Notes under the pieces: generated by a model
What the model saw: the letters and a program-made list of their open reading frames with translations, nothing else
What the model was told of the DNA's origin: nothing
The model's database searches: none
Shown here: positions 1-64,000 of the stretch, piece after piece
How the letters are laid out: every line of letters starts with the position of its first letter
How positions within the stretch are numbered: the stretch's first letter is position 1
From: Clostridia bacterium
GTDB lineage: Bacteria > Bacillota > Clostridia > Oscillospirales > CAG-272
Assembly (NCBI GenBank): GCA_017503865.1
Contig: JAFVSI010000063.1
Coordinates: 10,393 to 74,392, forward strand
DNA length: 64,000 nt
Direction: 5' to 3'
Position numbers and translations under genes: made by a program

Positions 1-287
1 ATGAGTGTGAGTATATGTTTGTTACTCGCTATGGTGGAGAAGTTCGCCAAGTGAGCGAAACCTTATTTAATACTTGGGCAACGAGCACATTCTCCAAAAT
101 CATCGGAAGACGCGCATATCCTCACCAGTTGAGAAGTTCGCGTGCAAGCCAGCTTGCAGTAGAGGATGGAGTTGACATAAAAGTAGTGCAAAAGCTTTTA
201 GGTCACGAATCCGTGACAACCACAGAGATTTATGTTGTCAGAGATGACAGCGACGAGCTCGATGAACTATATGTTGAAGACGACTAA
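1..287 (+). CDS. tyrosine recombinase/integrase, C-terminal fragment (5' end outside window)
   Basis: Frame is open from the window edge. Contains HQLRSSRAS (HxxR) and [13 protein letters not shown] (GH...Y catalytic tail), typical of the phage-integrase family. Confidence 0.75.
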
Positions 288-314
288 TCCCGCCTAATAT
301 AGGGCGGGATTTCT
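287..314 (+). terminator. hairpin terminator after the recombinase fragment
   Basis: ATCCCGCC / GGCGGGAT 8-bp stem with an 8-nt loop directly after the stop codon, followed by TTCT. Confidence 0.5.
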
Positions 315-327
315 CAATGGAGGATTT

Positions 328-1449
328 ATGGAGAATAAAGGAAAGGGCGGACGACCTATGGGTGGTAGTAAATCTGAACAATCAAGGCTCAAAAGTTCGA
401 GCCCCATACAGATTGACACCAGCGTCAAGCCGGAGAGAATCAAGAACGACCAACCGAATACAAAATATAGATGTACTTGCTGTGGCAAGGAATATAACAC
501 ACAAAAGGGAAATTTCCCCGTGTCAAAATCCTTCCTTTATGAAGGCAATAACGGGTACATACATATATGCAAACATTGCGTAGAGAAGCTTTATCAGCAA
601 TTAGTAGGTTTCTATTCTGGAAACGAAGAGCACGCACTTGAGCATTGTTGCAGACTTTTCGATTGGTACTACAATAGCGACATTGTCGCAATGACCAAAA
701 ACATTTCCCAAGGCAGGTCTAAGGTTTTGGTTTATCCTTCAAAGATGAACGTTAACCAAGCAAAGGGAACCACATATTTGGATACCCTTAAAGACCGCCA
801 TAGTAATAAGATTATGACTATGTCAGACATCACACCCGACGAGATGGCTGACGGTGAAGAAACGTCGGGGGCATCTCGCGTGTCCAAAGAAACTATTATG
901 TTCTTCGGGTTTGGATACACGGATGAAGAATACGATTTCTTGCTCAACCAGTACACGGACTGGACGACAAGATACGATTGTAAGACCAAAGCACAGGAAG
1001 AGTTGTTTAAGAGCTTGTGTATAGCCCAGCTTACAATCCAAAAAGCACAGTTGCGCGGTAGCACCAAAGAAGTCACCGATGCGATGAAAGCTTTCCAAGA
1101 CTTACTTGGAACCAGTAATTTGAAGCCGAGCCAGACTAATGATAACGCATTAGCCGATCAAAACACATTCGGAACTCTCATTAAAAAGTGGGAAACCGAA
1201 CGTCCTATAGGTGAACCTGATGAGGAATGGAAGGATGTAGATGAAATCGAAAGATATATCAGCACGTTCTTCTTGGGGCATCTTTGTAATCTTGTTCACG
1301 TTAAGAACGATTACGAAGAATTGTACCGCGAGGAAATGGCAAAATACACCGTTACTCCTCCCGAGTACGAGGAAGATGATCTTGGCGAAACTTCACTTTT
1401 GGACAAGTTCAGCGATAAGGTAACCAAGGATGGCGACGATAACTCGTAA
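328..1449 (+). CDS. putative small terminase / Zn-ribbon packaging protein (position-based)
   Basis: Lies immediately upstream of TerL and overlaps it. Has CTCCGKEY...CKHC cysteine pairs. No family recognised by eye. Confidence 0.35.
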   Translation: MENKGKGGRPMGGSKSEQSRLKSSSPIQIDTSVKPERIKNDQPNTKYRCTCCGKEYNTQKGNFPVSKSFLYEGNNGYIHICKHCVEKLYQQLVGFYSGNEEHALEHCCRLFDWYYNSDIVAMTKNISQGRSKVLVYPSKMNVNQAKGTTYLDTLKDRHSNKIMTMSDITPDEMADGEETSGASRVSKETIMFFGFGYTDEEYDFLLNQYTDWTTRYDCKTKAQEELFKSLCIAQLTIQKAQLRGSTKEVTDAMKAFQDLLGTSNLKPSQTNDNALADQNTFGTLIKKWETERPIGEPDEEWKDVDEIERYISTFFLGHLCNLVHVKNDYEELYREEMAKYTVTPPEYEEDDLGETSLLDKFSDKVTKDGDDNS

Positions 1450-3199
1450 TTCCCAGACGGAGTCGCAAGTCAAACAAGACAAAGCCGACAGAATAATGAA
1501 CGGCGTGAATGTGTGGGCAGCATTCTATCGGGCAAATCCACACCGCTTTGCCCGGGATTACCTTAACTTAAAACTGGATAGATTTCAGCAGATCATTTTG
1601 TGTATGATGTTCCGCTTTTCAAACGTGGTTTACTTAGCGAGCCGTGGTGGCGGTAAATCATTCTTGATTGCTATATTCTGCGTCATACACTGTATCCTAT
1701 ATCCAGAAACAAGAATATGTCTTGCTTCAAAGACGCGAAAACAGGCAACGGAAATCATCGATAAAATCCGAGAAATCCTAATGCCGCGTTCCGCAAACTT
1801 GAGGCTTGAGATAGAGGAAGTTCAAGTTAACCAAGCTAACGCTTTCGTGAGCTTCCGTAACGATTCGAGAATTGTCGTTGTAACGGCGGCAGACTCAGCA
1901 CGACATAACAGAGCAACCGTTCTGGTCGTGGACGAGTTCCGTATGGTAGATAAGAATATTATCGATACCGTTCTTCGTAAATTCTTGACATCGCAGAGAC
2001 ACCCCGCTTTCTTGGATAAGCCCGAATACAAGGATTATCCAAAGGAGCAAACCAAAGAGCTTTATGCGAGCTCTTGTTGGTACGAGTCACATTGGTCGTA
2101 TGAGTTGGTACGCTCGTATGTAGTCAATATGATTCGAGGCAGAAGCTATTTCTGTTGTGCAATGCCATATCAGTTAGCTATCAAAGAGGGAAGATTGGAT
2201 AAGACAAAGGTCGAGGACGAAATGTCCGAAACTACGTTTAATGCAATAACCTTCCAGATGGAAATGGAAGCATTGTTCTTCGGACAGAGTAGCGGAGGTC
2301 TTTATAACTTTGATGAAATTGACCGCAATCGTGTAATCAAATATCCTTTTTATCCAAAGTTTGCAGGACACAAGATTGCAGACAAACGACTGTATATCCC
2401 GCCGAAGATCCCCGGTGAGGTCAGAGTGCTTTCAGCCGATATTGCACTTATGTCTTCAACGAAAAATAAGAATGACGCCACGTCAATCTTTGTAAACCAA
2501 ATGTTGCCCACCTCTAATAACAGGTTTGTAAACAACATTGTTTACGCGGACAACAACGAGGGACTTCGTACAGATGCGCAGGCGCTGGTAATACGCAAAT
2601 TATTTGAGGATTACGATTGTGATTACCTTGTATTGGATACCAAAGGCTTAGGTCTTGGAGTTAGTGACGCCTTAATGGCGGACATATACGACCAAGAGAG
2701 TGGCACAACATACGGAGCGCTATCTTGTTGTAATAACGACGAGCTGGCGAAACGATGCTTGGTGCCCGATGCTCCAAAAGTAATTTGGTCTGTTCAAGGC
2801 ACGCAAGAGTTTAACTCTCAATGCGCGCTCGGACTACGTGAGGCACTTAAGCAGGGAAGCGTTAGGTTACTGACTTCTGAGTTTGCCGCAGAAGATTCTC
2901 TCGGAGAACTGCGCGGATATGACAACCTTAGCACCGCAGATGCGTTGAACCTCAAGTTGCCTTATATACATACATCGCTCCTGATAAACGAGCTTATTAA
3001 GCTTGAGTATGAGGTACGCAACAATGTTATCAGAGTAAAAGAAAAAGCAGGAATGCGAAAGGATAGATATAGTAGTTTGAGCTATAACATCCACGTCGCA
3101 AAAATCATAGAAAGAGATCTACAAGTTCAAAAATCGAAGAAAACGATGGAACAACTGGTGTTCAAGTTTAGAGCACCGCAAATCAAAAAGAAATATTAA
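1430..3199 (+). CDS. terL: terminase large subunit
   Basis: Walker A-like SRGGGKS, Walker B VLVVDEF and a C-terminal nuclease-sized region. Position is before the portal gene. Confidence 0.85.
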   Translation: MATITRNSQTESQVKQDKADRIMNGVNVWAAFYRANPHRFARDYLNLKLDRFQQIILCMMFRFSNVVYLASRGGGKSFLIAIFCVIHCILYPETRICLASKTRKQATEIIDKIREILMPRSANLRLEIEEVQVNQANAFVSFRNDSRIVVVTAADSARHNRATVLVVDEFRMVDKNIIDTVLRKFLTSQRHPAFLDKPEYKDYPKEQTKELYASSCWYESHWSYELVRSYVVNMIRGRSYFCCAMPYQLAIKEGRLDKTKVEDEMSETTFNAITFQMEMEALFFGQSSGGLYNFDEIDRNRVIKYPFYPKFAGHKIADKRLYIPPKIPGEVRVLSADIALMSSTKNKNDATSIFVNQMLPTSNNRFVNNIVYADNNEGLRTDAQALVIRKLFEDYDCDYLVLDTKGLGLGVSDALMADIYDQESGTTYGALSCCNNDELAKRCLVPDAPKVIWSVQGTQEFNSQCALGLREALKQGSVRLLTSEFAAEDSLGELRGYDNLSTADALNLKLPYIHTSLLINELIKLEYEVRNNVIRVKEKAGMRKDRYSSLSYNIHVAKIIERDLQVQKSKKTMEQLVFKFRAPQIKKKY

Positions 3200-3214
3200 G
3201 CAAAGGAGGAAGAA

Positions 3215-4726
3215 ATGGATAAAAGAAATAACTCCCGTCCGGCTAAGAAAAAGCCCGCGACAACCTCTCAAAAGCCAAAGCAGCAAGACGCTCTTGTCGA
3301 AATGCCGATGTCTTTTGCCAGAGAACTGATCAAACAAATCGTTTACAATCCTAAAAATTCCTCTTCTCAAAAGTCATACACATATTCCCTATACACAAAA
3401 GAGAATATTCTGAAATGGCTACAATCACCCTCGTCTAACGAGACGAGCCTGCGTAATGCATCGAATTATATGTACCTATCTTCTATGCATTATCAAAGGC
3501 TTATCCAATACTACGCAGGGTTGTATTACGGATACTACGTAATATCTCCCCTCGGATTTGAAAAGACAAACGGAGCAAAGAGAGAAAGCATAGCAAAGCA
3601 ATATTACAAGGTTACCAAATTCTTGGAGCTTATCGATGTTCCGTCGTTGGTGAGAAGTGTAGTAGGTGTGTGCCTGCGTGACGGTATTTACTACGGAGTA
3701 AAGTGGTCTGATAAATCGTCCACCTTTATTCAGAAGTTGGATCCCGACATTTGTAAGCTCACGTCCATATGCAACGGAACATTCTTGTATGCCGTAGATA
3801 TGACAAAGCTTCAGGGTAAACTTGAGTTTTATCCCGCAGCTTTTACGGATATGTATGCAAAATATTTGCAGACTGGAGAGAAATACCAAGAGGTTCCGCC
3901 TGATATTTCCGTCTGTGTCAAAGCAGACGACACTATCATCGACTTCTCGGTTCCTCCTTTTGCGGCAGTTATGCCATCTCTTTACACTATTGCAAACACC
4001 GAAAATTTGCAGGAAACCGCAAATGAGTTGAAAAATTATAAAATGCTTACAGGTAAGGTTCCAGTCGATGCCAACGGCAACCCGTTGATTGGCTGGGATT
4101 TGTATTTGAAATATTACAATCAGTTGAGCAACGCACTTGGTGAGAACGTTGGATTGGCTATCACTCCTTTTGATATGGATCAGTTCAGCTTTGACCAAAA
4201 GAGTGGCGTTTCCGACGTGGACGATATTGCAAAATCTGTGGCTAATTTCTGGTCTACTGCGGGTACTTCCGGTCTTTTGCACGGTGTTGCAAACGATACG
4301 TCTGGTGTTACCAAGCTTTCCATCAAGAATGATGAAACCTACATATTCGGAATTGTAAAACAGCTCGAAAAGGTTCTTAACAGATACCTGAAGACTACCT
4401 TCTCGGGTACTATCAAGTTCAAAATTACATTCCTTCCTATAACCGTATTCAATAGAGACGAACTTGTCAAGGAGTACAAAGAAGCCGCATCATTCGGTTT
4501 GGGCAAATCCCACTATGCGGCAGCTCTTGGTATTCCTCAGTACGATATTGCAGGTTTGACATTCCTTGAGGAAGATTTGCTTGGGTTCGGCGAGCTTGTT
4601 CCTATGCGTAATACTTATAACTCCGGCGAAGAAGACGGAGAAAAGGGACGCCCTCAGAAGAAAGACGAAGATCTTTCGGATGATGGAGCAAGCACTCGTG
4701 ACAATGACACCAATGCAAACCGATAA
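3215..4726 (+). CDS. portal protein
   Basis: 503 aa directly after TerL, with an acidic C-terminal tail. Assigned from size and synteny. Confidence 0.6.
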   Translation: MDKRNNSRPAKKKPATTSQKPKQQDALVEMPMSFARELIKQIVYNPKNSSSQKSYTYSLYTKENILKWLQSPSSNETSLRNASNYMYLSSMHYQRLIQYYAGLYYGYYVISPLGFEKTNGAKRESIAKQYYKVTKFLELIDVPSLVRSVVGVCLRDGIYYGVKWSDKSSTFIQKLDPDICKLTSICNGTFLYAVDMTKLQGKLEFYPAAFTDMYAKYLQTGEKYQEVPPDISVCVKADDTIIDFSVPPFAAVMPSLYTIANTENLQETANELKNYKMLTGKVPVDANGNPLIGWDLYLKYYNQLSNALGENVGLAITPFDMDQFSFDQKSGVSDVDDIAKSVANFWSTAGTSGLLHGVANDTSGVTKLSIKNDETYIFGIVKQLEKVLNRYLKTTFSGTIKFKITFLPITVFNRDELVKEYKEAASFGLGKSHYAAALGIPQYDIAGLTFLEEDLLGFGELVPMRNTYNSGEEDGEKGRPQKKDEDLSDDGASTRDNDTNANR

Positions 4727-4741
4727 CGAGAGGTAGACAGT

Positions 4742-4978
4742 ATGGATAATTGTAGAGAAGAAAAGAAGTTTATAAAAATATTCGATGAGAAGATCGCTAT
4801 GAGCCTTGCTGATAGCGGTTTTTCATATATGAAAGAAACTATCAATGGCAATCAAGAGGTATTCATTTTCGAAGAGTCGGAAGCCTTTATGAGCGAGGTC
4901 AACAAGTATATGACATTCGGCGAAGGCGAAGACGGCGGAGATGTATTACTCGTCGAAGATACCACTGTGTGTTTCTAA
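4742..4978 (+). CDS. hypothetical small acidic protein
   Basis: 78-aa ORF in the head module, in the gap between the portal and scaffold-like genes. Confidence 0.5.
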   Translation: MDNCREEKKFIKIFDEKIAMSLADSGFSYMKETINGNQEVFIFEESEAFMSEVNKYMTFGEGEDGGDVLLVEDTTVCF

Positions 4979-4998
4979 AGAAGGAGTGAGAAATACCT

Positions 4999-6639
4999 AT
5001 GAATTTATCAGTTGGATTTACTGCGAAAATCACTCCTGTCAAGCCCGTCAACGATGAGATGACATTGTGTAAATGTTATATTATGTGCCCCGGTCGTAAT
5101 GTCAACAAATCTGACATTGTGAAAGAGGCAGTTGACGATGCGTTGCCTACGCTGTTCAACATTCCCGTAGTTGGACACATTTTCGTAGACGAGGAAGATG
5201 AAGAGCTTCGTATGGGTGGACACGATAAAGAGATTAAGAAAGACGCAAACGGCAAGTACTATCTCAGATCGTTGACTGTTCCTTATGGTACCGTTCCTTA
5301 TCAGGACAATGTACATTACGAAGAGGTTGAAGAAAAGGACGGATCTATTAAAACATATCAAGTTGCAGACATCATCCTCTGGACGGGTAGGTATCCTCAG
5401 CTTTTGGATACCAAATATGATGACGATATCTACTTTAACCAAAGTATGGAAATCAAACCATTGGAAACAGTTGTGGATAAAGATGGATACACGGTGGTTA
5501 AAAAGTTTAGATATTCAGCCCTGTGCTTGATGGGTAAGAGTGATGATCCTGACAAGAACGTTCGTCCTTGCTTCCCGTCCGCGAGAGTTGAACCATACCA
5601 TTTCTCGACTGCAGAAAATTGGGAAGAACTTTTCGAGGAATTTAAGAGCAAGTTGGCTGACAGTTATGGGTTGAAACCTAACTTTGAGAAAGGAGGACAA
5701 AAATTAGTGAATCTTGAGAACATTGAAAGCATTTTAAGAGAGTTCGGCATCGAAAGCGTTGAGCAGTTGTCTTTTGAAATTACGGAAGATATGACTGAGG
5801 AAATGCTGAGAGAACGCCTTACAGAGATGAGTGCTAACGGAGAACCCTCTGGAGAGGGAGAGCCCGCAGGAGAGCCTGCTGGAGAACCCGCCGCAGAACC
5901 CCAGAATGACACTGACGGCGAAGGCGAAGCTGGTACAGGAGAACCCGAAGGTGAACCTACTGGCGAAGGCGAGTTTACCGACAATTCTGGCTCAGGCTCC
6001 GGAGAAGGAGAACCTGCACCTCAATTCCAGTTCGAGCTCACAAACGAGGAAACTCGTAGAGCTTTGTGCAACGCAATTTCAGCTTTGTGTGAATGGAACG
6101 ACGTTCTCTATAAGAGCTACTGGCTTTGTGATTTCGATAGCCAGCACGTATACGTTGGATACTACTTTGCATCCGACGAGGGTACGGTAGATGGTTACGC
6201 GAGATTTGCATACTCCAAAACCGAAAATGATATCGCGCTTAATGCGGATAGCTTTGAGAAGGTTCGTCTTGTTTGGATGACTCTTGAAGAGGCAGAAAAA
6301 CTTGACAAGGAGAGAGCAGAGTATGCCGAGCTTGTTGAGTATAAACGTGCAAAACAAGAAGCTGAAAGAAAACAGGAATATGCCGCAGTTATTGCGGAGT
6401 TTTCCGACTTGTCTGATGTTGAGGAATATCAGACTGTGGTCAGCAATGCAATGGATTTTGCAAGTGCTGAGGACTTGAAAGAGAAGCTTTACGCAGTTCG
6501 CGGTAAGTCCGGAATTGTTAAGAAGCGCGATGTATCTGAAGTCAGAATTCCCATTCTGAGCTTCGCAAAAGACGAAAAAACTATCACGGCAGAAGAAGAA
6601 TTCTTCAGCAAATATCTGCCCGATGCAATTAAAAAATAA
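4999..6639 (+). CDS. prohead protease/scaffolding-like protein with acidic G-E-P linker
   Basis: Sits between portal and capsid. The C-terminal half is charged coiled-coil (scaffold-like). The N-terminal region (ALPTLFNIPVVGHIF) is weakly HK97-protease-like. Confidence 0.45.
   Translation: MNLSVGFTAKITPVKPVNDEMTLCKCYIMCPGRNVNKSDIVKEAVDDALPTLFNIPVVGHIFVDEEDEELRMGGHDKEIKKDANGKYYLRSLTVPYGTVPYQDNVHYEEVEEKDGSIKTYQVADIILWTGRYPQLLDTKYDDDIYFNQSMEIKPLETVVDKDGYTVVKKFRYSALCLMGKSDDPDKNVRPCFPSARVEPYHFSTAENWEELFEEFKSKLADSYGLKPNFEKGGQKLVNLENIESILREFGIESVEQLSFEITEDMTEEMLRERLTEMSANGEPSGEGEPAGEPAGEPAAEPQNDTDGEGEAGTGEPEGEPTGEGEFTDNSGSGSGEGEPAPQFQFELTNEETRRALCNAISALCEWNDVLYKSYWLCDFDSQHVYVGYYFASDEGTVDGYARFAYSKTENDIALNADSFEKVRLVWMTLEEAEKLDKERAEYAELVEYKRAKQEAERKQEYAAVIAEFSDLSDVEEYQTVVSNAMDFASAEDLKEKLYAVRGKSGIVKKRDVSEVRIPILSFAKDEKTITAEEEFFSKYLPDAIKK
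5838..6020 (+). repeat. low-complexity (G-E-P/G-E-G)n coding repeat
   Basis: Translation reads GEPSGEGEPAGEPAGEPAAEP...GEGEAGTGEPEGEPTGEGE...GSGSGEGEP. Confidence 0.6.
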
Positions 6640-6664
6640 AAATTTATAAGGAGAAAAAATAATT

Positions 6665-7153
6665 ATGGCTTATGCTTGTGTAAGAACTGACAATATGTCA
6701 GGTACTGTAAACGGCAAGGATCTTGTGTCCTTGAAATTTATGGTCGGCGAGACCGAGGCACCCGTTGAAAACGGTAACGTTGTCCTCGTTGGCGACCATC
6801 TTGAAGGCGAGCGCGAAGTTCGCAAGGCTACTGCACCTACTAAGAACGCAGATGTTTATAAGTGCGCCCTCGTGGCGAGCGAGGAAGTTGTTAAGAGCAA
6901 GGCTCGCAACACTCTCGCAGAGTTCAGAAACGAAGCTGGCGACATTGCTCGCGGATACAGATTCGTTGCAAATGACTGCTTCTCCGTTACCGCTGAGGCT
7001 TTTGCTGACGGTGCGGCTCTCGAAGTGGGCGCTACTGTAGAGCTTACTGACACCACTAAGCTTTCTGCAGTTGCTGAAGCAACCGGCGGTGCTTCCGTTG
7101 TTGGTAAGATCGTTCTTATCGAGAACGAGTGGTACGTAATCGAAGTTGCGTAA
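6665..7153 (+). CDS. hypothetical head protein (decoration or scaffold candidate)
   Basis: 162 aa directly upstream of the capsid gene, with a good RBS (AAGGAGAAAAAA). Confidence 0.4.
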   Translation: MAYACVRTDNMSGTVNGKDLVSLKFMVGETEAPVENGNVVLVGDHLEGEREVRKATAPTKNADVYKCALVASEEVVKSKARNTLAEFRNEAGDIARGYRFVANDCFSVTAEAFADGAALEVGATVELTDTTKLSAVAEATGGASVVGKIVLIENEWYVIEVA

Positions 7154-7179
7154 TTAAAAGAAAGGAGAAACAATACATA

Positions 7180-8172
7180 ATGGAAAATGTACTTACTATT
7201 GCTATCGGTGCAATTAAGGGCACTATGAGTGGCGAATTTTCAAAAGGTCAGACTTCCGAGGCTCTTCGCAAGGCGTTCATTGAGATGAACGGCGGATCTG
7301 ACAAGCTCAATCCTAAGACTTTCGTTCGCGGAAATGAGCTCTATTCTGCGGTTGAGGAATTGATTCCTACTATCGTTGAGGAAGGTTTGAAGGATGAGAA
7401 TCCTATCTTCCGTCTCGTTGAGTACAAGAACATCGCAAGCGGCGACGTTAACGAGTTCTATACTTCCGGCGAAGCTGTGTTCATCGTTGCAGATGCCGCT
7501 GCTGGTATCCGTGGCGTAAGACGTCAGAGAATCTCTGGCGGTGAGAAGGTTACCGTTAAGACCTCTATGAAGATCGTTCGCGTTTACGAGAACCTTGGTC
7601 GTCTTCTTGCAGGTAGAATCACCTTCGATGAGTTCGTAACTGCTGTTGCAAACTCTTTCAAGAAGACTATCCTTGCTGATGCATATACCGCTATCGCTGG
7701 TATGACTGAGAACACTCCCGGTCTCAGCTCTGAGTACGTATATGCTGGTACTTTTGATGAGGACAAGCTTCTTGCTATCATCGAGCACGTTGAGGCTGCT
7801 ACTGGCAAGACCGCTACTATCTACGGTACCAAGACTGCTCTTCGTAAGGTAACTTCTGCCGACGTTTCCAACGAGGCTAAGAGCGACCTTTACAATATGG
7901 GCTTCTATGGCAAGTTCAACGGAACTGCTATGGTTCAGCTCAAGCAGGCTCACAAGCCCGGCACATCCAACTTCATCCTCGATGATTCCAAGATCTACAT
8001 CATCGCTGGTGATGACGCTCCCGTTAAGATGGTTAACGAGGGCGAGGGTATTATGCTTACCCGCGAAGCAACCGAAAACAACGACCTTACTCAGGAGTAT
8101 GTTTACGGTCAGGCATTCGGTACTGGCGTTATCTGCGCTGAGAAGATGGGTATCTACACCATCGCAGGCTAA
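7180..8172 (+). CDS. major capsid protein (start trimmed to MENVLTI)
   Basis: AAAGGAG RBS lies 9 nt upstream of the ATG at 7180. 330 aa, in the head module, followed by a strong terminator. Confidence 0.6.
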   Translation: MENVLTIAIGAIKGTMSGEFSKGQTSEALRKAFIEMNGGSDKLNPKTFVRGNELYSAVEELIPTIVEEGLKDENPIFRLVEYKNIASGDVNEFYTSGEAVFIVADAAAGIRGVRRQRISGGEKVTVKTSMKIVRVYENLGRLLAGRITFDEFVTAVANSFKKTILADAYTAIAGMTENTPGLSSEYVYAGTFDEDKLLAIIEHVEAATGKTATIYGTKTALRKVTSADVSNEAKSDLYNMGFYGKFNGTAMVQLKQAHKPGTSNFILDDSKIYIIAGDDAPVKMVNEGEGIMLTREATENNDLTQEYVYGQAFGTGVICAEKMGIYTIAG

Positions 8173-8189
8173 TATAGCTTAAATACTTT

Positions 8190-8223
8190 AAGGCAGGCGT
8201 GTGTGGAACACGCTTGCCTTTTT
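8190..8223 (+). terminator. rho-independent terminator after the capsid gene
   Basis: AAGGCAGGCGTGT / ACACGCTTGCCTT 13-bp stem (one G-U pair), 5-nt loop and a T5 run. Confidence 0.8.
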
Positions 8224-8253
8224 AATAAATTTGAATAAAAGGAAGATATATAA

Positions 8254-8847
8254 ATGGCACAAAAGAAAAAGGACAACATCACGCTTCCCGAAGATGTTTT
8301 GGAAGCAACCGAGGCGGCTACCCTCGATTTTACAAAAAGTAGCGGTTCATACAAAATTGACGATAGCGTACTTGTAAAAGTTAAGAGTACATATTTCGGA
8401 CGCCTCTTCTATCGTAACAAGAAAACAGGCGAGAGCACAGAGTGGCTACGCGCTGGAGATATCCAGATCGTTTCTATGGGCGACTTGAGAGCGATGAAGG
8501 CAACTCAGGTTGCGTTCTTCAAAAACCAGTGGCTCGTTATTCTTGGAGTCGCAGACGGCTCCGAGTGTGAGGCTACCTGTGCAGACATTTACAAAGCTCT
8601 CGTTATCACACAGTACTATCAGAATTACATCGAGCCTACCAATGTAAGTGTAATCTGCTCTTGGAACGAGAAGGAGATTGCAGAGAGAGTTGCAATGATG
8701 AGCGCTGGCGCTCAGGAAAACCTCGTGGTAACGCTCAACGAATGTATCAAGAATGGCGCTCTGGATTCAATCAGATCCATCAGAGCGTTTGAAAACGCAC
8801 TCGGATGCAGACTTCGCGATTTGCACGACGAGGAAGACGATAAGTAA
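8254..8847 (+). CDS. hypothetical structural-module protein
   Basis: 197-aa ORF after the capsid terminator. Confidence 0.5.
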   Translation: MAQKKKDNITLPEDVLEATEAATLDFTKSSGSYKIDDSVLVKVKSTYFGRLFYRNKKTGESTEWLRAGDIQIVSMGDLRAMKATQVAFFKNQWLVILGVADGSECEATCADIYKALVITQYYQNYIEPTNVSVICSWNEKEIAERVAMMSAGAQENLVVTLNECIKNGALDSIRSIRAFENALGCRLRDLHDEEDDK

Positions 8848-8857
8848 GGAGAGCTAA

Positions 8858-9295
8858 ATGGCAACGAAATTTTCTGAAATATACGAAAGGGCGATCTTCA
8901 AAATTACGGATTATGGTTTTCTGCATACCGCCAACGAGTATTTGAAAAAGGCGGCTCTTCAGAAGTACTTGCTATCTGCTGTCGTTGATTTTCAGCATTC
9001 TTGCCGTGTTGACTTGAAAGATTACGATAAGGTAGAGGAACAATTTAACAACGACTTGGACGATGAAATCATAGAGATTTTGTCACTCGGAATCGCGTTT
9101 CACTGGTTCTCCGCAAAGACGCTCAACAGCGAGCTTTTGCGTAACGTCATACACCAGAAAGATTACACATCTTATTCTCCCGGCAATCTTCTCAAGGTTG
9201 TCAAAGAAGTAAGGGAAACGGTTCGCGCAGAATATACGGGTAAAATTAACACGTATTCCTTTCGGTACGGAAATATCGATAAGCTAAAGGCATGA
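8858..9295 (+). CDS. head-tail connector/adaptor candidate
   Basis: 145 aa. Assigned from synteny between the capsid and tail genes. Confidence 0.4.
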   Translation: MATKFSEIYERAIFKITDYGFLHTANEYLKKAALQKYLLSAVVDFQHSCRVDLKDYDKVEEQFNNDLDDEIIEILSLGIAFHWFSAKTLNSELLRNVIHQKDYTSYSPGNLLKVVKEVRETVRAEYTGKINTYSFRYGNIDKLKA

Positions 9296-9621
9296 GGTGT
9301 TATATGGAACAACTTTTGAATTTTTTATCAAATTTGCGCGGAGATGTGTTTAAACTTCTCCCTATGAAAGAAGACGAAATGGCAGGCGTTGACAATCACC
9401 TTAGTGATTACATTGAGGCTCTGCTTATCAACCTTGAGGGAGCAACAACTACATATCCGATTTTGGCAAATCAGAAACAGTACTTGTACGTAATCAACAA
9501 TTTGCAGTATGCGTCAAAACATCCTGTTGACTTCAAGAAATGGAGAAAGATCGTCTTGAATTCAACCCGCAATATCGACAACCTTTATGTGGCATACGGG
9601 GGAGTAAAGAATGACAAATGA
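9292..9621 (+). CDS. head-tail joining protein candidate
   Basis: ATGA-type overlap with the upstream gene. Assigned from synteny. Confidence 0.35.
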   Translation: MRCYMEQLLNFLSNLRGDVFKLLPMKEDEMAGVDNHLSDYIEALLINLEGATTTYPILANQKQYLYVINNLQYASKHPVDFKKWRKIVLNSTRNIDNLYVAYGGVKNDK

Positions 9622-10588
9622 CTGGTTTGACAAATATCGCTCTTGGTTGGAAATGAATCGCGATGCAGAACGTGAGCAGGAGAGGGACTCCGCAAGAAAG
9701 ACCTTGATAGAGACCTTTAAAAATAGCGTCTCGTATCAAACAGGCGCTCTGCGTAACGGTGTATCACAACCGATCATTGCGACCAGAAGCAATACTCGCA
9801 AATGCCGTCTGACGGTTATGCCCGAAGACACTATGAGCATTGGCGACTTGATTTACGTATTCAATGAATATTGGATTTGTATGGAGCTCTATACGGACGA
9901 GTATGAACTTACTCACGGCGAGCTTTGGCTGTGCAATCAGCTATTCAAATATCAAGATTTGAGTGGCAGAATCGTTAAGAAGCACGCCATTATTGACGAT
10001 GGCTCGTATTCAAAAGGAAGCGATAAAGCAATCCCAGTCACAAATAATACGTTCAATTGCTATGTTTCTATGGACGAAGACAGTAAGGCGCTATGCGTTG
10101 ACAAGCGTTTGGCTATAGATACAATTTACGATGCAAACGGTAAGCCTATTATCGATGTCGGCAAGATTTGTTGGCTCGATACCAAGAGTAGAAACTACGG
10201 TAAGGGAAGCCATTTGCTTGCATTTGGGCTAACGGATGATTTGTATAACGAAGAAAAAGACAATATCGATTTGATGATTTGTGATTACTTCGCTACATCA
10301 TCAGAAGAAGAGCCTGTCACAGATCTCTTCATTGAAGGAAGAGATACTATTCGTGTCGGAACAGGGCGTACTTATAAGGTGAATGCCCTTGATGGTTTGC
10401 TCCCCGAGTGGAAGGTTCAGCCTGCGCTTGACGGAGTTAACATCGTTGGTAACGGAGATTATGGCGTCACTTTGAGTGTCGCTATGGATGACTCTCTGAT
10501 TGGCAAGGTTTTGCTATTGGAGTGCTTTGATAAATCCGAAACCTATGGTGCCGTCACGAAAGAAGTTGAGGTGATCTCTATTGGCTAA
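9611..10588 (+). CDS. hypothetical structural protein
   Basis: 325 aa. Overlaps both neighbouring genes, consistent with translational coupling. Confidence 0.4.
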   Translation: MTNDWFDKYRSWLEMNRDAEREQERDSARKTLIETFKNSVSYQTGALRNGVSQPIIATRSNTRKCRLTVMPEDTMSIGDLIYVFNEYWICMELYTDEYELTHGELWLCNQLFKYQDLSGRIVKKHAIIDDGSYSKGSDKAIPVTNNTFNCYVSMDEDSKALCVDKRLAIDTIYDANGKPIIDVGKICWLDTKSRNYGKGSHLLAFGLTDDLYNEEKDNIDLMICDYFATSSEEEPVTDLFIEGRDTIRVGTGRTYKVNALDGLLPEWKVQPALDGVNIVGNGDYGVTLSVAMDDSLIGKVLLLECFDKSETYGAVTKEVEVISIG

Positions 10589-11096
10589 GACATATTTAGA
10601 TCAGCTCGTAGAATATCCAGCAAAAGTATTGAAAAGGATATCAGAAGATAAGTATTGTTTAGGGCTATTGCTTAACAAGAGTTTCGATAGCATAGCCGAA
10701 GAAGATAGTGATAAAGCCCTTGACGAGTTGCTTTATGACTACCAATACGTAGACGATACGACACAGGAAAGCTCAGCTTACATTTGGGTTGAGATAGATG
10801 TCGATCACGTTGAAAACAAACAGATAAAGGGTGTACGCCTGTATGTTACTATAGCTTGTCACAAGAACTATATGAAACTGAAGGGCAGTACTTTCCGCGG
10901 AGTAATGGGAAATCGCAGAGATAATTTGGTAAGATACGTAGATAGATTATTGAACGACACGACAGGCATAGGCGGAATAGGCACTCTATCACTTCAATCC
11001 GTAATAACACTGTCGCCGATCAGCGGATTTACCCTGCGGGAAATCACTTATAGAATTCCTGACTTTAATATCGTAGAGCTGGAAGAACACGAGTGA
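10581..11096 (+). CDS. hypothetical structural protein (TTG start)
   Basis: 171 aa, coupled to its neighbours. Confidence 0.4.
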   Translation: MAKTYLDQLVEYPAKVLKRISEDKYCLGLLLNKSFDSIAEEDSDKALDELLYDYQYVDDTTQESSAYIWVEIDVDHVENKQIKGVRLYVTIACHKNYMKLKGSTFRGVMGNRRDNLVRYVDRLLNDTTGIGGIGTLSLQSVITLSPISGFTLREITYRIPDFNIVELEEHE

Positions 11097-11854
11097 AATT
11101 CACTTACGAAGACCTAATTAGCGGAGACTCCATTTTTGTTAATGGAATAGGTCATTTCAGATCTCCGCAACTAAAAGAACTCAAGCCAACACAAGGAATC
11201 GGCACTTGGAAGTACAATTTGTATATTGGACTTATGGCTTGGGATAGAAGCGAAGTTGTTAAGTTTATGAAGATTACAACCGGCAGAAATCTGCGTAAGT
11301 TGGAACAGAACGAAACTCTTTCGCTTTTCGATGTAATGACTCTCATAGACGAACCAAGGATGCTATTGCAGAATGCAATGGCTTTTTTTGTTGTCGAAGA
11401 TGTTTCTTGGGATAAACACACAAGGTCTTTCTTGCTCACAGATAGTGAAGGTAAGAAGGTCGGTGCAATTACCCGAGAGAACTTCGATGAGGTTCGCGAT
11501 ATGATGTTGCAAATGAATTACATCAATATAGGCGAGTCGGCAAAGCCCGTTAAGCACTCGTCCGCACAAGCCCAAGAACTTTGGGAACGGGCACAGCAAT
11601 ATCTCAAAGAGGAAAGCGCAAAAGCGCCGCCGGACAAAAATATGAATCTCGGCAACATCATTTCAAAGCTTTGTGCGGCATCAACCTCTTACAATCTATT
11701 CAATATCTACGATTTAACTATTTTCCAACTGTATGACCAATTTTTCCAGTACGGATATCTGAGAGCGATGAATCTCAATGAGATGGCTTTCAGTAATCAC
11801 GGTGGAGAGAACTTTGATATGCAGGGATGGTTAAAACCAATAATCAAAATATAA
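11093..11854 (+). CDS. hypothetical structural protein (GTG start)
   Basis: 253 aa, immediately upstream of the tail tube candidate. Confidence 0.4.
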   Translation: MKFTYEDLISGDSIFVNGIGHFRSPQLKELKPTQGIGTWKYNLYIGLMAWDRSEVVKFMKITTGRNLRKLEQNETLSLFDVMTLIDEPRMLLQNAMAFFVVEDVSWDKHTRSFLLTDSEGKKVGAITRENFDEVRDMMLQMNYINIGESAKPVKHSSAQAQELWERAQQYLKEESAKAPPDKNMNLGNIISKLCAASTSYNLFNIYDLTIFQLYDQFFQYGYLRAMNLNEMAFSNHGGENFDMQGWLKPIIKI

Positions 11855-11865
11855 GGAGAACAAAA

Positions 11866-12423
11866 ATGGCTAACGCATTAACCAATACTACAAAGATGGC
11901 TAACCGCCTTGGTTTGGACATCGAATTCTATGCTTATGCAGCCGATGGTACGGTTTCTGGCGACAAGCTCGCTGAGATTAAGTTCGCAAACGAGGTTTCT
12001 CTTGAACTTACCTCTTCAATCACTTGGGCTACTGGCGGACAGACTCACGCCAAGATGATCGGCTTCAAGGATCCTACCGAGGGTACTCTCAAGATTTCTA
12101 CTCAGGTTGTCAATATGCAGATGATCACTCTTGCATCTGGTGGCGATATCGCTGCTGCAGGCAAGAAGGTTTCCTTCAAGAACGACAGTTCCGCTGTTGC
12201 ACCTAAGTACTACATCATCAAGGGTAAGACTGTATGGCAGGGCGAAGACGGCACTACATACAGCGAAACTATCACGGCTTACAAAGCTTGCGTTAAGCCC
12301 GGCTACAATGTAACTTACAATGGTTCTGGCGATCCTCAGAGCCTTGACATTGAGTTTGAGCTTGGCACCAACGAAGCAGGACAGGTTGTTGATATTGATC
12401 GCGACGACGTCGCTGCTGAGTAA
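11866..12423 (+). CDS. major tail (tube) protein candidate (start trimmed to MANALTN)
   Basis: AAGGAGAA RBS before the ATG at 11866. 185 aa, followed by a strong terminator, upstream of the chaperone/tape-measure region. No sheath gene seen. Confidence 0.5.
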   Translation: MANALTNTTKMANRLGLDIEFYAYAADGTVSGDKLAEIKFANEVSLELTSSITWATGGQTHAKMIGFKDPTEGTLKISTQVVNMQMITLASGGDIAAAGKKVSFKNDSSAVAPKYYIIKGKTVWQGEDGTTYSETITAYKACVKPGYNVTYNGSGDPQSLDIEFELGTNEAGQVVDIDRDDVAAE

Positions 12424-12440
12424 TTAACTCTATTTTTTAC

Positions 12441-12474
12441 ATAGCCGTGGCGTAACAGTCACGGCTATCTTTTA
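12441..12474 (+). terminator. rho-independent terminator after the tail tube gene
   Basis: ATAGCCGTG / CACGGCTAT stem followed by CTTTT. Confidence 0.75.
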
Positions 12475-12477
12475 CTT

Positions 12478-12993
12478 ATGAACAGAGAAAGCAAATTTAA
12501 CGTCGGAAAAGACAAAGCCGACAGGACGTTCGACGGAATTGTATTCGACAGTACGGTTGAAATGAGATACTACGCAGAGGTAGTTCTCCCCGGCGTCGAA
12601 GACGGAAGCATTCTGAAATTTGAACGCCAAAAAAAATATATACTGCAGCCTTCTTATACGCATTGTGGAAAGAAGGTTCAGCCAATCGAATATAAAGCAG
12701 ACTTCTACGTAGTTTATGCAGATGGAAGGGAGCAGGTTATTGACATTAAGGGATGCCCTGATGCGGTTGCAAAACTTAAGCGGAAGCTGTTCTGGTATGT
12801 ATATCCGAACATCGAGTATGTTTGGATCGGATACTCCAAGATTGACGGCGGTTGGACAACCTACGAAGCTATACAAAGCGGAAGAAAAGAAAGAAAAAAA
12901 ATAAAACAGGCGAAAGCAAAGGAGAAAAAGGATGAGCAACAAGAAAACGAACACAAACGCAAAAGTAAAAAACGCGCTAAAAGCGCTGATTGA
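12478..12993 (+). CDS. DUF1064-family protein (PD-(D/E)XK-like nuclease fold) with a Lys-rich tail
   Basis: Pattern DGIVFDSxxExxYY...ILQP...IEYKADFYVVYADGxxxVIDIKG...KRKLFxxxYP matches the DUF1064 layout recalled from Firmicute phages. Confidence 0.75.
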   Translation: MNRESKFNVGKDKADRTFDGIVFDSTVEMRYYAEVVLPGVEDGSILKFERQKKYILQPSYTHCGKKVQPIEYKADFYVVYADGREQVIDIKGCPDAVAKLKRKLFWYVYPNIEYVWIGYSKIDGGWTTYEAIQSGRKERKKIKQAKAKEKKDEQQENEHKRKSKKRAKSAD

Positions 12994-13546
12994 AACACAG
13001 GCAGTTAAGCCTCAGAAGCTTACATATGGAGAGGGCGAAACGGAATTGACCGTTGTAGTAACTCCTGTGATTCCCTTTACAAAGAGAACAGAGATGATTA
13101 ACTTCATCGTGGACAGTGCCTTCACTATGGGCATTGAGACTATCCAGAGCTATACTCCCCAGTACGTGAAACTGGCAAAGAGATGCGCAGTTCTTCAGTA
13201 TTATACTGATCTGAAGATGCCCACTAAGCTCAATGATTTGTGGATGATTGTGAATCACACATCAATCTATCGTGATGTTATCGACATCGTAGGCGAAGAT
13301 ATTCACGACATATTCAAGGAGGCAGACCTTGCGATTGCGGCACAGAGAGATTATCTGACTCATAAGACAGATCTCAACAATCTCTTCGGCAAACTCGGTG
13401 GCGCAATTGGTAATATGAACTTCTCTAAGGAAGAGCTGACTGAATTGCTCAATGTGTTCAAGAATATGCCTAACCTTTCTGAAGACCAGCTTATCGATGG
13501 TATTCTTAAATTCAAGGCGACAGCAGACAATACAGAAAACAATTAA
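12932..13546 (+). CDS. tail assembly chaperone candidate
   Basis: 204 aa upstream of the tape measure, with an AAAGGAG RBS. No slippery heptamer found. Confidence 0.35.
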   Translation: MSNKKTNTNAKVKNALKALIETQAVKPQKLTYGEGETELTVVVTPVIPFTKRTEMINFIVDSAFTMGIETIQSYTPQYVKLAKRCAVLQYYTDLKMPTKLNDLWMIVNHTSIYRDVIDIVGEDIHDIFKEADLAIAAQRDYLTHKTDLNNLFGKLGGAIGNMNFSKEELTELLNVFKNMPNLSEDQLIDGILKFKATADNTENN

Positions 13547-13573
13547 GACCACTTAGCTCCCTTTGGGAGTTGA

Positions 13574-13936
13574 GTGGGAAGGGAGCAAGTGCAAGTGGCA
13601 GAAACACTACAATTGGTTAGCTTTATTGTATCAATTATTATCGGTTCATTTAACATCTTGATGATCGTGTGTGAACCGTTCCGCAAGAAGATACTCAAAA
13701 GCAAAGAAGATAAAAAGAGAGAGCAGGAAAGAGAAGAGGAGCAACGCGAAACTGACAGGTGCGTTTTGCGTGAACTCATTGAAATGATTTACTACAAAAG
13801 ACGTAGTACCTGCGAAATATATCAGTACGAATACGAAAGCATTGCTTTTATGTATAAGCAATATAAGAAGCTCGGCGGAAACTCATTCGTCGATAGGATT
13901 TGGGAAGAAATCCAAGAGTGGACTATCCTCCCATAA
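13574..13936 (+). CDS. small membrane protein
   Basis: One hydrophobic helix (LQLVSFIVSIIIGSFNILMIV) followed by a charged region. Confidence 0.4.
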   Translation: MGREQVQVAETLQLVSFIVSIIIGSFNILMIVCEPFRKKILKSKEDKKREQEREEEQRETDRCVLRELIEMIYYKRRSTCEIYQYEYESIAFMYKQYKKLGGNSFVDRIWEEIQEWTILP

Positions 13937-13971
13937 AACATACATTTGATGAAAAATAAAGGGGGCTTTAT

Positions 13972-14499
13972 ATGGCAATTTCTGAATCGTACATAATGAA
14001 ACTTGTGAGAGAATACGCGAAGTCCCCTGAAGGAAAACAAGCAATCAGAGAGAAATATGGTATTGAGTATGATGAAAAGTTCACTCGGGCACAGGTGAAA
14101 GCCTACGGTAACAGAATGAAGAAGATATTATACAACCATATTCACTCGGAGATTAAGTCCATCTCTTTGGATGACATCATTGTCGAAGAGCCCTTACTGC
14201 GGGAGGATGGGCGCTTTGAGATAAAGCTTTCTTTCCGAGAGGGAAGTTTGCATAGAGAATCATTATATCCCGATGGTTATCCCGACGGATTGAAGAACAT
14301 TGTTCTTTTGTTTGCGAAGGGATATCACACGTCGCACCCTGTTCACGGCGATTGGACTTACAACGGGACGGTTGTTGCAAAGAACGTATGGGGTAAACGC
14401 ACTCGTGCACCAAGCAATTTCCTTGATGAAGCCGTCAGTGAATTCAACGGGGCATCAGCGGGAATTGCGACGGCTTATCTTGAGGGCGAATATGTATAA
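13972..14499 (+). CDS. hypothetical protein
   Basis: 175-aa ORF with a GGGGG/A-rich RBS region, upstream of the tape measure. Confidence 0.45.
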   Translation: MAISESYIMKLVREYAKSPEGKQAIREKYGIEYDEKFTRAQVKAYGNRMKKILYNHIHSEIKSISLDDIIVEEPLLREDGRFEIKLSFREGSLHRESLYPDGYPDGLKNIVLLFAKGYHTSHPVHGDWTYNGTVVAKNVWGKRTRAPSNFLDEAVSEFNGASAGIATAYLEGEYV

Positions 14500-14557
14500 A
14501 CGAGAAAATCCAAGCCCACTCTGGTGGGCTTTCAAAATAAAATAAAGGAGGAGAAAA

Positions 14558-17500
14558 ATGGCAGATAATTTTGTTGGCATTAAGTTTGGTGTCGCTGGTG
14601 GCAGTAGCATCAGTGGCGAGTCCGGTCAGCTTATCAAGTCGCAATTGGATGCGCTATCAAAGCAAATACAATTAAAGGTCAACATCGACAAAAATCATTT
14701 TAACCAACAATTACAATCATTAAAAGCTGAGCTTGAGAGAACGCTTGGCGATTTAAAAATCACAATAAAAACGGATAATGTTACTGCCACTCAAGGGAAT
14801 GGTGGTACCTCCTCCGGCGGAGCAGGAGGAAGCTCCGCAGATAAGCAGGCGTTGTCTTATGACAACCTCAGAAGACAGCTTGAGGCATTGGCGATAGCCC
14901 AGCAGAAGCAAATTAAATCAGGTGCTGAGGGCGGCGTTAGCGCTACAATCGCAGAGCAAAAAATTAGAGACTTGACTGCCGCATACAGTGGTAACCGAAG
15001 AGAGGCTTTGGCGAACGGCAATATCACTGAAGAACAGGCGGCGTCTCTTGATCAATATTCTGCAAGCCTTGAAAGGGCGTTGCAGGTAGAGCAAAGGCGA
15101 GCATCGATTTCAGACCAAGCCTCAAAGGTCGAAATGAGTTATGCTAAACTTCAAAGAAATGCTCAATCCTTGTATACGGATGGCGGTTTTGACAAAGTAA
15201 TTGCCAGAAGCGCAGAAGCTAAAAAGCTTGTAGACGATTTCAATGCGAAGGTAAATTCAGCGTTCACGGATGATATGAGCATTGAAGACAAGCAGGCAAC
15301 CGTAAGACAACTAAACCAAGAGTTTATTGGCACGCAGTCTCAACTCAAAAAGATTCAGCGCGAAACAGATACTCTTGGCAATAAATTGAAGGACACTTTC
15401 CAAAGTAAGTTGCTTCAAACATTCGCGTATGCACTTATTGGTATTGCTACCAGAGCATTGCGCCAAGTGTACCAAAACGTGGTTGAACTCGATAAAGCAA
15501 TTACTGATTTGCAAATTGCAAGTGGTAAAACCAGAGAAGAAACAGCCCGTCTTGTTAAGAGCTACGCTGATTTAGCGAGACAACTTGGGGCAACAACAAT
15601 AGAGGTTGCGGCGAGCGCCGACACTTGGCTTCGTCAGGGTTATGATATAGAGGAAGCAAACGAGCTAATCAAAAACAGTATGATGTTGTCCAAACTCGGA
15701 CAGATCGAGTCTGCTGAGGCGGCAACTGCTTTGACGAGCGCAATGCGCGGATATAAGATGGAAGTGCAAGATAGCGCATCAATCGTCGATAAGTTTACCG
15801 CGGTTGATATGAAAGCCGCCGTAAGCGCAGGTGATATCGCCACCGCTATGGCTGAAACTGCGGCAAGCGCAGAGGTTGCTGGCGTTTCAATGGATAAGCT
15901 TATCGGTTACATAGCTACGGTATCCGAAGTAACCCAAGACGGTGCCGAGAGCGTTGGTACATTTTATAAGACCTTGTTTGCTCGTATGGGTAAGGTAACT
16001 GCCGGAGATTTTGTTGATCCCGATACAGGAGAATCCCTTAACGACGTTGAAACAACATTAAACGAGGTTGGCATTTCCCTTCGTATAAGTGAAACTGAGT
16101 TCAGAGAATTTGGAGATGTTCTTGATGAGGTTGGCGAAGCTTGGGATACATATGACTCTGTAACCCAACACGCGCTGGCTACTGCTTTTGCAGGTACTCG
16201 TCAGCAGGAAAAATTCATTGTGTTGATGGAGAACTATTCATCTGCAATGGAATACGCTGCGGTTTCGACGGAGTCTGCCGGAACTGCGCAGAAGAAATAT
16301 ACTGATGCTTATATGGAAAGCATTGATGCTTCCATAAATAAGCTTACTACGTCGTGGGAAAGCTTCTCGCAAACCATTTTGAGTAGCGACATTGTCGTAA
16401 CATTAGTGGATATAATGAGCACATTGGTCAACGTGATTGATGCGGTTCTGTCGTTTGGAGATTCTATGATCCCAACGCTTGCTCTTGTTGGCGTTTCTGT
16501 TGTGTTGCTTGGTAAGTTAATAACCAAAACATTCGGTGGCGCACTTGCAAGCTGGGGCGATTTTGTTGCGGCGATTCAGCTCGGCACTCAAACAATCGGG
16601 CAAGCTTTGCTTACTTTGGCAAAGAACCCTATGCTTTATATTACGGTACTAATTACTGCGTTCACTACATTCTCTGACAAGATGCCACCTTTGGCTCAAA
16701 TCATTGTTGGTGCAGTAATGCTGATCGGTACCGGCATAGCTATCGCTTGTAAAATGGCGAATACAGCTATTTGGGGCTTTATGTCCAGCAACCCTCTGGG
16801 TTGGATTTTGCTTGCAATTACGGCAGTCGTTTTGGCAATCACATCGGTTGTTAAGGCAATTGTAGGTTTTGCAAACGCATCAACTAAGGCAAAAGAGGAA
16901 GCGGTTGACGCCGCAGAAGCATCCAAAGAGGCTTGGGAAGATGCTGCGAAGGCAGTCGAAGATCTGGATGAAAAACTTGTATCCGCAAAGGACAGATTGA
17001 AAGAACTGCAAAAGCAGAGCAACAACGGTAAAATAACTCTTGTTGAGCAAGAGGAGATGGAGAGGCTTGAGGCATCTATTTCCAGCCTTGAAGCCGAAAA
17101 GGCGCTGCTTGAAGATATTGAAAAAGCAAAGAGAGCAGAGGCAGAAAAGGATGCATCGACTGCCGTTGGTACTATTTTAGGTGAAAAACTCTCTGATGCA
17201 TATGTGCAAGAGGACAATACCTTCTGGATGGGTGTAGCTCGTTCTCTTTCCTCCGTGTTGTCTCTCGGTATTTCTGATGCTTTCGGCTTCGGTATAAGTG
17301 ACTGGTCTATTAAGACCACGAGCGCCCAAGAATATGTTGACCAAATATTGGGCGACTGGGAGGGTGCAACTGAACAGCAAAGAGACTATGTGTTTGCATT
17401 CTATCAGCAATTGTCCGAGCAGAAGGATATGCTTTCTTATCATAGTGGAGAAAACCTTGAGCAATGGCAAAGAGATGCGAACGAGGCTTATAATACGTAC

Positions 17501-18922
17501 TATAAGTATTTGCACAAAATTGCAATTGCGGAAGGGAACTTTGACTCTGTTTGGAAATCCGTCATTACAATGGAGAGATTTCCGGATATGCAGAAAACGC
17601 TTAAGCAGTGGGCTAATGAAGGGATCGTCAGCACAGATAGTATTAGAAATCTATATGATTCAAACCCTGCTTTCAAGGAGATGGTTGATTATCTTGCGGA
17701 AATCGGTATGTTCTCTTGGGAGGATGCAAGTGCAATTGACGGTCTTGTCAACCAAATCAATGCGTTGGCTGATGCCGCAAAGGTGCTCACCGAGAAAACG
17801 TTTCTTGATATCTTAAATGATATTGAAGGTAAGTTTGATTCCTTGAATTCTGCACTCGAAAGCATTACCGACAATGGTATTGTCGCGTCTGATGCTATCG
17901 TTGATCTACTCGATAAGTATCCCGATTTGCTGAAATATTTTGATATGACCAATCAAGGGTTCCAATTAAAAGGAGCTTATGCGAGTTGGAGCAATTCTGA
18001 TATCCTCAATGATTTTGCTACGGGATATCTACAAAAATATGTTGATGAACTTGCGGCGTGTGAGCAGGGAACAGAAAATTACAATATAGCTCAAGGCAAT
18101 CTTAATAACGCAATTGCGGTCATGGCTACGTTATTGAGGAGTGCTGCTCTTGAAGAACAAACCGAAGCGCTCGAAAAACAAAAAGATGCTCTCGATGAAG
18201 AGCTTGATAGGTATAAAGAGCTTATCGATATGAGAAAAGACCTCTTGGAGACATATAAGGAGGAATTGGATTATCGTAAAGAACTGGAAAAGAAAGAGCA
18301 GAACATAGCAAGCCTGCAGACTCAATTGTCGCTGGCACGTTTGGATAATTCCGAGGCAGGAAAAGCTCGCGCAAGAGAGTTAAAGGGTGAGCTTGATAAG
18401 GCGCAAGAAGAGCTGGACGATTTCACTTTAGAGCACGCCATCGACGTTTTAACTGAAGAGCTTGACTCTTCATACGACGAGTACGAAAAGCTTATTAGCA
18501 GAGAAGTTGACCGAATCACCGCGGCAATCGACGGATTGGCAGCAAGCTTAAATATTACTCCTGTCGTTCCCGCACCTACCGAGCAACACCATACTGGTGG
18601 TTTTGCAGGTGGTGGGGCAACCCTCAAAGACAATGAGATTTTCGCAAAACTCTTGAATGGCGAATTCGTTTCCACTCCCGCCCAAATGAGCAAGTTCTTG
18701 AGAGATACTTATCCCAAAATGCTTGGTATGGCACAAGGCGGCAATGGCGGTATTCAGTACAATGCGCCTATAGTTGCCATCAGATGCGACTCGGTAACCG
18801 AGGATACTATGCCTACTCTCAAGAAGGTGGTTAAGCAGGCTGTAGATGAGGTCAAGAAGGAAATTGACAGCGCATTCAGCAGGACAGGCTACCGCAGGGA
18901 AGTTAATAAATTTTCAATATAA
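14558..18922 (+). CDS. tail tape measure protein
   Basis: 1454 aa. Has a TP901-type core (VDKFTAVDMKAAVSAGDIATAMAETAASAEVAGVSMDKLIGY), internal TM helices and long coiled coils. Confidence 0.9.
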   Translation: MADNFVGIKFGVAGGSSISGESGQLIKSQLDALSKQIQLKVNIDKNHFNQQLQSLKAELERTLGDLKITIKTDNVTATQGNGGTSSGGAGGSSADKQALSYDNLRRQLEALAIAQQKQIKSGAEGGVSATIAEQKIRDLTAAYSGNRREALANGNITEEQAASLDQYSASLERALQVEQRRASISDQASKVEMSYAKLQRNAQSLYTDGGFDKVIARSAEAKKLVDDFNAKVNSAFTDDMSIEDKQATVRQLNQEFIGTQSQLKKIQRETDTLGNKLKDTFQSKLLQTFAYALIGIATRALRQVYQNVVELDKAITDLQIASGKTREETARLVKSYADLARQLGATTIEVAASADTWLRQGYDIEEANELIKNSMMLSKLGQIESAEAATALTSAMRGYKMEVQDSASIVDKFTAVDMKAAVSAGDIATAMAETAASAEVAGVSMDKLIGYIATVSEVTQDGAESVGTFYKTLFARMGKVTAGDFVDPDTGESLNDVETTLNEVGISLRISETEFREFGDVLDEVGEAWDTYDSVTQHALATAFAGTRQQEKFIVLMENYSSAMEYAAVSTESAGTAQKKYTDAYMESIDASINKLTTSWESFSQTILSSDIVVTLVDIMSTLVNVIDAVLSFGDSMIPTLALVGVSVVLLGKLITKTFGGALASWGDFVAAIQLGTQTIGQALLTLAKNPMLYITVLITAFTTFSDKMPPLAQIIVGAVMLIGTGIAIACKMANTAIWGFMSSNPLGWILLAITAVVLAITSVVKAIVGFANASTKAKEEAVDAAEASKEAWEDAAKAVEDLDEKLVSAKDRLKELQKQSNNGKITLVEQEEMERLEASISSLEAEKALLEDIEKAKRAEAEKDASTAVGTILGEKLSDAYVQEDNTFWMGVARSLSSVLSLGISDAFGFGISDWSIKTTSAQEYVDQILGDWEGATEQQRDYVFAFYQQLSEQKDMLSYHSGENLEQWQRDANEAYNTYYKYLHKIAIAEGNFDSVWKSVITMERFPDMQKTLKQWANEGIVSTDSIRNLYDSNPAFKEMVDYLAEIGMFSWEDASAIDGLVNQINALADAAKVLTEKTFLDILNDIEGKFDSLNSALESITDNGIVASDAIVDLLDKYPDLLKYFDMTNQGFQLKGAYASWSNSDILNDFATGYLQKYVDELAACEQGTENYNIAQGNLNNAIAVMATLLRSAALEEQTEALEKQKDALDEELDRYKELIDMRKDLLETYKEELDYRKELEKKEQNIASLQTQLSLARLDNSEAGKARARELKGELDKAQEELDDFTLEHAIDVLTEELDSSYDEYEKLISREVDRITAAIDGLAASLNITPVVPAPTEQHHTGGFAGGGATLKDNEIFAKLLNGEFVSTPAQMSKFLRDTYPKMLGMAQGGNGGIQYNAPIVAIRCDSVTEDTMPTLKKVVKQAVDEVKKEIDSAFSRTGYRREVNKFSI

Positions 18923-18970
18923 CCAAGAGCCGTTGCAACACACGGCTCTTTTACTATAGAAAGGAGTATT

Positions 18971-19753
18971 ATGTTTAACGCTACATACTTTACATATGAC
19001 GGCGTGTATTCTGGGGCTTACAATCTGAAGATTGCTTCGTTTGACAGTGAAACCGTTGAAGATACTGCGGTGTTCGCGCCGACATTGAACATAACAAAAT
19101 CGGCGAGAGCTCGTAGATTTTTGCACAACGGCATTGAATATGATGACGCTCCTGAATATACATTCAGCATCATTTCTCAAGAAGCGATTTCGGATGCTCA
19201 AAGGAGAGAGATACTGACTTGGCTGGTTGGCAGAAATGATTTCAAAAAACTTCAGATGCACCAGCCCGAGTTCGAAGACTATTATTACAACTGCGTTTTT
19301 ACGAGCGCGGATTTAATATATGTCAGAGGAAGGTGTCACGGCTTTACCGTTACGGCAAAATTCGACTCCATATTTGCGTATGGCAGACCGAAGAAAATAA
19401 CCGTGACAGGAAGTGGCACGACGCAAACTGTAAAAATTGTTAATAATTCCGACATCCCCGATGATTACATCTATCCCATCGTAACTTTTACAATGACGGA
19501 AGAGGGAAATGTAACCATTCTGAATACGAGTGAAGTGGTTCAAGCTGAGTTCAAGTTTACCGGAGTAAGGAATACTGAAACAATCACGGTTGATAACGAA
19601 CTCAAAATAATCGAAAGCACAATTGGAGGGGACAGGCTTTCCCTCTTTAATAAAAATTGGCTTAGGTTGCAGCACGGCGTTAATGTCCTTCAGGTAACTC
19701 TCAAAGGGACAATGACGATTACGGTGCCGACCTACGCTATGATAGGATTCTAA
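18971..19753 (+). CDS. distal tail protein (Dit) candidate
   Basis: 260 aa directly after the tape measure, the canonical siphovirus position. Confidence 0.6.
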   Translation: MFNATYFTYDGVYSGAYNLKIASFDSETVEDTAVFAPTLNITKSARARRFLHNGIEYDDAPEYTFSIISQEAISDAQRREILTWLVGRNDFKKLQMHQPEFEDYYYNCVFTSADLIYVRGRCHGFTVTAKFDSIFAYGRPKKITVTGSGTTQTVKIVNNSDIPDDYIYPIVTFTMTEEGNVTILNTSEVVQAEFKFTGVRNTETITVDNELKIIESTIGGDRLSLFNKNWLRLQHGVNVLQVTLKGTMTITVPTYAMIGF

Positions 19754-19766
19754 AAAGGAGGAACGC

Positions 19767-22700
19767 ATGGAATTCTTGTTTGATCATTATAAGAAGATAA
19801 AGGATCCAACTCTGTATCTTCACAATCCCGACATGAAACCCATTAGCGCAATCAAGGCGCGAAACAGGAATTTCGTGTTGAGGTTCAATGACCTCTCGGA
19901 GCTTACGTTTGAAGCTCCAAAGTACGAAAAGAGTAAAGACGGAACGATGTTTGAGCTTCCGTACTATTCTCGTCTGGCAACCAAGAGACTTATTAAGATT
20001 GATGAAATCGGCTGGTTCCAGATTACTCAAGCGGTAGAAAACGAAGATGGTTTAACTGCCTATATGTCCATTACCGCGCAATCGCATCAGTGTGCGTTCA
20101 AAGAGAAAGGATTTTTCTGCGAAGGTAGACTTTACAAATTCTACGATGAGTCCGATCCATATGACGCAAACTATGATTCAGATAAAGAAGATGCAATTCC
20201 TTCGGTTGTCGGTCAGCTTTATCAACAGTTGGGTATCAAGGTTGCGGTAGCTATCACAGATTTTGAGCCCGACGAAGATTATGGCGATTGGACAATCGTG
20301 TATATTGATCCCGCATTGAAGTATGCGGAAGGCGCCACATCCAATATATGCAGAGCATTTAAGGAGAACAGCGCCACATACGGATATGACTTTATGGTCA
20401 ACTCTGTAGAAAATGCTTTTGAAGTAATTTTCGATTTCGACTTTATGCATCACGCCATAAAAGTTAAAAGAGTCGAGAGCGTTACTCAAAAGACGAATAT
20501 ATACCTCTCATTCGACAACGTTGTGAATGAGTTACAGACAACTGAAAAGGCAGATGACATCGTTACCGTCCTTAACTGTTCTGGCAACGATCTGGACATA
20601 AGAACAGTAAACCCCACAGGAACTAATTACATCGTTGACTTCAGTTATTATATGGATGAAGTTAATTATCACTGGATGTCGCAAGAGCTTATCACTAAGA
20701 TCAAAGCTTGGAAGAGTTTAGTGGATAGTAAGAAAGTGCAGTATTCCACGTTGGTAAGCAACTTGAGAGATGCTTACGAGGCTCACACAGAAGCATCATC
20801 GGATATCGTGTATATCAAACGTAAAAACCAAGACCTTGAAGCGGTGCGCGATCAATACATAGTTGACAATACTACGGCTAATATGCTTTTTGTGGTAGAA
20901 ACAATAGAGGTCGGCAAGAAGAGCCTCGATAGCAGTTCGCCGTATCATACTACAGCTTTGGTAGATACAGACCAAAGAACTTGTTACTCTGAGCCCCCTA
21001 CATATTCCGACGGTTCTTTTTCATTTAGCGGAAGCGGAACAAAAGCTACTCTAAAATCAAGCATGGAAAATAACAAGCTTTACTATATGGATTACTCTGG
21101 TAACACATATTGTAAAATTGTTATGGGTAGTAAAGTAGAAAATGGTGCAGAGGTAAACTATGTTGCCAGCGTTGAAAGATATACAGTGTATTCCAACGTA
21201 TCTACGTGGCTGACAATTTATGGTACTGCCATAGATAGCAAGCAGGACATCATTGACGAACGTCAGGATACCGTAGACGAAGTGTTAGGGCAAATGCAAA
21301 CCATAGCAGACGAGACTAATATTCTAAAATACTTCTCGGATACTCCAACTTTGCTTACCGAATTGAGGCACTATTGGATAGAGGGCGATTACAATAATGA
21401 AAACTTGGCGGTTTTAGATAGCACAACCCAAGAGGAGGCTATCGATTTGGCGAGGGAGCTGCTTGCTTGTGGTGAGAAAGAACTTGCCCGCGTTTGTCAG
21501 CCTCGTTTCTCGGTGAGCGTTAATTCAATAAAATTCATTAAGATATACGCTTTCCGTAAATTTATGTATGAACTTGCATTAGGCAAGGTGATTACTGTTG
21601 AAAAAACGAAAGACGTATACTACTATCCCGCCTTGACTCAGATGAGTTTTAGTTTGGAAAATGGAGATGACACATTTGAACTCATTTTCTCCAACGCTCT
21701 CAAGCTTACTGACTGGGGCTTCACGTATGCAGATTTAATTGCCTCTGCGTCCAACACATCCAAGAACGTCATTTCTAACTGGAATGAACTTATGGATTAT
21801 AGTGCTCATAAAAATTCAATCCAAGAACTACTTTTGAATCCGCTTGATAAAACACTGCGTCTTGCTGAGAAGAATATGAACAACCAAGAATTCGTAGTAG
21901 ATAACACGGGCATTCTTGGTAGAAGACGTAAAAGTGAAGATCTATTTGAGCCTGAGCAGGTGAGAATGATCAACAACTTACTTCTGTTTACGGACGATAG
22001 TTGGCAAACGGTAAAAACGGCGTTAGGTAAGATTGTTTACAATGAGGATGGCGTAGATAAAAAGGCGTATGGTCTGTTGGCTGAAGTGCTTGTTGGCTCC
22101 CTTATTATGAGCAACAAGACCAAAATTGTCAACGAGGATAGCTCAATTATCTTGGATGCCAATGGCATTCTGATAAAAAAAGCTGACGGCACAGAAACAT
22201 TTAAAGCTACCCCTGACGGCAACTTAACCGTAAAAGCTGAGATTACTGGCGGTACTATCAATATCGGCGATAAATTCTTTGTTGACGAAATGGGTGATGT
22301 TAGAATGTCGGGCAATATCTTACTGGATGGAAGTATTACTTGGGGTTCTGGAGCAAGCCCAACGAGAGTCCTGTACAGCTCGGCTCGTATTGCTAAACCC
22401 ACAGATGGAAGTTTATGGAGTAGTTATCCGGCTACAAACTCTTCTGGATGGCATAAAACCTTTTCATCCGAAGATAGATACGGCACTTACACGTATGATG
22501 GGGGGAATACTTGGACGGATCCTATACAGGTTGCTGGTCAAGATGGAGAAGACGGAGAAACAATTCAAGTCGCCTATTTATATTACAGGAAAAGCGGTTC
22601 TTCTGCCCCGAGTAAACCTACGTACTCTGGCGGCACATTGCCTACTGGTTGGACACTGGAGCCTCAGAGCGTTACCGCCTCTTATCCCTATGTTTTTGTT

Positions 22701-24053
22701 TCTCAATGTAAAATAACGGATGGAGTTTATGGTTCTTGGTCAACCCCTGTTTGTTGGGCGAAATATGGTGCAGACGGTGAGGATGGTAGCGACGCGAGTG
22801 TAACGGATATCAATGTGTTTAACGCGCTAACGAGCAATGGCACAATGTATGGATGTTTCACCAGCGAAGATAACAAGCTATACATCAATGCAGCCTACAT
22901 CAAATCAGGGCAAATAGATTCGGACTTGATCCTTGCGGGCAACGTAGTTGCGGGCGATATGGATGTTACGGGAGGAACAATCGGAGCATTTCGAATTACA
23001 AGCGACGGCTTGGAAAGTGAATATATCAAACTTAACGCACAATCGATTTTCTTCCCAACACAAGCGATATTCAATTTAGCTAACGACGTTACTATATACA
23101 ATGAGAGTACGGTGTCCTATATAGCTACCTCTGGCAATAGAGATTTTGAAATAAAAAATATTGGCGGTGCGGGTATAAGGTTCAAAGCAAATACGGCAAG
23201 CGAAACCGTAAAGCAGACAATAACACTCAATAACTTCGTCGGTAGTGAACAAGATGAAGATGAATACGTTGGAACAGGATACGCTTGTAGCGTGACTTGT
23301 AATTATAGCATAAGTAACAGCGGAGTTCTTCTTGTTCCTTACCACGTGACATTCTATCTCAAATATGCTATTCAAGAATGGACGTTGTTAAATGGGTGGG
23401 TTGACAAAACTACTTACGAGAAAGAACTTTCGTATGATATTCCTAAAGGAAGTAATTCAGGAAGTATAAAATTTGAGCAGGTTCATATAAGAAAAAACAG
23501 CACGCAAAAGTTTGTTGTTAAGGGTGTTTCTATCAATAAAAGTTCTTACGGCAGCAGCGTCGCTTTTAGTTCAGTTAACATCAGTGCAACAAACAATATT
23601 TTATACTCTCTTGGAAGCTTTTGCCCGAATACTTCCGCAACTTCTTCGTCCGGATATCTTTTGGGTGATGATACTCACGTTTGGCGTAGCGTTAGAGCGT
23701 ATACTGCCTCAATCACTACCAGTGATGCACGACAAAAGCACAGCGTAGAACCGCTTTCGGAATCTTATGAAGAGTTTTTTGACGGACTGGAACCTGTTTC
23801 TTTCATCTATGAAAAAGCGGACAGTAACAGACGGCACGTCGGTTTTATTGCTCAGGACGTTGAGCAAAGTCTACTTAGAGCCGGTATTAGCTTACAGGAT
23901 TTTGCCGGAGTATGCATCGGCTCCGATGAAGATAAAACATATGGATTGCGTTATGAGGAATTTATTGCTATAAATACTTTGCAAATCCAAAAATTAAAGG
24001 CACGAGTTGCCGAACTTGAAAAAGAAATAAAGGAACTTAAAGGAGAAAACTAA
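19767..24053 (+). CDS. tail-associated protein/tail fibre with C-terminal intramolecular chaperone (Peptidase_S74) domain
   Basis: N-terminus resembles the phage minor structural protein N-terminal region. C-terminus SDARQKHSVEPL...HVGFIAQDVEQ...YGLRYEEFIAINTLQIQKL is the endosialidase-type autoproteolytic chaperone signature. Confidence 0.8.
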   Translation: MEFLFDHYKKIKDPTLYLHNPDMKPISAIKARNRNFVLRFNDLSELTFEAPKYEKSKDGTMFELPYYSRLATKRLIKIDEIGWFQITQAVENEDGLTAYMSITAQSHQCAFKEKGFFCEGRLYKFYDESDPYDANYDSDKEDAIPSVVGQLYQQLGIKVAVAITDFEPDEDYGDWTIVYIDPALKYAEGATSNICRAFKENSATYGYDFMVNSVENAFEVIFDFDFMHHAIKVKRVESVTQKTNIYLSFDNVVNELQTTEKADDIVTVLNCSGNDLDIRTVNPTGTNYIVDFSYYMDEVNYHWMSQELITKIKAWKSLVDSKKVQYSTLVSNLRDAYEAHTEASSDIVYIKRKNQDLEAVRDQYIVDNTTANMLFVVETIEVGKKSLDSSSPYHTTALVDTDQRTCYSEPPTYSDGSFSFSGSGTKATLKSSMENNKLYYMDYSGNTYCKIVMGSKVENGAEVNYVASVERYTVYSNVSTWLTIYGTAIDSKQDIIDERQDTVDEVLGQMQTIADETNILKYFSDTPTLLTELRHYWIEGDYNNENLAVLDSTTQEEAIDLARELLACGEKELARVCQPRFSVSVNSIKFIKIYAFRKFMYELALGKVITVEKTKDVYYYPALTQMSFSLENGDDTFELIFSNALKLTDWGFTYADLIASASNTSKNVISNWNELMDYSAHKNSIQELLLNPLDKTLRLAEKNMNNQEFVVDNTGILGRRRKSEDLFEPEQVRMINNLLLFTDDSWQTVKTALGKIVYNEDGVDKKAYGLLAEVLVGSLIMSNKTKIVNEDSSIILDANGILIKKADGTETFKATPDGNLTVKAEITGGTINIGDKFFVDEMGDVRMSGNILLDGSITWGSGASPTRVLYSSARIAKPTDGSLWSSYPATNSSGWHKTFSSEDRYGTYTYDGGNTWTDPIQVAGQDGEDGETIQVAYLYYRKSGSSAPSKPTYSGGTLPTGWTLEPQSVTASYPYVFVSQCKITDGVYGSWSTPVCWAKYGADGEDGSDASVTDINVFNALTSNGTMYGCFTSEDNKLYINAAYIKSGQIDSDLILAGNVVAGDMDVTGGTIGAFRITSDGLESEYIKLNAQSIFFPTQAIFNLANDVTIYNESTVSYIATSGNRDFEIKNIGGAGIRFKANTASETVKQTITLNNFVGSEQDEDEYVGTGYACSVTCNYSISNSGVLLVPYHVTFYLKYAIQEWTLLNGWVDKTTYEKELSYDIPKGSNSGSIKFEQVHIRKNSTQKFVVKGVSINKSSYGSSVAFSSVNISATNNILYSLGSFCPNTSATSSSGYLLGDDTHVWRSVRAYTASITTSDARQKHSVEPLSESYEEFFDGLEPVSFIYEKADSNRRHVGFIAQDVEQSLLRAGISLQDFAGVCIGSDEDKTYGLRYEEFIAINTLQIQKLKARVAELEKEIKELKGEN

Positions 24054-24054
24054 A

Positions 24055-24414
24055 GTGAAATTATCAACAATTATCAATGCACGGAGCGTGCTTGAAAGCA
24101 TCGCAGATAGAGAGGATGTTGGAGCACATCTCTCCTACTGGATGACCAGATTTGTCGTTAAGACTCAGGGAGATCAGGAGTTTTACATATCTGAAGTACG
24201 CAAGATATTCAATAAATACGCCGAAGCCAAAGAAGACGGGACGAGCATTGTCCCCAAAGAGAAGATGGCAGACTTCCAAGCCGACGTTACAAAACTCGGC
24301 GAGACGGAAGCTGAAGATCCGGGCATTCGTTTCAAGCTTGCGGAGCTTGCCGACAACCTAAAGTTGTCGATGAAGCAGATGTTCCCCTTGCTTGATTTTA
24401 TCGAGGAAGAATAA
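24055..24414 (+). CDS. hypothetical protein (GTG start)
   Basis: 119 aa, with an AAAGGAGAAAA RBS. Confidence 0.5.
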   Translation: MKLSTIINARSVLESIADREDVGAHLSYWMTRFVVKTQGDQEFYISEVRKIFNKYAEAKEDGTSIVPKEKMADFQADVTKLGETEAEDPGIRFKLAELADNLKLSMKQMFPLLDFIEEE

Positions 24415-24430
24415 GTATAAGGGCGGGCAA

Positions 24431-24455
24431 AAGTCCGCCCATTATATATGTGAAT
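24431..24455 (+). terminator. hairpin terminator
   Basis: GGGCGG / CCGCCC stem with an 8-nt loop, followed by an AT-rich tract. Confidence 0.55.
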
Positions 24456-24491
24456 AGGCGAGTGTGAGATTTATAAAAGATATTCTTGCTA

Positions 24492-24521
24492 TTGACAAAC
24501 TTAATCCGATTGGCTTATTAG
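24492..24521 (+). promoter_or_regulatory. candidate sigma-70-type promoter for the DGR target gene
   Basis: TTGACA at 24492-24497, then a weak -10 (TTATTA/TATTAG) after 17-18 nt. Confidence 0.35.
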
Positions 24522-24585
24522 CATCGGAAACCTGTGTTTAGATGACTAAATAAAAAATAAGCAAAATGAAATAAAGGAGTAATAA

Positions 24586-27500
24586 ATGAAAATTACACAA
24601 GAATTGAGCTTGGATACCTCTCGTGAAAATGCGTACAAAGTTGTTCACGCAAAACAGTACGACGAGGATTCAAGATTTTTAAAAGTAACAATCACCACTC
24701 GCGGAGAAGAAATTGATATTCCTTCTGGCGCAACCGTTGTATTCGGTGTAAAGAGAGCTGACTTGGAAAGTCACGACTTTGCGGGTGTTGTAAACACTGA
24801 CGGTACCGTTACTGTACCTCTTACGAACTGGATGCTTCAGGTCGCAGGAAAATGCGTTTGTGATGTTTCGATTATCAAAGACGGTGAGAAATTCTCAACC
24901 TTGAACTTCAGCGTTTTCGTAGAATATGCGCCCACCAATGAAACTGATATTACTGAAGACGAAAAATACGATATCTTTGTTAACCTCATTGAACGTGTTG
25001 AGAATGTCGTTGATCATATTGGCGAGCTTGAACAGAGCGCATTAAACTCTGAAGCCTCTGCCGCAGCGTCGGCAAGATCCGCAGAGGATGCATCTCAAGC
25101 TCTTTTGAACGCGCATGAACAAATCGAATCGGCGCAAGAGCTTGCTGATAAAGCAGAAACAGCAGCAGAAGATGCCCAAAGATATGCAGACCAAGCCAAT
25201 GAATATTGCAATGAATTTGCAGACATTATGGATCAAGTTGTAGAAGCAACAGGCGATTATGAGAGCCTTGATGATCGCATCAACGATGTTTCTATTGACG
25301 CCAACGACCTTGGGCTTGAGCAGGATGCAGAAACTGGATTTGTGTACCCAACCTATAGAAATGTGCGTAGCGAGAATGGCATTCCTTTGGCGGCGACGGG
25401 CGGCGGAGGAGGAACTTCTATTACGTATTCTATTACCCTAAGGAATCTGATGGAAGGAAGAAGTTTTTCAGTTGCCGAAAACTCTCCCGCCGTTGTCAAT
25501 TTTTCATATGTGTCAATAGATGAAGATGGGTATGATGATGGTGCTGGCGTAGGTAGCATTTATATTGGAGGCTTAAAAGTTGCCACGGTGAATGTTCCAC
25601 AAGGCGAAAATGAGCTGGATATATCTCCATATCTTTCGAACGGAGAAAATAGCGTAAAAATTAAGATAGAAAACTCTGATGGTATGAGTAAATCTGTCTC
25701 CTACACTATTACGGTTATCGCAATTAGTCTGTCATCAACTCTATTAGAAGAGGGGAAAACAGAGGGATTTATAGTTTGTCATGATGATACTTTAACCGTA
25801 TACTATACCCCTACTGGTTCTGGAGTGAAAACCATACATTTTATTATGGATGGTGTTGAAATTGGCACCTCGGAAGTAAAAAGCACAGGGCGCAGTCAAA
25901 CATATATTATTGAAAGACAAGCTCACGGTGCGCATACTCTTGAAATTTATGCCGAAATGACAATTAGTGATGTGACCGTAACAAGTAATAAGTTGCATCT
26001 GGAGATATTGTGGGTGGCTACAGATTCATCAGAACCCATAATTAGTTTTATTGCTAATGTTGATAGCGCAACGCAAGGCGAAACAATTAACGTTCCCTAT
26101 ATGATTTATGATCCTTCTACAGAGGTTGCAAATTTAACTTTAAGTGTAATTGATGAAGATGGCGACGAATATACATCCCAACAACTATCAGTTGACCGAG
26201 GAGAACATATATGGAATGTAATTGATTATCCCGCTGGGGAGATTAAGCTTAGATTTAATGTCGGTGGACATACGAAGAACAAAGAAATAACAGTATATGA
26301 AAACAGTGTTGAAATTGATCATATAACTGACTCTCTTGCGTTTTACTTTGATCCCGCTGGTAGAAACAATAATGAGGAAAATCCAGAGTACTGGAGTAAT
26401 GGCGTAGTAGCGGCACAATTTTCCGGAGTAGGCTTTGCAACGGCAGATGGTTGGTTATCGGATGACAATGGCTCTCCGATATTTAGACTACTCCCCGGTG
26501 GTACAATTACCATTCCATACGAAATGTTTTCGAGTGATAAACGTACCAGTGGTTGTAGCATCGAAGTAGAAATGACCACTCACAACGTTAGAGATTATGA
26601 TAGCATCGTAATGAGTTGCTTATCTAATGGTCGAGGCGTGAAAATAGCATCCCAATATGCTCAACTTAAATCAGAACAGTCCGAGATTGGTATGCAGTTC
26701 AAAGAAGATGAGAGGGTACGTGTATCATTTGTTGTGGAACCCAAGAGTTTAAACAGGCTTATTTACGTTTATGTGGATGGAGTTATGTGTGGAGCTATTC
26801 AATACCCCGAAGACGATAACTTTGCTCAAAGCCCATCTCTTGGTATTACGATTGGAGCAGAATCCAGTGGAATCGACATTTATAAAGTATACTTCTACGA
26901 TAAAGGGCTTACGAGACTCGAAGTGCTTAATAACTATATTGCTGATCGTTCTACTCTCAGTGATCGACTTGATGCGTATAGACGCAATGATATTTTCAAT
27001 GCTAATGAAGAAGTAGTAATAAATAAACTCCCTACAACATTGCCATACATGGTAATCAGTTGCTCAGAACTTCCTCAAACGAAGGGCGATAAAAAGACCT
27101 GCGAAATAACCTATGTTAATCCTTCTGACTCAAGTAAAAATTTCACCGCATCTGGAGTAGAGATTGATGTCCAAGGAACTTCATCCGCTGGGTATAAGAA
27201 AAAGAACTTTAAAATAAAAATGAAGAACGGATTAACTTACACAAGTGATGGAACCGTTTCTGAAAATTATAAATTGCGAGACGATTCAATCCCTGTTAGC
27301 GTTTTTTGTATGAAGGCTGACGTAGCATCAAGTGAAGGTGCTAACAATGTCGAGTTGGTTAGACTGTATAACGATGTTTGTCCATATACTACGGATGCTC
27401 AGGCATCTGACAACAGGGTTCGTGTGGGAATTGATGGTATTCCTTGTGTGGTTTTTTGGCAAAACCCGACGAGTGGTGTAACTCGTTTTTGGGGAAAGTA

Positions 27501-30500
27501 TAATTTTAACAATGAAAAGAGCAATCACGAGGTGTATGGATTAACCAATGGTTGCGAAAGCTGGGAAATTTGTAATAACACTTCGGACAGAGTCGTTTTT
27601 AAGAAAAGCGATTATGAAACCGGTTGGACTGATGACTTTGAAGCACGTTACCCCGAGGATAATCTTGATTATACACGGTTAAAGAGGATGACTGACTGGG
27701 TTGCTTCAACAAACAGAGAAGCAGTTCAAACCGAAGAAGAAAAGGCGGAACTTTTAGCCAAATTCAAGAACGAGTTCGAAGACTATTTCGTTAAGACACC
27801 TATGTTGTTTTACTATATTTTCACAGAAGTGTTCTTGATGATCGATAACCGTGCAAAGAACTTCTTCCCAACGACCTATGATGGAGTACATTGGATGCCA
27901 TTGCCTTATGATATGGATACTGCAATTGGTATTAACAATGAAGGAGCACTTGTCTTCGATTATGATCTTGAAGACACAGACCACATCGACGGTGAAGATG
28001 TTTATAATGGTCAGGATAGTGTTTTGTGGTGTAATATCCGAGATGCTTTCAGTGAAGAGATAGCTGAGATGTATGCTTCTCTACGTAGTGGAACGCTTTT
28101 CAATTACGAAGAAACAGTAAAGCGCTTTTCTGAGCATCAAAAACCTTGGTGCGAGGCTATTTGGAACGAAGATGCGTACGAAAAATATCTCGAACCTCTT
28201 ATAAATGATAACGATGGTTCTTATTTGACAATGCTACAAGGAAACAAGGCAAGTCAACGAGAATGGTGGCTTCATAATGGTTTTAGGTATCGTGATAGTA
28301 AATATCAAACGGGAGATGCAAGCAAAGAGTTTATCACTCTTCGCTGTTATAACGTTGGAGATATCACCGTGACACCGTATAGCCATATTTGGTCGCGTAT
28401 TAAGTATGGCTCCTATACTGTAACCGAGAGAGGGAAAAGGAATGTGCCTGTTACACTTTCTTGTCCTCTTGATAAAATGACCGATACTGAGGTATATATA
28501 TATTCTGCGGATAGACTTGCAGACATCGGAGACCTAAGCCATTTGCAAGTTGGTTATGCTAACTTCTCAATGGCATCTAAACTCCAAAAATTGAAGCTCG
28601 GGGATAACGCTATTATGTATCAAAACCCCAAACTAACAGAGCTTTACGTTGGAAACAATGAGCTGTTAACAGAAATCGATATACGCAATTGTGTAAATTT
28701 AGCGCAGGCGATAGATTTATCTGGTTGTACAAGCATTGAAAAGGTTTATGCGGCTGGTAGCGGTATTTCGGCAGCGACATTGCCTGTTGGCGGTAAAGTA
28801 TCCACGCTGGAATTACCTGCTACGATTACCAACTTAACTATTCGCAATCAAAAATCCTTGTCTGTATTGAGTGTTGCTGGGTATAGTAATCTCGCAACGC
28901 TACGAATCGAGAATACACCCAATGTTCCTATTGAAACCATTTTAAATTCAGCCTCATCGCTTAACCGCGTGCGTCTCATAGGTGTAAGCTGGAATGCTAC
29001 GAGCGAAGATGCGTTGGCGTTAAACATAGAGAGACTTAAGTCTTGCGGTGGTATGGATGCAAACGGCGACAATACCAGTATAGCTGTTGTTAATGGTGTT
29101 GTTTATATCGATGCCATTTCCGATGAGCTACTCGAAGAAATACATGAGGTATTCCCAGATTTGACAGTTGTTGTAGGTGGCGTTATTACATATCTTGTAA
29201 GATATCTAAACTACGATGGCACGGTTTTGTTCAAAGACTTGGTTAACGAGGGCGGGGACGTTATTGATCCTGTTGCTCTCGGTTTGATCGATCCACCCAT
29301 TCGGGTTGGAACTGAAACCCTCGGTTATGCGTACATTGGATGGAACCATTTGCCCACCAATATACATAGCAACGTTGTTGTTTTAGCTCAATACGAAGAG
29401 GTTCCCAGCTACTTGGTAACATACCAAAACCCAGATGGAGAAATTCTATATGAATACTATGTAGCAGAGCATACGGATGCCATAGATCCTGTTTCCGCAG
29501 GAAAAATCGAAACGCCTACGATGGATGGTACCAGTGATGTAAAATATACCTTTAGTTCTTGGAATGCAATTCCAACAAATGTTCAAGGCGAGCATACCGT
29601 TGTAGCTCAATACATTACTGCATATGCGGTTCGGTTCTATAACGAATCTGAACTCTTGTATACTGACTGGGTAAATGAAGGCAATGATGCGGTCGATCCT
29701 GTTGTCAGCGGAGCGATTGATGCTCCTACAAAACAACCCTCACCGGAGTATAGATATGTATATAGTGGTTGGGGCATTCTTCCTACGAACATCACAGGAA
29801 GTATAAATGTAACCGCCCAATTCAGTTCCCAGAGTCAAGTATATAATGTTATATTTTATGATAAATCGAATTTACTTAATGTGTTATACAGCACAACTGC
29901 TTCCTATGGGGGTAATTGTGTTTATTCTGGTTCCGATTTGTTGATTCCCGATGGATGTGTTTTTATCGGTTGGATGGATAATTATGGCAATTCTTATTCT
30001 ACGAACTCTGTTTTGCTTAATGAGGATAATTGTAAGATATCTGGTGGAATTCCTGTGGATATTCAATTATATCCCATTATTGAAGTTCCAACGCCAAAAC
30101 TTCCTACAACTCAAAAAACATCCTTTGAGGATTATACTTGGTTAGAAATTAAAGCATTGAGTAACGCTATTGCAAGTGGCACTACGAATGAAGTCACCGT
30201 AACCTATGACGATGTTGAAAAAATTTACTCAATCCATGAAACCTCGACTGGCATTACAAGCACGGTAGCATTATTCGATACCAAGGATCTTACAATGAAT
30301 GATGGTACCACTATTACAATGCAGGTGTCTGGCTTCTTGCACGATGAGGACGAGAGTGGCAATAAAGTTGGTATTTCTATGGATACCAAAAACTTGTATT
30401 CAACTATAACCAAACAACATTATAGTGGTTCACACACATTTGCCCACTATAAGGTGAATGGCGTACAAGTTGCTGATAATCAGGCTACTTATACTCATAC

Positions 30501-31263
30501 TCAAGGAGAAGTGGCTGGGAATGTGGAGATTGAATCCACTGGAGAAACTTATATAGCAAGTGTTAAGGTCACAGATGTGACTGGTGCAATGACGTGGTAT
30601 TATTTTAGTAGCTCAACGGGTACAAACGACGAAAATAATGTTTATTACACGTTTGCCAAGTCAAACAATGTGGCTCAAGGCAATACCCTAAGTTGGAATG
30701 GACTAACTATCGATGCAACCAATGGAGCGTTTAGGATGCCCGAGGCATATAATAATAAGTTTGTTATTATGGAATCTGGTGCAAAGCTGATTGTACCCGC
30801 ACCCGCCGGAAGCACAGTTCTGATTACGATGTATTCGTCTTACAACATCGGCGGTTATGAGAATACTATTTTAAGAGCTTATTTAACTGGAGAATTGTTT
30901 GACAATATTCCAACGATTCTCTCTACAATCCTTGTACCCGTTAAAAAGGGTTCGAGCCTCGGTGGTATGTCTTATGAGGTCGAATATATGTATGATAAAG
31001 TGTATGCTTTGTCTATGGCGGAAGTTGGATTAAGCACTACAACAAATCCTTATAAATACGAGGGTAGTCAATATCCTATTTATACGGATAGCGCAAGTAG
31101 GATTAAACTTGCAGACAACGGTGCCGGTTCCGCCCACCGCTGGTGGCTTCGTTCGCCCGTTTATGACAGCGGGAGCAGCTTCTACAATGTGGGCTCGTCT
31201 GGCGACAGTTACGGCAGCGGTGCGTACACCAACTGTCGCGTCGCGTTCGGCTTCGCGCTATAA
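24586..31263 (+). CDS. giant receptor-binding tail protein; DGR target
   Basis: Domains by eye, N to C:
- BppU-type N-terminus (aa 1-115).
- Coiled coil.
- CotH-like region (VDVQGTSSAGYKKKNFKIKMK...IDNRAKNFF...MPLPYDMDTAIG).
- Leucine-rich repeats.
- 4 Listeria-Bacteroides/InlB-B-type repeats.
- C-terminal WWLRSP...VAFGFAL lectin-like tip carrying VR1. Confidence 0.9.
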   Translation: MKITQELSLDTSRENAYKVVHAKQYDEDSRFLKVTITTRGEEIDIPSGATVVFGVKRADLESHDFAGVVNTDGTVTVPLTNWMLQVAGKCVCDVSIIKDGEKFSTLNFSVFVEYAPTNETDITEDEKYDIFVNLIERVENVVDHIGELEQSALNSEASAAASARSAEDASQALLNAHEQIESAQELADKAETAAEDAQRYADQANEYCNEFADIMDQVVEATGDYESLDDRINDVSIDANDLGLEQDAETGFVYPTYRNVRSENGIPLAATGGGGGTSITYSITLRNLMEGRSFSVAENSPAVVNFSYVSIDEDGYDDGAGVGSIYIGGLKVATVNVPQGENELDISPYLSNGENSVKIKIENSDGMSKSVSYTITVIAISLSSTLLEEGKTEGFIVCHDDTLTVYYTPTGSGVKTIHFIMDGVEIGTSEVKSTGRSQTYIIERQAHGAHTLEIYAEMTISDVTVTSNKLHLEILWVATDSSEPIISFIANVDSATQGETINVPYMIYDPSTEVANLTLSVIDEDGDEYTSQQLSVDRGEHIWNVIDYPAGEIKLRFNVGGHTKNKEITVYENSVEIDHITDSLAFYFDPAGRNNNEENPEYWSNGVVAAQFSGVGFATADGWLSDDNGSPIFRLLPGGTITIPYEMFSSDKRTSGCSIEVEMTTHNVRDYDSIVMSCLSNGRGVKIASQYAQLKSEQSEIGMQFKEDERVRVSFVVEPKSLNRLIYVYVDGVMCGAIQYPEDDNFAQSPSLGITIGAESSGIDIYKVYFYDKGLTRLEVLNNYIADRSTLSDRLDAYRRNDIFNANEEVVINKLPTTLPYMVISCSELPQTKGDKKTCEITYVNPSDSSKNFTASGVEIDVQGTSSAGYKKKNFKIKMKNGLTYTSDGTVSENYKLRDDSIPVSVFCMKADVASSEGANNVELVRLYNDVCPYTTDAQASDNRVRVGIDGIPCVVFWQNPTSGVTRFWGKYNFNNEKSNHEVYGLTNGCESWEICNNTSDRVVFKKSDYETGWTDDFEARYPEDNLDYTRLKRMTDWVASTNREAVQTEEEKAELLAKFKNEFEDYFVKTPMLFYYIFTEVFLMIDNRAKNFFPTTYDGVHWMPLPYDMDTAIGINNEGALVFDYDLEDTDHIDGEDVYNGQDSVLWCNIRDAFSEEIAEMYASLRSGTLFNYEETVKRFSEHQKPWCEAIWNEDAYEKYLEPLINDNDGSYLTMLQGNKASQREWWLHNGFRYRDSKYQTGDASKEFITLRCYNVGDITVTPYSHIWSRIKYGSYTVTERGKRNVPVTLSCPLDKMTDTEVYIYSADRLADIGDLSHLQVGYANFSMASKLQKLKLGDNAIMYQNPKLTELYVGNNELLTEIDIRNCVNLAQAIDLSGCTSIEKVYAAGSGISAATLPVGGKVSTLELPATITNLTIRNQKSLSVLSVAGYSNLATLRIENTPNVPIETILNSASSLNRVRLIGVSWNATSEDALALNIERLKSCGGMDANGDNTSIAVVNGVVYIDAISDELLEEIHEVFPDLTVVVGGVITYLVRYLNYDGTVLFKDLVNEGGDVIDPVALGLIDPPIRVGTETLGYAYIGWNHLPTNIHSNVVVLAQYEEVPSYLVTYQNPDGEILYEYYVAEHTDAIDPVSAGKIETPTMDGTSDVKYTFSSWNAIPTNVQGEHTVVAQYITAYAVRFYNESELLYTDWVNEGNDAVDPVVSGAIDAPTKQPSPEYRYVYSGWGILPTNITGSINVTAQFSSQSQVYNVIFYDKSNLLNVLYSTTASYGGNCVYSGSDLLIPDGCVFIGWMDNYGNSYSTNSVLLNEDNCKISGGIPVDIQLYPIIEVPTPKLPTTQKTSFEDYTWLEIKALSNAIASGTTNEVTVTYDDVEKIYSIHETSTGITSTVALFDTKDLTMNDGTTITMQVSGFLHDEDESGNKVGISMDTKNLYSTITKQHYSGSHTFAHYKVNGVQVADNQATYTHTQGEVAGNVEIESTGETYIASVKVTDVTGAMTWYYFSSSTGTNDENNVYYTFAKSNNVAQGNTLSWNGLTIDATNGAFRMPEAYNNKFVIMESGAKLIVPAPAGSTVLITMYSSYNIGGYENTILRAYLTGELFDNIPTILSTILVPVKKGSSLGGMSYEVEYMYDKVYALSMAEVGLSTTTNPYKYEGSQYPIYTDSASRIKLADNGAGSAHRWWLRSPVYDSGSSFYNVGSSGDSYGSGAYTNCRVAFGFAL
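29185..30010 (+). repeat. four tandem ~71-73-aa coding repeats (B-repeat/Flg_new-like)
   Basis: Units start near 29185, 29404, 29621 and 29836. Each reads Y(L/A/N)V.(Y/F)....(G/E)..L......(E/Y)G.D..DPV.......P........Y.(F/Y).(G/S)W...PTN......V.AQ(Y/F). Confidence 0.7.
31121..31254 (+). repeat. DGR variable region VR1
   Basis: 134-nt alignment with TR1 (31826-31959) has 25 mismatches by hand count; 24 fall on TR adenines. Confidence 0.9.
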
Positions 31264-31284
31264 TCTAAAATCTAACTACTATGT

Positions 31285-31324
31285 GAGCAACTTGACCGCC
31301 GTGATTGGCGGTCAATAGTTGCTC
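31285..31324 (+). other. GC-rich hairpin downstream of VR1 (candidate DGR target-recognition cruciform)
   Basis: GAGCAACTTGACCGCC - GTGATT - GGCGGTCAA(TA)GTTGCTC. No T-run follows. No equivalent hairpin after TR1. Confidence 0.55.
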
Positions 31325-31364
31325 GACAGCAAAACTATAAAAAACAAAAAAAGAAGGTTATAAT

Positions 31365-31787
31365 ATGTCGGTTCTTAAAAGCAATAGAGGTCAATCAAAG
31401 ATGCAGTTTTTAGAGACCGCGAGAGAGTTGACCGAATTTACTAAGACACAATGTGTGAAACTCCCAAAGAGATATACATTCTTTGGTGTCCAGAGAACAT
31501 GGGAATGTGCTGACAATATTTTTGCCAACATTAAGCGGGGAAATAGCATTTATCCCACAAACCCTCATGAGGCACAAATGCGAAGAGATTATTTTTTGAT
31601 TGCTTTGGCAGATTTGCACGTTCTTGCCGCTTACATAGATGACATAAAGCGGCGTTTCCCAATTAAGGATACCGTGATAGGACAATGGGTGGAGATGGTA
31701 ACAACAGAACAAAAATTGTTGAAATCAATACTTGAAAAAGATAAAGAACGGTATTCGAAATTATGGTCAGAGCAAAATAATATTTGA
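31365..31787 (+). CDS. avd: DGR accessory variability determinant (Avd, four-helix-bundle family), copy 1
   Basis: 140 aa. MSVLKSNRG..MQFLETAREL...LPKRYTF....IxxxADNIFANIKRGNSI layout matches the Avd / 23S-IVS protein family. Sits between VR and TR. Confidence 0.8.
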   Translation: MSVLKSNRGQSKMQFLETARELTEFTKTQCVKLPKRYTFFGVQRTWECADNIFANIKRGNSIYPTNPHEAQMRRDYFLIALADLHVLAAYIDDIKRRFPIKDTVIGQWVEMVTTEQKLLKSILEKDKERYSKLWSEQNNI

Positions 31788-31811
31788 CTTATAATATATT
31801 TAGGTTATATT
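31784..31811 (+). promoter_or_regulatory. candidate promoter for the TR1-spacer-RT1 transcript
   Basis: TTGACT (31784-31789), 16-nt spacer, TATATT (31806-31811). This would start RNA ~8-15 nt before TR1. Confidence 0.35.
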
Positions 31812-31825
31812 CTATGAAATTAGTT

Positions 31826-31959
31826 GTGCCGGTTCCGCCAACAACTGGTGGCTCCGTTCGCCCAATTATAACAACGAGAACAACTTCTACAATGTGAACT
31901 CGTCTGGCAACAATAACAACAACAATGCGAACAACAACTATCGCGTCGCGTTCGGATTC
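31826..31959 (+). repeat. DGR template repeat TR1
   Basis: AAY-rich template (NNWWLRSPNYNNENNFYNVNSSGNNNNNNANNNYRVAFG in the VR frame). Non-coding position between avd and RT. Confidence 0.9.
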
Positions 31960-32213
31960 TGTAGCCAATATACTCAACAAATGCGTATTTTGTTAATCAG
32001 ACATAGTAACACAATCAATTGTGCGAAATCAGTATTATGCTACAGAAGGAGGATATGACCTTTCCGCAGAATAATGGCGGATAAACAATCATCTCGATGT
32101 AGGCGGTCGGACGCTTCTTGCATAGCTCACAGGAGTGTATACCGTGGGTTTTATGACCGTTCCTCTATGTAATTAGCTGTATACACAAATTTATTATACG
32201 AGGTGGCAAAGGA

Positions 32214-33362
32214 ATGACAAGTAAAGAAAGGCACGAGGTAAGATACCAACGGCGTGCCGCAAGACGAAGAGCAAAACGAGAACAGGTGTGTAGTTTGTAT
32301 GATAACTACGATAACGTTTTTACTATTTCTAATTTATATCAATCGTATTTGCAAAGCCGGAAAAACGTTGGATGGAAAGATAGCGTTCAGCAATATAAGG
32401 CTAATGCGATTGTAAATATTCATAATACATATAAAACCATGCAAGCTCGCCAATTTAAGTCAAAGGGCTTTTATGTCTTTGATTTGTTTGAGCGAGGCAA
32501 ATTGCGAACCATCAGAAGCGTTAGCTTCAAAGAGCGTGTTGTGCAAAGATGTTTGTGTGACTACGCATTAACCCCGATATTATCGCGAACATTCATATAC
32601 GATAATAGTGCAAGCTTAAAAGGGAAAGGAATAAATTTTGCAATCGAGAGAATGACTACGCATTTGCACAGGTTTTATCGTGCCTATGGTGCAAATGGTT
32701 ATATTTTGCAATATGATTTCTCCAAATATTTCGATACAATTTCTCATGATAAAGTTAAAGAGATTGTATATAAGCACATAAAAGATCCAGATTTAAGACA
32801 ACTTACTATGTCATTGGTGAATGATTTTGGCGACATCGGGCTCGGGCTTGGTAGCCAAGTTTCTCAAATATTATCGCTTGCCGTGGCAAACGACATCGAT
32901 CACGCAATGAAAGAAAAACACAGGGCAAGATTTTATGGTCGATATATGGATGACGGATATATCATATCCCACGATAAGCAGTTTTTAAAAGAGTGCTACA
33001 ACACATTAAAAAGTATGTGCGCAGAGGCAGGCATCACTTTAAATACAAAGAAAACGCACATAACCCCACTTTCTCATGGGTTTACATTTCTTAAAATTAA
33101 ATTCTCATTAACTGCCTCTGGTAAAGTTGTTAGAAGACTATCGCACGATAGTAGCGTTCGTATGCGAAGAAAACTTAAAAAATTACGTAAAAAAGTTAAT
33201 GACGGGAAAATGGAAGTTCGTGATGTCGCGTGTTCTATGCAGTCATGGGTAGGTCATACTCTTAATATCGATGCATATAGAACAAGACAAAGGATGTTGC
33301 GATTATTTTATTCGTTATATAAAGATGATTTGAAAGGAAATAAAATATGTATAAAATACTAA
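32214..33362 (+). CDS. DGR reverse transcriptase, copy 1
   Basis: Carries LGLGSQVSQ (DGR-specific [LIV]GxxxSQ), RYMDDG (YxDD) and a thumb-like basic C-terminus. Confidence 0.9.
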   Translation: MTSKERHEVRYQRRAARRRAKREQVCSLYDNYDNVFTISNLYQSYLQSRKNVGWKDSVQQYKANAIVNIHNTYKTMQARQFKSKGFYVFDLFERGKLRTIRSVSFKERVVQRCLCDYALTPILSRTFIYDNSASLKGKGINFAIERMTTHLHRFYRAYGANGYILQYDFSKYFDTISHDKVKEIVYKHIKDPDLRQLTMSLVNDFGDIGLGLGSQVSQILSLAVANDIDHAMKEKHRARFYGRYMDDGYIISHDKQFLKECYNTLKSMCAEAGITLNTKKTHITPLSHGFTFLKIKFSLTASGKVVRRLSHDSSVRMRRKLKKLRKKVNDGKMEVRDVACSMQSWVGHTLNIDAYRTRQRMLRLFYSLYKDDLKGNKICIKY

Positions 33363-34066
33363 TTGGCGATACAATCGCCGGAGTGATCGATGTTCCGGTT
33401 TTTGTTCGATATCAACTACGTAATAAAAAAGTAGTTGTGTGTTCAAAAGAACAAGCTCAAGGTATATTATCACCAGATGGAACCACTGTATTTCAGATGG
33501 AAGGGATGGATGTAATTCCGGGAACCAAATACGAAGTTGCGACAATCATACCCATCGCAGAAGATGAATATCAGACTCTTTTGAAAATATTTCAAGAGAA
33601 TGAAAGCATAACTCCCGAGGGAGATCGTATCGATGTGGTCGGTAAGGCAACTTTAAAACTTGTAAGAGATGCAAAAATTGCCCAAATGAGCGATATTTGC
33701 AGCAAAACGATTGTTGATGGAGTAGATGTAATATTTGCTGACGGCAAAACACATCATTTTGATCTTACTATAGAAGATCAGCTTAATCTTATTACGCTAA
33801 AAGAAATGATTTCTATGGGATGTAACGAAATACCGTACCATGAAAAGGGTGGGCTTTGTAAAATGTATTCAGCTTCTGATATTGCTACGCTGATTGATGT
33901 AGCATCAAAGCACAAAACATATCATCTCACTTATTTTAATTCGTTGAAAAATTACATTATGAATATCGGAGAAGTTACGGCAGTTGATAGTGTAAGATAT
34001 GGAATGAGCATACCCGAAGAATATTGTTCTGATATTCTTTTAGAAATGCTTAGAGGTGACGAATGA
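33347..34066 (+). CDS. hypothetical protein (C-terminal region possibly DUF4376-like)
   Basis: 239 aa, overlaps the RT1 stop by 16 nt. The DUF4376 resemblance (HHFDLTIEDQLNL...IPYH...) is recalled only weakly. Confidence 0.45.
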   Translation: MYKILIGDTIAGVIDVPVFVRYQLRNKKVVVCSKEQAQGILSPDGTTVFQMEGMDVIPGTKYEVATIIPIAEDEYQTLLKIFQENESITPEGDRIDVVGKATLKLVRDAKIAQMSDICSKTIVDGVDVIFADGKTHHFDLTIEDQLNLITLKEMISMGCNEIPYHEKGGLCKMYSASDIATLIDVASKHKTYHLTYFNSLKNYIMNIGEVTAVDSVRYGMSIPEEYCSDILLEMLRGDE

Positions 34067-34488
34067 AAAAATTCGTTAAACATGGAACTCTTTTCTCGAT
34101 ATTTGGTGTCTCATATGTTTTAATTGAGCTGATTTATCGTGGTTACTCTCACTGGAGTATGTTTGTTCTTGGAGGAATATGCGGTATTTGCATTGGTATG
34201 CTAAACGAGTGCATCCCATGGGAGATGCCACTATGGTTACAGGCTGGTATAGGCGCTGTAATCATCACGGTGCTTGAGTTTGTATGCGGGTGCATAGTTA
34301 ATCTGGCGCTCGGGTGGAATGTATGGGACTATAGCAACGCTCCACTCAATATTTTGGGGCAGGTATGTTTACCTTTTGCAATCATCTGGTTTGTGATAGC
34401 ACACTTCGGGATTGTCTTGGATGACTACTTGCGCTACTGGCTTTTCAAAGAAGAGAAGCCACGCTATACATACAAATTTAAACATTAA
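34063..34488 (+). CDS. four-TM membrane protein (resembles the PF06541 'putative ABC-transporter type IV' family)
   Basis: Four hydrophobic helices and a GWNVWDYS motif. ATGA overlap with the upstream gene. Confidence 0.55.
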   Translation: MKKFVKHGTLFSIFGVSYVLIELIYRGYSHWSMFVLGGICGICIGMLNECIPWEMPLWLQAGIGAVIITVLEFVCGCIVNLALGWNVWDYSNAPLNILGQVCLPFAIIWFVIAHFGIVLDDYLRYWLFKEEKPRYTYKFKH

Positions 34489-34499
34489 CAGGAGTAGAA

Positions 34500-34913
34500 A
34501 TGTCGGTACTTAAAAAGGACAGAGGCGAAAGCGCGGTTCAGTTCTTGGAAACTGCGCGGAATTTAGAAATATTCACCCTCAGAACTTGTGCCAAATTTCC
34601 AAAGCGTTATACATTTTTAATTACTGCTGAGATAGCTCAGCTATCCAGAAGCATTTACAACAATGTAAAGTCTGCGAATAGCATATTTCCTACAAATCAA
34701 TCAGAGGTACAAATGCGCCGCAACTTCTTTACGAAGGCAAACTGTGATCTTCAATGTTTGGTATCCCAACTGGACGTTGCCAAGGTTATGTTCGGAGAAG
34801 AGGTCAAGGTGGGAACTTGGTGCCAATGGATGGATTTGATAGAGGAAGAAGCAAAGCTAATTTCAGCTATCAAGAAAATAGATAAAGAACGCTATAAGGA
34901 CTTACCTCTTTAA
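34500..34913 (+). CDS. avd: DGR accessory variability determinant (Avd), copy 2
   Basis: Clear paralog of 31365-31787 (MSVLKKDRGESAVQFLETARNL...FPKRYTF...NSIFPTN..E.QMRR). Confidence 0.8.
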   Translation: MSVLKKDRGESAVQFLETARNLEIFTLRTCAKFPKRYTFLITAEIAQLSRSIYNNVKSANSIFPTNQSEVQMRRNFFTKANCDLQCLVSQLDVAKVMFGEEVKVGTWCQWMDLIEEEAKLISAIKKIDKERYKDLPL

Positions 34914-34954
34914 GCGTTCTTTTTATATGGGTTATAAGCCGTTTTGTCTTTGTT

Positions 34955-35060
34955 TTGCGTTCCCCTTACCGTGGTAACAGTAACTACTTCTGCTACGTGT
35001 ATGGCGGTGACTTCAATTACAACTACGCCAGCAATCACTACGCTGTCGCCTTCGGATCTT
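34955..35060 (+). repeat. putative DGR template repeat TR2 (boundaries approximate; no VR in window)
   Basis: Non-coding AAC/TAC-rich tract reading LRSPYRGNSNYFCYVYGGDFNYNYASNHYAVAFG. Shares the 3' GTCGC(G/C)TTCGGAT end with TR1 and has the same avd-TR-RT position. Confidence 0.6.
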
Positions 35061-35273
35061 GCACAAAATGCCCGACAAAGTAGCCTTTAAGGTGAAATCT
35101 GTGCGTGTGCAAAAGGGGCATATAACCCTTCCTTCGGGATAAAGAAATACGTTGATGTGGTCTATCGGACGCTTCTTGCATTGCTCGCGATTGTGGTAGC
35201 GAGTTTAATGATAGGTACCACTATGCAGTTATTCCCACAATATTTTACTGTACGGGGTATAAAGGAATTAAAA

Positions 35274-36434
35274 ATGAATAGTAAGGAAAGACACGAGTTG
35301 AGATATCAGCGGCGCAAACAAAAGCGCCTTGAAAATAAAAAGCGTTATCAGGATTGTTATGATTACGATAAGGTGTTTACGTTCGAGAACCTTTATCGTA
35401 GCTATGAGAAATGTTGCGCGGGCGTCAGTTGGAAGCCCAGCACACAACTCTATAAGGCGAATGCCTTGATGAATATAAATCGAACATATAAGAGCCTACG
35501 AGAAGAAAGCTATGTTCCGAGAAAGCTAAATGAATTTGACATCATTGAACGTGGGAAGCAACGTCACATACAAAGTCCTACAATGAACGATAGGATAGTG
35601 CAAAGATGCTTTTGCGATTATAGTTTGATGCCGATTATTTGCAGGACAATTATCTATGATAATACCGCCTGCGTCAAAGGACGCGGATTGAGTTTTACCA
35701 TAAAGAGAATGACTCGGCATTTAGAGAAGTATTACAGAGAGCAGGGAAGTAATGAGGGATACGCATTACTATTTGATTTCTCGCAGTATTTTAAGAACAT
35801 CAGACACGACGTGGCTCTATCAATACTTGATGAAAAGATACCAGACAAGCGGTTGGTTAGGCTTGCAGAACTTATCATAAAGCAATATGGCAATGAAGGG
35901 TTGGGGCTCGGTAGCCAAGTGTCGCAATGTTGTGCATTGGCGCTCCCGGACAAGCTCGATCACCTCATTAAAGAGAAGCTAAAGATAAAGTATTATTGTC
36001 GCTATATGGATGATGGTTGCATTATCCACCCCAACAAAGATTATTTGCGTTATTGTCTTCAAGAGATTAAATCCGTATGCAGTGAGCTTGGAATTATAAT
36101 CGACGAAAAGAAAACGCAAATTGTAAAGATAAAATCTGGCATCAAGTTCCTTAAAGCTCGCTTTATTCTGACGAAGAGTGGACGAGTCATAAGGAAGCCG
36201 TATGCCAAGAGCGCAACGAAAATGCGTAAGAAACTCAAAGCGTTAAAGCTGAAGCTTGATGCAGGGCTCGTAACCTTTGCTGACGTTTGGACACCGTTCC
36301 AATCGTGGCTTGGTTATCACAAACAATTTCACGGATACTGGGCAAGACGAAGAGTCTGCTCTTTATTCAATAATTTATTTTACACAGGAGGAAACACAAA
36401 TGGATTGGCAAACAGTTTTACTTTCGGTACTTAG
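35274..36434 (+). CDS. DGR reverse transcriptase, copy 2 (start trimmed to MNSKERHELRYQRR)
   Basis: Carries LGLGSQVSQ and RYMDDG. The N-terminus aligns with RT1 MTSKERHEVRYQRR. The track's extra 39 codons overlap the conserved spacer RNA. Confidence 0.9.
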   Translation: MNSKERHELRYQRRKQKRLENKKRYQDCYDYDKVFTFENLYRSYEKCCAGVSWKPSTQLYKANALMNINRTYKSLREESYVPRKLNEFDIIERGKQRHIQSPTMNDRIVQRCFCDYSLMPIICRTIIYDNTACVKGRGLSFTIKRMTRHLEKYYREQGSNEGYALLFDFSQYFKNIRHDVALSILDEKIPDKRLVRLAELIIKQYGNEGLGLGSQVSQCCALALPDKLDHLIKEKLKIKYYCRYMDDGCIIHPNKDYLRYCLQEIKSVCSELGIIIDEKKTQIVKIKSGIKFLKARFILTKSGRVIRKPYAKSATKMRKKLKALKLKLDAGLVTFADVWTPFQSWLGYHKQFHGYWARRRVCSLFNNLFYTGGNTNGLANSFTFGT

Positions 36435-36795
36435 TATCGTATTGACCGCGTTGGTAACGTGGGCATCGGAGAGATTGATTTCTTATCTCAACACAAAGAT
36501 CACTAACACCAAGTACGCCAACTATCTCACGGACGCGGTGGAAATCGTTACCCGCGCAGTGAAGTCTACATATCAGACATATGTAGAAGCGTTGAAGGAC
36601 AAGAATATGTTTACTGAGGAAGCTCAGAAAGAAGCCTTGACTCGCGCAACAAACTTGGCAATGTCACAGCTATCGCAGGAACTCCAAACATTCATTACGA
36701 CCAATTTTGGCGACCTCGAAGGATGGATTCAGAATGCGATTGAGTCGAGCTTGTACGATCTGAAGAACAAACCGACGAGCGATAAAGCCAACTAA
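36400..36795 (+). CDS. holin, LL-H-like family (start trimmed to MDWQTVLL)
   Basis: AGGAGGAAACACAA RBS before the ATG at 36400. N-terminal TM helix, then a long helical domain ending ..IQNAIESSLYDL, as in LL-H-type holins. Confidence 0.55.
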   Translation: MDWQTVLLSVLSIVLTALVTWASERLISYLNTKITNTKYANYLTDAVEIVTRAVKSTYQTYVEALKDKNMFTEEAQKEALTRATNLAMSQLSQELQTFITTNFGDLEGWIQNAIESSLYDLKNKPTSDKAN

Positions 36796-36821
36796 AAATC
36801 GCGCCTGAGCGCGCGGGAAAT

Positions 36822-36866
36822 AAAAAAGCGACCTATGGAATTAACCATAAGTCGCTTATTTTTTTG
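36822..36866. terminator. bidirectional terminator between convergent holin and integrase genes
   Basis: A-run, AGCGACCTATGG / CCATAAGTCGCT stem (one mismatch), then a T7 run. Confidence 0.7.
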
Positions 36867-36867
36867 A

Positions 36868-38055
36868 TTATTCGCTTAGTATATCCGTTAAAGTGCTTTG
36901 CATTATTGATGCAACCCTACTGATGCTGTCATCCTTGAGGTGGGTGTATATTTTCTCGGTAATACGAGAGTTGGAGTGACCTAAGTATTTAGCCATATGG
37001 GCATAGTCAATTCCGCGCTCAATACCGAGCGTGCAGAATGTGTGTCTAAGGTCGTGTATACGGATGTGCTTCAGGTTGTGTTTAGCAAGGAAACGCGAGA
37101 ACTTGTTGTTCATCTGGTTCGGGCGCAAGGGAAGTCCCTTTTCGCTGACGATAACATATTCTCCGAGTATTCCTTTTTCTTCTTGCTGTTTACGATATTC
37201 GAGCAAACAATCTTTTAGTAGAGGATCCATTACTAACGCTCTGCGGCTCTTCTTTGTTTTTGGTTCCTTGGTAATAATCTTCCCTTTGATCGGTGTTCTC
37301 ACTTGGGCTATATAAATGCGTCCTGTTTCGAAGTCGATGTTATCCCACGTCAACCCCGCTATTTCGCCGCGACGTAGCCCTTCCCACATTCCTAAATACA
37401 CAAATGCCTTCAGCCGTAAGTCTTGACTTTTATCTATGAGAGCGAGCAACTCTTTTACTTCTTGCGCAGTGTAAGCAGTCCCTTCGAATTCTTCGACGGG
37501 GAGTTTCCTTATCCTCTCGACAACATTATCGCTGATATACTCACAGTCCTTTGCGTAGTTAAAAACGGCGCACAGGAAAGTTCTGTCGGAGTTAATTGTT
37601 TTGGCTTTAAGTTTTCCTTCTTTTACGAGTCCGTCGATGTACTCCTGTACATCAATCTTTTTCACCCGGATAAGCTTTTTCTTTCCAAGTCCACGCGCCA
37701 CAATTCTTCGCAGGATATTGTAGTAATCCTCTTGAGTGGTAGGAGCGAGTGGTTTGTTTTCGATATAAGCCTTGGCACATTCTTCGATAGTGATTTGTGT
37801 ATTGGTACTGTGCTTGCCAAGATTAGTTCTTTCGTATTCGTGTTTCTTCAGGAGAGCCTCTGCTTCCTTGAGGGTATCACACGTCTTGAACGTTCTCTGT
37901 GGCTTACCAAGTTCGGCGCCGAGGTACAATGTCACGATGTACTTGCCAGTCTTTTTATTGCGAGCAATATTTCTCTTAACTGTTTCTCGTTCGCCTGTTC
38001 CTTTTTTACCTTGTTGAGTTCTTGTTAATTCTTTTACGTCTTCATTTTTCGTCAT
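36868..38055 (-). CDS. int: tyrosine integrase
   Basis: 395 aa with GLRRGEIAGL (box I Arg), HDLRHTF (HxxR) and YLGHSNSRITEKIYTHL (catalytic Tyr). Next to an attP-like region. Confidence 0.9.
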   Translation of the reverse strand: MTKNEDVKELTRTQQGKKGTGERETVKRNIARNKKTGKYIVTLYLGAELGKPQRTFKTCDTLKEAEALLKKHEYERTNLGKHSTNTQITIEECAKAYIENKPLAPTTQEDYYNILRRIVARGLGKKKLIRVKKIDVQEYIDGLVKEGKLKAKTINSDRTFLCAVFNYAKDCEYISDNVVERIRKLPVEEFEGTAYTAQEVKELLALIDKSQDLRLKAFVYLGMWEGLRRGEIAGLTWDNIDFETGRIYIAQVRTPIKGKIITKEPKTKKSRRALVMDPLLKDCLLEYRKQQEEKGILGEYVIVSEKGLPLRPNQMNNKFSRFLAKHNLKHIRIHDLRHTFCTLGIERGIDYAHMAKYLGHSNSRITEKIYTHLKDDSISRVASIMQSTLTDILSE

Positions 38056-38097
38056 AGCTTCCTTTCCGTGTTTATTTGAGATCCTCTGCTACATATT

Positions 38098-38126
38098 ATT
38101 ATACACCATATTTAGACACTTGTCAA
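38098..38126 (-). promoter_or_regulatory. consensus sigma-70/SigA promoter of int, with a GTCTAAATATGG box in the spacer
   Basis: Minus strand reads TTGACA-AGTGTCTAAATATGGTG-TATAAT (17-nt spacer), ~36 nt upstream of the int start codon. Confidence 0.7.
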
Positions 38127-38148
38127 GAGTTTTTATGAAATTTCAGTT

Positions 38149-38167
38149 TTGCAACTATTTTTGCAAC
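38149..38167 (+). repeat. two direct TTGCAAC repeats (candidate integrase arm-type sites, left)
   Basis: TTGCAAC at 38149-38155 and 38161-38167. Confidence 0.5.
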
Positions 38168-38287
38168 TCGGGGAATATGGGAAAAAAGAAAATGAGCTTA
38201 CAGTCATCAATAAACACTAAATATAGTGTTTTATGACAGCTATAAGCCCATATCTTGGTCATTTTGAAACAGATGACCTTTCTGTTT

Positions 38288-38310
38288 TGGTCTGAGTGAC
38301 AAGACTTGAA
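38288..38310 (-). other. candidate attP core resembling the 3' end of a tRNA gene
   Basis: Minus strand reads TTCAAGT-CTTGT-CACTCAG-A-CCA, laid out as T-loop, 3' T-stem, 3' acceptor strand, discriminator, CCA. The upstream sequence does not complete a tRNA. Confidence 0.3.
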
Positions 38311-38428
38311 CACTTGAACCACGGTGTCAAATCGTGTCCTATCATACGAAAACAGGCATAAAACCCTATATTTTTAAATGTTTTAATTTACATACGAAAC
38401 AATCCTACCATAGGACGGAAGCATTTGT

Positions 38429-38454
38429 TTGCAACTTTTTTGCAACTTTGCAAC
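38429..38454 (+). repeat. three direct TTGCAAC repeats (candidate arm-type sites, right)
   Basis: TTGCAAC at 38429, 38440 and 38448. A related TTGCAAG is at 38509. Confidence 0.5.
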
Positions 38455-38523
38455 TATGATTTCTCTGTTGATATGCAGTATGTATAGTATAACACGCGAG
38501 GCGAAAAATTGCAAGACCTCTTT

Positions 38524-38570
38524 ATAAAAAAAGCGCTCCTTTGCTGATGCATTGGAGCGCAAAATTTTTT
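38524..38570. terminator. terminator at the end of the long minus-strand operon (bidirectional layout)
   Basis: A7 run, GCGCTCC / GGAGCGC stem with an inner GC pair extension, then a T6 run. Abuts the stop of the 38569-38907 gene. Confidence 0.8.
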
Positions 38571-38907
38571 ATTTGTCAAGCTGAATTGATCCAAGCTCAA
38601 ACCAGCTTACTCTGACGGTATCGGAGCTTTCGCTCTTTGTGATTGCCTGTGACATTGAAACGCTGGTGTTGATGAATATCACTGGGACGTTGCAGATGAT
38701 TCTATCTTCAAGGACGTCATAGGTGATTTCTTTTTCACTGTCAACGAACCCGATTGGGGTGCGATTGTTCCCAAGCACAGGTTTTCCTTTGGCATATCTC
38801 ATAGAGTTTCTTACACACTCCTCAGAGAAAACTACGCGCTCTCTATTGGGGACAGTGGGGAAGGTTAGAGGGATTGTAGCTCGGGAAATGAAAATGTTTT
38901 CATCCAT
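38569..38907 (-). CDS. hypothetical protein
   Basis: 112-aa ORF, last gene of the minus-strand operon. Confidence 0.5.
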   Translation of the reverse strand: MDENIFISRATIPLTFPTVPNRERVVFSEECVRNSMRYAKGKPVLGNNRTPIGFVDSEKEITYDVLEDRIICNVPVIFINTSVSMSQAITKSESSDTVRVSWFELGSIQLDK

Positions 38908-38908
38908 A

Positions 38909-39160
38909 TTATTTCCCCTTTCTCATTTCGTCAAAGATGCGGTTCATTTCGTCATCCTTATAGGATGTTTGCCAATGTCGTTGCAGGTAAATGATGTGCT
39001 CGACTTGGCGCGGTGTGAGTAAGTATAAGTGATCTACAACAACCTCTCTCCGCTTGGAACGGTCGGGGTGTCCGCTGCCGCCAAATAGGCATTGGCAATG
39101 CTTGAGGTGGTAGTCGCAGATCGGGCACTTCTCAATTACGTTTTCATTATTGGGATTCAT
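38909..39160 (-). CDS. small Cys/His-rich (zinc-binding?) protein
   Basis: CPICDYHLKHCQC motif; 83 aa. Confidence 0.5.
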   Translation of the reverse strand: MNPNNENVIEKCPICDYHLKHCQCLFGGSGHPDRSKRREVVVDHLYLLTPRQVEHIIYLQRHWQTSYKDDEMNRIFDEMRKGK

Positions 39161-39172
39161 ATGTATACCTCG

Positions 39173-39637
39173 TTATTGTTTTGTTTTTCCCAGTTCTTTC
39201 AATGTCTTGCGAATGCGTGTGAGTCGGGAACAGAATTCAGAGCGAGTTAACACGGTTTCGCTCGGATTAGTTTTCCCTATAGAGTGAGTTAATACGGCGT
39301 TGCCAGTTGCCAACAAAGCATTTTGAAACGAAGGGTTAAGAGCGAGAGCTGAGAACGCCCTGTCCAAAAGGTCTTGGTATTCCTCGCTGTGGCGTGGTAT
39401 AGGTTGTCCTTTCCAGTATAAGGTTTGGTCTCTCCACCACTTCTTTTCTTTCCCTTTGAACTTTGCTTGTTTGCCAACCATTTTACAAACTTCTTTCTGC
39501 AGTTCGGGATTTTGAAATTTGAGTGACTGTAGAAATCCTTCCATACTATTGCACTCAACCCCATCGAAAATGAATGGATGGGGTGAGAAATTAGAAAGGG
39601 CATTTGATGGATAGCCTTTGCCAGAACCAATATCCAT
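39173..39637 (-). CDS. NADAR (YbiA/DUF1768)-like protein, divergent
   Basis: LSNFSPHPFIFDGVECNSMEGFLQSLKF parallels the NADAR FSNF..P....G....(S/T)EH.FQA.KF block. The later WG motif is not evident. Confidence 0.5.
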   Translation of the reverse strand: MDIGSGKGYPSNALSNFSPHPFIFDGVECNSMEGFLQSLKFQNPELQKEVCKMVGKQAKFKGKEKKWWRDQTLYWKGQPIPRHSEEYQDLLDRAFSALALNPSFQNALLATGNAVLTHSIGKTNPSETVLTRSEFCSRLTRIRKTLKELGKTKQ

Positions 39638-39638
39638 T

Positions 39639-39953
39639 TTATTCTCCTTTCAAAGTAGCGTCGGGTTCGTCTTTTCTGTGAGTAATCGAAATAGTCGTCA
39701 TTCCGAGAATGCGGCGAACTCTGCGCTCAACTTCTCTGTCGATAACCTGCCTGATCTGAGCATCAATAGCCTTGTCGATTTGGGGTTGCAAATCTCTCCC
39801 GTCCAGAGCAAGGTGAACTGCCTTGGTTATCTTTTCTTCCAAGGCTTCCTTAACGATGCCGGGAAGAGTACTTCTGTCGATGCCATTATCGGCGAGCATT
39901 TGCGTTAGGATTTTCCTAAGTTCAATCTGTTCTATGGTCATATTTACCTCCAA
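39639..39953 (-). CDS. hypothetical protein
   Basis: 104-aa ORF, 1-nt gap to the downstream gene. Confidence 0.5.
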   Translation of the reverse strand: MEVNMTIEQIELRKILTQMLADNGIDRSTLPGIVKEALEEKITKAVHLALDGRDLQPQIDKAIDAQIRQVIDREVERRVRRILGMTTISITHRKDEPDATLKGE

Positions 39954-39975
39954 AATTTTATATCAAACTCTTCTT

Positions 39976-40395
39976 TTATTTTCTTGTTGTTTCGAAGATA
40001 AGTTGCTCAATCTCTTCACGAGATAAGCGATATTCTTCGGGAATGCTATTGAACTTGTTCACAGCTTTCTCAACCTCGGACTGAATCTTTCCGAAACATA
40101 TACATCTCACTAACGTTCCATTGAGCGCGGCTTTGATGCAGGTGCGATACGAGTTGCATTTAGCACAATCACACTGAGCGTACTTATCCAAATCCAATGT
40201 TTCAATGGTGTTAGTTGAACCTGCGGGAGCAGAAGCAATATAAATGCTCAGCTCCTTCGCGTCACAGATAATTCTAAAACCACTCTTCTCCAACTCTTCT
40301 TTCAGTTGCGAAAAAGTAGTTTCGTCCGCGGGGAAAATTTGCATCCCCGCTTCAATGGGGACAACGCGGACATATTCATATTTATTGTTTTCCAT
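39976..40395 (-). CDS. hypothetical Cys-rich protein
   Basis: 139 aa with a CDCAKCNSYRTC...CIC cluster. Confidence 0.5.
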   Translation of the reverse strand: MENNKYEYVRVVPIEAGMQIFPADETTFSQLKEELEKSGFRIICDAKELSIYIASAPAGSTNTIETLDLDKYAQCDCAKCNSYRTCIKAALNGTLVRCICFGKIQSEVEKAVNKFNSIPEEYRLSREEIEQLIFETTRK

Positions 40396-40408
40396 ATGTA
40401 TTACCTTC

Positions 40409-40714
40409 TTATCTTTTTACTTTAAAATAGATGCGTCCGTTTTGTGGGGCGGTGGCGTGGCGCGGTTCTTCAAACATTAGCTTTATTCCGTCGAAACGTT
40501 CCTTGACAACTTCCTTGTATCCCACATTGTTTTTGTCGTCGGCATCACATTCGTAATAAACCTGAATTGCGCCGAATCCAATTTTCTCTCTCAAGAGCTG
40601 TTCGGCTTCCTTTGGTGTCTTTGCGCCAACTCTGTATCTTCCTGCTGTATTTCTCTGGCGCTGAGGTCGGCGGTGGTTGTCCACCAGCACTATATAGTTC
40701 TTGACTGGTTTCAT
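40409..40714 (-). CDS. hypothetical protein (start trimmed to MKPVKNYIVLV)
   Basis: TAATG stop/start overlap with the upstream Arr-like gene. Confidence 0.45.
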   Translation of the reverse strand: MKPVKNYIVLVDNHRRPQRQRNTAGRYRVGAKTPKEAEQLLREKIGFGAIQVYYECDADDKNNVGYKEVVKERFDGIKLMFEEPRHATAPQNGRIYFKVKR

Positions 40715-40995
40715 TATGTATTTACAACTCCTTTGATTCTTGCCTTGTCGCAGATACACTCTATGCCGTTCATCACGACCGTCCCCATTGGAGTGGCTTT
40801 ATAGATGATAGGGGTTCCGCCGAAGTAAGCACAAGCTTTCTTGGCATACATCTCTGCGGAGCGTAAGCTTATCGTAAGAAATACAGAGTCAAGATGTTTC
40901 TTACGGAAGTCTTCGCGAAGGCGTTGTGTATCTGAAGGTGGGAGCAGAATATCTCCCACTTGGCAAGCGGTTGATGTTCCGTGATAGTAAGTCAT
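40714..40995 (-). CDS. Arr-like mini ADP-ribosyltransferase candidate (start trimmed to MTYYHGT)
   Basis: 93 aa. YYHGTSTACQVGDILLP...SVFLTISLRSAEMYAKKA...PIIYKATPMG...ARIKGVV parallels rifampin-ART (Arr) FYHGT...IGDLL...(V/I)YF(S/T)..L..A.WGAELA...IYIVEPTG...LRIVG. Catalytic residues are uncertain. Confidence 0.4.
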   Translation of the reverse strand: MTYYHGTSTACQVGDILLPPSDTQRLREDFRKKHLDSVFLTISLRSAEMYAKKACAYFGGTPIIYKATPMGTVVMNGIECICDKARIKGVVNT

Positions 40996-40999
40996 ATCT

Positions 41000-41497
41000 T
41001 TAGTCCTTTGCGAGTAGTGTCTGCGGGCAAAAGATGATTGGTTTGCCGAGTGATTTTGCGTATTCGATTGTTTTGAAAACGCCACCCGCTTCTATGCCGT
41101 CGAAGATGGCGATAAGCATATCACAGTTATCCACCATATATTTATCTCTGTCGTCATCTGCCGTAGGAGTCCACTCTTTATGGATATAGGTGATTTTATT
41201 CGCCGCATTTATTGCCTGCTGATACCACATTAGATACCTTTTGTCGGGTGAGTTGCTTCCGTATCCCTTACAGGGGAATATAAGGTTAAGGTTGATGTTA
41301 TATCCCTTCTCAGCCAGATCCTTTACTGCGAGAGCATAAAGCAAATCGCTACCCTTAGCCATTCCAGAAAAAGCGACTGTGCAATTATTTTTAATAAGCA
41401 CATCTTTTATCCACGCAGAAACAGCCTGCCATTTGGTATTGCTCAAATTGTTGCCAAACAGACGTTGAGGTCTGTGACCAGTTAATGCAATTTTCAT
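41000..41497 (-). CDS. SLOG-superfamily protein, YpsA/DUF1273-like
   Basis: LTGHRPQRLFG, SGMAKGSDLLYA and RDKYMVDNCDMLIAIFDG..AGG match the YpsA layout (ITGYKP.ELG, SG.qlG.d.wAA, RN.fmvD.sD.ll.lyD). Confidence 0.65.
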   Translation of the reverse strand: MKIALTGHRPQRLFGNNLSNTKWQAVSAWIKDVLIKNNCTVAFSGMAKGSDLLYALAVKDLAEKGYNINLNLIFPCKGYGSNSPDKRYLMWYQQAINAANKITYIHKEWTPTADDDRDKYMVDNCDMLIAIFDGIEAGGVFKTIEYAKSLGKPIIFCPQTLLAKD

Positions 41498-41505
41498 TAT
41501 GTATC

Positions 41506-41739
41506 TTACCTTTCATATGCGCTGACTTGTCTGCCAGCTATGTATTCGTCTCGGGTTATCTCTTGCGCAGCAAAGACAGACCTCGAATGTTTTACGCCGG
41601 GCATCTTTCTGGCAATTGATGTAGCCATCGTGATGTTCCTTGCTTTTATGTAAAAAATAATATCTCGTGATCTTCCAGCGCCAACGTGACCTCTTGGCAC
41701 GTTAACGCGGTAGTATTTTAGTTCTTCATTTGTTTGCAT
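41506..41739 (-). CDS. hypothetical small basic protein
   Basis: 77-aa ORF. Confidence 0.5.
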   Translation of the reverse strand: MQTNEELKYYRVNVPRGHVGAGRSRDIIFYIKARNITMATSIARKMPGVKHSRSVFAAQEITRDEYIAGRQVSAYER

Positions 41740-41861
41740 TTACACCTGCCTTGTTATTCATAGCATTAAAGCCCGCCCACGCCAACGAGGGCTACGCAGG
41801 ACGGGCTTTTAGAGCTTCTGTGACCGTTTACTAACCCCAAAAGAATGAGGCTTAAACGGGC

Positions 41862-42350
41862 TTATTTTGCCTTCTGCGTGGTGCTTCCGAAACCGCCGTC
41901 GCGGACTCCGCTGGCATCATCGTCATCCATAAGGAAGAAGGGAAGAACGATAGCCTGTGCAAAACCTTCGCCCTTGGCGATGTTGAGGGTTTTGCCCTCG
42001 TGTCCGTCGTTGGTAATCTTAGCCCAGATGTGTCCCTCGTTAGAGGAACCGCAGTAGTCAGAGTCGATAATTCCGATTGTGTTATCGAGCTGAAGACGGA
42101 ACTTGAAGCCAAGTCCGCTTCTCGGCGCAATAGCCAAGAACTTGTCCCCGTCGAGAATAACACGGATACCAGTCGGAATTTTGATTGTTTCGCCCGGTGC
42201 GAGAGTGATGTCAAAGGGTGCGTAGAGGTCATATCCAGCACTACCCATCGTTGCACGGGCGGGCTTCTTTAGGTCGTTATAGCTTGTCTGCGGGAACTGC
42301 TCAAAGTCTTTGTTGAACTGTTCCTGCGAGATGATTTCAAATCTGTTCAT
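41862..42350 (-). CDS. dut: dUTP diphosphatase (trimeric dUTPase)
   Basis: GSAGYDLYAP, IAPRSGLG, IGIIDSDY and a C-terminal GGFGST motif. Start trimmed to MNRFEII (ATGA-type coupling). Confidence 0.85.
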   Translation of the reverse strand: MNRFEIISQEQFNKDFEQFPQTSYNDLKKPARATMGSAGYDLYAPFDITLAPGETIKIPTGIRVILDGDKFLAIAPRSGLGFKFRLQLDNTIGIIDSDYCGSSNEGHIWAKITNDGHEGKTLNIAKGEGFAQAIVLPFFLMDDDDASGVRDGGFGSTTQKAK

Positions 42351-42892
42351 ATGTAATGGTTCATCCTTTCTTTTGTGATGCCGTTTAATATCATTTCTTC
42401 CCAAGCCTTTTCATCTATGTGAGGCTCGCAGTTGATGACTGGTTGGCTCCATTCGGGCGGAGCAGTGGTTACAACGCAGGCATCGAATGGCGTTTCGTAA
42501 ACGTGTGGCTGATAGCGTTCTGAACTGATGTAGTATTTTTCATATAGTTGCATAGTTCCTTCATCAAAGAACGTTCTATCGAAACGATAACCGCGTCCTC
42601 TGTATTCGTATGAGGCTGGTGAATATACCCTTATGTAGCTTCCGTTCTTGAAATAGATAGCGTCTGCCACAATCTTCTCTACAATTTGCTCCACCGTATC
42701 AACCAGTTTTTCAAGCAAGTCGAGAAGTGCTCTATATACTATCTTCCGACGCTTTTCATCAGCCGCCACAACTCCGTATCGAAAGCCCGGCTCTGCCATT
42801 GTTTGTACGAGTATTGGCTCTAACAAATAGCGTGGGAACGGATCTCGTTTAATCGTTTGTTGCAATGAATAGTCCACAGTGACATTCACCAC
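42347..42892 (-). CDS. hypothetical protein ending in a WEEMILNG motif (start uncertain)
   Basis: 181-aa ORF from a GTG start, overlapping the upstream gene by 44 nt. Confidence 0.5.
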   Translation of the reverse strand: MVNVTVDYSLQQTIKRDPFPRYLLEPILVQTMAEPGFRYGVVAADEKRRKIVYRALLDLLEKLVDTVEQIVEKIVADAIYFKNGSYIRVYSPASYEYRGRGYRFDRTFFDEGTMQLYEKYYISSERYQPHVYETPFDACVVTTAPPEWSQPVINCEPHIDEKAWEEMILNGITKERMNHYI

Positions 42893-43046
42893 TTTCTCCG
42901 CGAGCTACCTGTTCACGAAACTCTTTGCATTTGCACTTGGTATCTTCGCTCTTGATAAGAGAGCAAGGGCAATAGCCACCGTTCTCTTTAAGTTTGTCGG
43001 TTATTTTTTTGAGTCTTTCTTTGTTATCGGTTAATCTTACCTTCAT
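42849..43046 (-). CDS. ferredoxin-thioredoxin-reductase catalytic-subunit-like (FTR/FDR-like) small redox protein
   Basis: 65 aa from MKVRLTD. Contains GGYCPC-x9-CKC-x14-CHCGLF, the CPC...C.C...CHC cysteine signature of FTR catalytic chains. Confidence 0.6.
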   Translation of the reverse strand: MKVRLTDNKERLKKITDKLKENGGYCPCSLIKSEDTKCKCKEFREQVARGESGECHCGLFIATND

Positions 43047-43519
43047 TCTGAAATCCTTTCCGCATATTGGTTGTCCGAGGCAAGTTTCACCCCGAGAATG
43101 TTGTCCCAATGCTTGTTTTGATAGGGAACGAAACGCCCCCATTTAACTACGATATTATTAAGCTCTCTGAGCTTGCTGACGTACTCTCTAACTTCGTTGG
43201 GATAGTAACCCGTGTAGATGATTACCAAATCATTCGTGTGCTCTCTGAGGGCTTTTATGAGGCTGTAGAGGTCATCCCAAGAGTCAAACGGTTCAAGCCC
43301 GCCCATAATGATTGCCGAGGTTATATGGTCCTTCATATACGTCTTGACAATCTCATCGATACTTACATCGATGTTTGGTGCGGTGGCGAGGGCGCTGTTT
43401 TGGCAACAGCAACCCTCGTTTTCTTTTTCGCATTTGAAGCTACAGTGGGGAAAGGCTACGAGCATCGAAGGAAGCCGATAGTCTTGGAACCATTCGCTTT
43501 CAATGCGTTTGACTATCAT
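43043..43519 (-). CDS. nrdG: anaerobic RNR activating protein (NrdG-like), atypical cluster motif
   Basis: Directly downstream of nrdD. Has QDYRLPSMLVAFPHCSFKC....CCC and GGLEP blocks. The cysteines are CX3C-X7-CCC rather than the canonical CX3CX2C. Confidence 0.6.
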   Translation of the reverse strand: MIVKRIESEWFQDYRLPSMLVAFPHCSFKCEKENEGCCCQNSALATAPNIDVSIDEIVKTYMKDHITSAIIMGGLEPFDSWDDLYSLIKALREHTNDLVIIYTGYYPNEVREYVSKLRELNNIVVKWGRFVPYQNKHWDNILGVKLASDNQYAERISE

Positions 43520-45267
43520 AGCTGCACTCTGTCCTCAAACTCCGCCGCCTTACCGCGGTTGAAGTTATCGATGCATCTCAAGTATCCAGTAATTCTCTGG
43601 AAGAGCTTGAGGCGCTTCTTACAGGTAGGACACTTGTTTGTGATATCTACAATGTATCCGTGCTCGTCGCAGTAGCGAGAGATAGGTGAAAGGCTCATAT
43701 AGGGAACACGGTAGTTATCAAACATAGCTTTTACGATTTTCTTTGCGTGCTCGCCGGGGATTGCGCCCTTGAGGTAGCAGTGAATAACCGTACCGCCAGT
43801 GAACTGGCTCTGGAGATCTTCCTGATGCTTGAATGTGGTGTTGATGTCAACGATATCTTTTACGGGAATATGACAACTGTTGGTGTAGTACACGTCATTG
43901 CCTTCACCCTGAGTAATGATATCGGGATACTTCTTCTTATCAAGCAACGCAAGACGGTAGCACGTTGACTCCGCAGGAGTTGCTTCGTAGTTGAATAGGT
44001 GACCTGTTTCCTCTTGGAACTCAAGAAGCTTCTGGCGGATGTGTTCGCCGACCTCAACGCAGAATGCGTGTGCTTCATCATCCAAGATATTCTTACCCAT
44101 AAAGTTTTCGCACATCTCATTCATTCCGAGAATACCAATAGTACTGAAATGGTTGTTGATGGTACCAACGTACTCCATATAAGCGGGGATGAGCTTGGTG
44201 TCGATTACGTTTGCCTGCAACCAAGCACGTTTGATTTCCAAACTCTCTTTCGCAAGATTGAGGTACCAGTCCAGACAAGCGAAGAACGATTCCTTGCTTG
44301 CGTTGTTTTCGTAAGCGATACGGGGAAGGTTAATGGTAACAACGCCGATAGAACCAGTGGAGTCGCCAGCACCAAACAGACCGCCGTTACGGTGGCGAAG
44401 CTCGGTCAAATCAAGACGGAGACGACAGCACATAGAGCGTACATCGCTGATATCGAGATCGCTGTTTACGAAGTTAGCGAAATAAGGTGTGCCATACTTG
44501 CCCGCCATTTCCCAGAGAAGCTTGTTGTTGGGGTTGTCCCAATCGAAGCGGGAATGGATGTTGTATGTAGGGATAGGATAAGCAAAGAGTTTTCCTTCTG
44601 CGTCGCCCTCAAGCATAATCTCAAAGAAGACTCTGTTGATAAGGTCAATCTCTCTCTGGCAGGAGCCGTATGTAAAGCTTACAAGCTCGCCACCGATAAC
44701 ACAGTACTCGTCCATCATATCTGCGGGAGGAGTAAGGTCGAATGTAAGATTGAAGAACGCGGGTTCTGCGCCGGCACGGCTGTTACTGTTTACGCTGAAC
44801 ACGAAGTTCTGCATAGACTGCTTAACTTCTGCATAAGACAGACGGTCTTGCTTAACGAACGGAGCGAGAAGAGTATCGAAACCGTTGAACGCAACGGCAC
44901 CCATAATCTCGTTCTGGAAAACAGTGACTAAGTTCGCACACTGGTTCAAGATAGAATCAAAGTGCTTTGCAGGAGCAGAGGTAGGGATGTTGGGAACTCC
45001 ACGAACACCCTTCATCAAGATGTCCTTGAGAGAATAACCTGTGCAATACAGGGTAAGACCGCCGAGGTCGTGAAGGTGCATATAACCATCGACATACGCT
45101 TTAGCGATATGCTCGGGATAAACCTCACGAAGCCAGTAGTCCTTGCTGACTTCTGCGGTGATGTATTTGTTCATCGCCCCGAAGCTGAACGGAGCATTTG
45201 AGTTTTCTTTTACGCGCCAGTCCGCCTGTTTCAAGTAGGACTCAACGATGTTTTTACTGCTTTTCAT
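43516..45267 (-). CDS. nrdD: anaerobic ribonucleoside-triphosphate reductase (class III)
   Basis: C-terminal Zn ribbon CPTC and glycyl-radical motif RITGYL. Start trimmed to MKSSKNIV, which has an AGGAGAAAGAAAT RBS. Confidence 0.9.
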   Translation of the reverse strand: MKSSKNIVESYLKQADWRVKENSNAPFSFGAMNKYITAEVSKDYWLREVYPEHIAKAYVDGYMHLHDLGGLTLYCTGYSLKDILMKGVRGVPNIPTSAPAKHFDSILNQCANLVTVFQNEIMGAVAFNGFDTLLAPFVKQDRLSYAEVKQSMQNFVFSVNSNSRAGAEPAFFNLTFDLTPPADMMDEYCVIGGELVSFTYGSCQREIDLINRVFFEIMLEGDAEGKLFAYPIPTYNIHSRFDWDNPNNKLLWEMAGKYGTPYFANFVNSDLDISDVRSMCCRLRLDLTELRHRNGGLFGAGDSTGSIGVVTINLPRIAYENNASKESFFACLDWYLNLAKESLEIKRAWLQANVIDTKLIPAYMEYVGTINNHFSTIGILGMNEMCENFMGKNILDDEAHAFCVEVGEHIRQKLLEFQEETGHLFNYEATPAESTCYRLALLDKKKYPDIITQGEGNDVYYTNSCHIPVKDIVDINTTFKHQEDLQSQFTGGTVIHCYLKGAIPGEHAKKIVKAMFDNYRVPYMSLSPISRYCDEHGYIVDITNKCPTCKKRLKLFQRITGYLRCIDNFNRGKAAEFEDRVQL

Positions 45268-45280
45268 ATTTCTTTCTCCT

Positions 45281-45484
45281 TTACTGTTTGAATACCCACT
45301 CGACTGCCTTGTTGTAATCGAGGAGTTCGTCGCCGACTTTAAGAGCCGGAGTCTTAGTAAGCCCGAGAGAAACCATCGTATTAACATCGGTAACTTCTTC
45401 GAAGTCAATCTTCTTCTTTACGAGCTGGGCTTTGAGAAGGTCACATTTGTTGCAACCTTCCTGAGTGAACAAAATAACTTTCAA
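45281..45484 (-). CDS. glutaredoxin/NrdH-like redoxin (TTG start)
   Basis: MKVILFTQEGCNKCDLLK has the CxxC thioredoxin-fold signature. AAGGAG lies 9 nt upstream of the TTG at 45484. Confidence 0.7.
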   Translation of the reverse strand: MKVILFTQEGCNKCDLLKAQLVKKKIDFEEVTDVNTMVSLGLTKTPALKVGDELLDYNKAVEWVFKQ

Positions 45485-45486
45485 TG

Positions 45487-46302
45487 TTATTCGCTCCTTT
45501 CGGTATTGAAAATTGAATAAGGGATATTGTGCGTTTTGCAGAATTCGATTTCCGCTTTGCAACCTGTGCTGCTTTCGCTATCGCCGAACACCCACATTTC
45601 TGTGGATCTCGCCAACAACCACAAACATTCCTTGAGCCCCTTATTGTAATCAAGTGAATGGTAGTGATAACCAAATGCGTGGACGGGGGAGAGGAATAGG
45701 TAGTTGGGATGTGAGTCCATAAGGTTTGCAACAATAGACTCAATCTCGCGCAAGTTTTCTTCTTTGCCTTGGAACGGATGACTTACGTAAATTACCTTAT
45801 CGTAAGGAAACTCAAGTTTCGCAAGAAATCTTTGTGCTGTTACTGCCAAATCCTCGATTGTGCCATTCTTCTCTACGACGTAGTCATAGGTCAGGTCGAA
45901 AACTCCAGCATCAGCGATGTTGCTGACAATGTGTGCCACGGCATCTCTTTTAACAAGAACCGTTTTAGCACCGAAATCTTTTTGTGCTTTTTCAATTTGG
46001 AATTTCTCCCTCATATCGATGCACAAAATGTCTGCGTCGATGATACCGCTACGGAAATCCTGCATAACCTTTTCCATAGACTTATAATTGTTGTCGTTGT
46101 ATGTATCAATGAGCACTTTCAAGTCGGAAAGAAACTTTCTGTCGCGCTCGGTTTTACCGCCATCCCATCCTGCTTGCTTTGCAAGTTCCTTAACGGGGTT
46201 AACGATGCTTGTGTGGTAGACTTTTTTGAAGCGAGAAAGACAACCTACAAAGGTGTCTTTCCCAACTCCGCCGGAACCATTGATAATCAGTATCTCTTTC
46301 AT
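45487..46302 (-). CDS. fusion protein: P-loop dNMP-kinase-like N-domain + DUF4406/nucleoside 2-deoxyribosyltransferase-like C-domain
   Basis: NGSGGVGKDT Walker A at the N-terminus. The C-terminal part (VIYVSHPFQGKEENL...FLSPVH...EMWVFGDSESSTGCKAEIEF) matches the DUF4406 layout. Confidence 0.6.
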   Translation of the reverse strand: MKEILIINGSGGVGKDTFVGCLSRFKKVYHTSIVNPVKELAKQAGWDGGKTERDRKFLSDLKVLIDTYNDNNYKSMEKVMQDFRSGIIDADILCIDMREKFQIEKAQKDFGAKTVLVKRDAVAHIVSNIADAGVFDLTYDYVVEKNGTIEDLAVTAQRFLAKLEFPYDKVIYVSHPFQGKEENLREIESIVANLMDSHPNYLFLSPVHAFGYHYHSLDYNKGLKECLWLLARSTEMWVFGDSESSTGCKAEIEFCKTHNIPYSIFNTERSE

Positions 46303-46970
46303 TCCGCTACCTCGTCATAGAAGATGAACTCTTGGGCGTAGGGGAGAGTACGCATCCAAGCGATCATATTGGGCTTAGTCGCATCATCTTTACCAGACCA
46401 CTCGTTAAGCTTGTGGTTTCTTCTTTGCTTGCCGATAGAGAGAAGGTTCTCGTAAGTCATTGTGACGGTACGTGTCTGCAACCAGCTCTCGGGAAGCCAA
46501 CGAACAAGCTCTTTCCAATATTTCTTGTCACCTGTTTCGAGATACTTTTGACGCAGGTATTCGAGATCTCCGACGAGATTGGTTACAAAATCTGTGGGAG
46601 TTGTTGTGTGGATGTCCCAGATTATGTCTGAATCTAAATCATCAACTTCGAAACAATCAAGCGTAATTGGCTTCGATGCAAGTTTGTGCATTGTAGAGGT
46701 TGAGTTAGCGGTGGTTCCAACCTTGTATGTGTCAAACTCTTTCCACCAATAAAGAGGGGCGGTAATATCTACCGACACGAAGATCTGACGCAAGAATTTG
46801 CGATGCTCCGAACCGGCACGAATGAGGCTCGTTGCAAGCTTCATATCGTTTTCTCCAATTACCAATGTGGGTTCAAAAACGGTGTCGCTTCTGTCCCAAC
46901 TGTTTTTGGGGTTTCTCATTCCGCGTAGGGCTCCTTTGAAGCCCCACACGTCAGTATTTTCAAATCTCAT
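46299..46970 (-). CDS. ThyX-like (flavin-dependent thymidylate synthase family) protein, divergent
   Basis: GSEHRKFLRQI...APLYWWKEFDTYKVGTTANSTSTMH resembles the ThyX core, but the canonical RHRxxSxxxxSxRY motif is not conserved. Confidence 0.5.
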   Translation of the reverse strand: MRFENTDVWGFKGALRGMRNPKNSWDRSDTVFEPTLVIGENDMKLATSLIRAGSEHRKFLRQIFVSVDITAPLYWWKEFDTYKVGTTANSTSTMHKLASKPITLDCFEVDDLDSDIIWDIHTTTPTDFVTNLVGDLEYLRQKYLETGDKKYWKELVRWLPESWLQTRTVTMTYENLLSIGKQRRNHKLNEWSGKDDATKPNMIAWMRTLPYAQEFIFYDEVAE

Positions 46971-49900
46971 TTTTTCTCCTTTACTCCGTTAAGAATATCC
47001 TCGAAGGTGTAGTTCTTTTGCTTCTTATCAGAACCTTCGATATTGTAGGATAGCAAGTACCAATAACCTGTTTGGTTCTTGTATAATTCGGCGGCATAGA
47101 CGATATCGCCAACCGATATGGGCATCTTGTCGTATACGGGTGCTTTAACTGTTAACCTCGCAGTCTTTCCACTACCAAGGCTTTTTGTTCCGATTCGGTA
47201 TGACCATACATTACCTGCTTGGTCGTGAATGGGAGTCTTGTCCGTGATCAGAAGACGGCGACGATCTTCTTCTTTGTTCGTCACTACATCCGCATACCCG
47301 AGTACTGTCATACTCCAGTCGATACGTTCCTTCATCGAAGGAGCAGCAATCGGATGCTCTTTTATGTATTTCTCGTATTCGTACAGGCACTTCAATGCCT
47401 TGTCTTCGAGTTTGTATGTTGCTGAATCGCTACCGTCTTTATTCTTAGATGAACACATAGAAGCGATTATTGTTTCGAAGCGATTGCCGATAAGCTTGTC
47501 TTTCTTTATGGTCTTTGCGTTTCCTTGCTTAAGCAATTCCCACGCATCCAGAAGAGTGAGAAGCTCATTGATGTTACCAAAATCTTGGAAGTAATCAATG
47601 ATGATTAGCGGCATCACTTTAGATGCTTTCACTGAATGCTCGTCGAGCCACTTTAAGACATCAATGAATGACTTGAAGTTCTCTTGAGCACAGCCATAAA
47701 GTACTTCGCCAACCGCAGAGCTATATCCCTTGATTGCGGAAATGGAATTTACAATCGTATTGTTGGCTACGTCTGCCTTAATACATCTGTTATCCTGTCC
47801 AAAACGGAACGGCGGGAACTTAATGTTGAAGTAGCTTTCGGCTTCGTCTTTGATGGCATTCATCTTGTCCTTATCGCCCTTGATCTCGGAAAGAGTGAGC
47901 AGCACCTCATAGAACTCAAGTGGGTGATGTGCTTTTAACCACGCACCGTACAGGCTATCAAGTGCAACGCAGTAAGAGTGGGATGCATTGAAGGAGTACC
48001 TTGCGGAGTCCTCGATGATTTGCCACAATTGTTGCGACAGTTCGTCTGCTTCCTCGGGGGTTCTGTGCTCGTTTTCGATAATCGTCCGGGAGAAGCCATC
48101 AATGAATTTTTGTTTGTAGGCTAACACCTTATCTGCACGTTTCTTTGCTATGTTCTTGATTGCGGTGTAGCAATCACTCATATCAATTCCTGCGTAGTTC
48201 AGCGCCGACATTTCTTGTTCCTGATACAACAAGAAACTGTTGGGCATTTCATCGGTCTGGATAAGTTCGTCAAACGCCTTAACACCGTATGCAAACGGCT
48301 TGCGTTCTTCGAACGTCTTGTACATCGACTTAAAGCCCGGTCTGATTGCCGCAACGAAAGCTCCAAGCTCTGAAATGTTTTTGGGAGCATACTTCGTTAC
48401 ACGGGACGCCGTTCCTGTCTGTTCGCACTGGTTAATACCAATCGTGCAACCCTTTTCGTAAATGCTCCACGCCTTATCGTCGGGTGGACACATTTTCAAA
48501 AGCTCCTGAACGGTCGGTGGTTCAATACCGATGCGGTGATAGGAACGATAGATAAGGTCTACTACAGATACCTTGAGCAAGTCATTCTTGAGGAAGTGGC
48601 ACGCCTCAGCCCAGTGACCATCCATAAGGCAACAGAGGTGGTCTTTGATTTTTACAAGACCAATCTCTTTACGGATGCTCCCTTGGAAGAGAAGATATGA
48701 ACAGGGAGCAATGCTCCAAGAAGTAACCAACCCGAGATAGTCCTTACTCTTTTGGTAAATGTCGTGATATTCCTTATCAATGTAATCGTAAACGCTTATT
48801 TCATCGGCATCTTCTCCAGCGTGCTTCAGTGCGGTCTCATACTTTTTGATTTGGTCTGATACCGCATTGGCAATCTCGAACGAGATACCTTGCGATTTTG
48901 CGTACAGTTTCCACGCTGCAGATTTTTGCATCGTACCGTAAGCGATCATAGGATAAGCGTGGTCTTCTCCAAGGATTTCTTGCTGGGCTCTTGCAAAAGG
49001 TTCTACAGGAGCACAGTTGAAGTCGATATCGGGAAGAGAACCACTCTGAAGAATTCTTGTGGCACTCATAAAGCGCTCAGGGTACATATGAACCTTTGCC
49101 GCAATTCTATCAACCTCTGTGAAACCAAGGAGCATATTTGTGATAAACGATACCGCAGATCCACGACCACTCTTTGTAAGCCAACCACCGTTTTCTTTTC
49201 CTTTGCGAATGATGTGATAGTTGTTAATGAAGTAGTCAGCCATTCTGGTATCTTCAACTGTTTTGATTTCCTTTTGAATTTCCGAACGGTAATGGTCGTG
49301 TAATTCTTCGGGAACATTCTTTTTGTATTCGTCCCAGCCTTGCCAGATAAGCCGACGATACTCAGCATTCTTTTCCTCTTGGGGAGTTCCTTCGGGGAAA
49401 AGCGAAGGCATCTTAATGTCGGTATTGAAGATTGGGTTATCGTACTCTTCGATATCGAGGAATACGTTGGTGTTATTCATAGCGTCGCATATTTGCTGAT
49501 GACTCAGGACGCATTGGTCTGCAAATCTTGCATAAGCCGTATCGCCATCAGGGTAATCAAGGAACCACCCTTGCTCGTCAGGATAATCAAGACCTTTAGA
49601 GTAAAGGAAGTCGGTTCTTACCTGCGCCTGCTGCGGTGTTATGTAGTGGCTATCACAACCCATTATCAGAGGAATTTTCAGCTCTTCGTGAAGCCTCAAT
49701 ATTCTTTTGTTTAACTCTCTTTGAGAGTCGGTGTTGTGATATTGCACCTCAAGGAAAAAGTTCTTCCCAAAGTGCTTGTGGAATTCTTTTGTAATATCTT
49801 CGATATCATCGTATCTCCAGTATGCGATACACGCCGTAGTCACGATAACATCTTTTGGCGGTAGAGATAGGATTAGAGGAATATCAAGACGAGGTTGACC

Positions 49901-50239
49901 GTAGAAACCAGTAAGGTTTGCCTCGGAAAGAACATCGTTCAATGCCTGTCGTCCATTCTCGTTGCGGGCTCCGATAAATATGTGGCAGTTGCTACGGTCT
50001 TTTTCAAGCCTGTCCTTTACCCAATAAGCTTCTGCTCCGATTAAGGGCTTAAGCCCGTATTCTTTTGCGATGCGATATGTTTCGTAGTAATTGCCTTGCC
50101 AACCGTGCTCCGCTGAAGAAAGAATTCCGTGCCCGAACTGCTTAGCCCTTTCGGCGTAAGCAGTCGGGGTAACGGCTGAATCGGAGATTCGCACGTTGGT
50201 ATACATTCTGTGGCAGTGATAGTTTTGAAACTCTATCAT
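46967..50239 (-). CDS. dnaE: DNA polymerase III alpha-subunit-like replicative polymerase (PHP + pol domains)
   Basis: 1090 aa with an N-terminal PHP motif (YHCHRMYTN...SAEHG). Size and layout fit the DnaE family. Confidence 0.85.
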   Translation of the reverse strand: MIEFQNYHCHRMYTNVRISDSAVTPTAYAERAKQFGHGILSSAEHGWQGNYYETYRIAKEYGLKPLIGAEAYWVKDRLEKDRSNCHIFIGARNENGRQALNDVLSEANLTGFYGQPRLDIPLILSLPPKDVIVTTACIAYWRYDDIEDITKEFHKHFGKNFFLEVQYHNTDSQRELNKRILRLHEELKIPLIMGCDSHYITPQQAQVRTDFLYSKGLDYPDEQGWFLDYPDGDTAYARFADQCVLSHQQICDAMNNTNVFLDIEEYDNPIFNTDIKMPSLFPEGTPQEEKNAEYRRLIWQGWDEYKKNVPEELHDHYRSEIQKEIKTVEDTRMADYFINNYHIIRKGKENGGWLTKSGRGSAVSFITNMLLGFTEVDRIAAKVHMYPERFMSATRILQSGSLPDIDFNCAPVEPFARAQQEILGEDHAYPMIAYGTMQKSAAWKLYAKSQGISFEIANAVSDQIKKYETALKHAGEDADEISVYDYIDKEYHDIYQKSKDYLGLVTSWSIAPCSYLLFQGSIRKEIGLVKIKDHLCCLMDGHWAEACHFLKNDLLKVSVVDLIYRSYHRIGIEPPTVQELLKMCPPDDKAWSIYEKGCTIGINQCEQTGTASRVTKYAPKNISELGAFVAAIRPGFKSMYKTFEERKPFAYGVKAFDELIQTDEMPNSFLLYQEQEMSALNYAGIDMSDCYTAIKNIAKKRADKVLAYKQKFIDGFSRTIIENEHRTPEEADELSQQLWQIIEDSARYSFNASHSYCVALDSLYGAWLKAHHPLEFYEVLLTLSEIKGDKDKMNAIKDEAESYFNIKFPPFRFGQDNRCIKADVANNTIVNSISAIKGYSSAVGEVLYGCAQENFKSFIDVLKWLDEHSVKASKVMPLIIIDYFQDFGNINELLTLLDAWELLKQGNAKTIKKDKLIGNRFETIIASMCSSKNKDGSDSATYKLEDKALKCLYEYEKYIKEHPIAAPSMKERIDWSMTVLGYADVVTNKEEDRRRLLITDKTPIHDQAGNVWSYRIGTKSLGSGKTARLTVKAPVYDKMPISVGDIVYAAELYKNQTGYWYLLSYNIEGSDKKQKNYTFEDILNGVKEKK

Positions 50240-52203
50240 TGATCTCCTCCTTCGATTCTTCCGTAGACTTCCTCGTCATCCTCCTGATAGAGTTGAGGGG
50301 GAGGATAGGGAAGTGCACCGTCGTATGTATTGGTATCCCAAGAGTATCGCTTATCGAGCGATTGCTCGTCTACGAAGAAACGTCGTGAGGGTTTGTCGTA
50401 ATACAAGCCGGCGGAACTTCCTTCAAAACCAAGAAGTCTGTCCTTGAGAATGTCACAAAGAACATCATACTTAATGGGTTCTTTATACCATCCGTTGCCG
50501 CGCTTATTCGGAACTCCTTTCTTATCGTCATTCGTAACACGATACAAGCTTAGAATTCTATGTGCTAAGTCGATGATTGCCGAAATACCTTGGATATCCA
50601 TTTTATTAAGGCGTCTCATCTGTTCGATTTTGTGGGGGTGGACAACGAGGAGAACTGCAACGTTGTACTTCTTGGCGAAGTCAATCAAGCGTGTAACAAA
50701 TTCTTCTTGGCGCTGATACTTGTTTTGCTCATTTGCTTCGAGGTTTACCGAAGTGAGGTTGTCGATGATGTGAAGCTTGCATCCGTATTTACGAGTACAG
50801 TCTTCCATCGACTTGAGTATCGTATCTACCTTATGGTCAATGCCATCCTTGTAGATAAACAAGCGTCCCTTATAGTACTTGTCCATTTCTCTTTGTGCGT
50901 CTGGAGTAACCTTCCAGTAGGTTGCGCCGTTGAAGGTGTATTCCTTAACGTGCCTTTGTCCTGCAAGTATGTAGTTAATCCAGTTCTTACTCTGGAAGTT
51001 TGGTAACTCACCAGAGTAGAGGAAAGCATTCTTTTCCTCGTCGATGGAATTACACACGAGCTGAGATAGGAATGATGATTTACCACTACCGTTAACTCCT
51101 GTTACGATGGTGAAGGTTCCGTAGAACAATCTCATTAGCTTCTTATCAAGCTCGGGTATTCCGGTCTTGATGCCGTCGATCTCGTCAAGGTCAACGTTGG
51201 TAATATCCGAATAGTCGGAAACGCTATCAACAGGCGAGTCTTTGGCATTATGTATCAATTCGATAACGGCTCTTTTGCCCTGATAGTAAAGAACGTGGTT
51301 AAGGTCTTTCATCGGGATTTTTTTATCGTTCGCTTCATCATAAAAAACGGGGGGGATTTCTATGAATTTAGTTCGCCACGAGCCGAGTCTGAAGACGCAT
51401 TCCTTCTGCATCTTAATACCAGCCTCATCATTATCCGAACAAATAATGATGCTTTCGAATTGTTCAAGCCAGTCGAAGTTTTCTTCAATCCAGCCATAAT
51501 TGTTTGCGCCGAGAGGAACAGATACTGCATTCGTAAAGCCTGCTTCGATAGCAGCCATACAGTCAATTTCTCCCTCGCATATTAAGAGTGGGGCGGTCGT
51601 ATTGACACGGTTCATATTAAAAAGGAGAGGAGTCACGTCGGCGTTCTTTTGACACCAAGCTTTAACATCCCCTCTACTCTTATCGATCTTATGAGATGGT
51701 CTATACTTGACCAGACACAACACATCGTTTGTGTCGTAATAATTGAAAACTATGTTGCCGTGAGCGTCTTCTCGAACATCGACTGCATCGACGGTTTCCT
51801 TTGAAATGCTCCTCTGAGCGAGGTAAGCATACACACTTTCCTTGTCGTTTAAGGGTTCCTCGACGGGATATCTATATTTGAATTTAGTTTGTACTCCTTT
51901 TTCTCCAAGGGAAAGTGGCATCTTAGCTTCAGCAAAAAGCTTCTGCAAGGCTTCCAGATACGTCAACCCTGTATGCATATAGGCATCGATGATATCTGTG
52001 TTCCTACCACACCCAAAACAATGAAACGAAAACGTTCGTTGGTTATATATAAAACTTGGCGAATCTTCAAGGTGCCAACAGCATAAAGCCTTTTTATTGA
52101 CAGCGTCGTATTTCTCAAGTTGTAATAACTCTGCAATGATTTCTGCGTTTTTGTCACCAAGTTTAGTCTTTGCTTTTAATATCGATTCTTTGTCAACAAA
52201 AAT
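50236..52203 (-). CDS. primase-helicase (Zn-finger + TOPRIM + DnaB/gp4-like P-loop), probable non-canonical ATT start
   Basis: TOPRIM CEGEIDCMAA...CSDNDEAG and P-loop GVNGSGKS. The in-frame upstream region encodes CCWH-x17-HCFGCG (primase zinc ribbon), with no ATG/GTG/TTG after the stop at 52231-52233. Confidence 0.75.
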   Translation of the reverse strand: MFVDKESILKAKTKLGDKNAEIIAELLQLEKYDAVNKKALCCWHLEDSPSFIYNQRTFSFHCFGCGRNTDIIDAYMHTGLTYLEALQKLFAEAKMPLSLGEKGVQTKFKYRYPVEEPLNDKESVYAYLAQRSISKETVDAVDVREDAHGNIVFNYYDTNDVLCLVKYRPSHKIDKSRGDVKAWCQKNADVTPLLFNMNRVNTTAPLLICEGEIDCMAAIEAGFTNAVSVPLGANNYGWIEENFDWLEQFESIIICSDNDEAGIKMQKECVFRLGSWRTKFIEIPPVFYDEANDKKIPMKDLNHVLYYQGKRAVIELIHNAKDSPVDSVSDYSDITNVDLDEIDGIKTGIPELDKKLMRLFYGTFTIVTGVNGSGKSSFLSQLVCNSIDEEKNAFLYSGELPNFQSKNWINYILAGQRHVKEYTFNGATYWKVTPDAQREMDKYYKGRLFIYKDGIDHKVDTILKSMEDCTRKYGCKLHIIDNLTSVNLEANEQNKYQRQEEFVTRLIDFAKKYNVAVLLVVHPHKIEQMRRLNKMDIQGISAIIDLAHRILSLYRVTNDDKKGVPNKRGNGWYKEPIKYDVLCDILKDRLLGFEGSSAGLYYDKPSRRFFVDEQSLDKRYSWDTNTYDGALPYPPPQLYQEDDEEVYGRIEGGDQ

Positions 52204-52220
52204 AAACCTACACCTCCTTG

Positions 52221-52970
52221 TTAAATCTTGTTATCGCAGTATTCTCTGTGGTTACAAAGATGTTCGCTGAAGAATTCGTCGCAAGTTGGAGCATAGTCCC
52301 AACACTCACGTATCTCTTGTACCGTATCCTTTGCCCACTTAAGTGCTTCGTTGAAATCTTCTTCCTTAAACGGAATGTCTATCGTAGTGTTCTTTCGGAA
52401 CATCATAAACCGTAATACGTCTGGGAACCTCCCGTATTTCTTCTTGACGTACAGAGCATACAAATACAGTTGCCTTGCATACTCAGCCTGTTCTTTTTTG
52501 TTCTTGAAAGAACTTTTCGATTTGTAGTCTTGGATAATCAAGCGACCGTTTTTGTCCTTGAAAACCAAGTCGATAACGCCGGTAAATACCCAGTCATCGA
52601 CATCTATATCGAACTCTCCTTCCACCTCAAGAATCTCTCTGTCGGCATAGCCCGAGAAGTTCTTAAGATAATTGAGTCCTTGCTCATAATAGAGCTTTCT
52701 CATATTCTTGCAGTACGGAGTAGAGGGGAATTTCTCGGGGACTGCGGTGTCGAATTCCCATTCGTAGATTGTCGTTAAATCCCAAAGCTCTATTTCTCCT
52801 CTTGCGTACCTTTCCATAAGGGAATGGACTTCTGTTCCATAAGAACTGAAACAGTTTCCAATTCCTCGCTTATGGAGTATGTATGTTTGCATATACCCGT
52901 ATTTACAGGTATGGAAGGACGATAACTTCGAAAAACTGAACCGTTCCTTTTTTTCAGTTACCAAGGACAA
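52221..52970 (-). CDS. PD-(D/E)XK nuclease, Cas4/RecB-like with Fe-S cysteines
   Basis: N-terminal C (FHTCKYGY), IDLVF...IIQDYKS core, QLYLYALY, and C-terminal C-x5-C-x9-C-x6-C. Confidence 0.75.
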   Translation of the reverse strand: MSLVTEKKERFSFSKLSSFHTCKYGYMQTYILHKRGIGNCFSSYGTEVHSLMERYARGEIELWDLTTIYEWEFDTAVPEKFPSTPYCKNMRKLYYEQGLNYLKNFSGYADREILEVEGEFDIDVDDWVFTGVIDLVFKDKNGRLIIQDYKSKSSFKNKKEQAEYARQLYLYALYVKKKYGRFPDVLRFMMFRKNTTIDIPFKEEDFNEALKWAKDTVQEIRECWDYAPTCDEFFSEHLCNHREYCDNKI

Positions 52971-53347
52971 GAGTCGTCACTGGTCGATGCGGGAGCCTCG
53001 GAAACAGTGCTTGCCTTTGCGGTATTATCGTTTGATGCAGGAGCATCACTTGCTTCGATTGTTGCCTCAAGAATGAGGAATCTGAAGCGCGACTTGGTGT
53101 TGCCGTCGTTATCCGTGTAACGCTCGTTGGTGAACTTGGACTTCGTAATGGTGATTCTGTCACCTTTCTTGAGTCCCTTAAGTGAGTTGACGGCGTGTCC
53201 GATTGCACGAGGGAACCATCCGGAATTGATGTAATTGCCCTCGGCGTCCTTCTCCGATGTGGTCATCTGGAGATCCATGTATTTGCCATTCTCGGCAACC
53301 TTTACATCCCAGACCTTACCAAAAATCTTGTTGGTGTTATAGATCAT
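52958..53347 (-). CDS. ssb: single-stranded DNA-binding protein
   Basis: OB-fold-sized N-domain, low-complexity linker and acidic tip (SDDSCPW). Sits between ERF and the nuclease. Confidence 0.7.
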   Translation of the reverse strand: MIYNTNKIFGKVWDVKVAENGKYMDLQMTTSEKDAEGNYINSGWFPRAIGHAVNSLKGLKKGDRITITKSKFTNERYTDNDGNTKSRFRFLILEATIEASDAPASNDNTAKASTVSEAPASTSDDSCPW

Positions 53348-54054
53348 TTGCTTTCTCCTTTTGTGGTTTTCTTGGTGGTAGCAGGTTTGTTGGCGGCAAG
53401 AGTTTCAAACTCCTTCATAACCGCTGTGCAAACCTCAATGGATTTGATGCTTGAGGGGTTCTGGTTACCGTTGTTATACTTGCCAACGATGCCCATAACC
53501 TCATCTTTTGCAATGCCGGATTTGATGAGTTGAGAACCCATCGCAACAACTTCCTTGACGGCTGCATTGAGAACCTTCTCGTCGTCGTAGTTCTCGGCTT
53601 CTTTCTGCTTGCTTCTGTAGTTGTCAGGATCCGCCTCGGATGTAGCCAACTGGAGAGACTTCATAAGGAAGTATCTGTTGCAGTAGGTTTCAGCGGCGCC
53701 AAATGCCTGAGAAGCATCTTCCATCTGTCCAACCAATACCCACGGAACCTCAACGGTTTCCTCGGGCTTATCTACGTTAACCCAAGTATAAATGGTGTCG
53801 GCGTGAACAATGAACTCGTTGATAGTCTTGTCCTTGGTTTTCTGGTATGTATAGGGCATAACCTGAAGTGTGCCCGGAACGATGGAATGGTACAGCATAA
53901 CTCCGTACTTCTGCATACCCGCAGTTACTTTCGCCTGAATCTCTTCCTCGGGAACATACTTGTAGTTGTATCCCGACTTAGTCTTCTGGAGAATACCTGC
54001 GGCGTCAGCGATCTTCAGGAGCTTCTGGTGAATGTTCATTTCAGTTCTCTCCAT
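53344..54054 (-). CDS. ERF-family single-strand annealing protein
   Basis: QKLLKIADAAG...YKYVPEEEI...QAFGAAETYCNRYFLMKSL matches the ERF signature (Q..GsA.TY.rRY.L). GGAGG RBS. Confidence 0.75.
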   Translation of the reverse strand: MERTEMNIHQKLLKIADAAGILQKTKSGYNYKYVPEEEIQAKVTAGMQKYGVMLYHSIVPGTLQVMPYTYQKTKDKTINEFIVHADTIYTWVNVDKPEETVEVPWVLVGQMEDASQAFGAAETYCNRYFLMKSLQLATSEADPDNYRSKQKEAENYDDEKVLNAAVKEVVAMGSQLIKSGIAKDEVMGIVGKYNNGNQNPSSIKSIEVCTAVMKEFETLAANKPATTKKTTKGESK

Positions 54055-54472
54055 CTGCGACCTCCTCTACGATTTCGGTAGTCTTTTTCTTCTGCCTTAC
54101 CGCGGACTTGAGCATTCTCTGAATGTCGCGGTGACTGATACCGTGCGCCTTGCAAAGACACATCAGAAGTCCCTTTTCCTCGTCAAACGGCTCGTTATGA
54201 GCTTTGGCAACGAACTTCTTTCCGTTTACCCACATAATGGTCGCGGGTTCGTTGAACAGAACCTTGATACCGCCAAATGTGGAAGGTGTGGGCTCTGCCT
54301 TAACAGGCTTCTTCGGCTTGTTCTCATTCTGCTCAAGTTTCACAACCTTCATATCAGCAGGGATTCCGCCGAGTAAAGCTTTGAAAAACTCTTGTTCTGC
54401 CGGAGAAACATTTGAGGTGAACTGGATTGATCCTCCGTTAAGGTCAATCGGGTTTGAATTTCTGGTTGGCAT
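54041..54472 (-). CDS. hypothetical protein (start 54472 or 54352)
   Basis: GAAAGGAA RBS before 54472. The alternative ATG at 54352 gives an ATGA overlap with the upstream ORF. Confidence 0.45.
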   Translation of the reverse strand: MPTRNSNPIDLNGGSIQFTSNVSPAEQEFFKALLGGIPADMKVVKLEQNENKPKKPVKAEPTPSTFGGIKVLFNEPATIMWVNGKKFVAKAHNEPFDEEKGLLMCLCKAHGISHRDIQRMLKSAVRQKKKTTEIVEEVADGEN

Positions 54473-54840
54473 AGGTTAAATTCCTTTCGTGTATTTATTT
54501 CGGCAACTCCGTTGAGAATCATCGACTCCCAATCGTCATCGTCGTATTTGTGTTTTTGTTCTTCTAATTGATAGAAGAGCTGTCTTTCTGCTTGCTGATG
54601 TATCTTCCATTCTGGTGCAGATACATTGGAGCAATTTGGCGGATCAATAAATTCGCCGTAGTATGTTGCGTTCGTTGGCATTCGAACGAAATCATCTACC
54701 AAGTCATCGAGCGTGGTGATCGACTCATAAGTATGGTTGAGTATTCCTCGAACCATTGAGCTTAGAGCATCTACGGAAACCCCGAATGCCTCAGAGACTT
54801 GTTGTATCATATCAGCAAATGGTTCTATATCAATCGGCAT
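54349..54840 (-). CDS. hypothetical protein containing a WESMILNG motif
   Basis: 163-aa ORF. The last 52 codons overlap the alternative start of the next gene. Confidence 0.5.
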   Translation of the reverse strand: MPIDIEPFADMIQQVSEAFGVSVDALSSMVRGILNHTYESITTLDDLVDDFVRMPTNATYYGEFIDPPNCSNVSAPEWKIHQQAERQLFYQLEEQKHKYDDDDWESMILNGVAEINTRKEFNLCQPEIQTRLTLTEDQSSSPQMFLRQNKSFSKLYSAESLLI

Positions 54841-55123
54841 TTTGTACTCCTTCGAGGATCATCTCTTCCCACGATGCGGGATCTTCGACGACTTCTGGCT
54901 CTTCATCGGGTTCGAGAAAAGCCTTGACGTCCAATGCTCTGCATCTCAGGGTTAGCGAAGCGCTTGCTTCTCCCGTAAAGACAACCCTTCTATCGGCAGT
55001 ATAAACTTCTTCGCTATCTCTCGATAGTTCGATTGAGCCAAGCTCTTTAAGTTCTATCTCGTAGCAAATCCCTTTGTCGTCATAAAGAGCTAAAATTCCT
55101 TTAGTCGGTTGTCTTGGCGACAT
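54830..55123 (-). CDS. hypothetical protein ending in a WEEMILEG motif
   Basis: 97-aa ORF with an acidic C-terminus. Confidence 0.5.
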   Translation of the reverse strand: MSPRQPTKGILALYDDKGICYEIELKELGSIELSRDSEEVYTADRRVVFTGEASASLTLRCRALDVKAFLEPDEEPEVVEDPASWEEMILEGVQNAD

Positions 55124-55125
55124 CG

Positions 55126-55698
55126 TTACTTCCTCGTTTCTTCCAAAAGATTGGACGAGATGATGTCAGCAACACTGAGTAGTGTTACGAGCTTCGACAT
55201 ATCCTGAGCTTTGCTCAAGCCGTAATCTCCGCCCTTGACTGCTGCATCGAATCCACTCATATGCCAGCGGATTGCAAGCAACTCGTCCATTGTGAGCTTG
55301 ATGTACCACTGAAGGATGATACAGCTCTTTTCGCCGTGACCGAGAGGAACCTTTTCGTCCACTTCCCAAACGGCTTTGGCAACCCACATTCCGTCTTCCT
55401 TGACGTTGCGGGTGCCTTGTTTGTAGTAGTTAATCTTGCAAACATCGTGGAATAGGGAAGCGATTGCGAGAGACTCGCGAGAGATGCTTCCATCACCGTA
55501 AATCTCATAGAGTTTTACGAGCTGTTCGAAGACGTTGATTGAGTGCTCACACAGACCACCAGCGTAATTGCCGTGGAATCGTGTGCTTGCCGGAGCATCG
55601 TAGAAGTCAGACTTCTCAAGCCACGCGAGCAACTCATCAAGTCCTTCGCGATGTATTTCCTGTTTGCAGATTGAAATGAATTTTTCTTTTAAATTCAT
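55126..55698 (-). CDS. HD-domain phosphohydrolase
   Basis: H...HD pattern: FHGNYAGGLCEHS ... LFHDVCK ... GHGEKS. Confidence 0.8.
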   Translation of the reverse strand: MNLKEKFISICKQEIHREGLDELLAWLEKSDFYDAPASTRFHGNYAGGLCEHSINVFEQLVKLYEIYGDGSISRESLAIASLFHDVCKINYYKQGTRNVKEDGMWVAKAVWEVDEKVPLGHGEKSCIILQWYIKLTMDELLAIRWHMSGFDAAVKGGDYGLSKAQDMSKLVTLLSVADIISSNLLEETRK

Positions 55699-55707
55699 AT
55701 TCCCTCC

Positions 55708-55725
55708 GTGTCTAAATATGGTTTG
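55708..55725 (+). promoter_or_regulatory. GTGTCTAAATATGGTTTG box abutting the SD of the HD gene
   Basis: Minus strand reads CAAACCATATTTAGACAC-GGAGGGAAT-ATG. Confidence 0.5.
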
Positions 55726-55756
55726 AAATTGTTAAAAATAAAGAGATTTTTCTGCA

Positions 55757-56302
55757 TCAAAGATGACTTTGATTGAGATATTTTTCAAGCCATTCGTCGA
55801 ATAATTCATCGGCGCAAGCTCTTATGCGACGTTCCTCGGATTTCGAGATGCTCTTATCAAAAGCCTGTGCCCATTTCTGAGCACGTTCCTGTGCAAAGAA
55901 ATCTCTGATCTCCATCAGAATCTTGCCGAGCTTGTTGTTTCCTTCGCCGTCGCATACGCCCCATTCTTTGTCGCCCCAATCGTTTCCTTCGATTAGTTCA
56001 GCGGGAGCAGTAGCGAGGAGCCGTTCCATAAGGTCGTAGTTCTGGAAGAACTTTGCAAAGCAAACTCTTCTCATTACATCTTCCTTAACAGCTTCCCAGT
56101 CGGGGCGAAGTTTAACTCTTCTGCCGAGTCGTTTAGCTTCCGATGGATTAAGGGAAGAGAACGAAGATGCAACCTCGGGACACTTCATTGCTTGGAACGC
56201 AGCTTCATTGTTCTTGTATGTAATACCTCTGTAGGTTACATCAGCAGAATAGAAGTTGCTAAGGAAGAAGTACTCTCCCTTAAATTCTGAAATAGGTTTC
56301 AT
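55757..56302 (-). CDS. NADAR (YbiA/DUF1768) family protein
   Basis: FLSNFY, NNEAAFQAMK, W..VKEDVMRRV..AKF.QN..L...LL.T....L.EGN..GD..WG and GNNKLGKILMEIR align along E. coli YbiA as recalled. Confidence 0.85.
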   Translation of the reverse strand: MKPISEFKGEYFFLSNFYSADVTYRGITYKNNEAAFQAMKCPEVASSFSSLNPSEAKRLGRRVKLRPDWEAVKEDVMRRVCFAKFFQNYDLMERLLATAPAELIEGNDWGDKEWGVCDGEGNNKLGKILMEIRDFFAQERAQKWAQAFDKSISKSEERRIRACADELFDEWLEKYLNQSHL

Positions 56303-56487
56303 CACCGTACCTCCTGTATTCTTGACTTGCACAAAGGCAAAATGCATTTGCGCTTTTTCTTAGGTTTAGGTGTCTTTACAGTTGGGAATTTCGCAACGGC
56401 TGGAGCCGTCGGTGGAGAGTTTTCACACACAGGGCACACCAATCTTCCCTCGGGTATGATTTCTCCACAAGAAATGCATCTGTTCAT
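56302..56487 (-). CDS. small zinc-ribbon protein
   Basis: CISC-x11-CPVC followed by a Lys/Pro-rich tail. TGATG coupling to the NADAR gene. Confidence 0.5.
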   Translation of the reverse strand: MNRCISCGEIIPEGRLVCPVCENSPPTAPAVAKFPTVKTPKPKKKRKCILPLCKSRIQEVR

Positions 56488-56762
56488 TACTTCAAAAGGT
56501 TCTCGAAGTTGGCAATGATCTTGCCGTTGTTAGCCTCAAGATTATCGTAGAACTTGTTTTCCTCTGCAAGCTCTTCCATCTTCTTGGTGTTGGCTGCTTT
56601 CTCGGATGCAATCTCGGAGGAAGCATCCTTGAGAGTGTTAATGATTGTGCGGATTGCGGTTACCGCGCCGGTGGATTTCGCCTCAAGCTTCTCCTTTGCT
56701 GTCTGGGGTGCGGCAACGGTCTTCTTGCTGAATAGGGATTTGAGTTTCGTAAGAATTGACAT
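56487..56762 (-). CDS. hypothetical coiled-coil protein
   Basis: 91-aa ORF. Confidence 0.5.
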   Translation of the reverse strand: MSILTKLKSLFSKKTVAAPQTAKEKLEAKSTGAVTAIRTIINTLKDASSEIASEKAANTKKMEELAEENKFYDNLEANNGKIIANFENLLK

Positions 56763-56793
56763 ATTCTTCTCCTTATGTATTGATGTTGTTTGG

Positions 56794-57054
56794 TTACTCG
56801 CTTACGAGTATGCAGTTGACGGAATTAACTAAGTACGTCGTGCCGTCTTTCGATGTGATTTGGATTTGCTCGCCGTCGTAATCGTCCCACTTTTGGATTT
56901 CGATTTTTTCACAGGTTCCGTCGGGAAACTGAACGAGCGCATAATCGAATTTGTAGGTAGTATCAAATATCTGCTTGTTGCCGCAAGATGCGAGTGTCAA
57001 CAGAAGACTTACTACGAGAACGACTGCAAGAATTAGTCCAATAATTCTTTTCAC
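56794..57054 (-). CDS. lipoprotein (GTG start)
   Basis: Signal peptide with lipobox LTLASC. AAAGGAG RBS. Confidence 0.7.
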   Translation of the reverse strand: MKRIIGLILAVVLVVSLLLTLASCGNKQIFDTTYKFDYALVQFPDGTCEKIEIQKWDDYDGEQIQITSKDGTTYLVNSVNCILVSE

Positions 57055-57070
57055 GCTACTGGCTCCTTTC

Positions 57071-57088
57071 GTTTCTAAATATGGTTTA
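57071..57088 (+). promoter_or_regulatory. GTTTCTAAATATGGTTTA box abutting the SD of the lipoprotein gene
   Basis: Minus strand reads TAAACCATATTTAGAAAC-GAAAGGAG. Confidence 0.5.
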
Positions 57089-57106
57089 TATACACATTAA
57101 AAAATA

Positions 57107-57124
57107 GTGTCTAAATATGGTTTA
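57107..57124 (+). promoter_or_regulatory. GTGTCTAAATATGGTTTA box at the predicted +1 of the 57124-57152 promoter
   Basis: Immediately downstream (in the direction of transcription) of the TATAAT at 57124-57129. Confidence 0.5.
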
Positions 57125-57152
57125 TTATACCACATAATTTAGGAAAAGTCAA
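57124..57152 (-). promoter_or_regulatory. sigma-70-type promoter (TTGACT-17-TATAAT, TGn extended -10)
   Basis: Minus strand reads TTGACT-TTTCCTAAATTATGTGG-TATAAT. Confidence 0.7.
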
Positions 57153-57185
57153 TAGGTTTTGCAAAACTTTTCCTAAAAAATATGG

Positions 57186-57824
57186 TCAGCGGAACAGGTA
57201 AGGGTACTGTGCTTTTAAGCGTTCCATTTCTTCTGTCTGTTTCGCTTGTTCTTGCCACTCAGACTCACGAACACCCGTCTTGGTGAACGCAAACCCAAGC
57301 TCATCCATTCGCTTGCGAGTGATTTCACTCAATAAGTAGCGATAGGTTGCTTCAAGAGTCGAGGCTCTAACGCTATGCTTATTACCGTAGAACGTATATC
57401 CTTTGGTGATAATGTAAGAGTGGCGTATACGATCCATTGTTGTTGGGCTATCTCCACCTTCAAGTGGTTTGTTCTTAAACCCACGCTCGGCAACGAACAA
57501 TTCATCCTGTCGGCATTCTTCTGTTCGTTGTGCGATAAATTCCTCTCGTGTCGAACACCCTCGCCACTGAAAACTGAAAGGGCAGTAAGCAACGCCGTAT
57601 TCATCAAAGAGAAGTAGTAAGCGCGGATAGAGTTCTCCAACCGGAATGCTTTCCGAATTAAGCTGTGAAGACACCTCGGCTTCAACCTTTTGGTATATTT
57701 CTTTTTCGAGGACTAAGTTCGTCCTCGTCTTGTCTTGGTATTCTTTTTTCTTAGCTTTCCTATCGCCTACTTGACATCCCCACACAATCAAGAAGACGAT
57801 AACAGCAATTAGTGCTAACGTCAT
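57186..57824 (-). CDS. N-terminally membrane-anchored hypothetical protein
   Basis: TM helix MTLALIAVIVFLIVWG. 212 aa with its own consensus promoter. Confidence 0.55.
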   Translation of the reverse strand: MTLALIAVIVFLIVWGCQVGDRKAKKKEYQDKTRTNLVLEKEIYQKVEAEVSSQLNSESIPVGELYPRLLLLFDEYGVAYCPFSFQWRGCSTREEFIAQRTEECRQDELFVAERGFKNKPLEGGDSPTTMDRIRHSYIITKGYTFYGNKHSVRASTLEATYRYLLSEITRKRMDELGFAFTKTGVRESEWQEQAKQTEEMERLKAQYPYLFR

Positions 57825-57856
57825 ATTAAATTTTCCTTTTCTTAATTGGTGGATAC

Positions 57857-57885
57857 ATTATACCACAAATTGGGTTAGATGTCAA
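57857..57885 (-). promoter_or_regulatory. consensus sigma-70-type promoter (TTGACA-17-TATAAT, TGn)
   Basis: Minus strand reads TTGACA-TCTAACCCAATTTGTGG-TATAAT, upstream of the 57824 start. Confidence 0.75.
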
Positions 57886-57897
57886 GGCAACCGTAGG

Positions 57898-58149
57898 TTA
57901 AGCAACGGGTGCTACGCTGAAAGAAGTAATCTGCTTTTTGCGGACAAAGGTGTAACTGCTTCCGCCGGAGCAGATCTTGACTGTACGGTTTAACGGATTG
58001 TTCCAAATACGCACGAAATCCTCAGGAGAGAGAACAGAAGGAACCTTCAGTACGGAGCCATTCGTGAGAATGAACTCAATGGTACTTGCGGGCTTCAGGT
58101 TCTTTACAACCTCGGAGTCGATTGTCAATGTCATCTGGGATAGATTCAT
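57898..58149 (-). CDS. hypothetical protein
   Basis: 83-aa ORF with a GGAGG RBS. Confidence 0.5.
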   Translation of the reverse strand: MNLSQMTLTIDSEVVKNLKPASTIEFILTNGSVLKVPSVLSPEDFVRIWNNPLNRTVKICSGGSSYTFVRKKQITSFSVAPVA

Positions 58150-58160
58150 TGAATTCCTCC

Positions 58161-58177
58161 ATTCTAAATATGGTTTA
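58161..58177 (+). promoter_or_regulatory. ATTCTAAATATGGTTTA box abutting the SD of the 57898-58149 gene
   Basis: Minus strand reads TAAACCATATTTAGAAT-GGAGGAATTCA-ATG. Confidence 0.5.
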
Positions 58178-58188
58178 TGTTTTGCTGA

Positions 58189-58214
58189 AAATATAAAGCC
58201 GAAGCTTTATATTT
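58189..58214 (-). terminator. AT-rich hairpin with C(UUCG)G tetraloop overlapping the stop of the 58207-59115 gene
   Basis: AAATATAAAGC-TTCG-GCTTTATATTT on the minus strand. Only a short U-run follows. Confidence 0.35.
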
Positions 58215-59115
58215 CATCTTTATGGTATAGCTCAACCCAACGGTCATACTCAAGCTTGTATCCTTGAGCAACGCGGCGATTGCACTCCATATGTTTCATA
58301 ATCTTGTGTACGAGCAATTCATCCGAATTATCGTTGTAGACTATCTCAAATAATGCGTTCTTTCTTAGCTTGCGGAAGTTGAGTGCGTTGTTGCAAGTCG
58401 GGGGTATTGCGCCGTTGAAGCGCCGAATAATCTGTATAATGTGATCTTCGGTTATCGACTCACAAGTCGCAGTAGTAGCCCTAAAGAGGTAGGTGTCATC
58501 ACCCTTAAAGATGATTTTTCTACCGCTGGGCAGACCTCTGTATTCATCAAGAGAACGTAATGTCGAGATAATGTTAAACACTCGCTCGGAGATGGCAACA
58601 CGGGTACCGTCTGGCTTTGCAAGCCAAAACTCGGTATCGTTTCTCCCTACACAAAACCGGGGAAGGATAGTGATTTCCTGAGTGGTAAGTCCATACCAAC
58701 CAAGAGCCGCCACGGTTTTGATGTTTGCGAGGTCAACTCGTTTGTTATAATTGCTCAAGCGAACTTCACCGACATAATCGATGAAATCAAGTAAATTGTC
58801 CAAATCTTTGAAGTAACAGATAGTTGTCTGGGATGCAATCACATCTTCGCGAGGAGGAACTTCAGACTTCACCTTATAGTAATCAAAGAGGTTCATTAAG
58901 TAATCTTTGATTTTCAGATAGTGAGGCTTGCTTATTCCGCTTGTTTCTTGCAGATAAAATGTTTTGCACAAGAACCCTTTATCCGTCAAGGCTTCTTCGA
59001 TTGGCTTGGAGTCCAAGATAGACTCTACGTATGAAAAGAATCTGGCTACATCGTCAACTCTTTGGTCGTTGGCGTTGGGATAATACGTTGTTAAAAATAA
59101 TTTATAATCCATCAT
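58207..59115 (-). CDS. hypothetical protein; weak tyrosine-recombinase-fold resemblance without catalytic residues
   Basis: 302 aa. LGWYGLTTQEITIL sits where GLRxxEL is expected (Arg absent), and NFRKLRKNALF where HxLRHT is expected. Tentative. Confidence 0.4.
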   Translation of the reverse strand: MMDYKLFLTTYYPNANDQRVDDVARFFSYVESILDSKPIEEALTDKGFLCKTFYLQETSGISKPHYLKIKDYLMNLFDYYKVKSEVPPREDVIASQTTICYFKDLDNLLDFIDYVGEVRLSNYNKRVDLANIKTVAALGWYGLTTQEITILPRFCVGRNDTEFWLAKPDGTRVAISERVFNIISTLRSLDEYRGLPSGRKIIFKGDDTYLFRATTATCESITEDHIIQIIRRFNGAIPPTCNNALNFRKLRKNALFEIVYNDNSDELLVHKIMKHMECNRRVAQGYKLEYDRWVELYHKDEI

Positions 59116-59134
59116 AACTTTATACCTCCTTGTT

Positions 59135-59163
59135 ATTATACAACATATTTAGACCTTTGTCAA
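59135..59163 (-). promoter_or_regulatory. consensus sigma-70-type promoter with a GTCTAAATATG box in the spacer
   Basis: Minus strand reads TTGACA-AAGGTCTAAATATGTTG-TATAAT, then AGGAGG and the ATG at 59115. ~34 nt are near-identical to the int promoter. Confidence 0.75.
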
Positions 59164-59229
59164 GAGATTGTATAATAAAAATTTATGTATAGAGTAGGAA
59201 ATATGGGCGGAGGTATTTATTCCGATAGA

Positions 59230-59589
59230 TTACGAATTGGACTTAATGATCGCCAGCAAAAGTCTGGTCTTTTCCTCGTCCGTAAGATGAACGTTAAACT
59301 CAATCATTCCGTCCGTTATGTATGGGGTATATGTTCTTACGGCATCGTCGTCTTCATCAACGTAGACAACAGCACTTACGAACACATTGTTATTGGTGAG
59401 GTGAATCACCAAAAGGGTTTCAATGATGGGGAAGAGAGACTCCTCAGATACTCCGCCGTCGCTCATATCGTATGAGCCGGAGAAGAAACCGTCCTCCTCT
59501 TTTTTAATTGCGCCGAGAAGGTCGGTGTCAAACACTACGTTCATCGAGAGAACGCAGTTTCTGTCAAGTTTTGCACTCGTGAATTTCAT
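59230..59589 (-). CDS. hypothetical protein
   Basis: 119-aa ORF, 2-nt gap from the upstream recombinase gene. Confidence 0.5.
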   Translation of the reverse strand: MKFTSAKLDRNCVLSMNVVFDTDLLGAIKKEEDGFFSGSYDMSDGGVSEESLFPIIETLLVIHLTNNNVFVSAVVYVDEDDDAVRTYTPYITDGMIEFNVHLTDEEKTRLLLAIIKSNS

Positions 59590-59591
59590 TT

Positions 59592-60593
59592 TTAATCTCC
59601 TGTCGTTTCTTTTTCTGACATTTTACTCTCTAAAGCATCAAGCTTGAGGACAATGTCATCTATGGTGTAATTGTTTCCTGCGATTAGGTCATGCACGTCT
59701 GTTCTTCCGAGAACGAAATCACTCACTGATACACGAGCCCTGTCGAACATCGCTTGATACGTGCCGAGATACCTCATTGTAACCCTCTGGTCGCTATGGT
59801 TAAGCAAACCTTGGATCTTGGTAATGGCATTCATATCAATGCTGGATTTATCTACACAGGCAGCGATGTTAGCAAAACTCTTTCTCATCGTGTGTGAGCC
59901 AATTACGATCGGGAGTTTTAGTGCTTTGCCCGCATCGGACAAAATCTTCCACCCATATTCCTCATACATTTTCCCCTTCGTCTTGTTGCTCTTGAAGAGG
60001 TAATCGTCCAGATCGAATTTCCATTGGATGGAATCGAAGTATTTTGTAATAGCATCTATCACGGACTCCGTGATTAAACAGTCATTTATTTTACTGGTTT
60101 TTTGTTCTATTACGTACATCCTTTCTCTGAAGGTTTTGTCCTCGTTGAGAAAGGCGCTTATTTTCAAAGAGAGTAAGTCTGAAATTCTTAAACCGAGGCT
60201 AACACCTACAGTCCACATCATCCAGTCGCGAATTCTTTTGCGTTCGAGGAAGTAATTTTGTATCGCAACGAAGTCTTCGTAAGACCGAATCGGCTCCGCC
60301 GCGTGAGCCTTTCGCTTGCCATCGCTCTTAAAATCAGTATATTCCTCGTGCTCGCCAGTTGCTTTCAGACGACGTTTTTTCGGGATAACTGTTTTGAGCT
60401 GGTGTATTGTTTGCTCAAGCTCTTCAACTTTGCGCTCTGCATCGTAGCGCAATCTTCTCTCAGTGCTTAGGTCGTTTGCTAATTGCTCTTTTTCTCGTTC
60501 AAGCCGGGCAATAGTTTGAGCTTCTGTTTCGTACATTCGATGAATTGCTTCGGCTAAATGCGGGGCAAGAGTAACCTCAACGTCATTTTGCAT
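59592..60593 (-). CDS. tyrosine recombinase with an N-terminal coiled-coil extension
   Basis: GLRISDLLSL (Arg), HTMRKSF (HxxR) and LLNHSDQRVTMRYLG (His/Tyr). The first ~70 aa are heptad-like. Confidence 0.8.
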   Translation of the reverse strand: MQNDVEVTLAPHLAEAIHRMYETEAQTIARLEREKEQLANDLSTERRLRYDAERKVEELEQTIHQLKTVIPKKRRLKATGEHEEYTDFKSDGKRKAHAAEPIRSYEDFVAIQNYFLERKRIRDWMMWTVGVSLGLRISDLLSLKISAFLNEDKTFRERMYVIEQKTSKINDCLITESVIDAITKYFDSIQWKFDLDDYLFKSNKTKGKMYEEYGWKILSDAGKALKLPIVIGSHTMRKSFANIAACVDKSSIDMNAITKIQGLLNHSDQRVTMRYLGTYQAMFDRARVSVSDFVLGRTDVHDLIAGNNYTIDDIVLKLDALESKMSEKETTGD

Positions 60594-60792
60594 TGGTTTT
60601 GTTTACCTCCTCTGTATAAATTTCTTCGAATACTCGAAGTTGATTAAATATGGCTGCCAGCATAGGGCAGTCACTGCATCTGCTTGGCGTATGTATCTTA
60701 CGGCACTCTTCAGTACCGTAATACCGACAAGTAACCATCTGATTACCCTCATCGTCGGTAATTATCTTAGTTAATGGTTGATATGTAGCCAC
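60583..60792 (-). CDS. small Cys-rich protein
   Basis: 69 aa with C-x7-C-x9-C-x2-C. Start abuts the mazF stop and the end overlaps the recombinase start. Confidence 0.5.
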   Translation of the reverse strand: MATYQPLTKIITDDEGNQMVTCRYYGTEECRKIHTPSRCSDCPMLAAIFNQLRVFEEIYTEEVNKTNAK

Positions 60793-61137
60793 TTATTGGA
60801 CTCCTATTCCTATAGATATCATCAATTTTTGATTGATGTCTTCAATCTTTTGAATGTTGATGACCTCGCCTACTTTTCTTCTAATGCGGGATTTATCAAT
60901 CACTCTGATTTGCTCGCACAAAACAGTTGATTCCTTGATAATACCACAATCACTTGGTGTCAACGGAACGTGTGTGTCCATTGACGGCTTCTGTTTAGAA
61001 GTCAAAGGGCAGATGATTGTGGTGGGGGAACAAGCGTTCCCCCGTTCATTCTGCACGATTAAAGCGGGGCGTATTCCTGATTGCTCGGAGCCAACGTGAG
61101 TGCTCAAGTCTACCAAATATATTTCGCCTCGATGCAT
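60793..61137 (-). CDS. mazF: MazF/PemK-family endoribonuclease toxin
   Basis: GEIYLVDL...GSEQSGIRPALIVQN......SPTTIICPLTS......THVPL......ESTVLCEQIRVIDKSR is the classic MazF/PemK signature. Confidence 0.85.
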   Translation of the reverse strand: MHRGEIYLVDLSTHVGSEQSGIRPALIVQNERGNACSPTTIICPLTSKQKPSMDTHVPLTPSDCGIIKESTVLCEQIRVIDKSRIRRKVGEVINIQKIEDINQKLMISIGIGVQ

Positions 61138-61154
61138 CCTTGATACCGCCTGTT

Positions 61155-61379
61155 TTAAATGTTTTCTAAACTCTCGACGACATCCTTGATATCAGAGATT
61201 GCATCTTCTATTTTATCACTACACTCCTCTGACTCGCAATAATTGTCGCCGTTTTGAAGAGACTCAGGGATGTTATCCCTCGCCTCATCCTCGTCTTCCT
61301 TGATTGATTCAAGATCGTCTTTACAATCGTTCAATCTCTTAATAACGTCTTTGATTTTCTTTCTTCTCTTAACGTTCAC
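61155..61379 (-). CDS. small highly acidic helical protein (candidate non-canonical antitoxin; function unknown)
   Basis: 74 aa. DEARDNIPESLQNGD...IEDAISDI pattern recalled from uncharacterised phage proteins. Ends 17 nt upstream of mazF. Confidence 0.45.
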   Translation of the reverse strand: MNVKRRKKIKDVIKRLNDCKDDLESIKEDEDEARDNIPESLQNGDNYCESEECSDKIEDAISDIKDVVESLENI

Positions 61380-61389
61380 CGGTTTCTCC

Positions 61390-62529
61390 TTATAGATTGT
61401 GCATAAGGAGGAACTGGTTGCTGATGCATTTAAAACTTGTTGTGTTGTCGTGATCTCGGATTACCAATCCTTCGCGCAGCGTGTCGCAAAGAACTGATTT
61501 ACCGTCCGCAAACTGAATCATATCGTTTACGGTTGGAAGCAAGATAAAGTTTTCATCGAGGATTGGCACCCACTTGATACCGAATTCCTTAACGATGTTG
61601 ATAGCCTCTGTGCTATCAATCTTTTTGCCATCAACAACAAGGTTGAATGCATAGAAGTCTCTGCCGGTCAAACCGTACTTATTCTTCTGGATTGACTCGC
61701 CGATTGTTTCTCCTTGAAGCACTACTGTCGTCGCGTTATATCTCTCAAGTATCGTCATCAAGACACTCTTAATGTTGTACTTATTCGACATCTCGTGATA
61801 GACATTATCTTCGTAGAAACACTTTTGATTGATGTCAGCCTGTCGAACGTTACGAGAGCACACTGCGAAGTCGTATTTTCTTTTCTTTTCTTTTCTTAGA
61901 CCGAAGCTCGTTGATGTACCGTCAAGCTTTTCGGTGACAACCATCGGCTTGTCCTTGAAAGTCTCAAGAACGAACGGCATATTCTGCAAACGAGTTTCGT
62001 CAGTCTTCACGATCCAATCGGGGAAGCCTTTCGCTTTCTTCTTAGGGATGAAGAACTTGAACATAAGCTTTCTTAACCAAGTATATTTCATCATATACCT
62101 GATAAGCTTGTTGTTATATAGTTTTTTATGTTGCTGTTTGAAACGAGTCATCTGGTCTACGGGTTTAGCCTTCGGTACATCGTCCTCAATCTGGGTGATT
62201 TTCAAAACCGAAGTAACGTCGTCGCCAATGTTGTAGTCCGGGAAGGGAAGAATACCCATCGGGAAAACAATTCCCTGAGAAATCACGCCCTTCATCTTCA
62301 TTGTCTTAATCTTGTAATGCTTCTTTTCGAGGAAAGCAAAGTCGGGATTATCCTTGTCTACAATACTGTCGATTTCTATGTAAACGCACGGCTCGCCTAC
62401 TTGGAACTCGTCCTTTTTGGCGATACACTGCCATCCGAGGACACCGACAAGCTCGATCCTGTCGGCACCCTCAATAGGCTTCTTCCAGACGATTTGTTCA
62501 ACATGAGCTAAAGCTCTTGCCATAACCAA
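61390..62529 (-). CDS. ATP-dependent RNA ligase, DRB0094/Rnl5-like family
   Basis: N-terminal OB-like block (GADRIELVGVLGWQCIAKKDEFQVGEPCVYIEIDS) and nucleotidyltransferase motif I EKLDGTS. Confidence 0.7.
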   Translation of the reverse strand: MVMARALAHVEQIVWKKPIEGADRIELVGVLGWQCIAKKDEFQVGEPCVYIEIDSIVDKDNPDFAFLEKKHYKIKTMKMKGVISQGIVFPMGILPFPDYNIGDDVTSVLKITQIEDDVPKAKPVDQMTRFKQQHKKLYNNKLIRYMMKYTWLRKLMFKFFIPKKKAKGFPDWIVKTDETRLQNMPFVLETFKDKPMVVTEKLDGTSTSFGLRKEKKRKYDFAVCSRNVRQADINQKCFYEDNVYHEMSNKYNIKSVLMTILERYNATTVVLQGETIGESIQKNKYGLTGRDFYAFNLVVDGKKIDSTEAINIVKEFGIKWVPILDENFILLPTVNDMIQFADGKSVLCDTLREGLVIRDHDNTTSFKCISNQFLLMHNL

Positions 62530-62545
62530 ATCTCCTTTATGTTTT

Positions 62546-63664
62546 TTATGTGGTGGGAACTACGATGGTTGCGGAACTGTCCGTCATAACATTGGGAAGC
62601 TCGCCGTCCCACTTAGCGAGATACTCCATATACTTGAGGTAATCGGTGATGACTGCAATCTCTTCAGCCGTCTTACCCTCGAAGTCGATTACGTACTCGA
62701 TAGAAGTGGTACCGTCTTCATTGGTAATGGTGGTTTCGTTGATTGTAAAGCCGAGAGTTCTTGCAATCTCGATAGACTTAAGCTGAATAGCCTGAGCCTC
62801 GGCACGAGCAACCTCAACCTGTGCCTCACGGTCAGCCTGTGCCGCAATCAGCTTGGCTTCTGCCTGTGCCTTTGCGATCTCAATCTGAGCCTGCGCTTCC
62901 TTGAGTTTAGCCTGAGCTTCGCCCTCTGCCTTCTGTACGGCTGCCTTAGCCTCTGCCTCGGCGGCAGCGATCTTTGCAGCATTTTCATATTCCGCACGGA
63001 GCTGGTTCTGCTCGGCAATCATCTTATCTTCGACAGCGGTTTCAAATGCGTCGGAGAAATCAATGTTGGTTAATACTACGGTTGCAATTGTGACGTGGTA
63101 ATTATCTGCAATTGCGTTCTTGATTGCTTCCTCGACCTTCGGGGACATTGAAGCTCTGTCAGAGATAATGTCCATAGCCTTGTAAGAGGAAAGAACAGAC
63201 TTGGTCTTCTCAATTGCAATAGACTGAATTCTGCTCTGAAGAATTGCGAGAGAACCGTACTGTTTTGCGATGTCGATAACCTTATCGTTCATAATCTGAT
63301 ACTGCAAAGTCATTGCAATATCCATCGTCTGTGCATCACTTGAATAAGCCGCCGTGGTAATCTCCACGTTCTGCACCTTTGCATCATAGCGGTCGTAGGT
63401 GTTAAGCATCCAGAAGTCGAAGTATGTACCTGCTGCCCTCGTTTCTTTTGCTTCACCTAAGTGTTTTACAACAGCCACCTCTCCGGTGTCTACTGTCCTG
63501 AAGCTAAAGGGAACGGTGAGGAAGAGAAGTGCCATAACGACAGCGACTACGACTCCCACAGTTCTGAGCTTCGTGTTGTCTTCGTTGTGATGATACACAG
63601 CGAAACCGATACCTCCAGCGCAAAGTGCTACAAAGAGGATACCCAAAATAATTGCGATTGCCAT
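62546..63664 (-). CDS. SPFH/band-7 (prohibitin/HflK-like) membrane protein with an Ala/Glu-rich coiled coil
   Basis: Two N-terminal TM helices. SPFH core (VDTGEVAVVKHLGE...TMDIAMTLQYQI...VVLTNIDFSDAFETAVE), then an AEAEAKAAVQKAEGEAQAKLKEAQAQ region. Confidence 0.85.
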   Translation of the reverse strand: MAIAIILGILFVALCAGGIGFAVYHHNEDNTKLRTVGVVVAVVMALLFLTVPFSFRTVDTGEVAVVKHLGEAKETRAAGTYFDFWMLNTYDRYDAKVQNVEITTAAYSSDAQTMDIAMTLQYQIMNDKVIDIAKQYGSLAILQSRIQSIAIEKTKSVLSSYKAMDIISDRASMSPKVEEAIKNAIADNYHVTIATVVLTNIDFSDAFETAVEDKMIAEQNQLRAEYENAAKIAAAEAEAKAAVQKAEGEAQAKLKEAQAQIEIAKAQAEAKLIAAQADREAQVEVARAEAQAIQLKSIEIARTLGFTINETTITNEDGTTSIEYVIDFEGKTAEEIAVITDYLKYMEYLAKWDGELPNVMTDSSATIVVPTT

Positions 63665-63755
63665 AATAGTTCCTTTCTTTTCTTTATGTAATTATATATA
63701 TAATCTCTTTCCCTTCGGCTAAAACTGCCTAAGTTTAAGAGTTGTTTTTGGGGAT

Positions 63756-64000
63756 TTAATGCTTTTTGAAAACGACGGACTGTCCCGCTTTGATTTTCCA
63801 ACACTGCAAACAGGTTGTGCAATCACCAGAACATTCGACCGCATCGGTCGGTATGATCCCCGTCTTTCCCTCATCCTTAAATCTGACGTATGCCACAGGA
63901 AGCCTGTAAGGATTGTCAATCTTGAAGTCGGCACCCCAAGCGCTGAACACAATATTGAGGTTCTGCGGAAGAGCTCCGTGGTCTTTTATGTATTCGTTCA
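63756..64000 (-). CDS. hypothetical protein, C-terminal part (5' end outside window)
   Basis: Frame is open to the window edge. Contains the C-terminal motif CSGDCTTCLQCW...VVFKKH. Confidence 0.5.
   Translation of the reverse strand, partial: NEYIKDHGALPQNLNIVFSAWGADFKIDNPYRLPVAYVRFKDEGKTGIIPTDAVECSGDCTTCLQCWKIKAGQSVVFKKH

Follow-up and report, generated by a model that had tools for sequence, protein, structure and literature searches.

The prototype diversity-generating retroelement (DGR) is that of Bordetella phage BPP-1, with the element order mtd-avd-TR-brt. About 10% of the complete genomes with a DGR hold several DGRs (PMC5758913). Wu et al. 2018 reported many phage-associated DGRs with non-adjacent targets located less than 50 kb from the reverse transcriptase (RT), as well as two DGRs without an adjacent target, with a single target 20 kb off (PMC5758913). 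Missed remote targets were named by Roux et al. 2021 as a limit of their own survey (PMC8144416).

Diversified proteins outside the tail module are also known from gut phages. Gut prophages with a distal second variable region (VR) have been described, and the distal VRs lie near counter-defence genes (Nature 2025, PMC12629997). The Faecalibacterium phages Lelie and CP11 carry 'large and small' DUF6273 targets (PMC11792537). In Roseburia phage Shimadzu (LR596903.1), the single template repeat (TR) is matched by two VRs, one in the tail fibre and a second one that forms the 3' end of the gene for a small protein, orf43. This second VR is 13.9 kb away from the TR, in an early region that also encodes DNA methyltransferases and Erf. 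The pairing of a large fibre target with a small one far off in the early region thus recurs as a design in phages of gut Clostridia.

The window, i.e., the whole 64-kb stretch of DNA that was analysed, is a 100% match to a portion of an SPbeta-like phage scaffold of 99,419 bp (ENA ERZ28653793 scaffold_336, sample SAMN15830008), and two scaffold records (L004 and L012) show 100% identity across 11.4 kb at either end of the window. It contains two DGR cassettes, DGR-1 and DGR-2 (Table 1). The second avd-TR-RT cassette had been predicted from the sequence about 1.1 kb downstream of RT1, and all of its elements were recovered there. The exact distance from the RT1 stop to the avd2 start is 1,138 nt, and this gap is filled by the two genes that had been named as separating the cassettes, which encode a tail-fibre-like protein and a membrane protein, respectively.

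Table 1. Features of the two cassettes, the genes between them and the DGR-2 target (window positions unless a record is named).
Feature	Positions	Strand	Description and basis
DGR-1, whole	31121..33362	+	VR1, avd1, TR1, RT-2 RNA, RT1
VR1	31121-31254	+	3' end of 2225-aa tail fibre
avd1	31365-31787	+	DGR-1
TR1	31826-31959	+	DGR-1
RT-2 RNA of DGR-1	31992-32226	+	121.2 bits, model positions 1-222 of 222, gathering score 40
RT1	32214-33362	+	DGR-1
Spacer gene 1	33347-34066	+	239-aa protein, tail-fibre-like; phrog_1348
Spacer gene 2	34063-34488	+	141-aa membrane protein; PF06541
avd2	34500..34913	+	Accessory variability determinant of DGR-2, 137 aa; PHROG 3206 and similarity to avd1
TR2	34955..35055; scaffold_336 54059-54159	+	Template repeat of DGR-2, 101-nt core, 21 adenines; pairs with VR2 on its own scaffold
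RT-2 RNA of DGR-2	35066..35280	+	Structured RNA in the TR2-RT2 interval, Rfam RF03077; covariance model
RT2	35274..36434	+	DGR-type RT, 386 aa from ATG; RVT_1, phrog_1423, motifs
Target gene of DGR-2	L039 1771-2490	opposite to TR2	239 aa, DUF6273; PF19789
VR2	L039 2377-2477; scaffold_336 8717-8817	opposite to TR2	101 nt; alignment with TR2
Cassette, ERZ28633639 scaffold_30	record 54357-60770		
Target, ERZ28633639 scaffold_30	record 13894-14613		

The genes avd2 and RT2 are paralogous to those of DGR-1, as predicted, with 45% and 46% identity to avd1 and RT1, respectively. Avd2 matches PHROG 3206, 'Avd protein of DGR' (E=4.5e-8), has no match in Pfam, NCBIfam or PADLOC, and is encoded near RT2, in keeping with a DGR accessory protein. 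A protein identical to the avd2 product is indexed in 185 blocks of a public contig collection. TR2 accounts for the AAC/TAC-rich non-coding tract that the original prediction had placed at about 34955-35060; positions 34955-35056 read in translation as LRSPYRGNSNYFCYVYGGDFNYNYASNHYAVAFG. The 3' end GTCGC(G/C)TTCGGAT is indeed common to TR1 and TR2. The RF03077 (RT-2 RNA) match of DGR-2 covers the full length of the model (positions 1-222 of 222) with a score of 132.1 bits, the gathering score being 40, and a relative (L029) gives the same result. Within the DGR template RNA, the RT-2 RNA is presumed to be the segment responsible for RT/Avd recruitment and for priming.

DGR-type RTs are recognized by motif 4 of the form (I/L/V)GxxxSQ, replacing QGxxxSP, together with a YxDD catalytic motif. 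RT2 carries GLGLGSQVSQ and YMDD, and the retention of LGLGSQVSQ and YMDD had been noted beforehand. It matches RVT_1 (E=5.6e-17) and phrog_1423 (E=2.4e-88). The reading frame is open from a GTG at 35157, and the ATG at 35274, which yields the 386-aa product, is the start chosen by gene callers on other contigs. Matches to sigma-70-type promoters across 31-37 kb were no commoner than in shuffled sequence.

DGR-1 is a real DGR, as VR1 and TR1, of 134 nt each, share 81% identity. The possibility that the cassettes serve each other's targets, with TR2 retargeting VR1 or TR1 serving VR2, was rejected because TR1 and TR2 differ at many non-A positions. The 239-aa spacer ORF was also considered as the target of DGR-2; although it equals the true target in length, it was rejected for its lack of a lectin-type C-terminus and of similarity to TR2. 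The finding of two intact DGRs side by side, which the original prediction had called unusual, is uncommon but documented, given the share of DGR-bearing complete genomes that hold several.

The absence of VR2 from the window was confirmed. A scan of both strands with overlapping 40-mers of A-masked TR2, allowing ≤4 mismatches, hit TR2 alone, and tblastn of the window with the true target protein recovered only TR2, TR1 and the tail-fibre C-terminus; neither search revealed a VR in the spacer genes. VR2 was not found in the 10-kb flanks past each window end (L004, L012). When the wider phage scaffold was searched, as had been proposed beforehand, VR2 was found on scaffold_336 in the C-terminus of a DUF6273 gene, 16.3 kb past window position 64000, on a record (L039) that overlaps window positions 62471-64000 at 100%. 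The explanation that VR2 lies elsewhere in the phage thus proved correct; a VR2 just outside the window had been named in advance as the outcome that would make the case ordinary, and by that test the case is ordinary. TR2 and VR2 are about 45.2 kb apart on opposite strands. None of the 80 non-A positions is mismatched between them, and 11 of the 21 adenines are substituted. Differences were confined to adenines in this pair and in four further pairs/genomes, all with 0 non-A mismatches. VR2 ends 13 nt before the stop codon of the target ORF, which encodes a C-type-lectin-like, variation-tolerant fold for ligand binding. Window positions 33300-37000, searched as DNA against deposited phage genomes, gave no match.

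A second pair on a single contig was identified in ERZ28633639 scaffold_30 (102,220 bp), in which 10/21 adenines are substituted with 0 non-A mismatches. A C-to-T change in TR2 of this scaffold is also present in its own VR2, as the same T. Target proteins form clusters of 65 and 102 members at 90% identity. Among 29 target variants, variation affects each of the 16 TR2 codons that have an A in first or second position, compared with 1/18 of the other codons (Fisher p=1.5e-8), and only 9-11 of the 202 target columns upstream of the VR vary; these variation data for VR2 are comparisons between samples only. In one related genome, the bacterial MAG JAZURO01, a second TR2-matching target is present, such that this assembly holds TR2 and two VR2 copies. 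Among more distant target homologues in IMG/VR, an adjacent TR was found in L023 only, and no TR was found within 10 kb of those in L017-L022.

The 3' flank common to both VR2 copies, CTTT(T/A)GTATCTAATCTTT, differs from the TR2 flank, in which an IMH*-like resemblance to the VR2 flank, incomplete and with mismatches, reaches about 35071. A strong hairpin with a 9-bp stem (z = -3.2) starts 30 nt past the VR2 core end (20 nt past the target stop), and similar hairpins are found downstream of VR1 and of the second VR2. These hairpins could be transcription terminators.

The A-only TR2/VR2 relationship on one scaffold, the hypervariable A codons and the C-to-T change copied from TR2 into its own VR2 argue that DGR-2 is an intact, active DGR that operates in trans within the phage (probability about 0.9), the activity being read from between-sample variants, which point to mutagenic homing. 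In the proposed mechanism, avd2, TR2, the RT-2 RNA and RT2 would be transcribed, and RT2 together with Avd2 would reverse-transcribe the TR2 RNA with misincorporation opposite adenines. The cDNA would then replace VR2, the last ~101 nt of the 239-aa DUF6273 (C-type-lectin-like) gene, and 16 codons of the C-terminal binding surface of the target would be diversified. DGR-1 would diversify the adjacent 2225-aa tail fibre, so that the phage would run two distinct TR/VR pairs, each served by a dedicated Avd and RT. The steps of priming, adenine mutagenesis and cDNA homing are inferred from the BPP-1 paradigm.

The lack of VR2 within the 64-kb window would fit an orphan or decaying duplicate that has lost its target and diversifies nothing, and a recent duplicate losing its target was among the explanations originally offered. 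This reading is now extremely improbable, since the same scaffold carries VR2 with perfect A-only mismatches and the target is hypervariable precisely at the A codons. Furthermore, conservation of Avd2, TR2 and RT2 extends over many contigs, whereas DGR-1 is the cassette that is swapped or decayed in relatives. The 45-46% identity of Avd and RT between the cassettes speaks against a recent duplication, and the two are best regarded as old paralogs. The original prediction had also raised a remote target, possibly in the host. DGR components are able to act in trans, and in JAZURO01 TR2 and the two VR2 copies are spread over three separate contigs, physically unlinked in that assembly. However, both VR-bearing contigs of JAZURO01 are phage-like and align to the phage early region, and cassette and target occur together on two ~100-kb phage scaffolds. 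A scan of 185,579 species genomes gave no TR2 match beyond JAZURO01, and it has been argued that remote host targets are not inherited along with the phage (PMC5758913). A main target in a host chromosomal gene or another mobile element outside the phage is therefore very unlikely.

A further reading is that VR2 is diversified not by RT2 but by the retron-type RT and the RNase H whose genes lie immediately upstream of the target. This would be suggested by the conserved order RT (464 aa)-RNase H-target, which is kept in relatives even where target identity is only 51-59%. Yet this RT has the motifs QGTPFSP and YADD of retron/group-II-type enzymes, and the models that match it best are those of retron RTs (PADLOC RT_II-A, 2e-44; NCBIfam retron St85, below cutoff). 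No TR copy is present within 10 kb of the target, an Rfam search there gave tRNAs only and no RT-2 RNA, and the sole sequence matching VR2 at all non-A positions is TR2, beside RT2. Such a role for the retron-type RT thus has little probability, and RT2 is retained as the enzyme that probably diversifies VR2.

The target of DGR-2 is a stand-alone DUF6273 protein with a Zn-ribbon-like N-terminus and no signal peptide. Its AlphaFold model has a pLDDT of 89.9, with residues 1-28, which contain a CxxC...CxxC motif, modelled at low confidence. In BFVD, the model matches the C-termini of phage tail-fibre and receptor-binding proteins (TM about 0.7, up to E=1.6e-12). Foldseek against the PDB gave nothing significant, C-type lectins and TaqVP being matched weakly, and a profile search of PDB sequences gave chance matches only. 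Nothing was found in NCBIfam or PADLOC. The gene is located in the early/auxiliary region, as the last member of a conserved operon composed of genes for a ~460-aa protein, a ~300-aa protein, a ThiF/E1-like protein, the retron-type RT, the RNase H and the target, upstream of the phage NAD+-salvage gene cluster. One doubtful but conceivable view is that DGR-2 is a dedicated hypermutator of a non-virion, early-expressed intracellular binding protein that acts as a recognition module in counter-defence or superinfection exclusion and is not a receptor-binding protein. On this view, the RT and RNase H encoded next to it could participate in that module or receive guidance from it.

DGR-2 is not an orphan, and its apparent anomaly is an effect of the window boundary. 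The same blind spot applies to DGR surveys, in which short contigs and fixed windows miss remote targets. The locus provides a well-documented natural case of two divergent DGRs in one ~100-kb gut Clostridia phage, with labour apparently split between DGR-1, directed at a giant tail fibre, and DGR-2, directed at a small early-region DUF6273 protein and, in one genome, at a second such protein. If cross-talk is absent, two DGRs that each have an Avd, an RT, a TR and an RT-2 RNA would be a ready-made pair for engineering. The ligands of the small diversified proteins deserve testing.

The arrangement of DGR-2 is an ordinary, tidy example, since both targets that are only non-adjacent and VRs placed distally, in an early or counter-defence region, have already been published. 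DGR-2 shares with the BPP-1 DGR the accessory protein Avd, a TR located in the avd-RT interval, RT motifs (I/L/V)GxxxSQ and YxDD, A-only TR/VR mismatches, and a VR that closes the gene of a ligand-binding protein of C-type-lectin-like type; the hairpin 3' of VR2 may correspond to the inverted repeat that follows the VR in BPP-1. It differs from BPP-1 in that the target is ~45 kb away on the opposite strand and is a 239-aa stand-alone DUF6273 protein of the early/auxiliary region rather than a late-operon tail-fibre gene, and in that the spacer RNA is Rfam RT-2. The non-adjacent-target DGRs of Wu et al. 2018 follow the same logic, but here the distance is ~45 kb and the tandem neighbour of the cassette is another, divergent DGR whose own tail-fibre target is adjacent to it. 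Among deposited sequences, RT2 has its closest relative (42% identity) in MT837512.1, an uncultured gut phage fragment, which also encodes a small DUF6273 protein with 38% identity to the target; unlike in DGR-2, this small putative target is ~0.9 kb upstream of the RT, a classical adjacent layout by gene positions. Shimadzu orf43 is a weak match to the target (28.6% identity). The small target described here is preceded by a retron-type RT and RNase H, unlike those of Shimadzu, Lelie and CP11. The present case adds to Shimadzu and the prophages of PMC12629997 as evidence that diversification in temperate phages of the gut also reaches small proteins beyond the tail module. In Shimadzu, in those prophages and in Lelie and CP11, one cassette serves both targets, whereas here two paralogous cassettes are present, each with a private TR.

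The cassette DGR-2 looked target-less owing to the boundary of the window. The original observation that no TR2 target is visible in the 64 kb was borne out: a scan of both strands with adenines masked gave TR2 alone, and tblastn of the true target protein against the window matched only TR2, TR1 and the C-terminus of the tail fibre. The A-masked TR2 pattern was then scanned against IMG/VR, which identified two closely related cassettes (L001 and L002) and a third locus (L003) in which TR2 matches the 3' end of an ORF of 245 aa, or 239 aa with the ATG chosen by gene callers, the differences being confined to template adenines (A-only). Proteins at both window ends, with Yon/Yom Pfam families, place the window within an SPbeta-like phage of about 100 kb. 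Across 11.4 kb at both ends the window is 100% identical to scaffold_336 of ENA ERZ28653793 (99,419 bp), on which it occupies positions 25,114-89,113, reversed. The target side of this scaffold was traced via a rare neighbouring ORF to L039 (scaffold_336 6341-26643), which overlaps window 62471-64000 at 100% identity and contains a DUF6273 gene carrying VR2. This VR2 is inverted with respect to TR2, from which about 45.2 kb separate it, and lies 16.3 kb beyond window position 64000. Over 101 nt it differs from the window TR2 by 11 substitutions, all 11 at the 21 adenines, with mismatches at 0 of the 80 non-A positions. The search with TR2, adenine mismatches allowed, thus succeeded outside the window, on its own scaffold, as expected if VR2 lies elsewhere in the phage.

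Coordinates of DGR components, targets and related loci
Feature	Location	Strand	Details
VR1	window 31121-31254		3' end of 2225-aa tail fibre
TR1	window 31826-31959		134 nt; 81% identity to VR1
avd2	window 34500-34913		137 aa
TR2	window 34955-35055		101 nt, 21 A
RT2	window, ATG 35274 to 36434		GLGLGSQVSQ and YMDD motifs; RVT_1 E=5.6e-17
Target gene	L039 1771-2490		239 aa; PF19789 (DUF6273)
VR2	L039 2377-2477, therefore scaffold_336 8717-8817; virtual window ~80,297-80,397	minus	
Operon upstream of target	L038 4233-9986; L039 1-1756 (window's scaffold, past right end)		
Cassette, MAG JAZURO01	L035		
Standard target, MAG JAZURO01	L037		
Second DUF6273 gene, MAG JAZURO01	L036 2230-2949, JAZURO010000093.1	minus	239 aa
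TR/VR sites, phage Shimadzu	L050 4936-5064, 5583-5711, 19467-19595		

An independent pair was identified on scaffold_30 of ERZ28633639 (102,220 bp), where a single contig has both the target (L038) and the two cassettes in the same layout (L029). In this pair 10 of the 21 adenines are substituted and non-A mismatches number 0. Its TR2 carries one C-to-T change relative to the window TR2, and the T is also present in its own VR2; this shared change provides direct evidence for information flow from TR2 to VR2. The target proteins form clusters at 90% identity containing 65 and 102 distinct sequences. Among 29 target variants, every one of the 16 TR2 codons that have A in their first or second position is variable, compared with 1 of the 18 other codons (Fisher p=1.5e-8); up to 9 residues occur per variable A-codon position, and 9-11 of the 202 columns upstream of the VR vary. 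Stable hairpins are found 3' of VR1, VR2 and the second copy of VR2, in keeping with the inverted repeat that has been described 3' of VRs in DGRs; these hairpins may also be terminators.

All parts originally described for the avd-TR-RT cassette at 34500-36434 were recovered. Avd2 matches the PHROG family 'Avd protein of DGR', and 34955-35056 is non-coding and A-rich (translation LRSPYRGNSNYFCYVYGGDFNYNYASNHYAVAFG). Full-length RT-2 RNA (Rfam RF03077, gathering score 40) occupies the TR-to-RT spacers of DGR-2 (35066-35280, 132 bits) and DGR-1 (31992-32226, 121 bits). Because this is the expected site of the structured spacer of the template RNA, RF03077 probably represents the RNA element of DGRs with this RT lineage. 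DGR-1 is a genuine DGR. The two cassettes share 45% (Avd1 and Avd2) and 46% (RT1 and RT2) identity and are therefore old paralogs, so the proposal that DGR-2 is a recent duplicate does not hold. The DGR-1 position is variable among close relatives (L002 7140-8386; L025 1053-1870; L026-L034): some carry the window-type 382-aa RT1, others another cassette, which has a TR/VR pair of its own and an RT of 429 aa (38% identity to RT1), and one a shortened 185-aa RT without TR/VR. In all of these relatives Avd2 is identical, TR2 is essentially unchanged and an RT2 gene follows. DGR-2 is the conserved cassette in these comparisons, and the DGR-1 slot is swapped or decayed in relatives. Between the cassettes, 33347-34066 encodes a 239-aa protein matching the PHROG tail-fibre family phrog_1348 (E=3.6e-13), in place of which relatives have a 247-264-aa protein with a weak DUF4376 match. 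The 239-aa protein is unrelated to the true DGR-2 target, and their equal length is coincidental.

The AlphaFold model of the target is confident from residue 29 on (mean pLDDT 89.9) and superposes on C-terminal domains of phage tail-collar fibres, receptor-binding proteins and other DUF6273 proteins (BFVD; E to 1.6e-12, TM ~0.7). Against the PDB no significant match was obtained, those to C-type lectin and TaqVP being weak. Residues 1-28, modelled with low confidence, contain a conserved CxxC-x8-CxxC motif. The gene lies on the early-gene strand, 14 nt downstream of an RNase H gene. The operon directly upstream of the target is conserved and encodes, in order, two uncharacterised proteins (~460 and 300-340 aa), a ThiF/E1-like protein, a 464-aa retron-type RT and RNase H. 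This order is conserved in relatives whose target is 51-59% identical, including a Christensenellaceae MAG prophage. The motifs QGTPFSP and YADD occur in the 464-aa RT, whose top match is PADLOC RT_II-A (2e-44), the NCBIfam retron score being under cutoff; an Rfam search of the operon found no retron ncRNA. Downstream of the target are phosphoesterases, an AAA_33 kinase, a tRNA array and an NAD+-salvage cluster (NMN transporter, isochorismatase, NAMPT, Macro domain, NAD synthase), followed at some distance by a NADAR gene that belongs to the window itself. The tRNA array comprises at least 12 genes at L039 9029-12088, flanked by the phosphoesterase/kinase genes on one side and the NAD+-salvage cluster on the other; it is placed 5.7-8.7 kb past window position 64000 (virtual end region).

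Window ~52500-64000 contains a large island of auxiliary or counter-defence-like genes, which continues in L004, a stretch around the right end, and L039. Its genes encode NMN transporter, isochorismatase, PRPP-transferase-like, NAMPT, Macro domain, NAD synthase, Thg1, Band_7, RNA ligase, PemK toxin, NADAR, HD protein, ERF recombinase and a second tyrosine recombinase (333 aa). In the early region, a family of 48-nt repeats (TTATTATAC..CATATTTAGAC..TTGTCAAGAG; 60-83% identity) is present at 38089-38136, 57115-57162 and 59126-59173, and its copies may be repeated promoters or operators.

Species-representative genomes scanned with the TR2 pattern gave three matches, all from one MAG (Eubacteriales bacterium, JAZURO01). 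Besides the cassette and the standard target, this MAG contains a second DUF6273 gene, encoding a protein with a coiled-coil-like N-terminus unlike that of the standard target. Its VR differs from TR2 at adenines only (10 of 21 substituted). The gene is an insertion of ~800 bp between tRNA genes in the early region, upstream of a DUF2828/DUF7788 gene, and the insertion is missing from relatives L038 and L016. Since a second TR2-matching VR is present in a different DUF6273 protein, in some genomes DGR-2 has two targets, both remote.

Canonical mutagenic retrohoming in trans within the phage is the best-supported reading. RT2 and Avd2 would copy a transcript of TR2 plus the RT-2 RNA, the adenines of the copy would be randomised, and the cDNA would take the place of VR2, 45 kb off; DGR-1 would diversify the tail fibre independently. 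What is directly observed comprises the parts of DGR-2, its A-only TR2/VR2 relationship, and the hypervariation and covariation. Its enzymology is inferred from the BPP-1 paradigm and on a demonstration, cited in PMC5758913, that avd-TR-brt can act from a plasmid. An orphan or decaying cassette, or one losing its target as originally considered, is refuted by a VR2 that is present and hypervariable. Action on a remote host gene, also proposed originally, is unsupported, all TR2-matching VRs found being in the phage early region. Diversification of VR2 by the adjacent retron-type RT is unlikely because this RT has no TR nearby and no DGR motif.

The DGR-2 locus follows a known DGR arrangement, as seen in published non-adjacent and multiple DGRs, small DUF6273 targets and Roseburia phage Shimadzu. 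Many phage-associated DGRs have non-adjacent targets within 50 kb, in two the sole target is non-adjacent and 20 kb distant, and ~10% of the complete genomes that have a DGR have more than one (Wu et al. 2018, PMC5758913). Roux et al. 2021 (PMC8144416) stated that remote targets were invisible to their own short-contig survey. Large and small DUF6273 targets have been described in Faecalibacterium phages Lelie and CP11 (PMC11792537). In Shimadzu (L050, LR596903.1), an isolated phage, one DGR TR matches two VRs, one in the tail fibre (substitutions at 17 of 32 A, one non-A mismatch) and one 13.9 kb away in the small protein orf43, whose neighbours are DNA methyltransferases and Erf; orf43 resembles the DGR-2 target weakly (28.6% identity). 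A single TR serves fibre and small target in Shimadzu, whereas the window phage splits these tasks over two divergent tandem cassettes, of which DGR-2 is the conserved one and has its target within a conserved retron-RT/RNase H operon.

Follow-up and report, generated by a model that had tools for sequence, protein, structure and literature searches.

The minus-strand genes that lie between a dUTPase gene and a tyrosine integrase gene in the window (the whole stretch of 64,000 nucleotides analysed here) probably represent a variable cargo array of separate plug-in genes, in which those with an NAD/ADP-ribose theme act separately, rather than a single system. The original prediction had united a SLOG protein as binder, an Arr-like ADP-ribosyltransferase (ART) as writer and a NADAR protein as eraser of ADP-ribose in one host-takeover or counter-defence module. 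Natural variants instead show the SLOG and NADAR genes to be independent, clean single-gene presence/absence cassettes in this phage species. We propose that the carrier would be a temperate phage with a host among the gut Eubacteriales (Clostridia), and that the array would form the variable cargo end of a long early/replication/nucleotide-metabolism operon, bounded by the dUTPase and integrase genes. Its building blocks would be independent single-gene cassettes whose joints coincide with gene boundaries and which carry their own ribosome-binding site or make use of one already there; phages that are otherwise almost the same would acquire, lose or exchange them. What links the genes to NAD/ADP-ribose would then be selection by the same kind of host immunity, one that uses NAD+ or ADP-ribose, and not a shared mechanism.

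Organization of the locus

The array, its flanking genes and the two indels that define the cassettes are:

Gene A: 41000-41497, minus strand, stand-alone YpsA-clade SLOG protein of 165 aa (Pfam PF06908)
Gene B: 40714-40995, minus strand, 93-aa protein with a minimal Arr-like ART fold (predicted model and Foldseek)
Gene C: 40409-40714, minus strand, basic 101-aa protein of unknown function
Gene D: 39976-40395, minus strand, Cys-containing protein of 139 aa
Gene E: 39639-39941 (revised from a start at 39953), minus strand, protein of about 100 aa, phrog_19738, function unknown
Gene F: 39173-39637, minus strand, 154-aa NADAR protein of the gp30.3/AdfN type (Pfam PF08010)
Gene G: 38909-39160, minus strand, small gene of the same array
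Gene H: 38569-38907, minus strand, small gene of the same array
Gene I: 41506-41739, minus strand, 77-aa protein, flanks gene A, 100% conserved
Tyrosine integrase gene: 36868-38055, minus strand, bounds the array (Pfam Phage_integrase, E = 6e-30)
dUTPase gene: 41862-42404, minus strand, upstream part of the same operon (Pfam)
NrdG-like activase gene: 43043-43519, minus strand, upstream part of the same operon (Pfam)
NrdD gene: 43516-45408, minus strand, upstream part of the same operon (Pfam)
Indel with gene A: 40998-41502, 505 bp in the window, missing from contigs L006 and L007 (blastn breakpoints)
Indel with gene F: 39134-39654, 521 bp in the window against 11 nt in L006 and L007 (blastn breakpoints and junction sequences)

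The six minus-strand ORFs first called, genes A to F, were confirmed at their predicted coordinates with a correction to the start of gene E only. Alignments with homologues of E start only at the fifth residue of the listed ORF, and the ATG at 39941 is preceded by a GGAGG, so that this gene most likely spans 39639-39941 and encodes 100 aa; the starts of B at 40995 and of C at 40714 are backed by homologues. Spacing amounts to 8 nt between I and A and 4 nt between A and B, followed by a 1-nt overlap at the B/C junction (TAATG, the start of C lying on the stop of B) and by 13 nt (C/D), 34 nt (D/E), 1 nt (E/F), 12 nt (F/G) and 1 nt (G/H). The tight packing that had been ascribed to the six genes is real, but it is not peculiar to them and runs from the replication genes to position 38569; a consensus scan detected no strong promoter or terminator inside the array.

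The genomic context recovered with Pfam comprises a Pol III alpha-like polymerase, a primase-helicase, NrdD/NrdG, the dUTPase and the integrase. Genes resembling dNMP kinases also adjoin the array, together with NrdDG and the dUTPase. A prophage copy of the phage is present in a Eubacteriales MAG, and a megablast search with positions 38500-42500 found no near-identical phage in the GenBank phage collection. PADLOC defence models gave no meaningful matches, and the array showed neither a Macro nor a Nudix gene.

Natural variation among near-identical phages

The survey of variants used gene I as anchor and covered 16 distinct same-species contigs in which the slots of both A and F are represented, membership of the same phage species being judged by flanking genes that are 97-100% identical. 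Contigs L006 and L007 retain 94-97.5% DNA identity to the window across the region and lack exactly 40998-41502 and 39134-39654, with 96-97.5% identity in the flanks of the gene A indel; at the junction without A, gene B starts immediately after the stop codon of gene I. Across the survey, A and F are both present in two contigs (the window and L045), A is present without F in four (L046, L047, L052 and L064), neither is present in ten, and F never occurs without A, gene A thus being absent from 10/16 contigs and gene F present in only 2/16. Genes B and C occur in all 16, and B in 20/20 loci of the lineage. Other slots vary as well: D is missing from L052, L064 and L067 (3/16) and is represented by a 57%-identical allele in L045, L046 and L047 (3/16) and in the partly covered L070, where the A slot is occupied by a different 95-aa gene, and in L045 and L067 a DUF488-N3a gene stands in place of H.

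Gene F is found in two of the six contigs with A as against none of the ten without it (one-sided Fisher p = 0.125, by hand arithmetic on related contigs), which leaves room for a loose association of the two genes; at this p value, and with related contigs, we claim no statistical link between them. No contig lacks the mini-ART gene B, whether the NADAR gene is there or not, which indicates that the latter is not its obligatory partner.

The SLOG protein encoded by gene A

The SLOG assignment of gene A is borne out by its score of 39.1 bits (E = 1e-9) against the Pfam YpsA profile PF06908, above the curated cut-off of 27.7, with residues 3-138 matching profile positions 1-140 of 168. Its score against the NCBIfam YpsA equivalog PRK13660 falls far below the cut-off (15 versus 165), indicating that A belongs to the clade without being orthologous to B. 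subtilis YpsA. The protein contains two Gly-rich segments, an N-terminal 'TGHRP' and 'SGMAKGSD', which we take to be the ligand loops of the SLOG family. Judging from family membership, A would most likely bind or cleave a nucleotide or an ADP-ribose-derived ligand. A sequence search of the PDB with A returned chance-level matches only and a scan of IMG/VR no relatives, and a literature search combining SLOG/YpsA with phage anti-defence retrieved no experimental study of a stand-alone SLOG protein from a phage.

The gp30.3/AdfN-type NADAR protein encoded by gene F

Gene F, initially described as a divergent NADAR protein, can be placed more exactly in the gp30.3/AdfN family, with its catalytic residues kept. 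It matches the Pfam profile PF08010 (Phage_30_3) with 197.3 bits (E = 1.2e-58; cut-off 36), residues 8-143 covering profile positions 1-137 of 138, and BLASTP aligns it with T4 gp30.3 at 37% identity over the full length. Residues E33 and K40 of F align with E36 and K43 of T4 AdfN, where the mutants E36A and K43A are inactive (bioRxiv 10.1101/2024.07.11.602962). In the last-strand segment, 'VLTHSI' of F (H118) lies opposite 'VLKHSI' of T4 (H123). The last-strand residue is His in phage NADARs, Glu in the YbiA type and Asp in the DarT1-linked type (PMC11125620); we infer that H118/H123 is the phage-NADAR His meant in that paper, the text of which gives no residue number. The alignment extends to the last residue of T4 gp30.3 (152), with F running 8 residues further, and an RB69 gp30.3 allele that is 15 residues shorter at the C-terminal helix is inactive (10.1101/2024.07.11.602962; PMC11125620).

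Experiments have established that gp30.3/AdfN strips DarT1-made ADP-ribose from DNA and neutralises DarTG1 (10.1101/2024.07.11.602962; PMC11125620), and membership of F in this family supports the earlier suggestion that the NADAR gene could counter DarT-type immunity. Its homology and conserved catalytic residues make F most likely a DNA ADP-ribosylglycohydrolase, which is predicted to remove ADP-ribose set on guanines of phage DNA by a putative host DarT1-like toxin and would thereby rescue replication. As T4 AdfN reportedly acts best on T-even modified DNA, the substrate preference of F may differ. A sequence search of the PDB with F gave chance-level matches only.

An alternative that we consider unlikely gives these genes a housekeeping role in nucleotide or NAD metabolism in support of replication, instead of one in counter-defence: A would be a SLOG enzyme that processes nucleotides, F a small-molecule N-glycosidase like YbiA, and both would be extensions of the NrdDG, dUTPase and dNMP-kinase-like genes. 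The array indeed comes directly after NrdD, NrdG and dUTPase, small-molecule nucleotides are the substrates of LOG-type SLOG enzymes and of YbiA-type NADARs (PMC9503650; PMC11125620), and F shows a weak match (E = 0.008) to TIGR02464, the model of a riboflavin-intermediate N-glycosidase. However, F belongs to the gp30.3 branch, the tested member of which acts on ADP-ribosylated DNA (10.1101/2024.07.11.602962), and A matches the YpsA clade and not the LOG clade. Furthermore, the dispensability of the genes among near-identical phages is more in keeping with an accessory or conflict role than with one in core metabolism. Gene A, which adjoins nucleotide-metabolism genes, could nevertheless serve nucleotide metabolism instead of counter-defence within an array of separately acting cargo genes.

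Gene neighborhoods outside the phage lineage

None of genes A-E was found within 8 kb of F homologues (55-76% identical) at any of 21 loci, and the same loci contained no relative of A at phmmer E <= 1e-3. No recurrent neighbor family emerged at about 20 loci with B homologues, and when every ORF lying on the strand of B and no more than 2.5 kb from it was clustered for 15 loci, lineage-specific neighbors alone were recovered. A SLOG gene lies near a B homologue only in L014 and L015, where it is on the opposite strand. Beyond the window, the three themed genes are grouped in one variant only, L045, which belongs to the same phage species. That phage genomes with SLOG genes tend to contain NADAR genes as well is already described: SLOG, NADAR and Macro genes are found together in DNA viruses at a frequency above expectation, and a role in countering ADP-ribose-derived immune signals is predicted for them (PMC9503650).

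These neighborhoods and the natural variants make it quite improbable that A, B and F, as binder, writer and eraser, form one jointly expressed ADP-ribose signalling or host-takeover module. Such a module could be read from the presence of three real domains within 2.3 kb on one strand and in one operon, from the recurrence of the full A-B-C-D-E-F order in L045, from the restriction of F to contigs with A, and from the SLOG/NADAR tendency in DNA viruses. But L045, with its flanking identity of 97-100%, is not independent evidence; A occurs without F in four contigs and B without A or F in ten; no co-location is seen outside the lineage; and unrelated, separately variable genes stand between the themed ones. 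The original remark that the arrangement corresponds to no described system holds in that it is indeed undescribed, but the reason is probably that it is an array of independent cargo and not a system at all.

A minimal Arr-like ART fold in gene B

The parallel with rifampin ADP-ribosyltransferase (Arr) drawn from the motifs of B stands as regards the fold, which is that of an ART with Arr as the nearest structure, but B has only 93 aa and scores under the cut-offs of the Arr families: 21.8 bits against Pfam Arr-ms (PF12120; cut-off 25), over profile positions 1-65 of 99, and 18.6 against NCBIfam NF033144 (cut-off 130). Only 7 of 38 members of the B family match Arr at E <= 0.01. Sequence searches of the PDB with B or the B-family profile gave chance-level matches and did not recover Arr, and the family member P0014 has a weak match to Arr-2 (E = 0.15). 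With the AlphaFold model of B (pLDDT 91), the best Foldseek match in the PDB is Arr 2hw2 (E = 2.7e-4, probability 1.00), with a TM score of 0.66 on the query and 0.46 when normalised to Arr; 9iaf, 9iba and then Tpt1 and cholera-type toxins follow in order, and the Rhs ART toxin TreTu (7zhm) is matched weakly (E about 1.2).

The active site of M. smegmatis Arr reportedly consists of H19, Y49 and D84, as Baysarowich et al. are said to have described in 2008. In the B family the His of the YHGT motif is invariant, the position of the active-site Tyr is an invariant Phe, and the position of Asp84 has no invariant acid, with a conserved Glu/Gln (E79 in the window) and Asp83 just downstream. The fold and the conserved YHGT motif suggest that B would most likely bind NAD+ and transfer ADP-ribose to an acceptor; the substitution of Phe for Tyr and the lack of an invariant acid at the Asp84 position imply that it may bind NAD+ without catalysis.

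B matches phrog_2110 (E = 4e-20) and has 121 homologues of about 91 aa. Its family matches 610 deposited phage records, none of them with an annotated function among the 30 listed. The hosts of these 610 phages, going by organism name, are mostly Escherichia, Klebsiella, Acinetobacter and Aeromonas, and the phages inspected are T4-like Straboviridae; members also occur in temperate gut-Clostridia phages and in large phages that are uncultivated. The family seems to be absent from T4 itself, its HMM having found no match in positions 1-76,000 and 100,001-168,903; the intervening segment, at 76-100 kb, presumably holds mostly structural genes on the T4 map. A viral protein 49% identical to B carries the database name 'Ms Rifampin ADP-ribosyl transferase', and a literature search for phage-related 'Arr-like' work found nothing relevant. 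We tentatively suggest, with rather low confidence, that B typifies an unstudied ART-fold family of about 90 aa that would carry out NAD+-dependent ADP-ribosylation of a small molecule or a nucleic-acid end, as do members of the Arr/Tpt1 ('H-H-h') clade, for host takeover or counter-defence.

That B and F might constitute an ART/NADAR pair of the toxin-antitoxin kind, with F shielding the phage or lysogen from ADP-ribosylation by B, is brought to mind by their respective domains and by the known combination of a stand-alone small ART, YarT (114 aa), with the NADAR antitoxin YbiA (PMC11125620), but it is hardly credible given that at least 14 same-species contigs, among them L052 with its integrated prophage, and all other B loci examined have B but no F, that three genes and about 1.1 kb separate the two, that the 21 F-homologue loci are without B, and that the nearest folds of B are Arr and Tpt1, with no DarT entry among the 50 best PDB matches of the model.

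Genes C, D and E

The three further proteins were rightly listed as unknowns, the Cys-rich one being D, which has 7 Cys residues, 4 of them kept in the 57%-identical allele. Relatives of D form only nine clusters among 5.8 billion proteins and are restricted to this lineage. C has 160 homologues with an invariant NT.GRYRV.AK motif; it belongs to no Pfam family, and its model (pLDDT 84) has no fold match in the PDB. Within this phage lineage C always adjoins B. A general partnership of C with B was considered and rejected, since the C family occurs without B and other B loci are without C.

General considerations

A themed cluster of domains in a phage operon amounts to a system only once co-inheritance has been shown, and here natural variants answer this question directly. 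The near-identical phages with and without the SLOG gene, the NADAR gene or gene D furthermore represent a natural isogenic series for studying single-gene function. Gene F and its relatives extend the gp30.3/AdfN branch to large uncultivated phages and to a temperate, integrase-bearing phage whose host belongs to the gut Eubacteriales, which may point to DarT1-like guanine ADP-ribosylation as a selective pressure in such communities as well. The Arr-like ART-fold family of about 90 aa is the least-known piece of the array and is widespread, making it a reasonable target for biochemistry; if catalytically active, it would be smaller than both Arr (about 140 aa) and YarT (114 aa).

Comparison with known systems

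The array resembles the 'moron' and anti-defence arrays at the ends of phage early operons in its small, packed genes that are swapped singly and in the alternative cargo found per slot, with the difference that counter-defence is suggested here for F only. Like the YarT-YbiA and DarT1-NADAR pairs (PMC11125620; PMC11543638), it contains a small stand-alone ART and a NADAR protein in one operon; unlike them, B and F are neither adjacent nor co-inherited, and B resembles Arr/Tpt1 and not DarT. With Arr (2hw2, 9iaf, 9iba; PF12120), B has in common the N-terminal [FY]YHGT strand, the next hydrophobic strand and the helix. However, Arr proteins are 138-151 aa long as against 93 aa, and their C-terminal part is missing from B, so that rifamycin modification is not to be assumed.

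F is similar to T4 gp30.3/AdfN in its near end-to-end match to the family, its catalytic residues and its C-terminal region (10.1101/2024.07.11.602962; PMC11125620). It differs in residing in a temperate phage with an integrase and a Clostridia-type host and in having homologues in large uncultivated phage contigs, whereas the gp30.3 branch has been described as mainly a T4-superfamily trait, and also in being a facultative single-gene cassette, with a predicted activity and a DNA preference that may differ. The SLOG/Macro/NADAR neighborhoods described by Iyer, Burroughs, Anantharaman and Aravind (2022; PMC9503650) likewise feature a stand-alone YpsA-clade SLOG protein and a NADAR protein in the same phage, but A and F are not fused, lie four genes apart and are inherited independently.

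Organization of the gene array and its phage setting

All six of the minus-strand genes originally predicted (A-F) were found in place:

41000-41497, minus strand: gene A, SLOG protein, 165 aa
40714-40995, minus strand: gene B, mini-ART, 93 aa
40409-40714, minus strand: gene C, 101 aa
39976-40395, minus strand: gene D, 139 aa
39639-39953 as listed, minus strand: gene E, 104 aa as listed
39173-39637, minus strand: gene F, NADAR protein, 154 aa

The junctions are tight, with A and B separated by 4 nt, B and C overlapping by 1 nt (TAATG), and E and F separated by 1 nt. Homologue alignments back the starts of B and C. As all homologues of E start at residue 5 of the listed frame, and the ATG at 39941 has a GGAGG upstream of it, this gene should be shortened to begin there. 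The tight packing is not confined to A-F: it extends upstream through gene I (77 aa), a dUTPase, a 181-aa gene, NrdG and NrdD, and downstream through genes G and H. A consensus scan found no strong promoter or terminator within the array. The wider window is a phage, and its order is a plus-strand structural block, a tyrosine integrase (36868-38055) and a long minus-strand block that encodes a Pol III alpha-like polymerase, a primase-helicase, a PD-(D/E)XK nuclease, NrdD/NrdG and the dUTPase.

Directly upstream of NrdD lies a gene for a 271-aa DUF7768-domain protein (45487-46302, minus strand; E = 4e-6), versions of which in sister contigs show a faint dNMP-kinase match; it may be another nucleotide-handling gene. 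A second Phage_integrase-family frame (59592-60593, minus strand; E = 5e-13) is found far from the main integrase. The window also contains a diversity-generating retroelement, with reverse transcriptase genes at 32214-33362 and 35157-36434, the second RVT_1 frame adjoining the integrase. Its 134-nt repeats (31121-31254 and 31826-31959) are 81% identical, and at 24 of their 25 mismatches the intergenic copy has an A where the partner has a different base. The intergenic copy, upstream of a reverse transcriptase, is the template repeat, and the variable repeat lies at the 3' end of a 2225-aa frame (24586-31263).

Affinities of the encoded proteins

Profile and Foldseek searches returned matches to each of the folds originally predicted, namely SLOG for A, ART for B and NADAR for F. 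The assignment of A is borne out by a match to the Pfam YpsA SLOG family at 39.1 bits, above the curated threshold of 27.7, and there is nothing unusual about A among viral SLOG proteins of the YpsA clade. Viral members of this clade are predicted to bind or cleave nucleotides or ADP-ribose-derived molecules (PMC9503650), and by analogy A would do likewise. As the NrdDG and dUTPase genes adjoin it, A may alternatively belong to nucleotide-metabolism housekeeping rather than to counter-defence.

The description of F as a divergent NADAR can be made more specific, as it is of the gp30.3/AdfN type: its match to Pfam Phage_30_3 spans almost the entire profile (E = 1.2e-58), and F aligns across its whole length with T4 gp30.3 (37% identity, E = 5e-30). 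The latter has been renamed AdfN, a NADAR-fold DNA ADP-ribosylglycohydrolase that strips DarT1-made ADP-ribose off phage DNA and is both necessary and sufficient against DarTG1 (bioRxiv 10.1101/2024.07.11.602962); its in vitro activity on guanine-ADP-ribose was demonstrated independently (PMC11125620). The E36A and K43A mutants of AdfN are inactive, and an allele with a 15-residue C-terminal truncation is non-functional (bioRxiv 10.1101/2024.07.11.602962). F is full length, and its E33, K40 and H118 align opposite T4 E36, K43 and H123. Judged from this alignment, F has all the sequence features known to be required for AdfN activity, and its predicted role is to shield the phage's DNA against a guanine ADP-ribosyltransferase of the DarT1 kind.

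Of all the genes in the array, B is the least explored. Its match to Pfam Arr-ms (21.8 bits) falls slightly under the threshold of 25 and covers only profile positions 1-65 of 99, and that to the NCBIfam Arr model is far under threshold. An AlphaFold model built with the family alignment is confident (pLDDT 91), and a Foldseek search with it placed three Arr structures on top (2hw2: E = 2.7e-4, TM 0.66), followed by Tpt1 and cholera- and pertussis-type toxins with weak E-values of 0.05 to 1. This ranking indicates an ART fold for B, whose nearest relative of solved structure is Arr. To this extent the proposed parallel with Arr stands, but B is not a genuine Arr: it is one third shorter, the position of the Arr active-site Tyr is an invariant Phe in the B family, and no invariant acid occupies the Arr Asp position, a conserved Glu/Gln (E79) and Asp83 coming after it. 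Arr, together with Tpt1/KptA, belongs to the 'H-H-h' clade of ARTs. [quoted passage not shown] B is a candidate for NAD+ binding and, perhaps, for ADP-ribose transfer to some acceptor.

The B family has at least 121 members, around 91 aa in length, with Y4, H5, G6, T7, S8, P19, P20, R27, E28, R31, V38, F39, T41, S46, A47, Y50, A51, K53, G60, P69 and A85 invariant. By tblastn, relatives occur in 610 deposited phage genomes, mostly named as Escherichia, Klebsiella, Acinetobacter and Aeromonas phages; phT4A and ZZ1, which were looked at individually, are T4-like Straboviridae. T4 itself apparently has no member, according to a B-family HMM run on its positions 1-76,000 and 100,001-168,903. None of 30 listed records carries a functional name (29 'hypothetical protein', one without an annotated feature), the matching PHROG 2110 has no function given, and a literature search found no papers on the family; one viral protein, 49% identical to B, is named 'Ms Rifampin ADP-ribosyl transferase'.

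In some Oscillospiraceae MAG contigs (L057, 16-429; L058, 884-1294; L059, 3618-4301) the open frame extends well beyond the mini-ART domain, and a 714-aa viral protein named PcfJ-like (BFVD A0A6J5NZA6) contains the fold, suggesting that fusions of the domain with other modules may exist as well. In Escherichia phage phT4A (Slopekvirus; locus L021, 4971-5288 and 9597-10231) a nicotinamide phosphoribosyltransferase gene is found some 4 kb from the homologue, which also has Srd and an RNA ligase gene in its vicinity. The arrangement, possibly a further NAD-related neighborhood, did not appear in phage ZZ1.

Domain-profile searches assigned no family to C, D or E. C belongs to a family of conserved basic proteins of about 100 aa (160 matches) with an invariant NT.GRYRV.AK motif, to which no Pfam family corresponds, and a confident structural model of C matched no solved fold; a member in bacterial contigs (L060) adjoins a PemK toxin gene. 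D is restricted to the window's phage lineage (9 clusters).

Variation within the phage species

Two contigs of the same species, L006 and L007, match the window at 94-97.5% DNA identity but are missing two precise segments of it, 40998-41502 with gene A and 39134-39654 with gene F, and the neighboring genes abut cleanly. Further contigs were gathered via D homologues, the 100%-conserved gene I (23 contigs read against 111 index blocks listed) and a genome scan, which brought the number of distinct contigs spanning both slots to 16.

Occurrence of genes A and F in contigs of the phage species
A and F both present: window, L045
A only: L046, L047, L052, L064
Neither A nor F: L006 (= L065), L007, L048-51, L061-63, L067
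F only: none

B and C are present in all contigs of the survey. D is absent from L052, L064 and L067, and L045-47 and L070 carry a 57%-identical allele. In this pattern A, D and F behave as optional cassettes of a variable array, each independent of the others, with B as a stable resident. The array is thus a mosaic in which the themed genes are inherited separately. The survey contradicts a toxin-antitoxin pairing of B with F: B occurs throughout, whereas most contigs lack F, among them an integrated prophage (L052, within a Eubacteriales MAG, JAZURO01, SGB_3023).

The two D alleles (39976-40395 in the window; 6001-6417 in L045) occur within phages otherwise 97-100% identical, and share their last 21 residues and four Cys. 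The L070 contig has an unrelated 95-aa gene in the A slot (2541-2828) and an ATP-dependent DNA ligase gene after D (3881-4972). A DUF488-N3a gene replaces H in L045 (7486-7896) and L067 (2267-2677).

Gene neighborhoods outside the lineage and comparison with known systems

The original prediction, that A as binder, B as writer and F as eraser of ADP-ribose form one new integrated module for host takeover or counter-defence, turned on their co-occurrence, which we examined both within the species and outside the lineage. F homologues of 55-76% identity were examined in 21 viral contigs, many of them 100-500 kb long, and none of A-E was found within 8 kb. Likewise, F, C, D and E were absent from about 20 loci with B homologues, drawn from viral contigs, the T4-like phages phT4A and ZZ1 and Clostridia MAGs. 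No recurrent neighbor family of B was found, and a SLOG gene lay near a B homologue only at two loci (L014 and L015), on the other strand. With neither co-inheritance within the species nor co-location of the set outside the lineage, the integrated module is not upheld; the accompanying counter-DarT idea is plausible for F, given its AdfN-family features. The theme that these genes have in common is best explained as a collection, in a cargo hotspot, of individual responses to NAD+- or ADP-ribose-based host immunity. What is worth keeping is a natural series of single-cassette variants and an unstudied mini-ART family. The co-occurrence of SLOG and NADAR proteins in phages has already been published (PMC9503650). 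The AdfN/gp30.3 branch has been described as chiefly T4-superfamily (10.1101/2024.07.11.602962), and F is a new member of this family, but in an unusual carrier.
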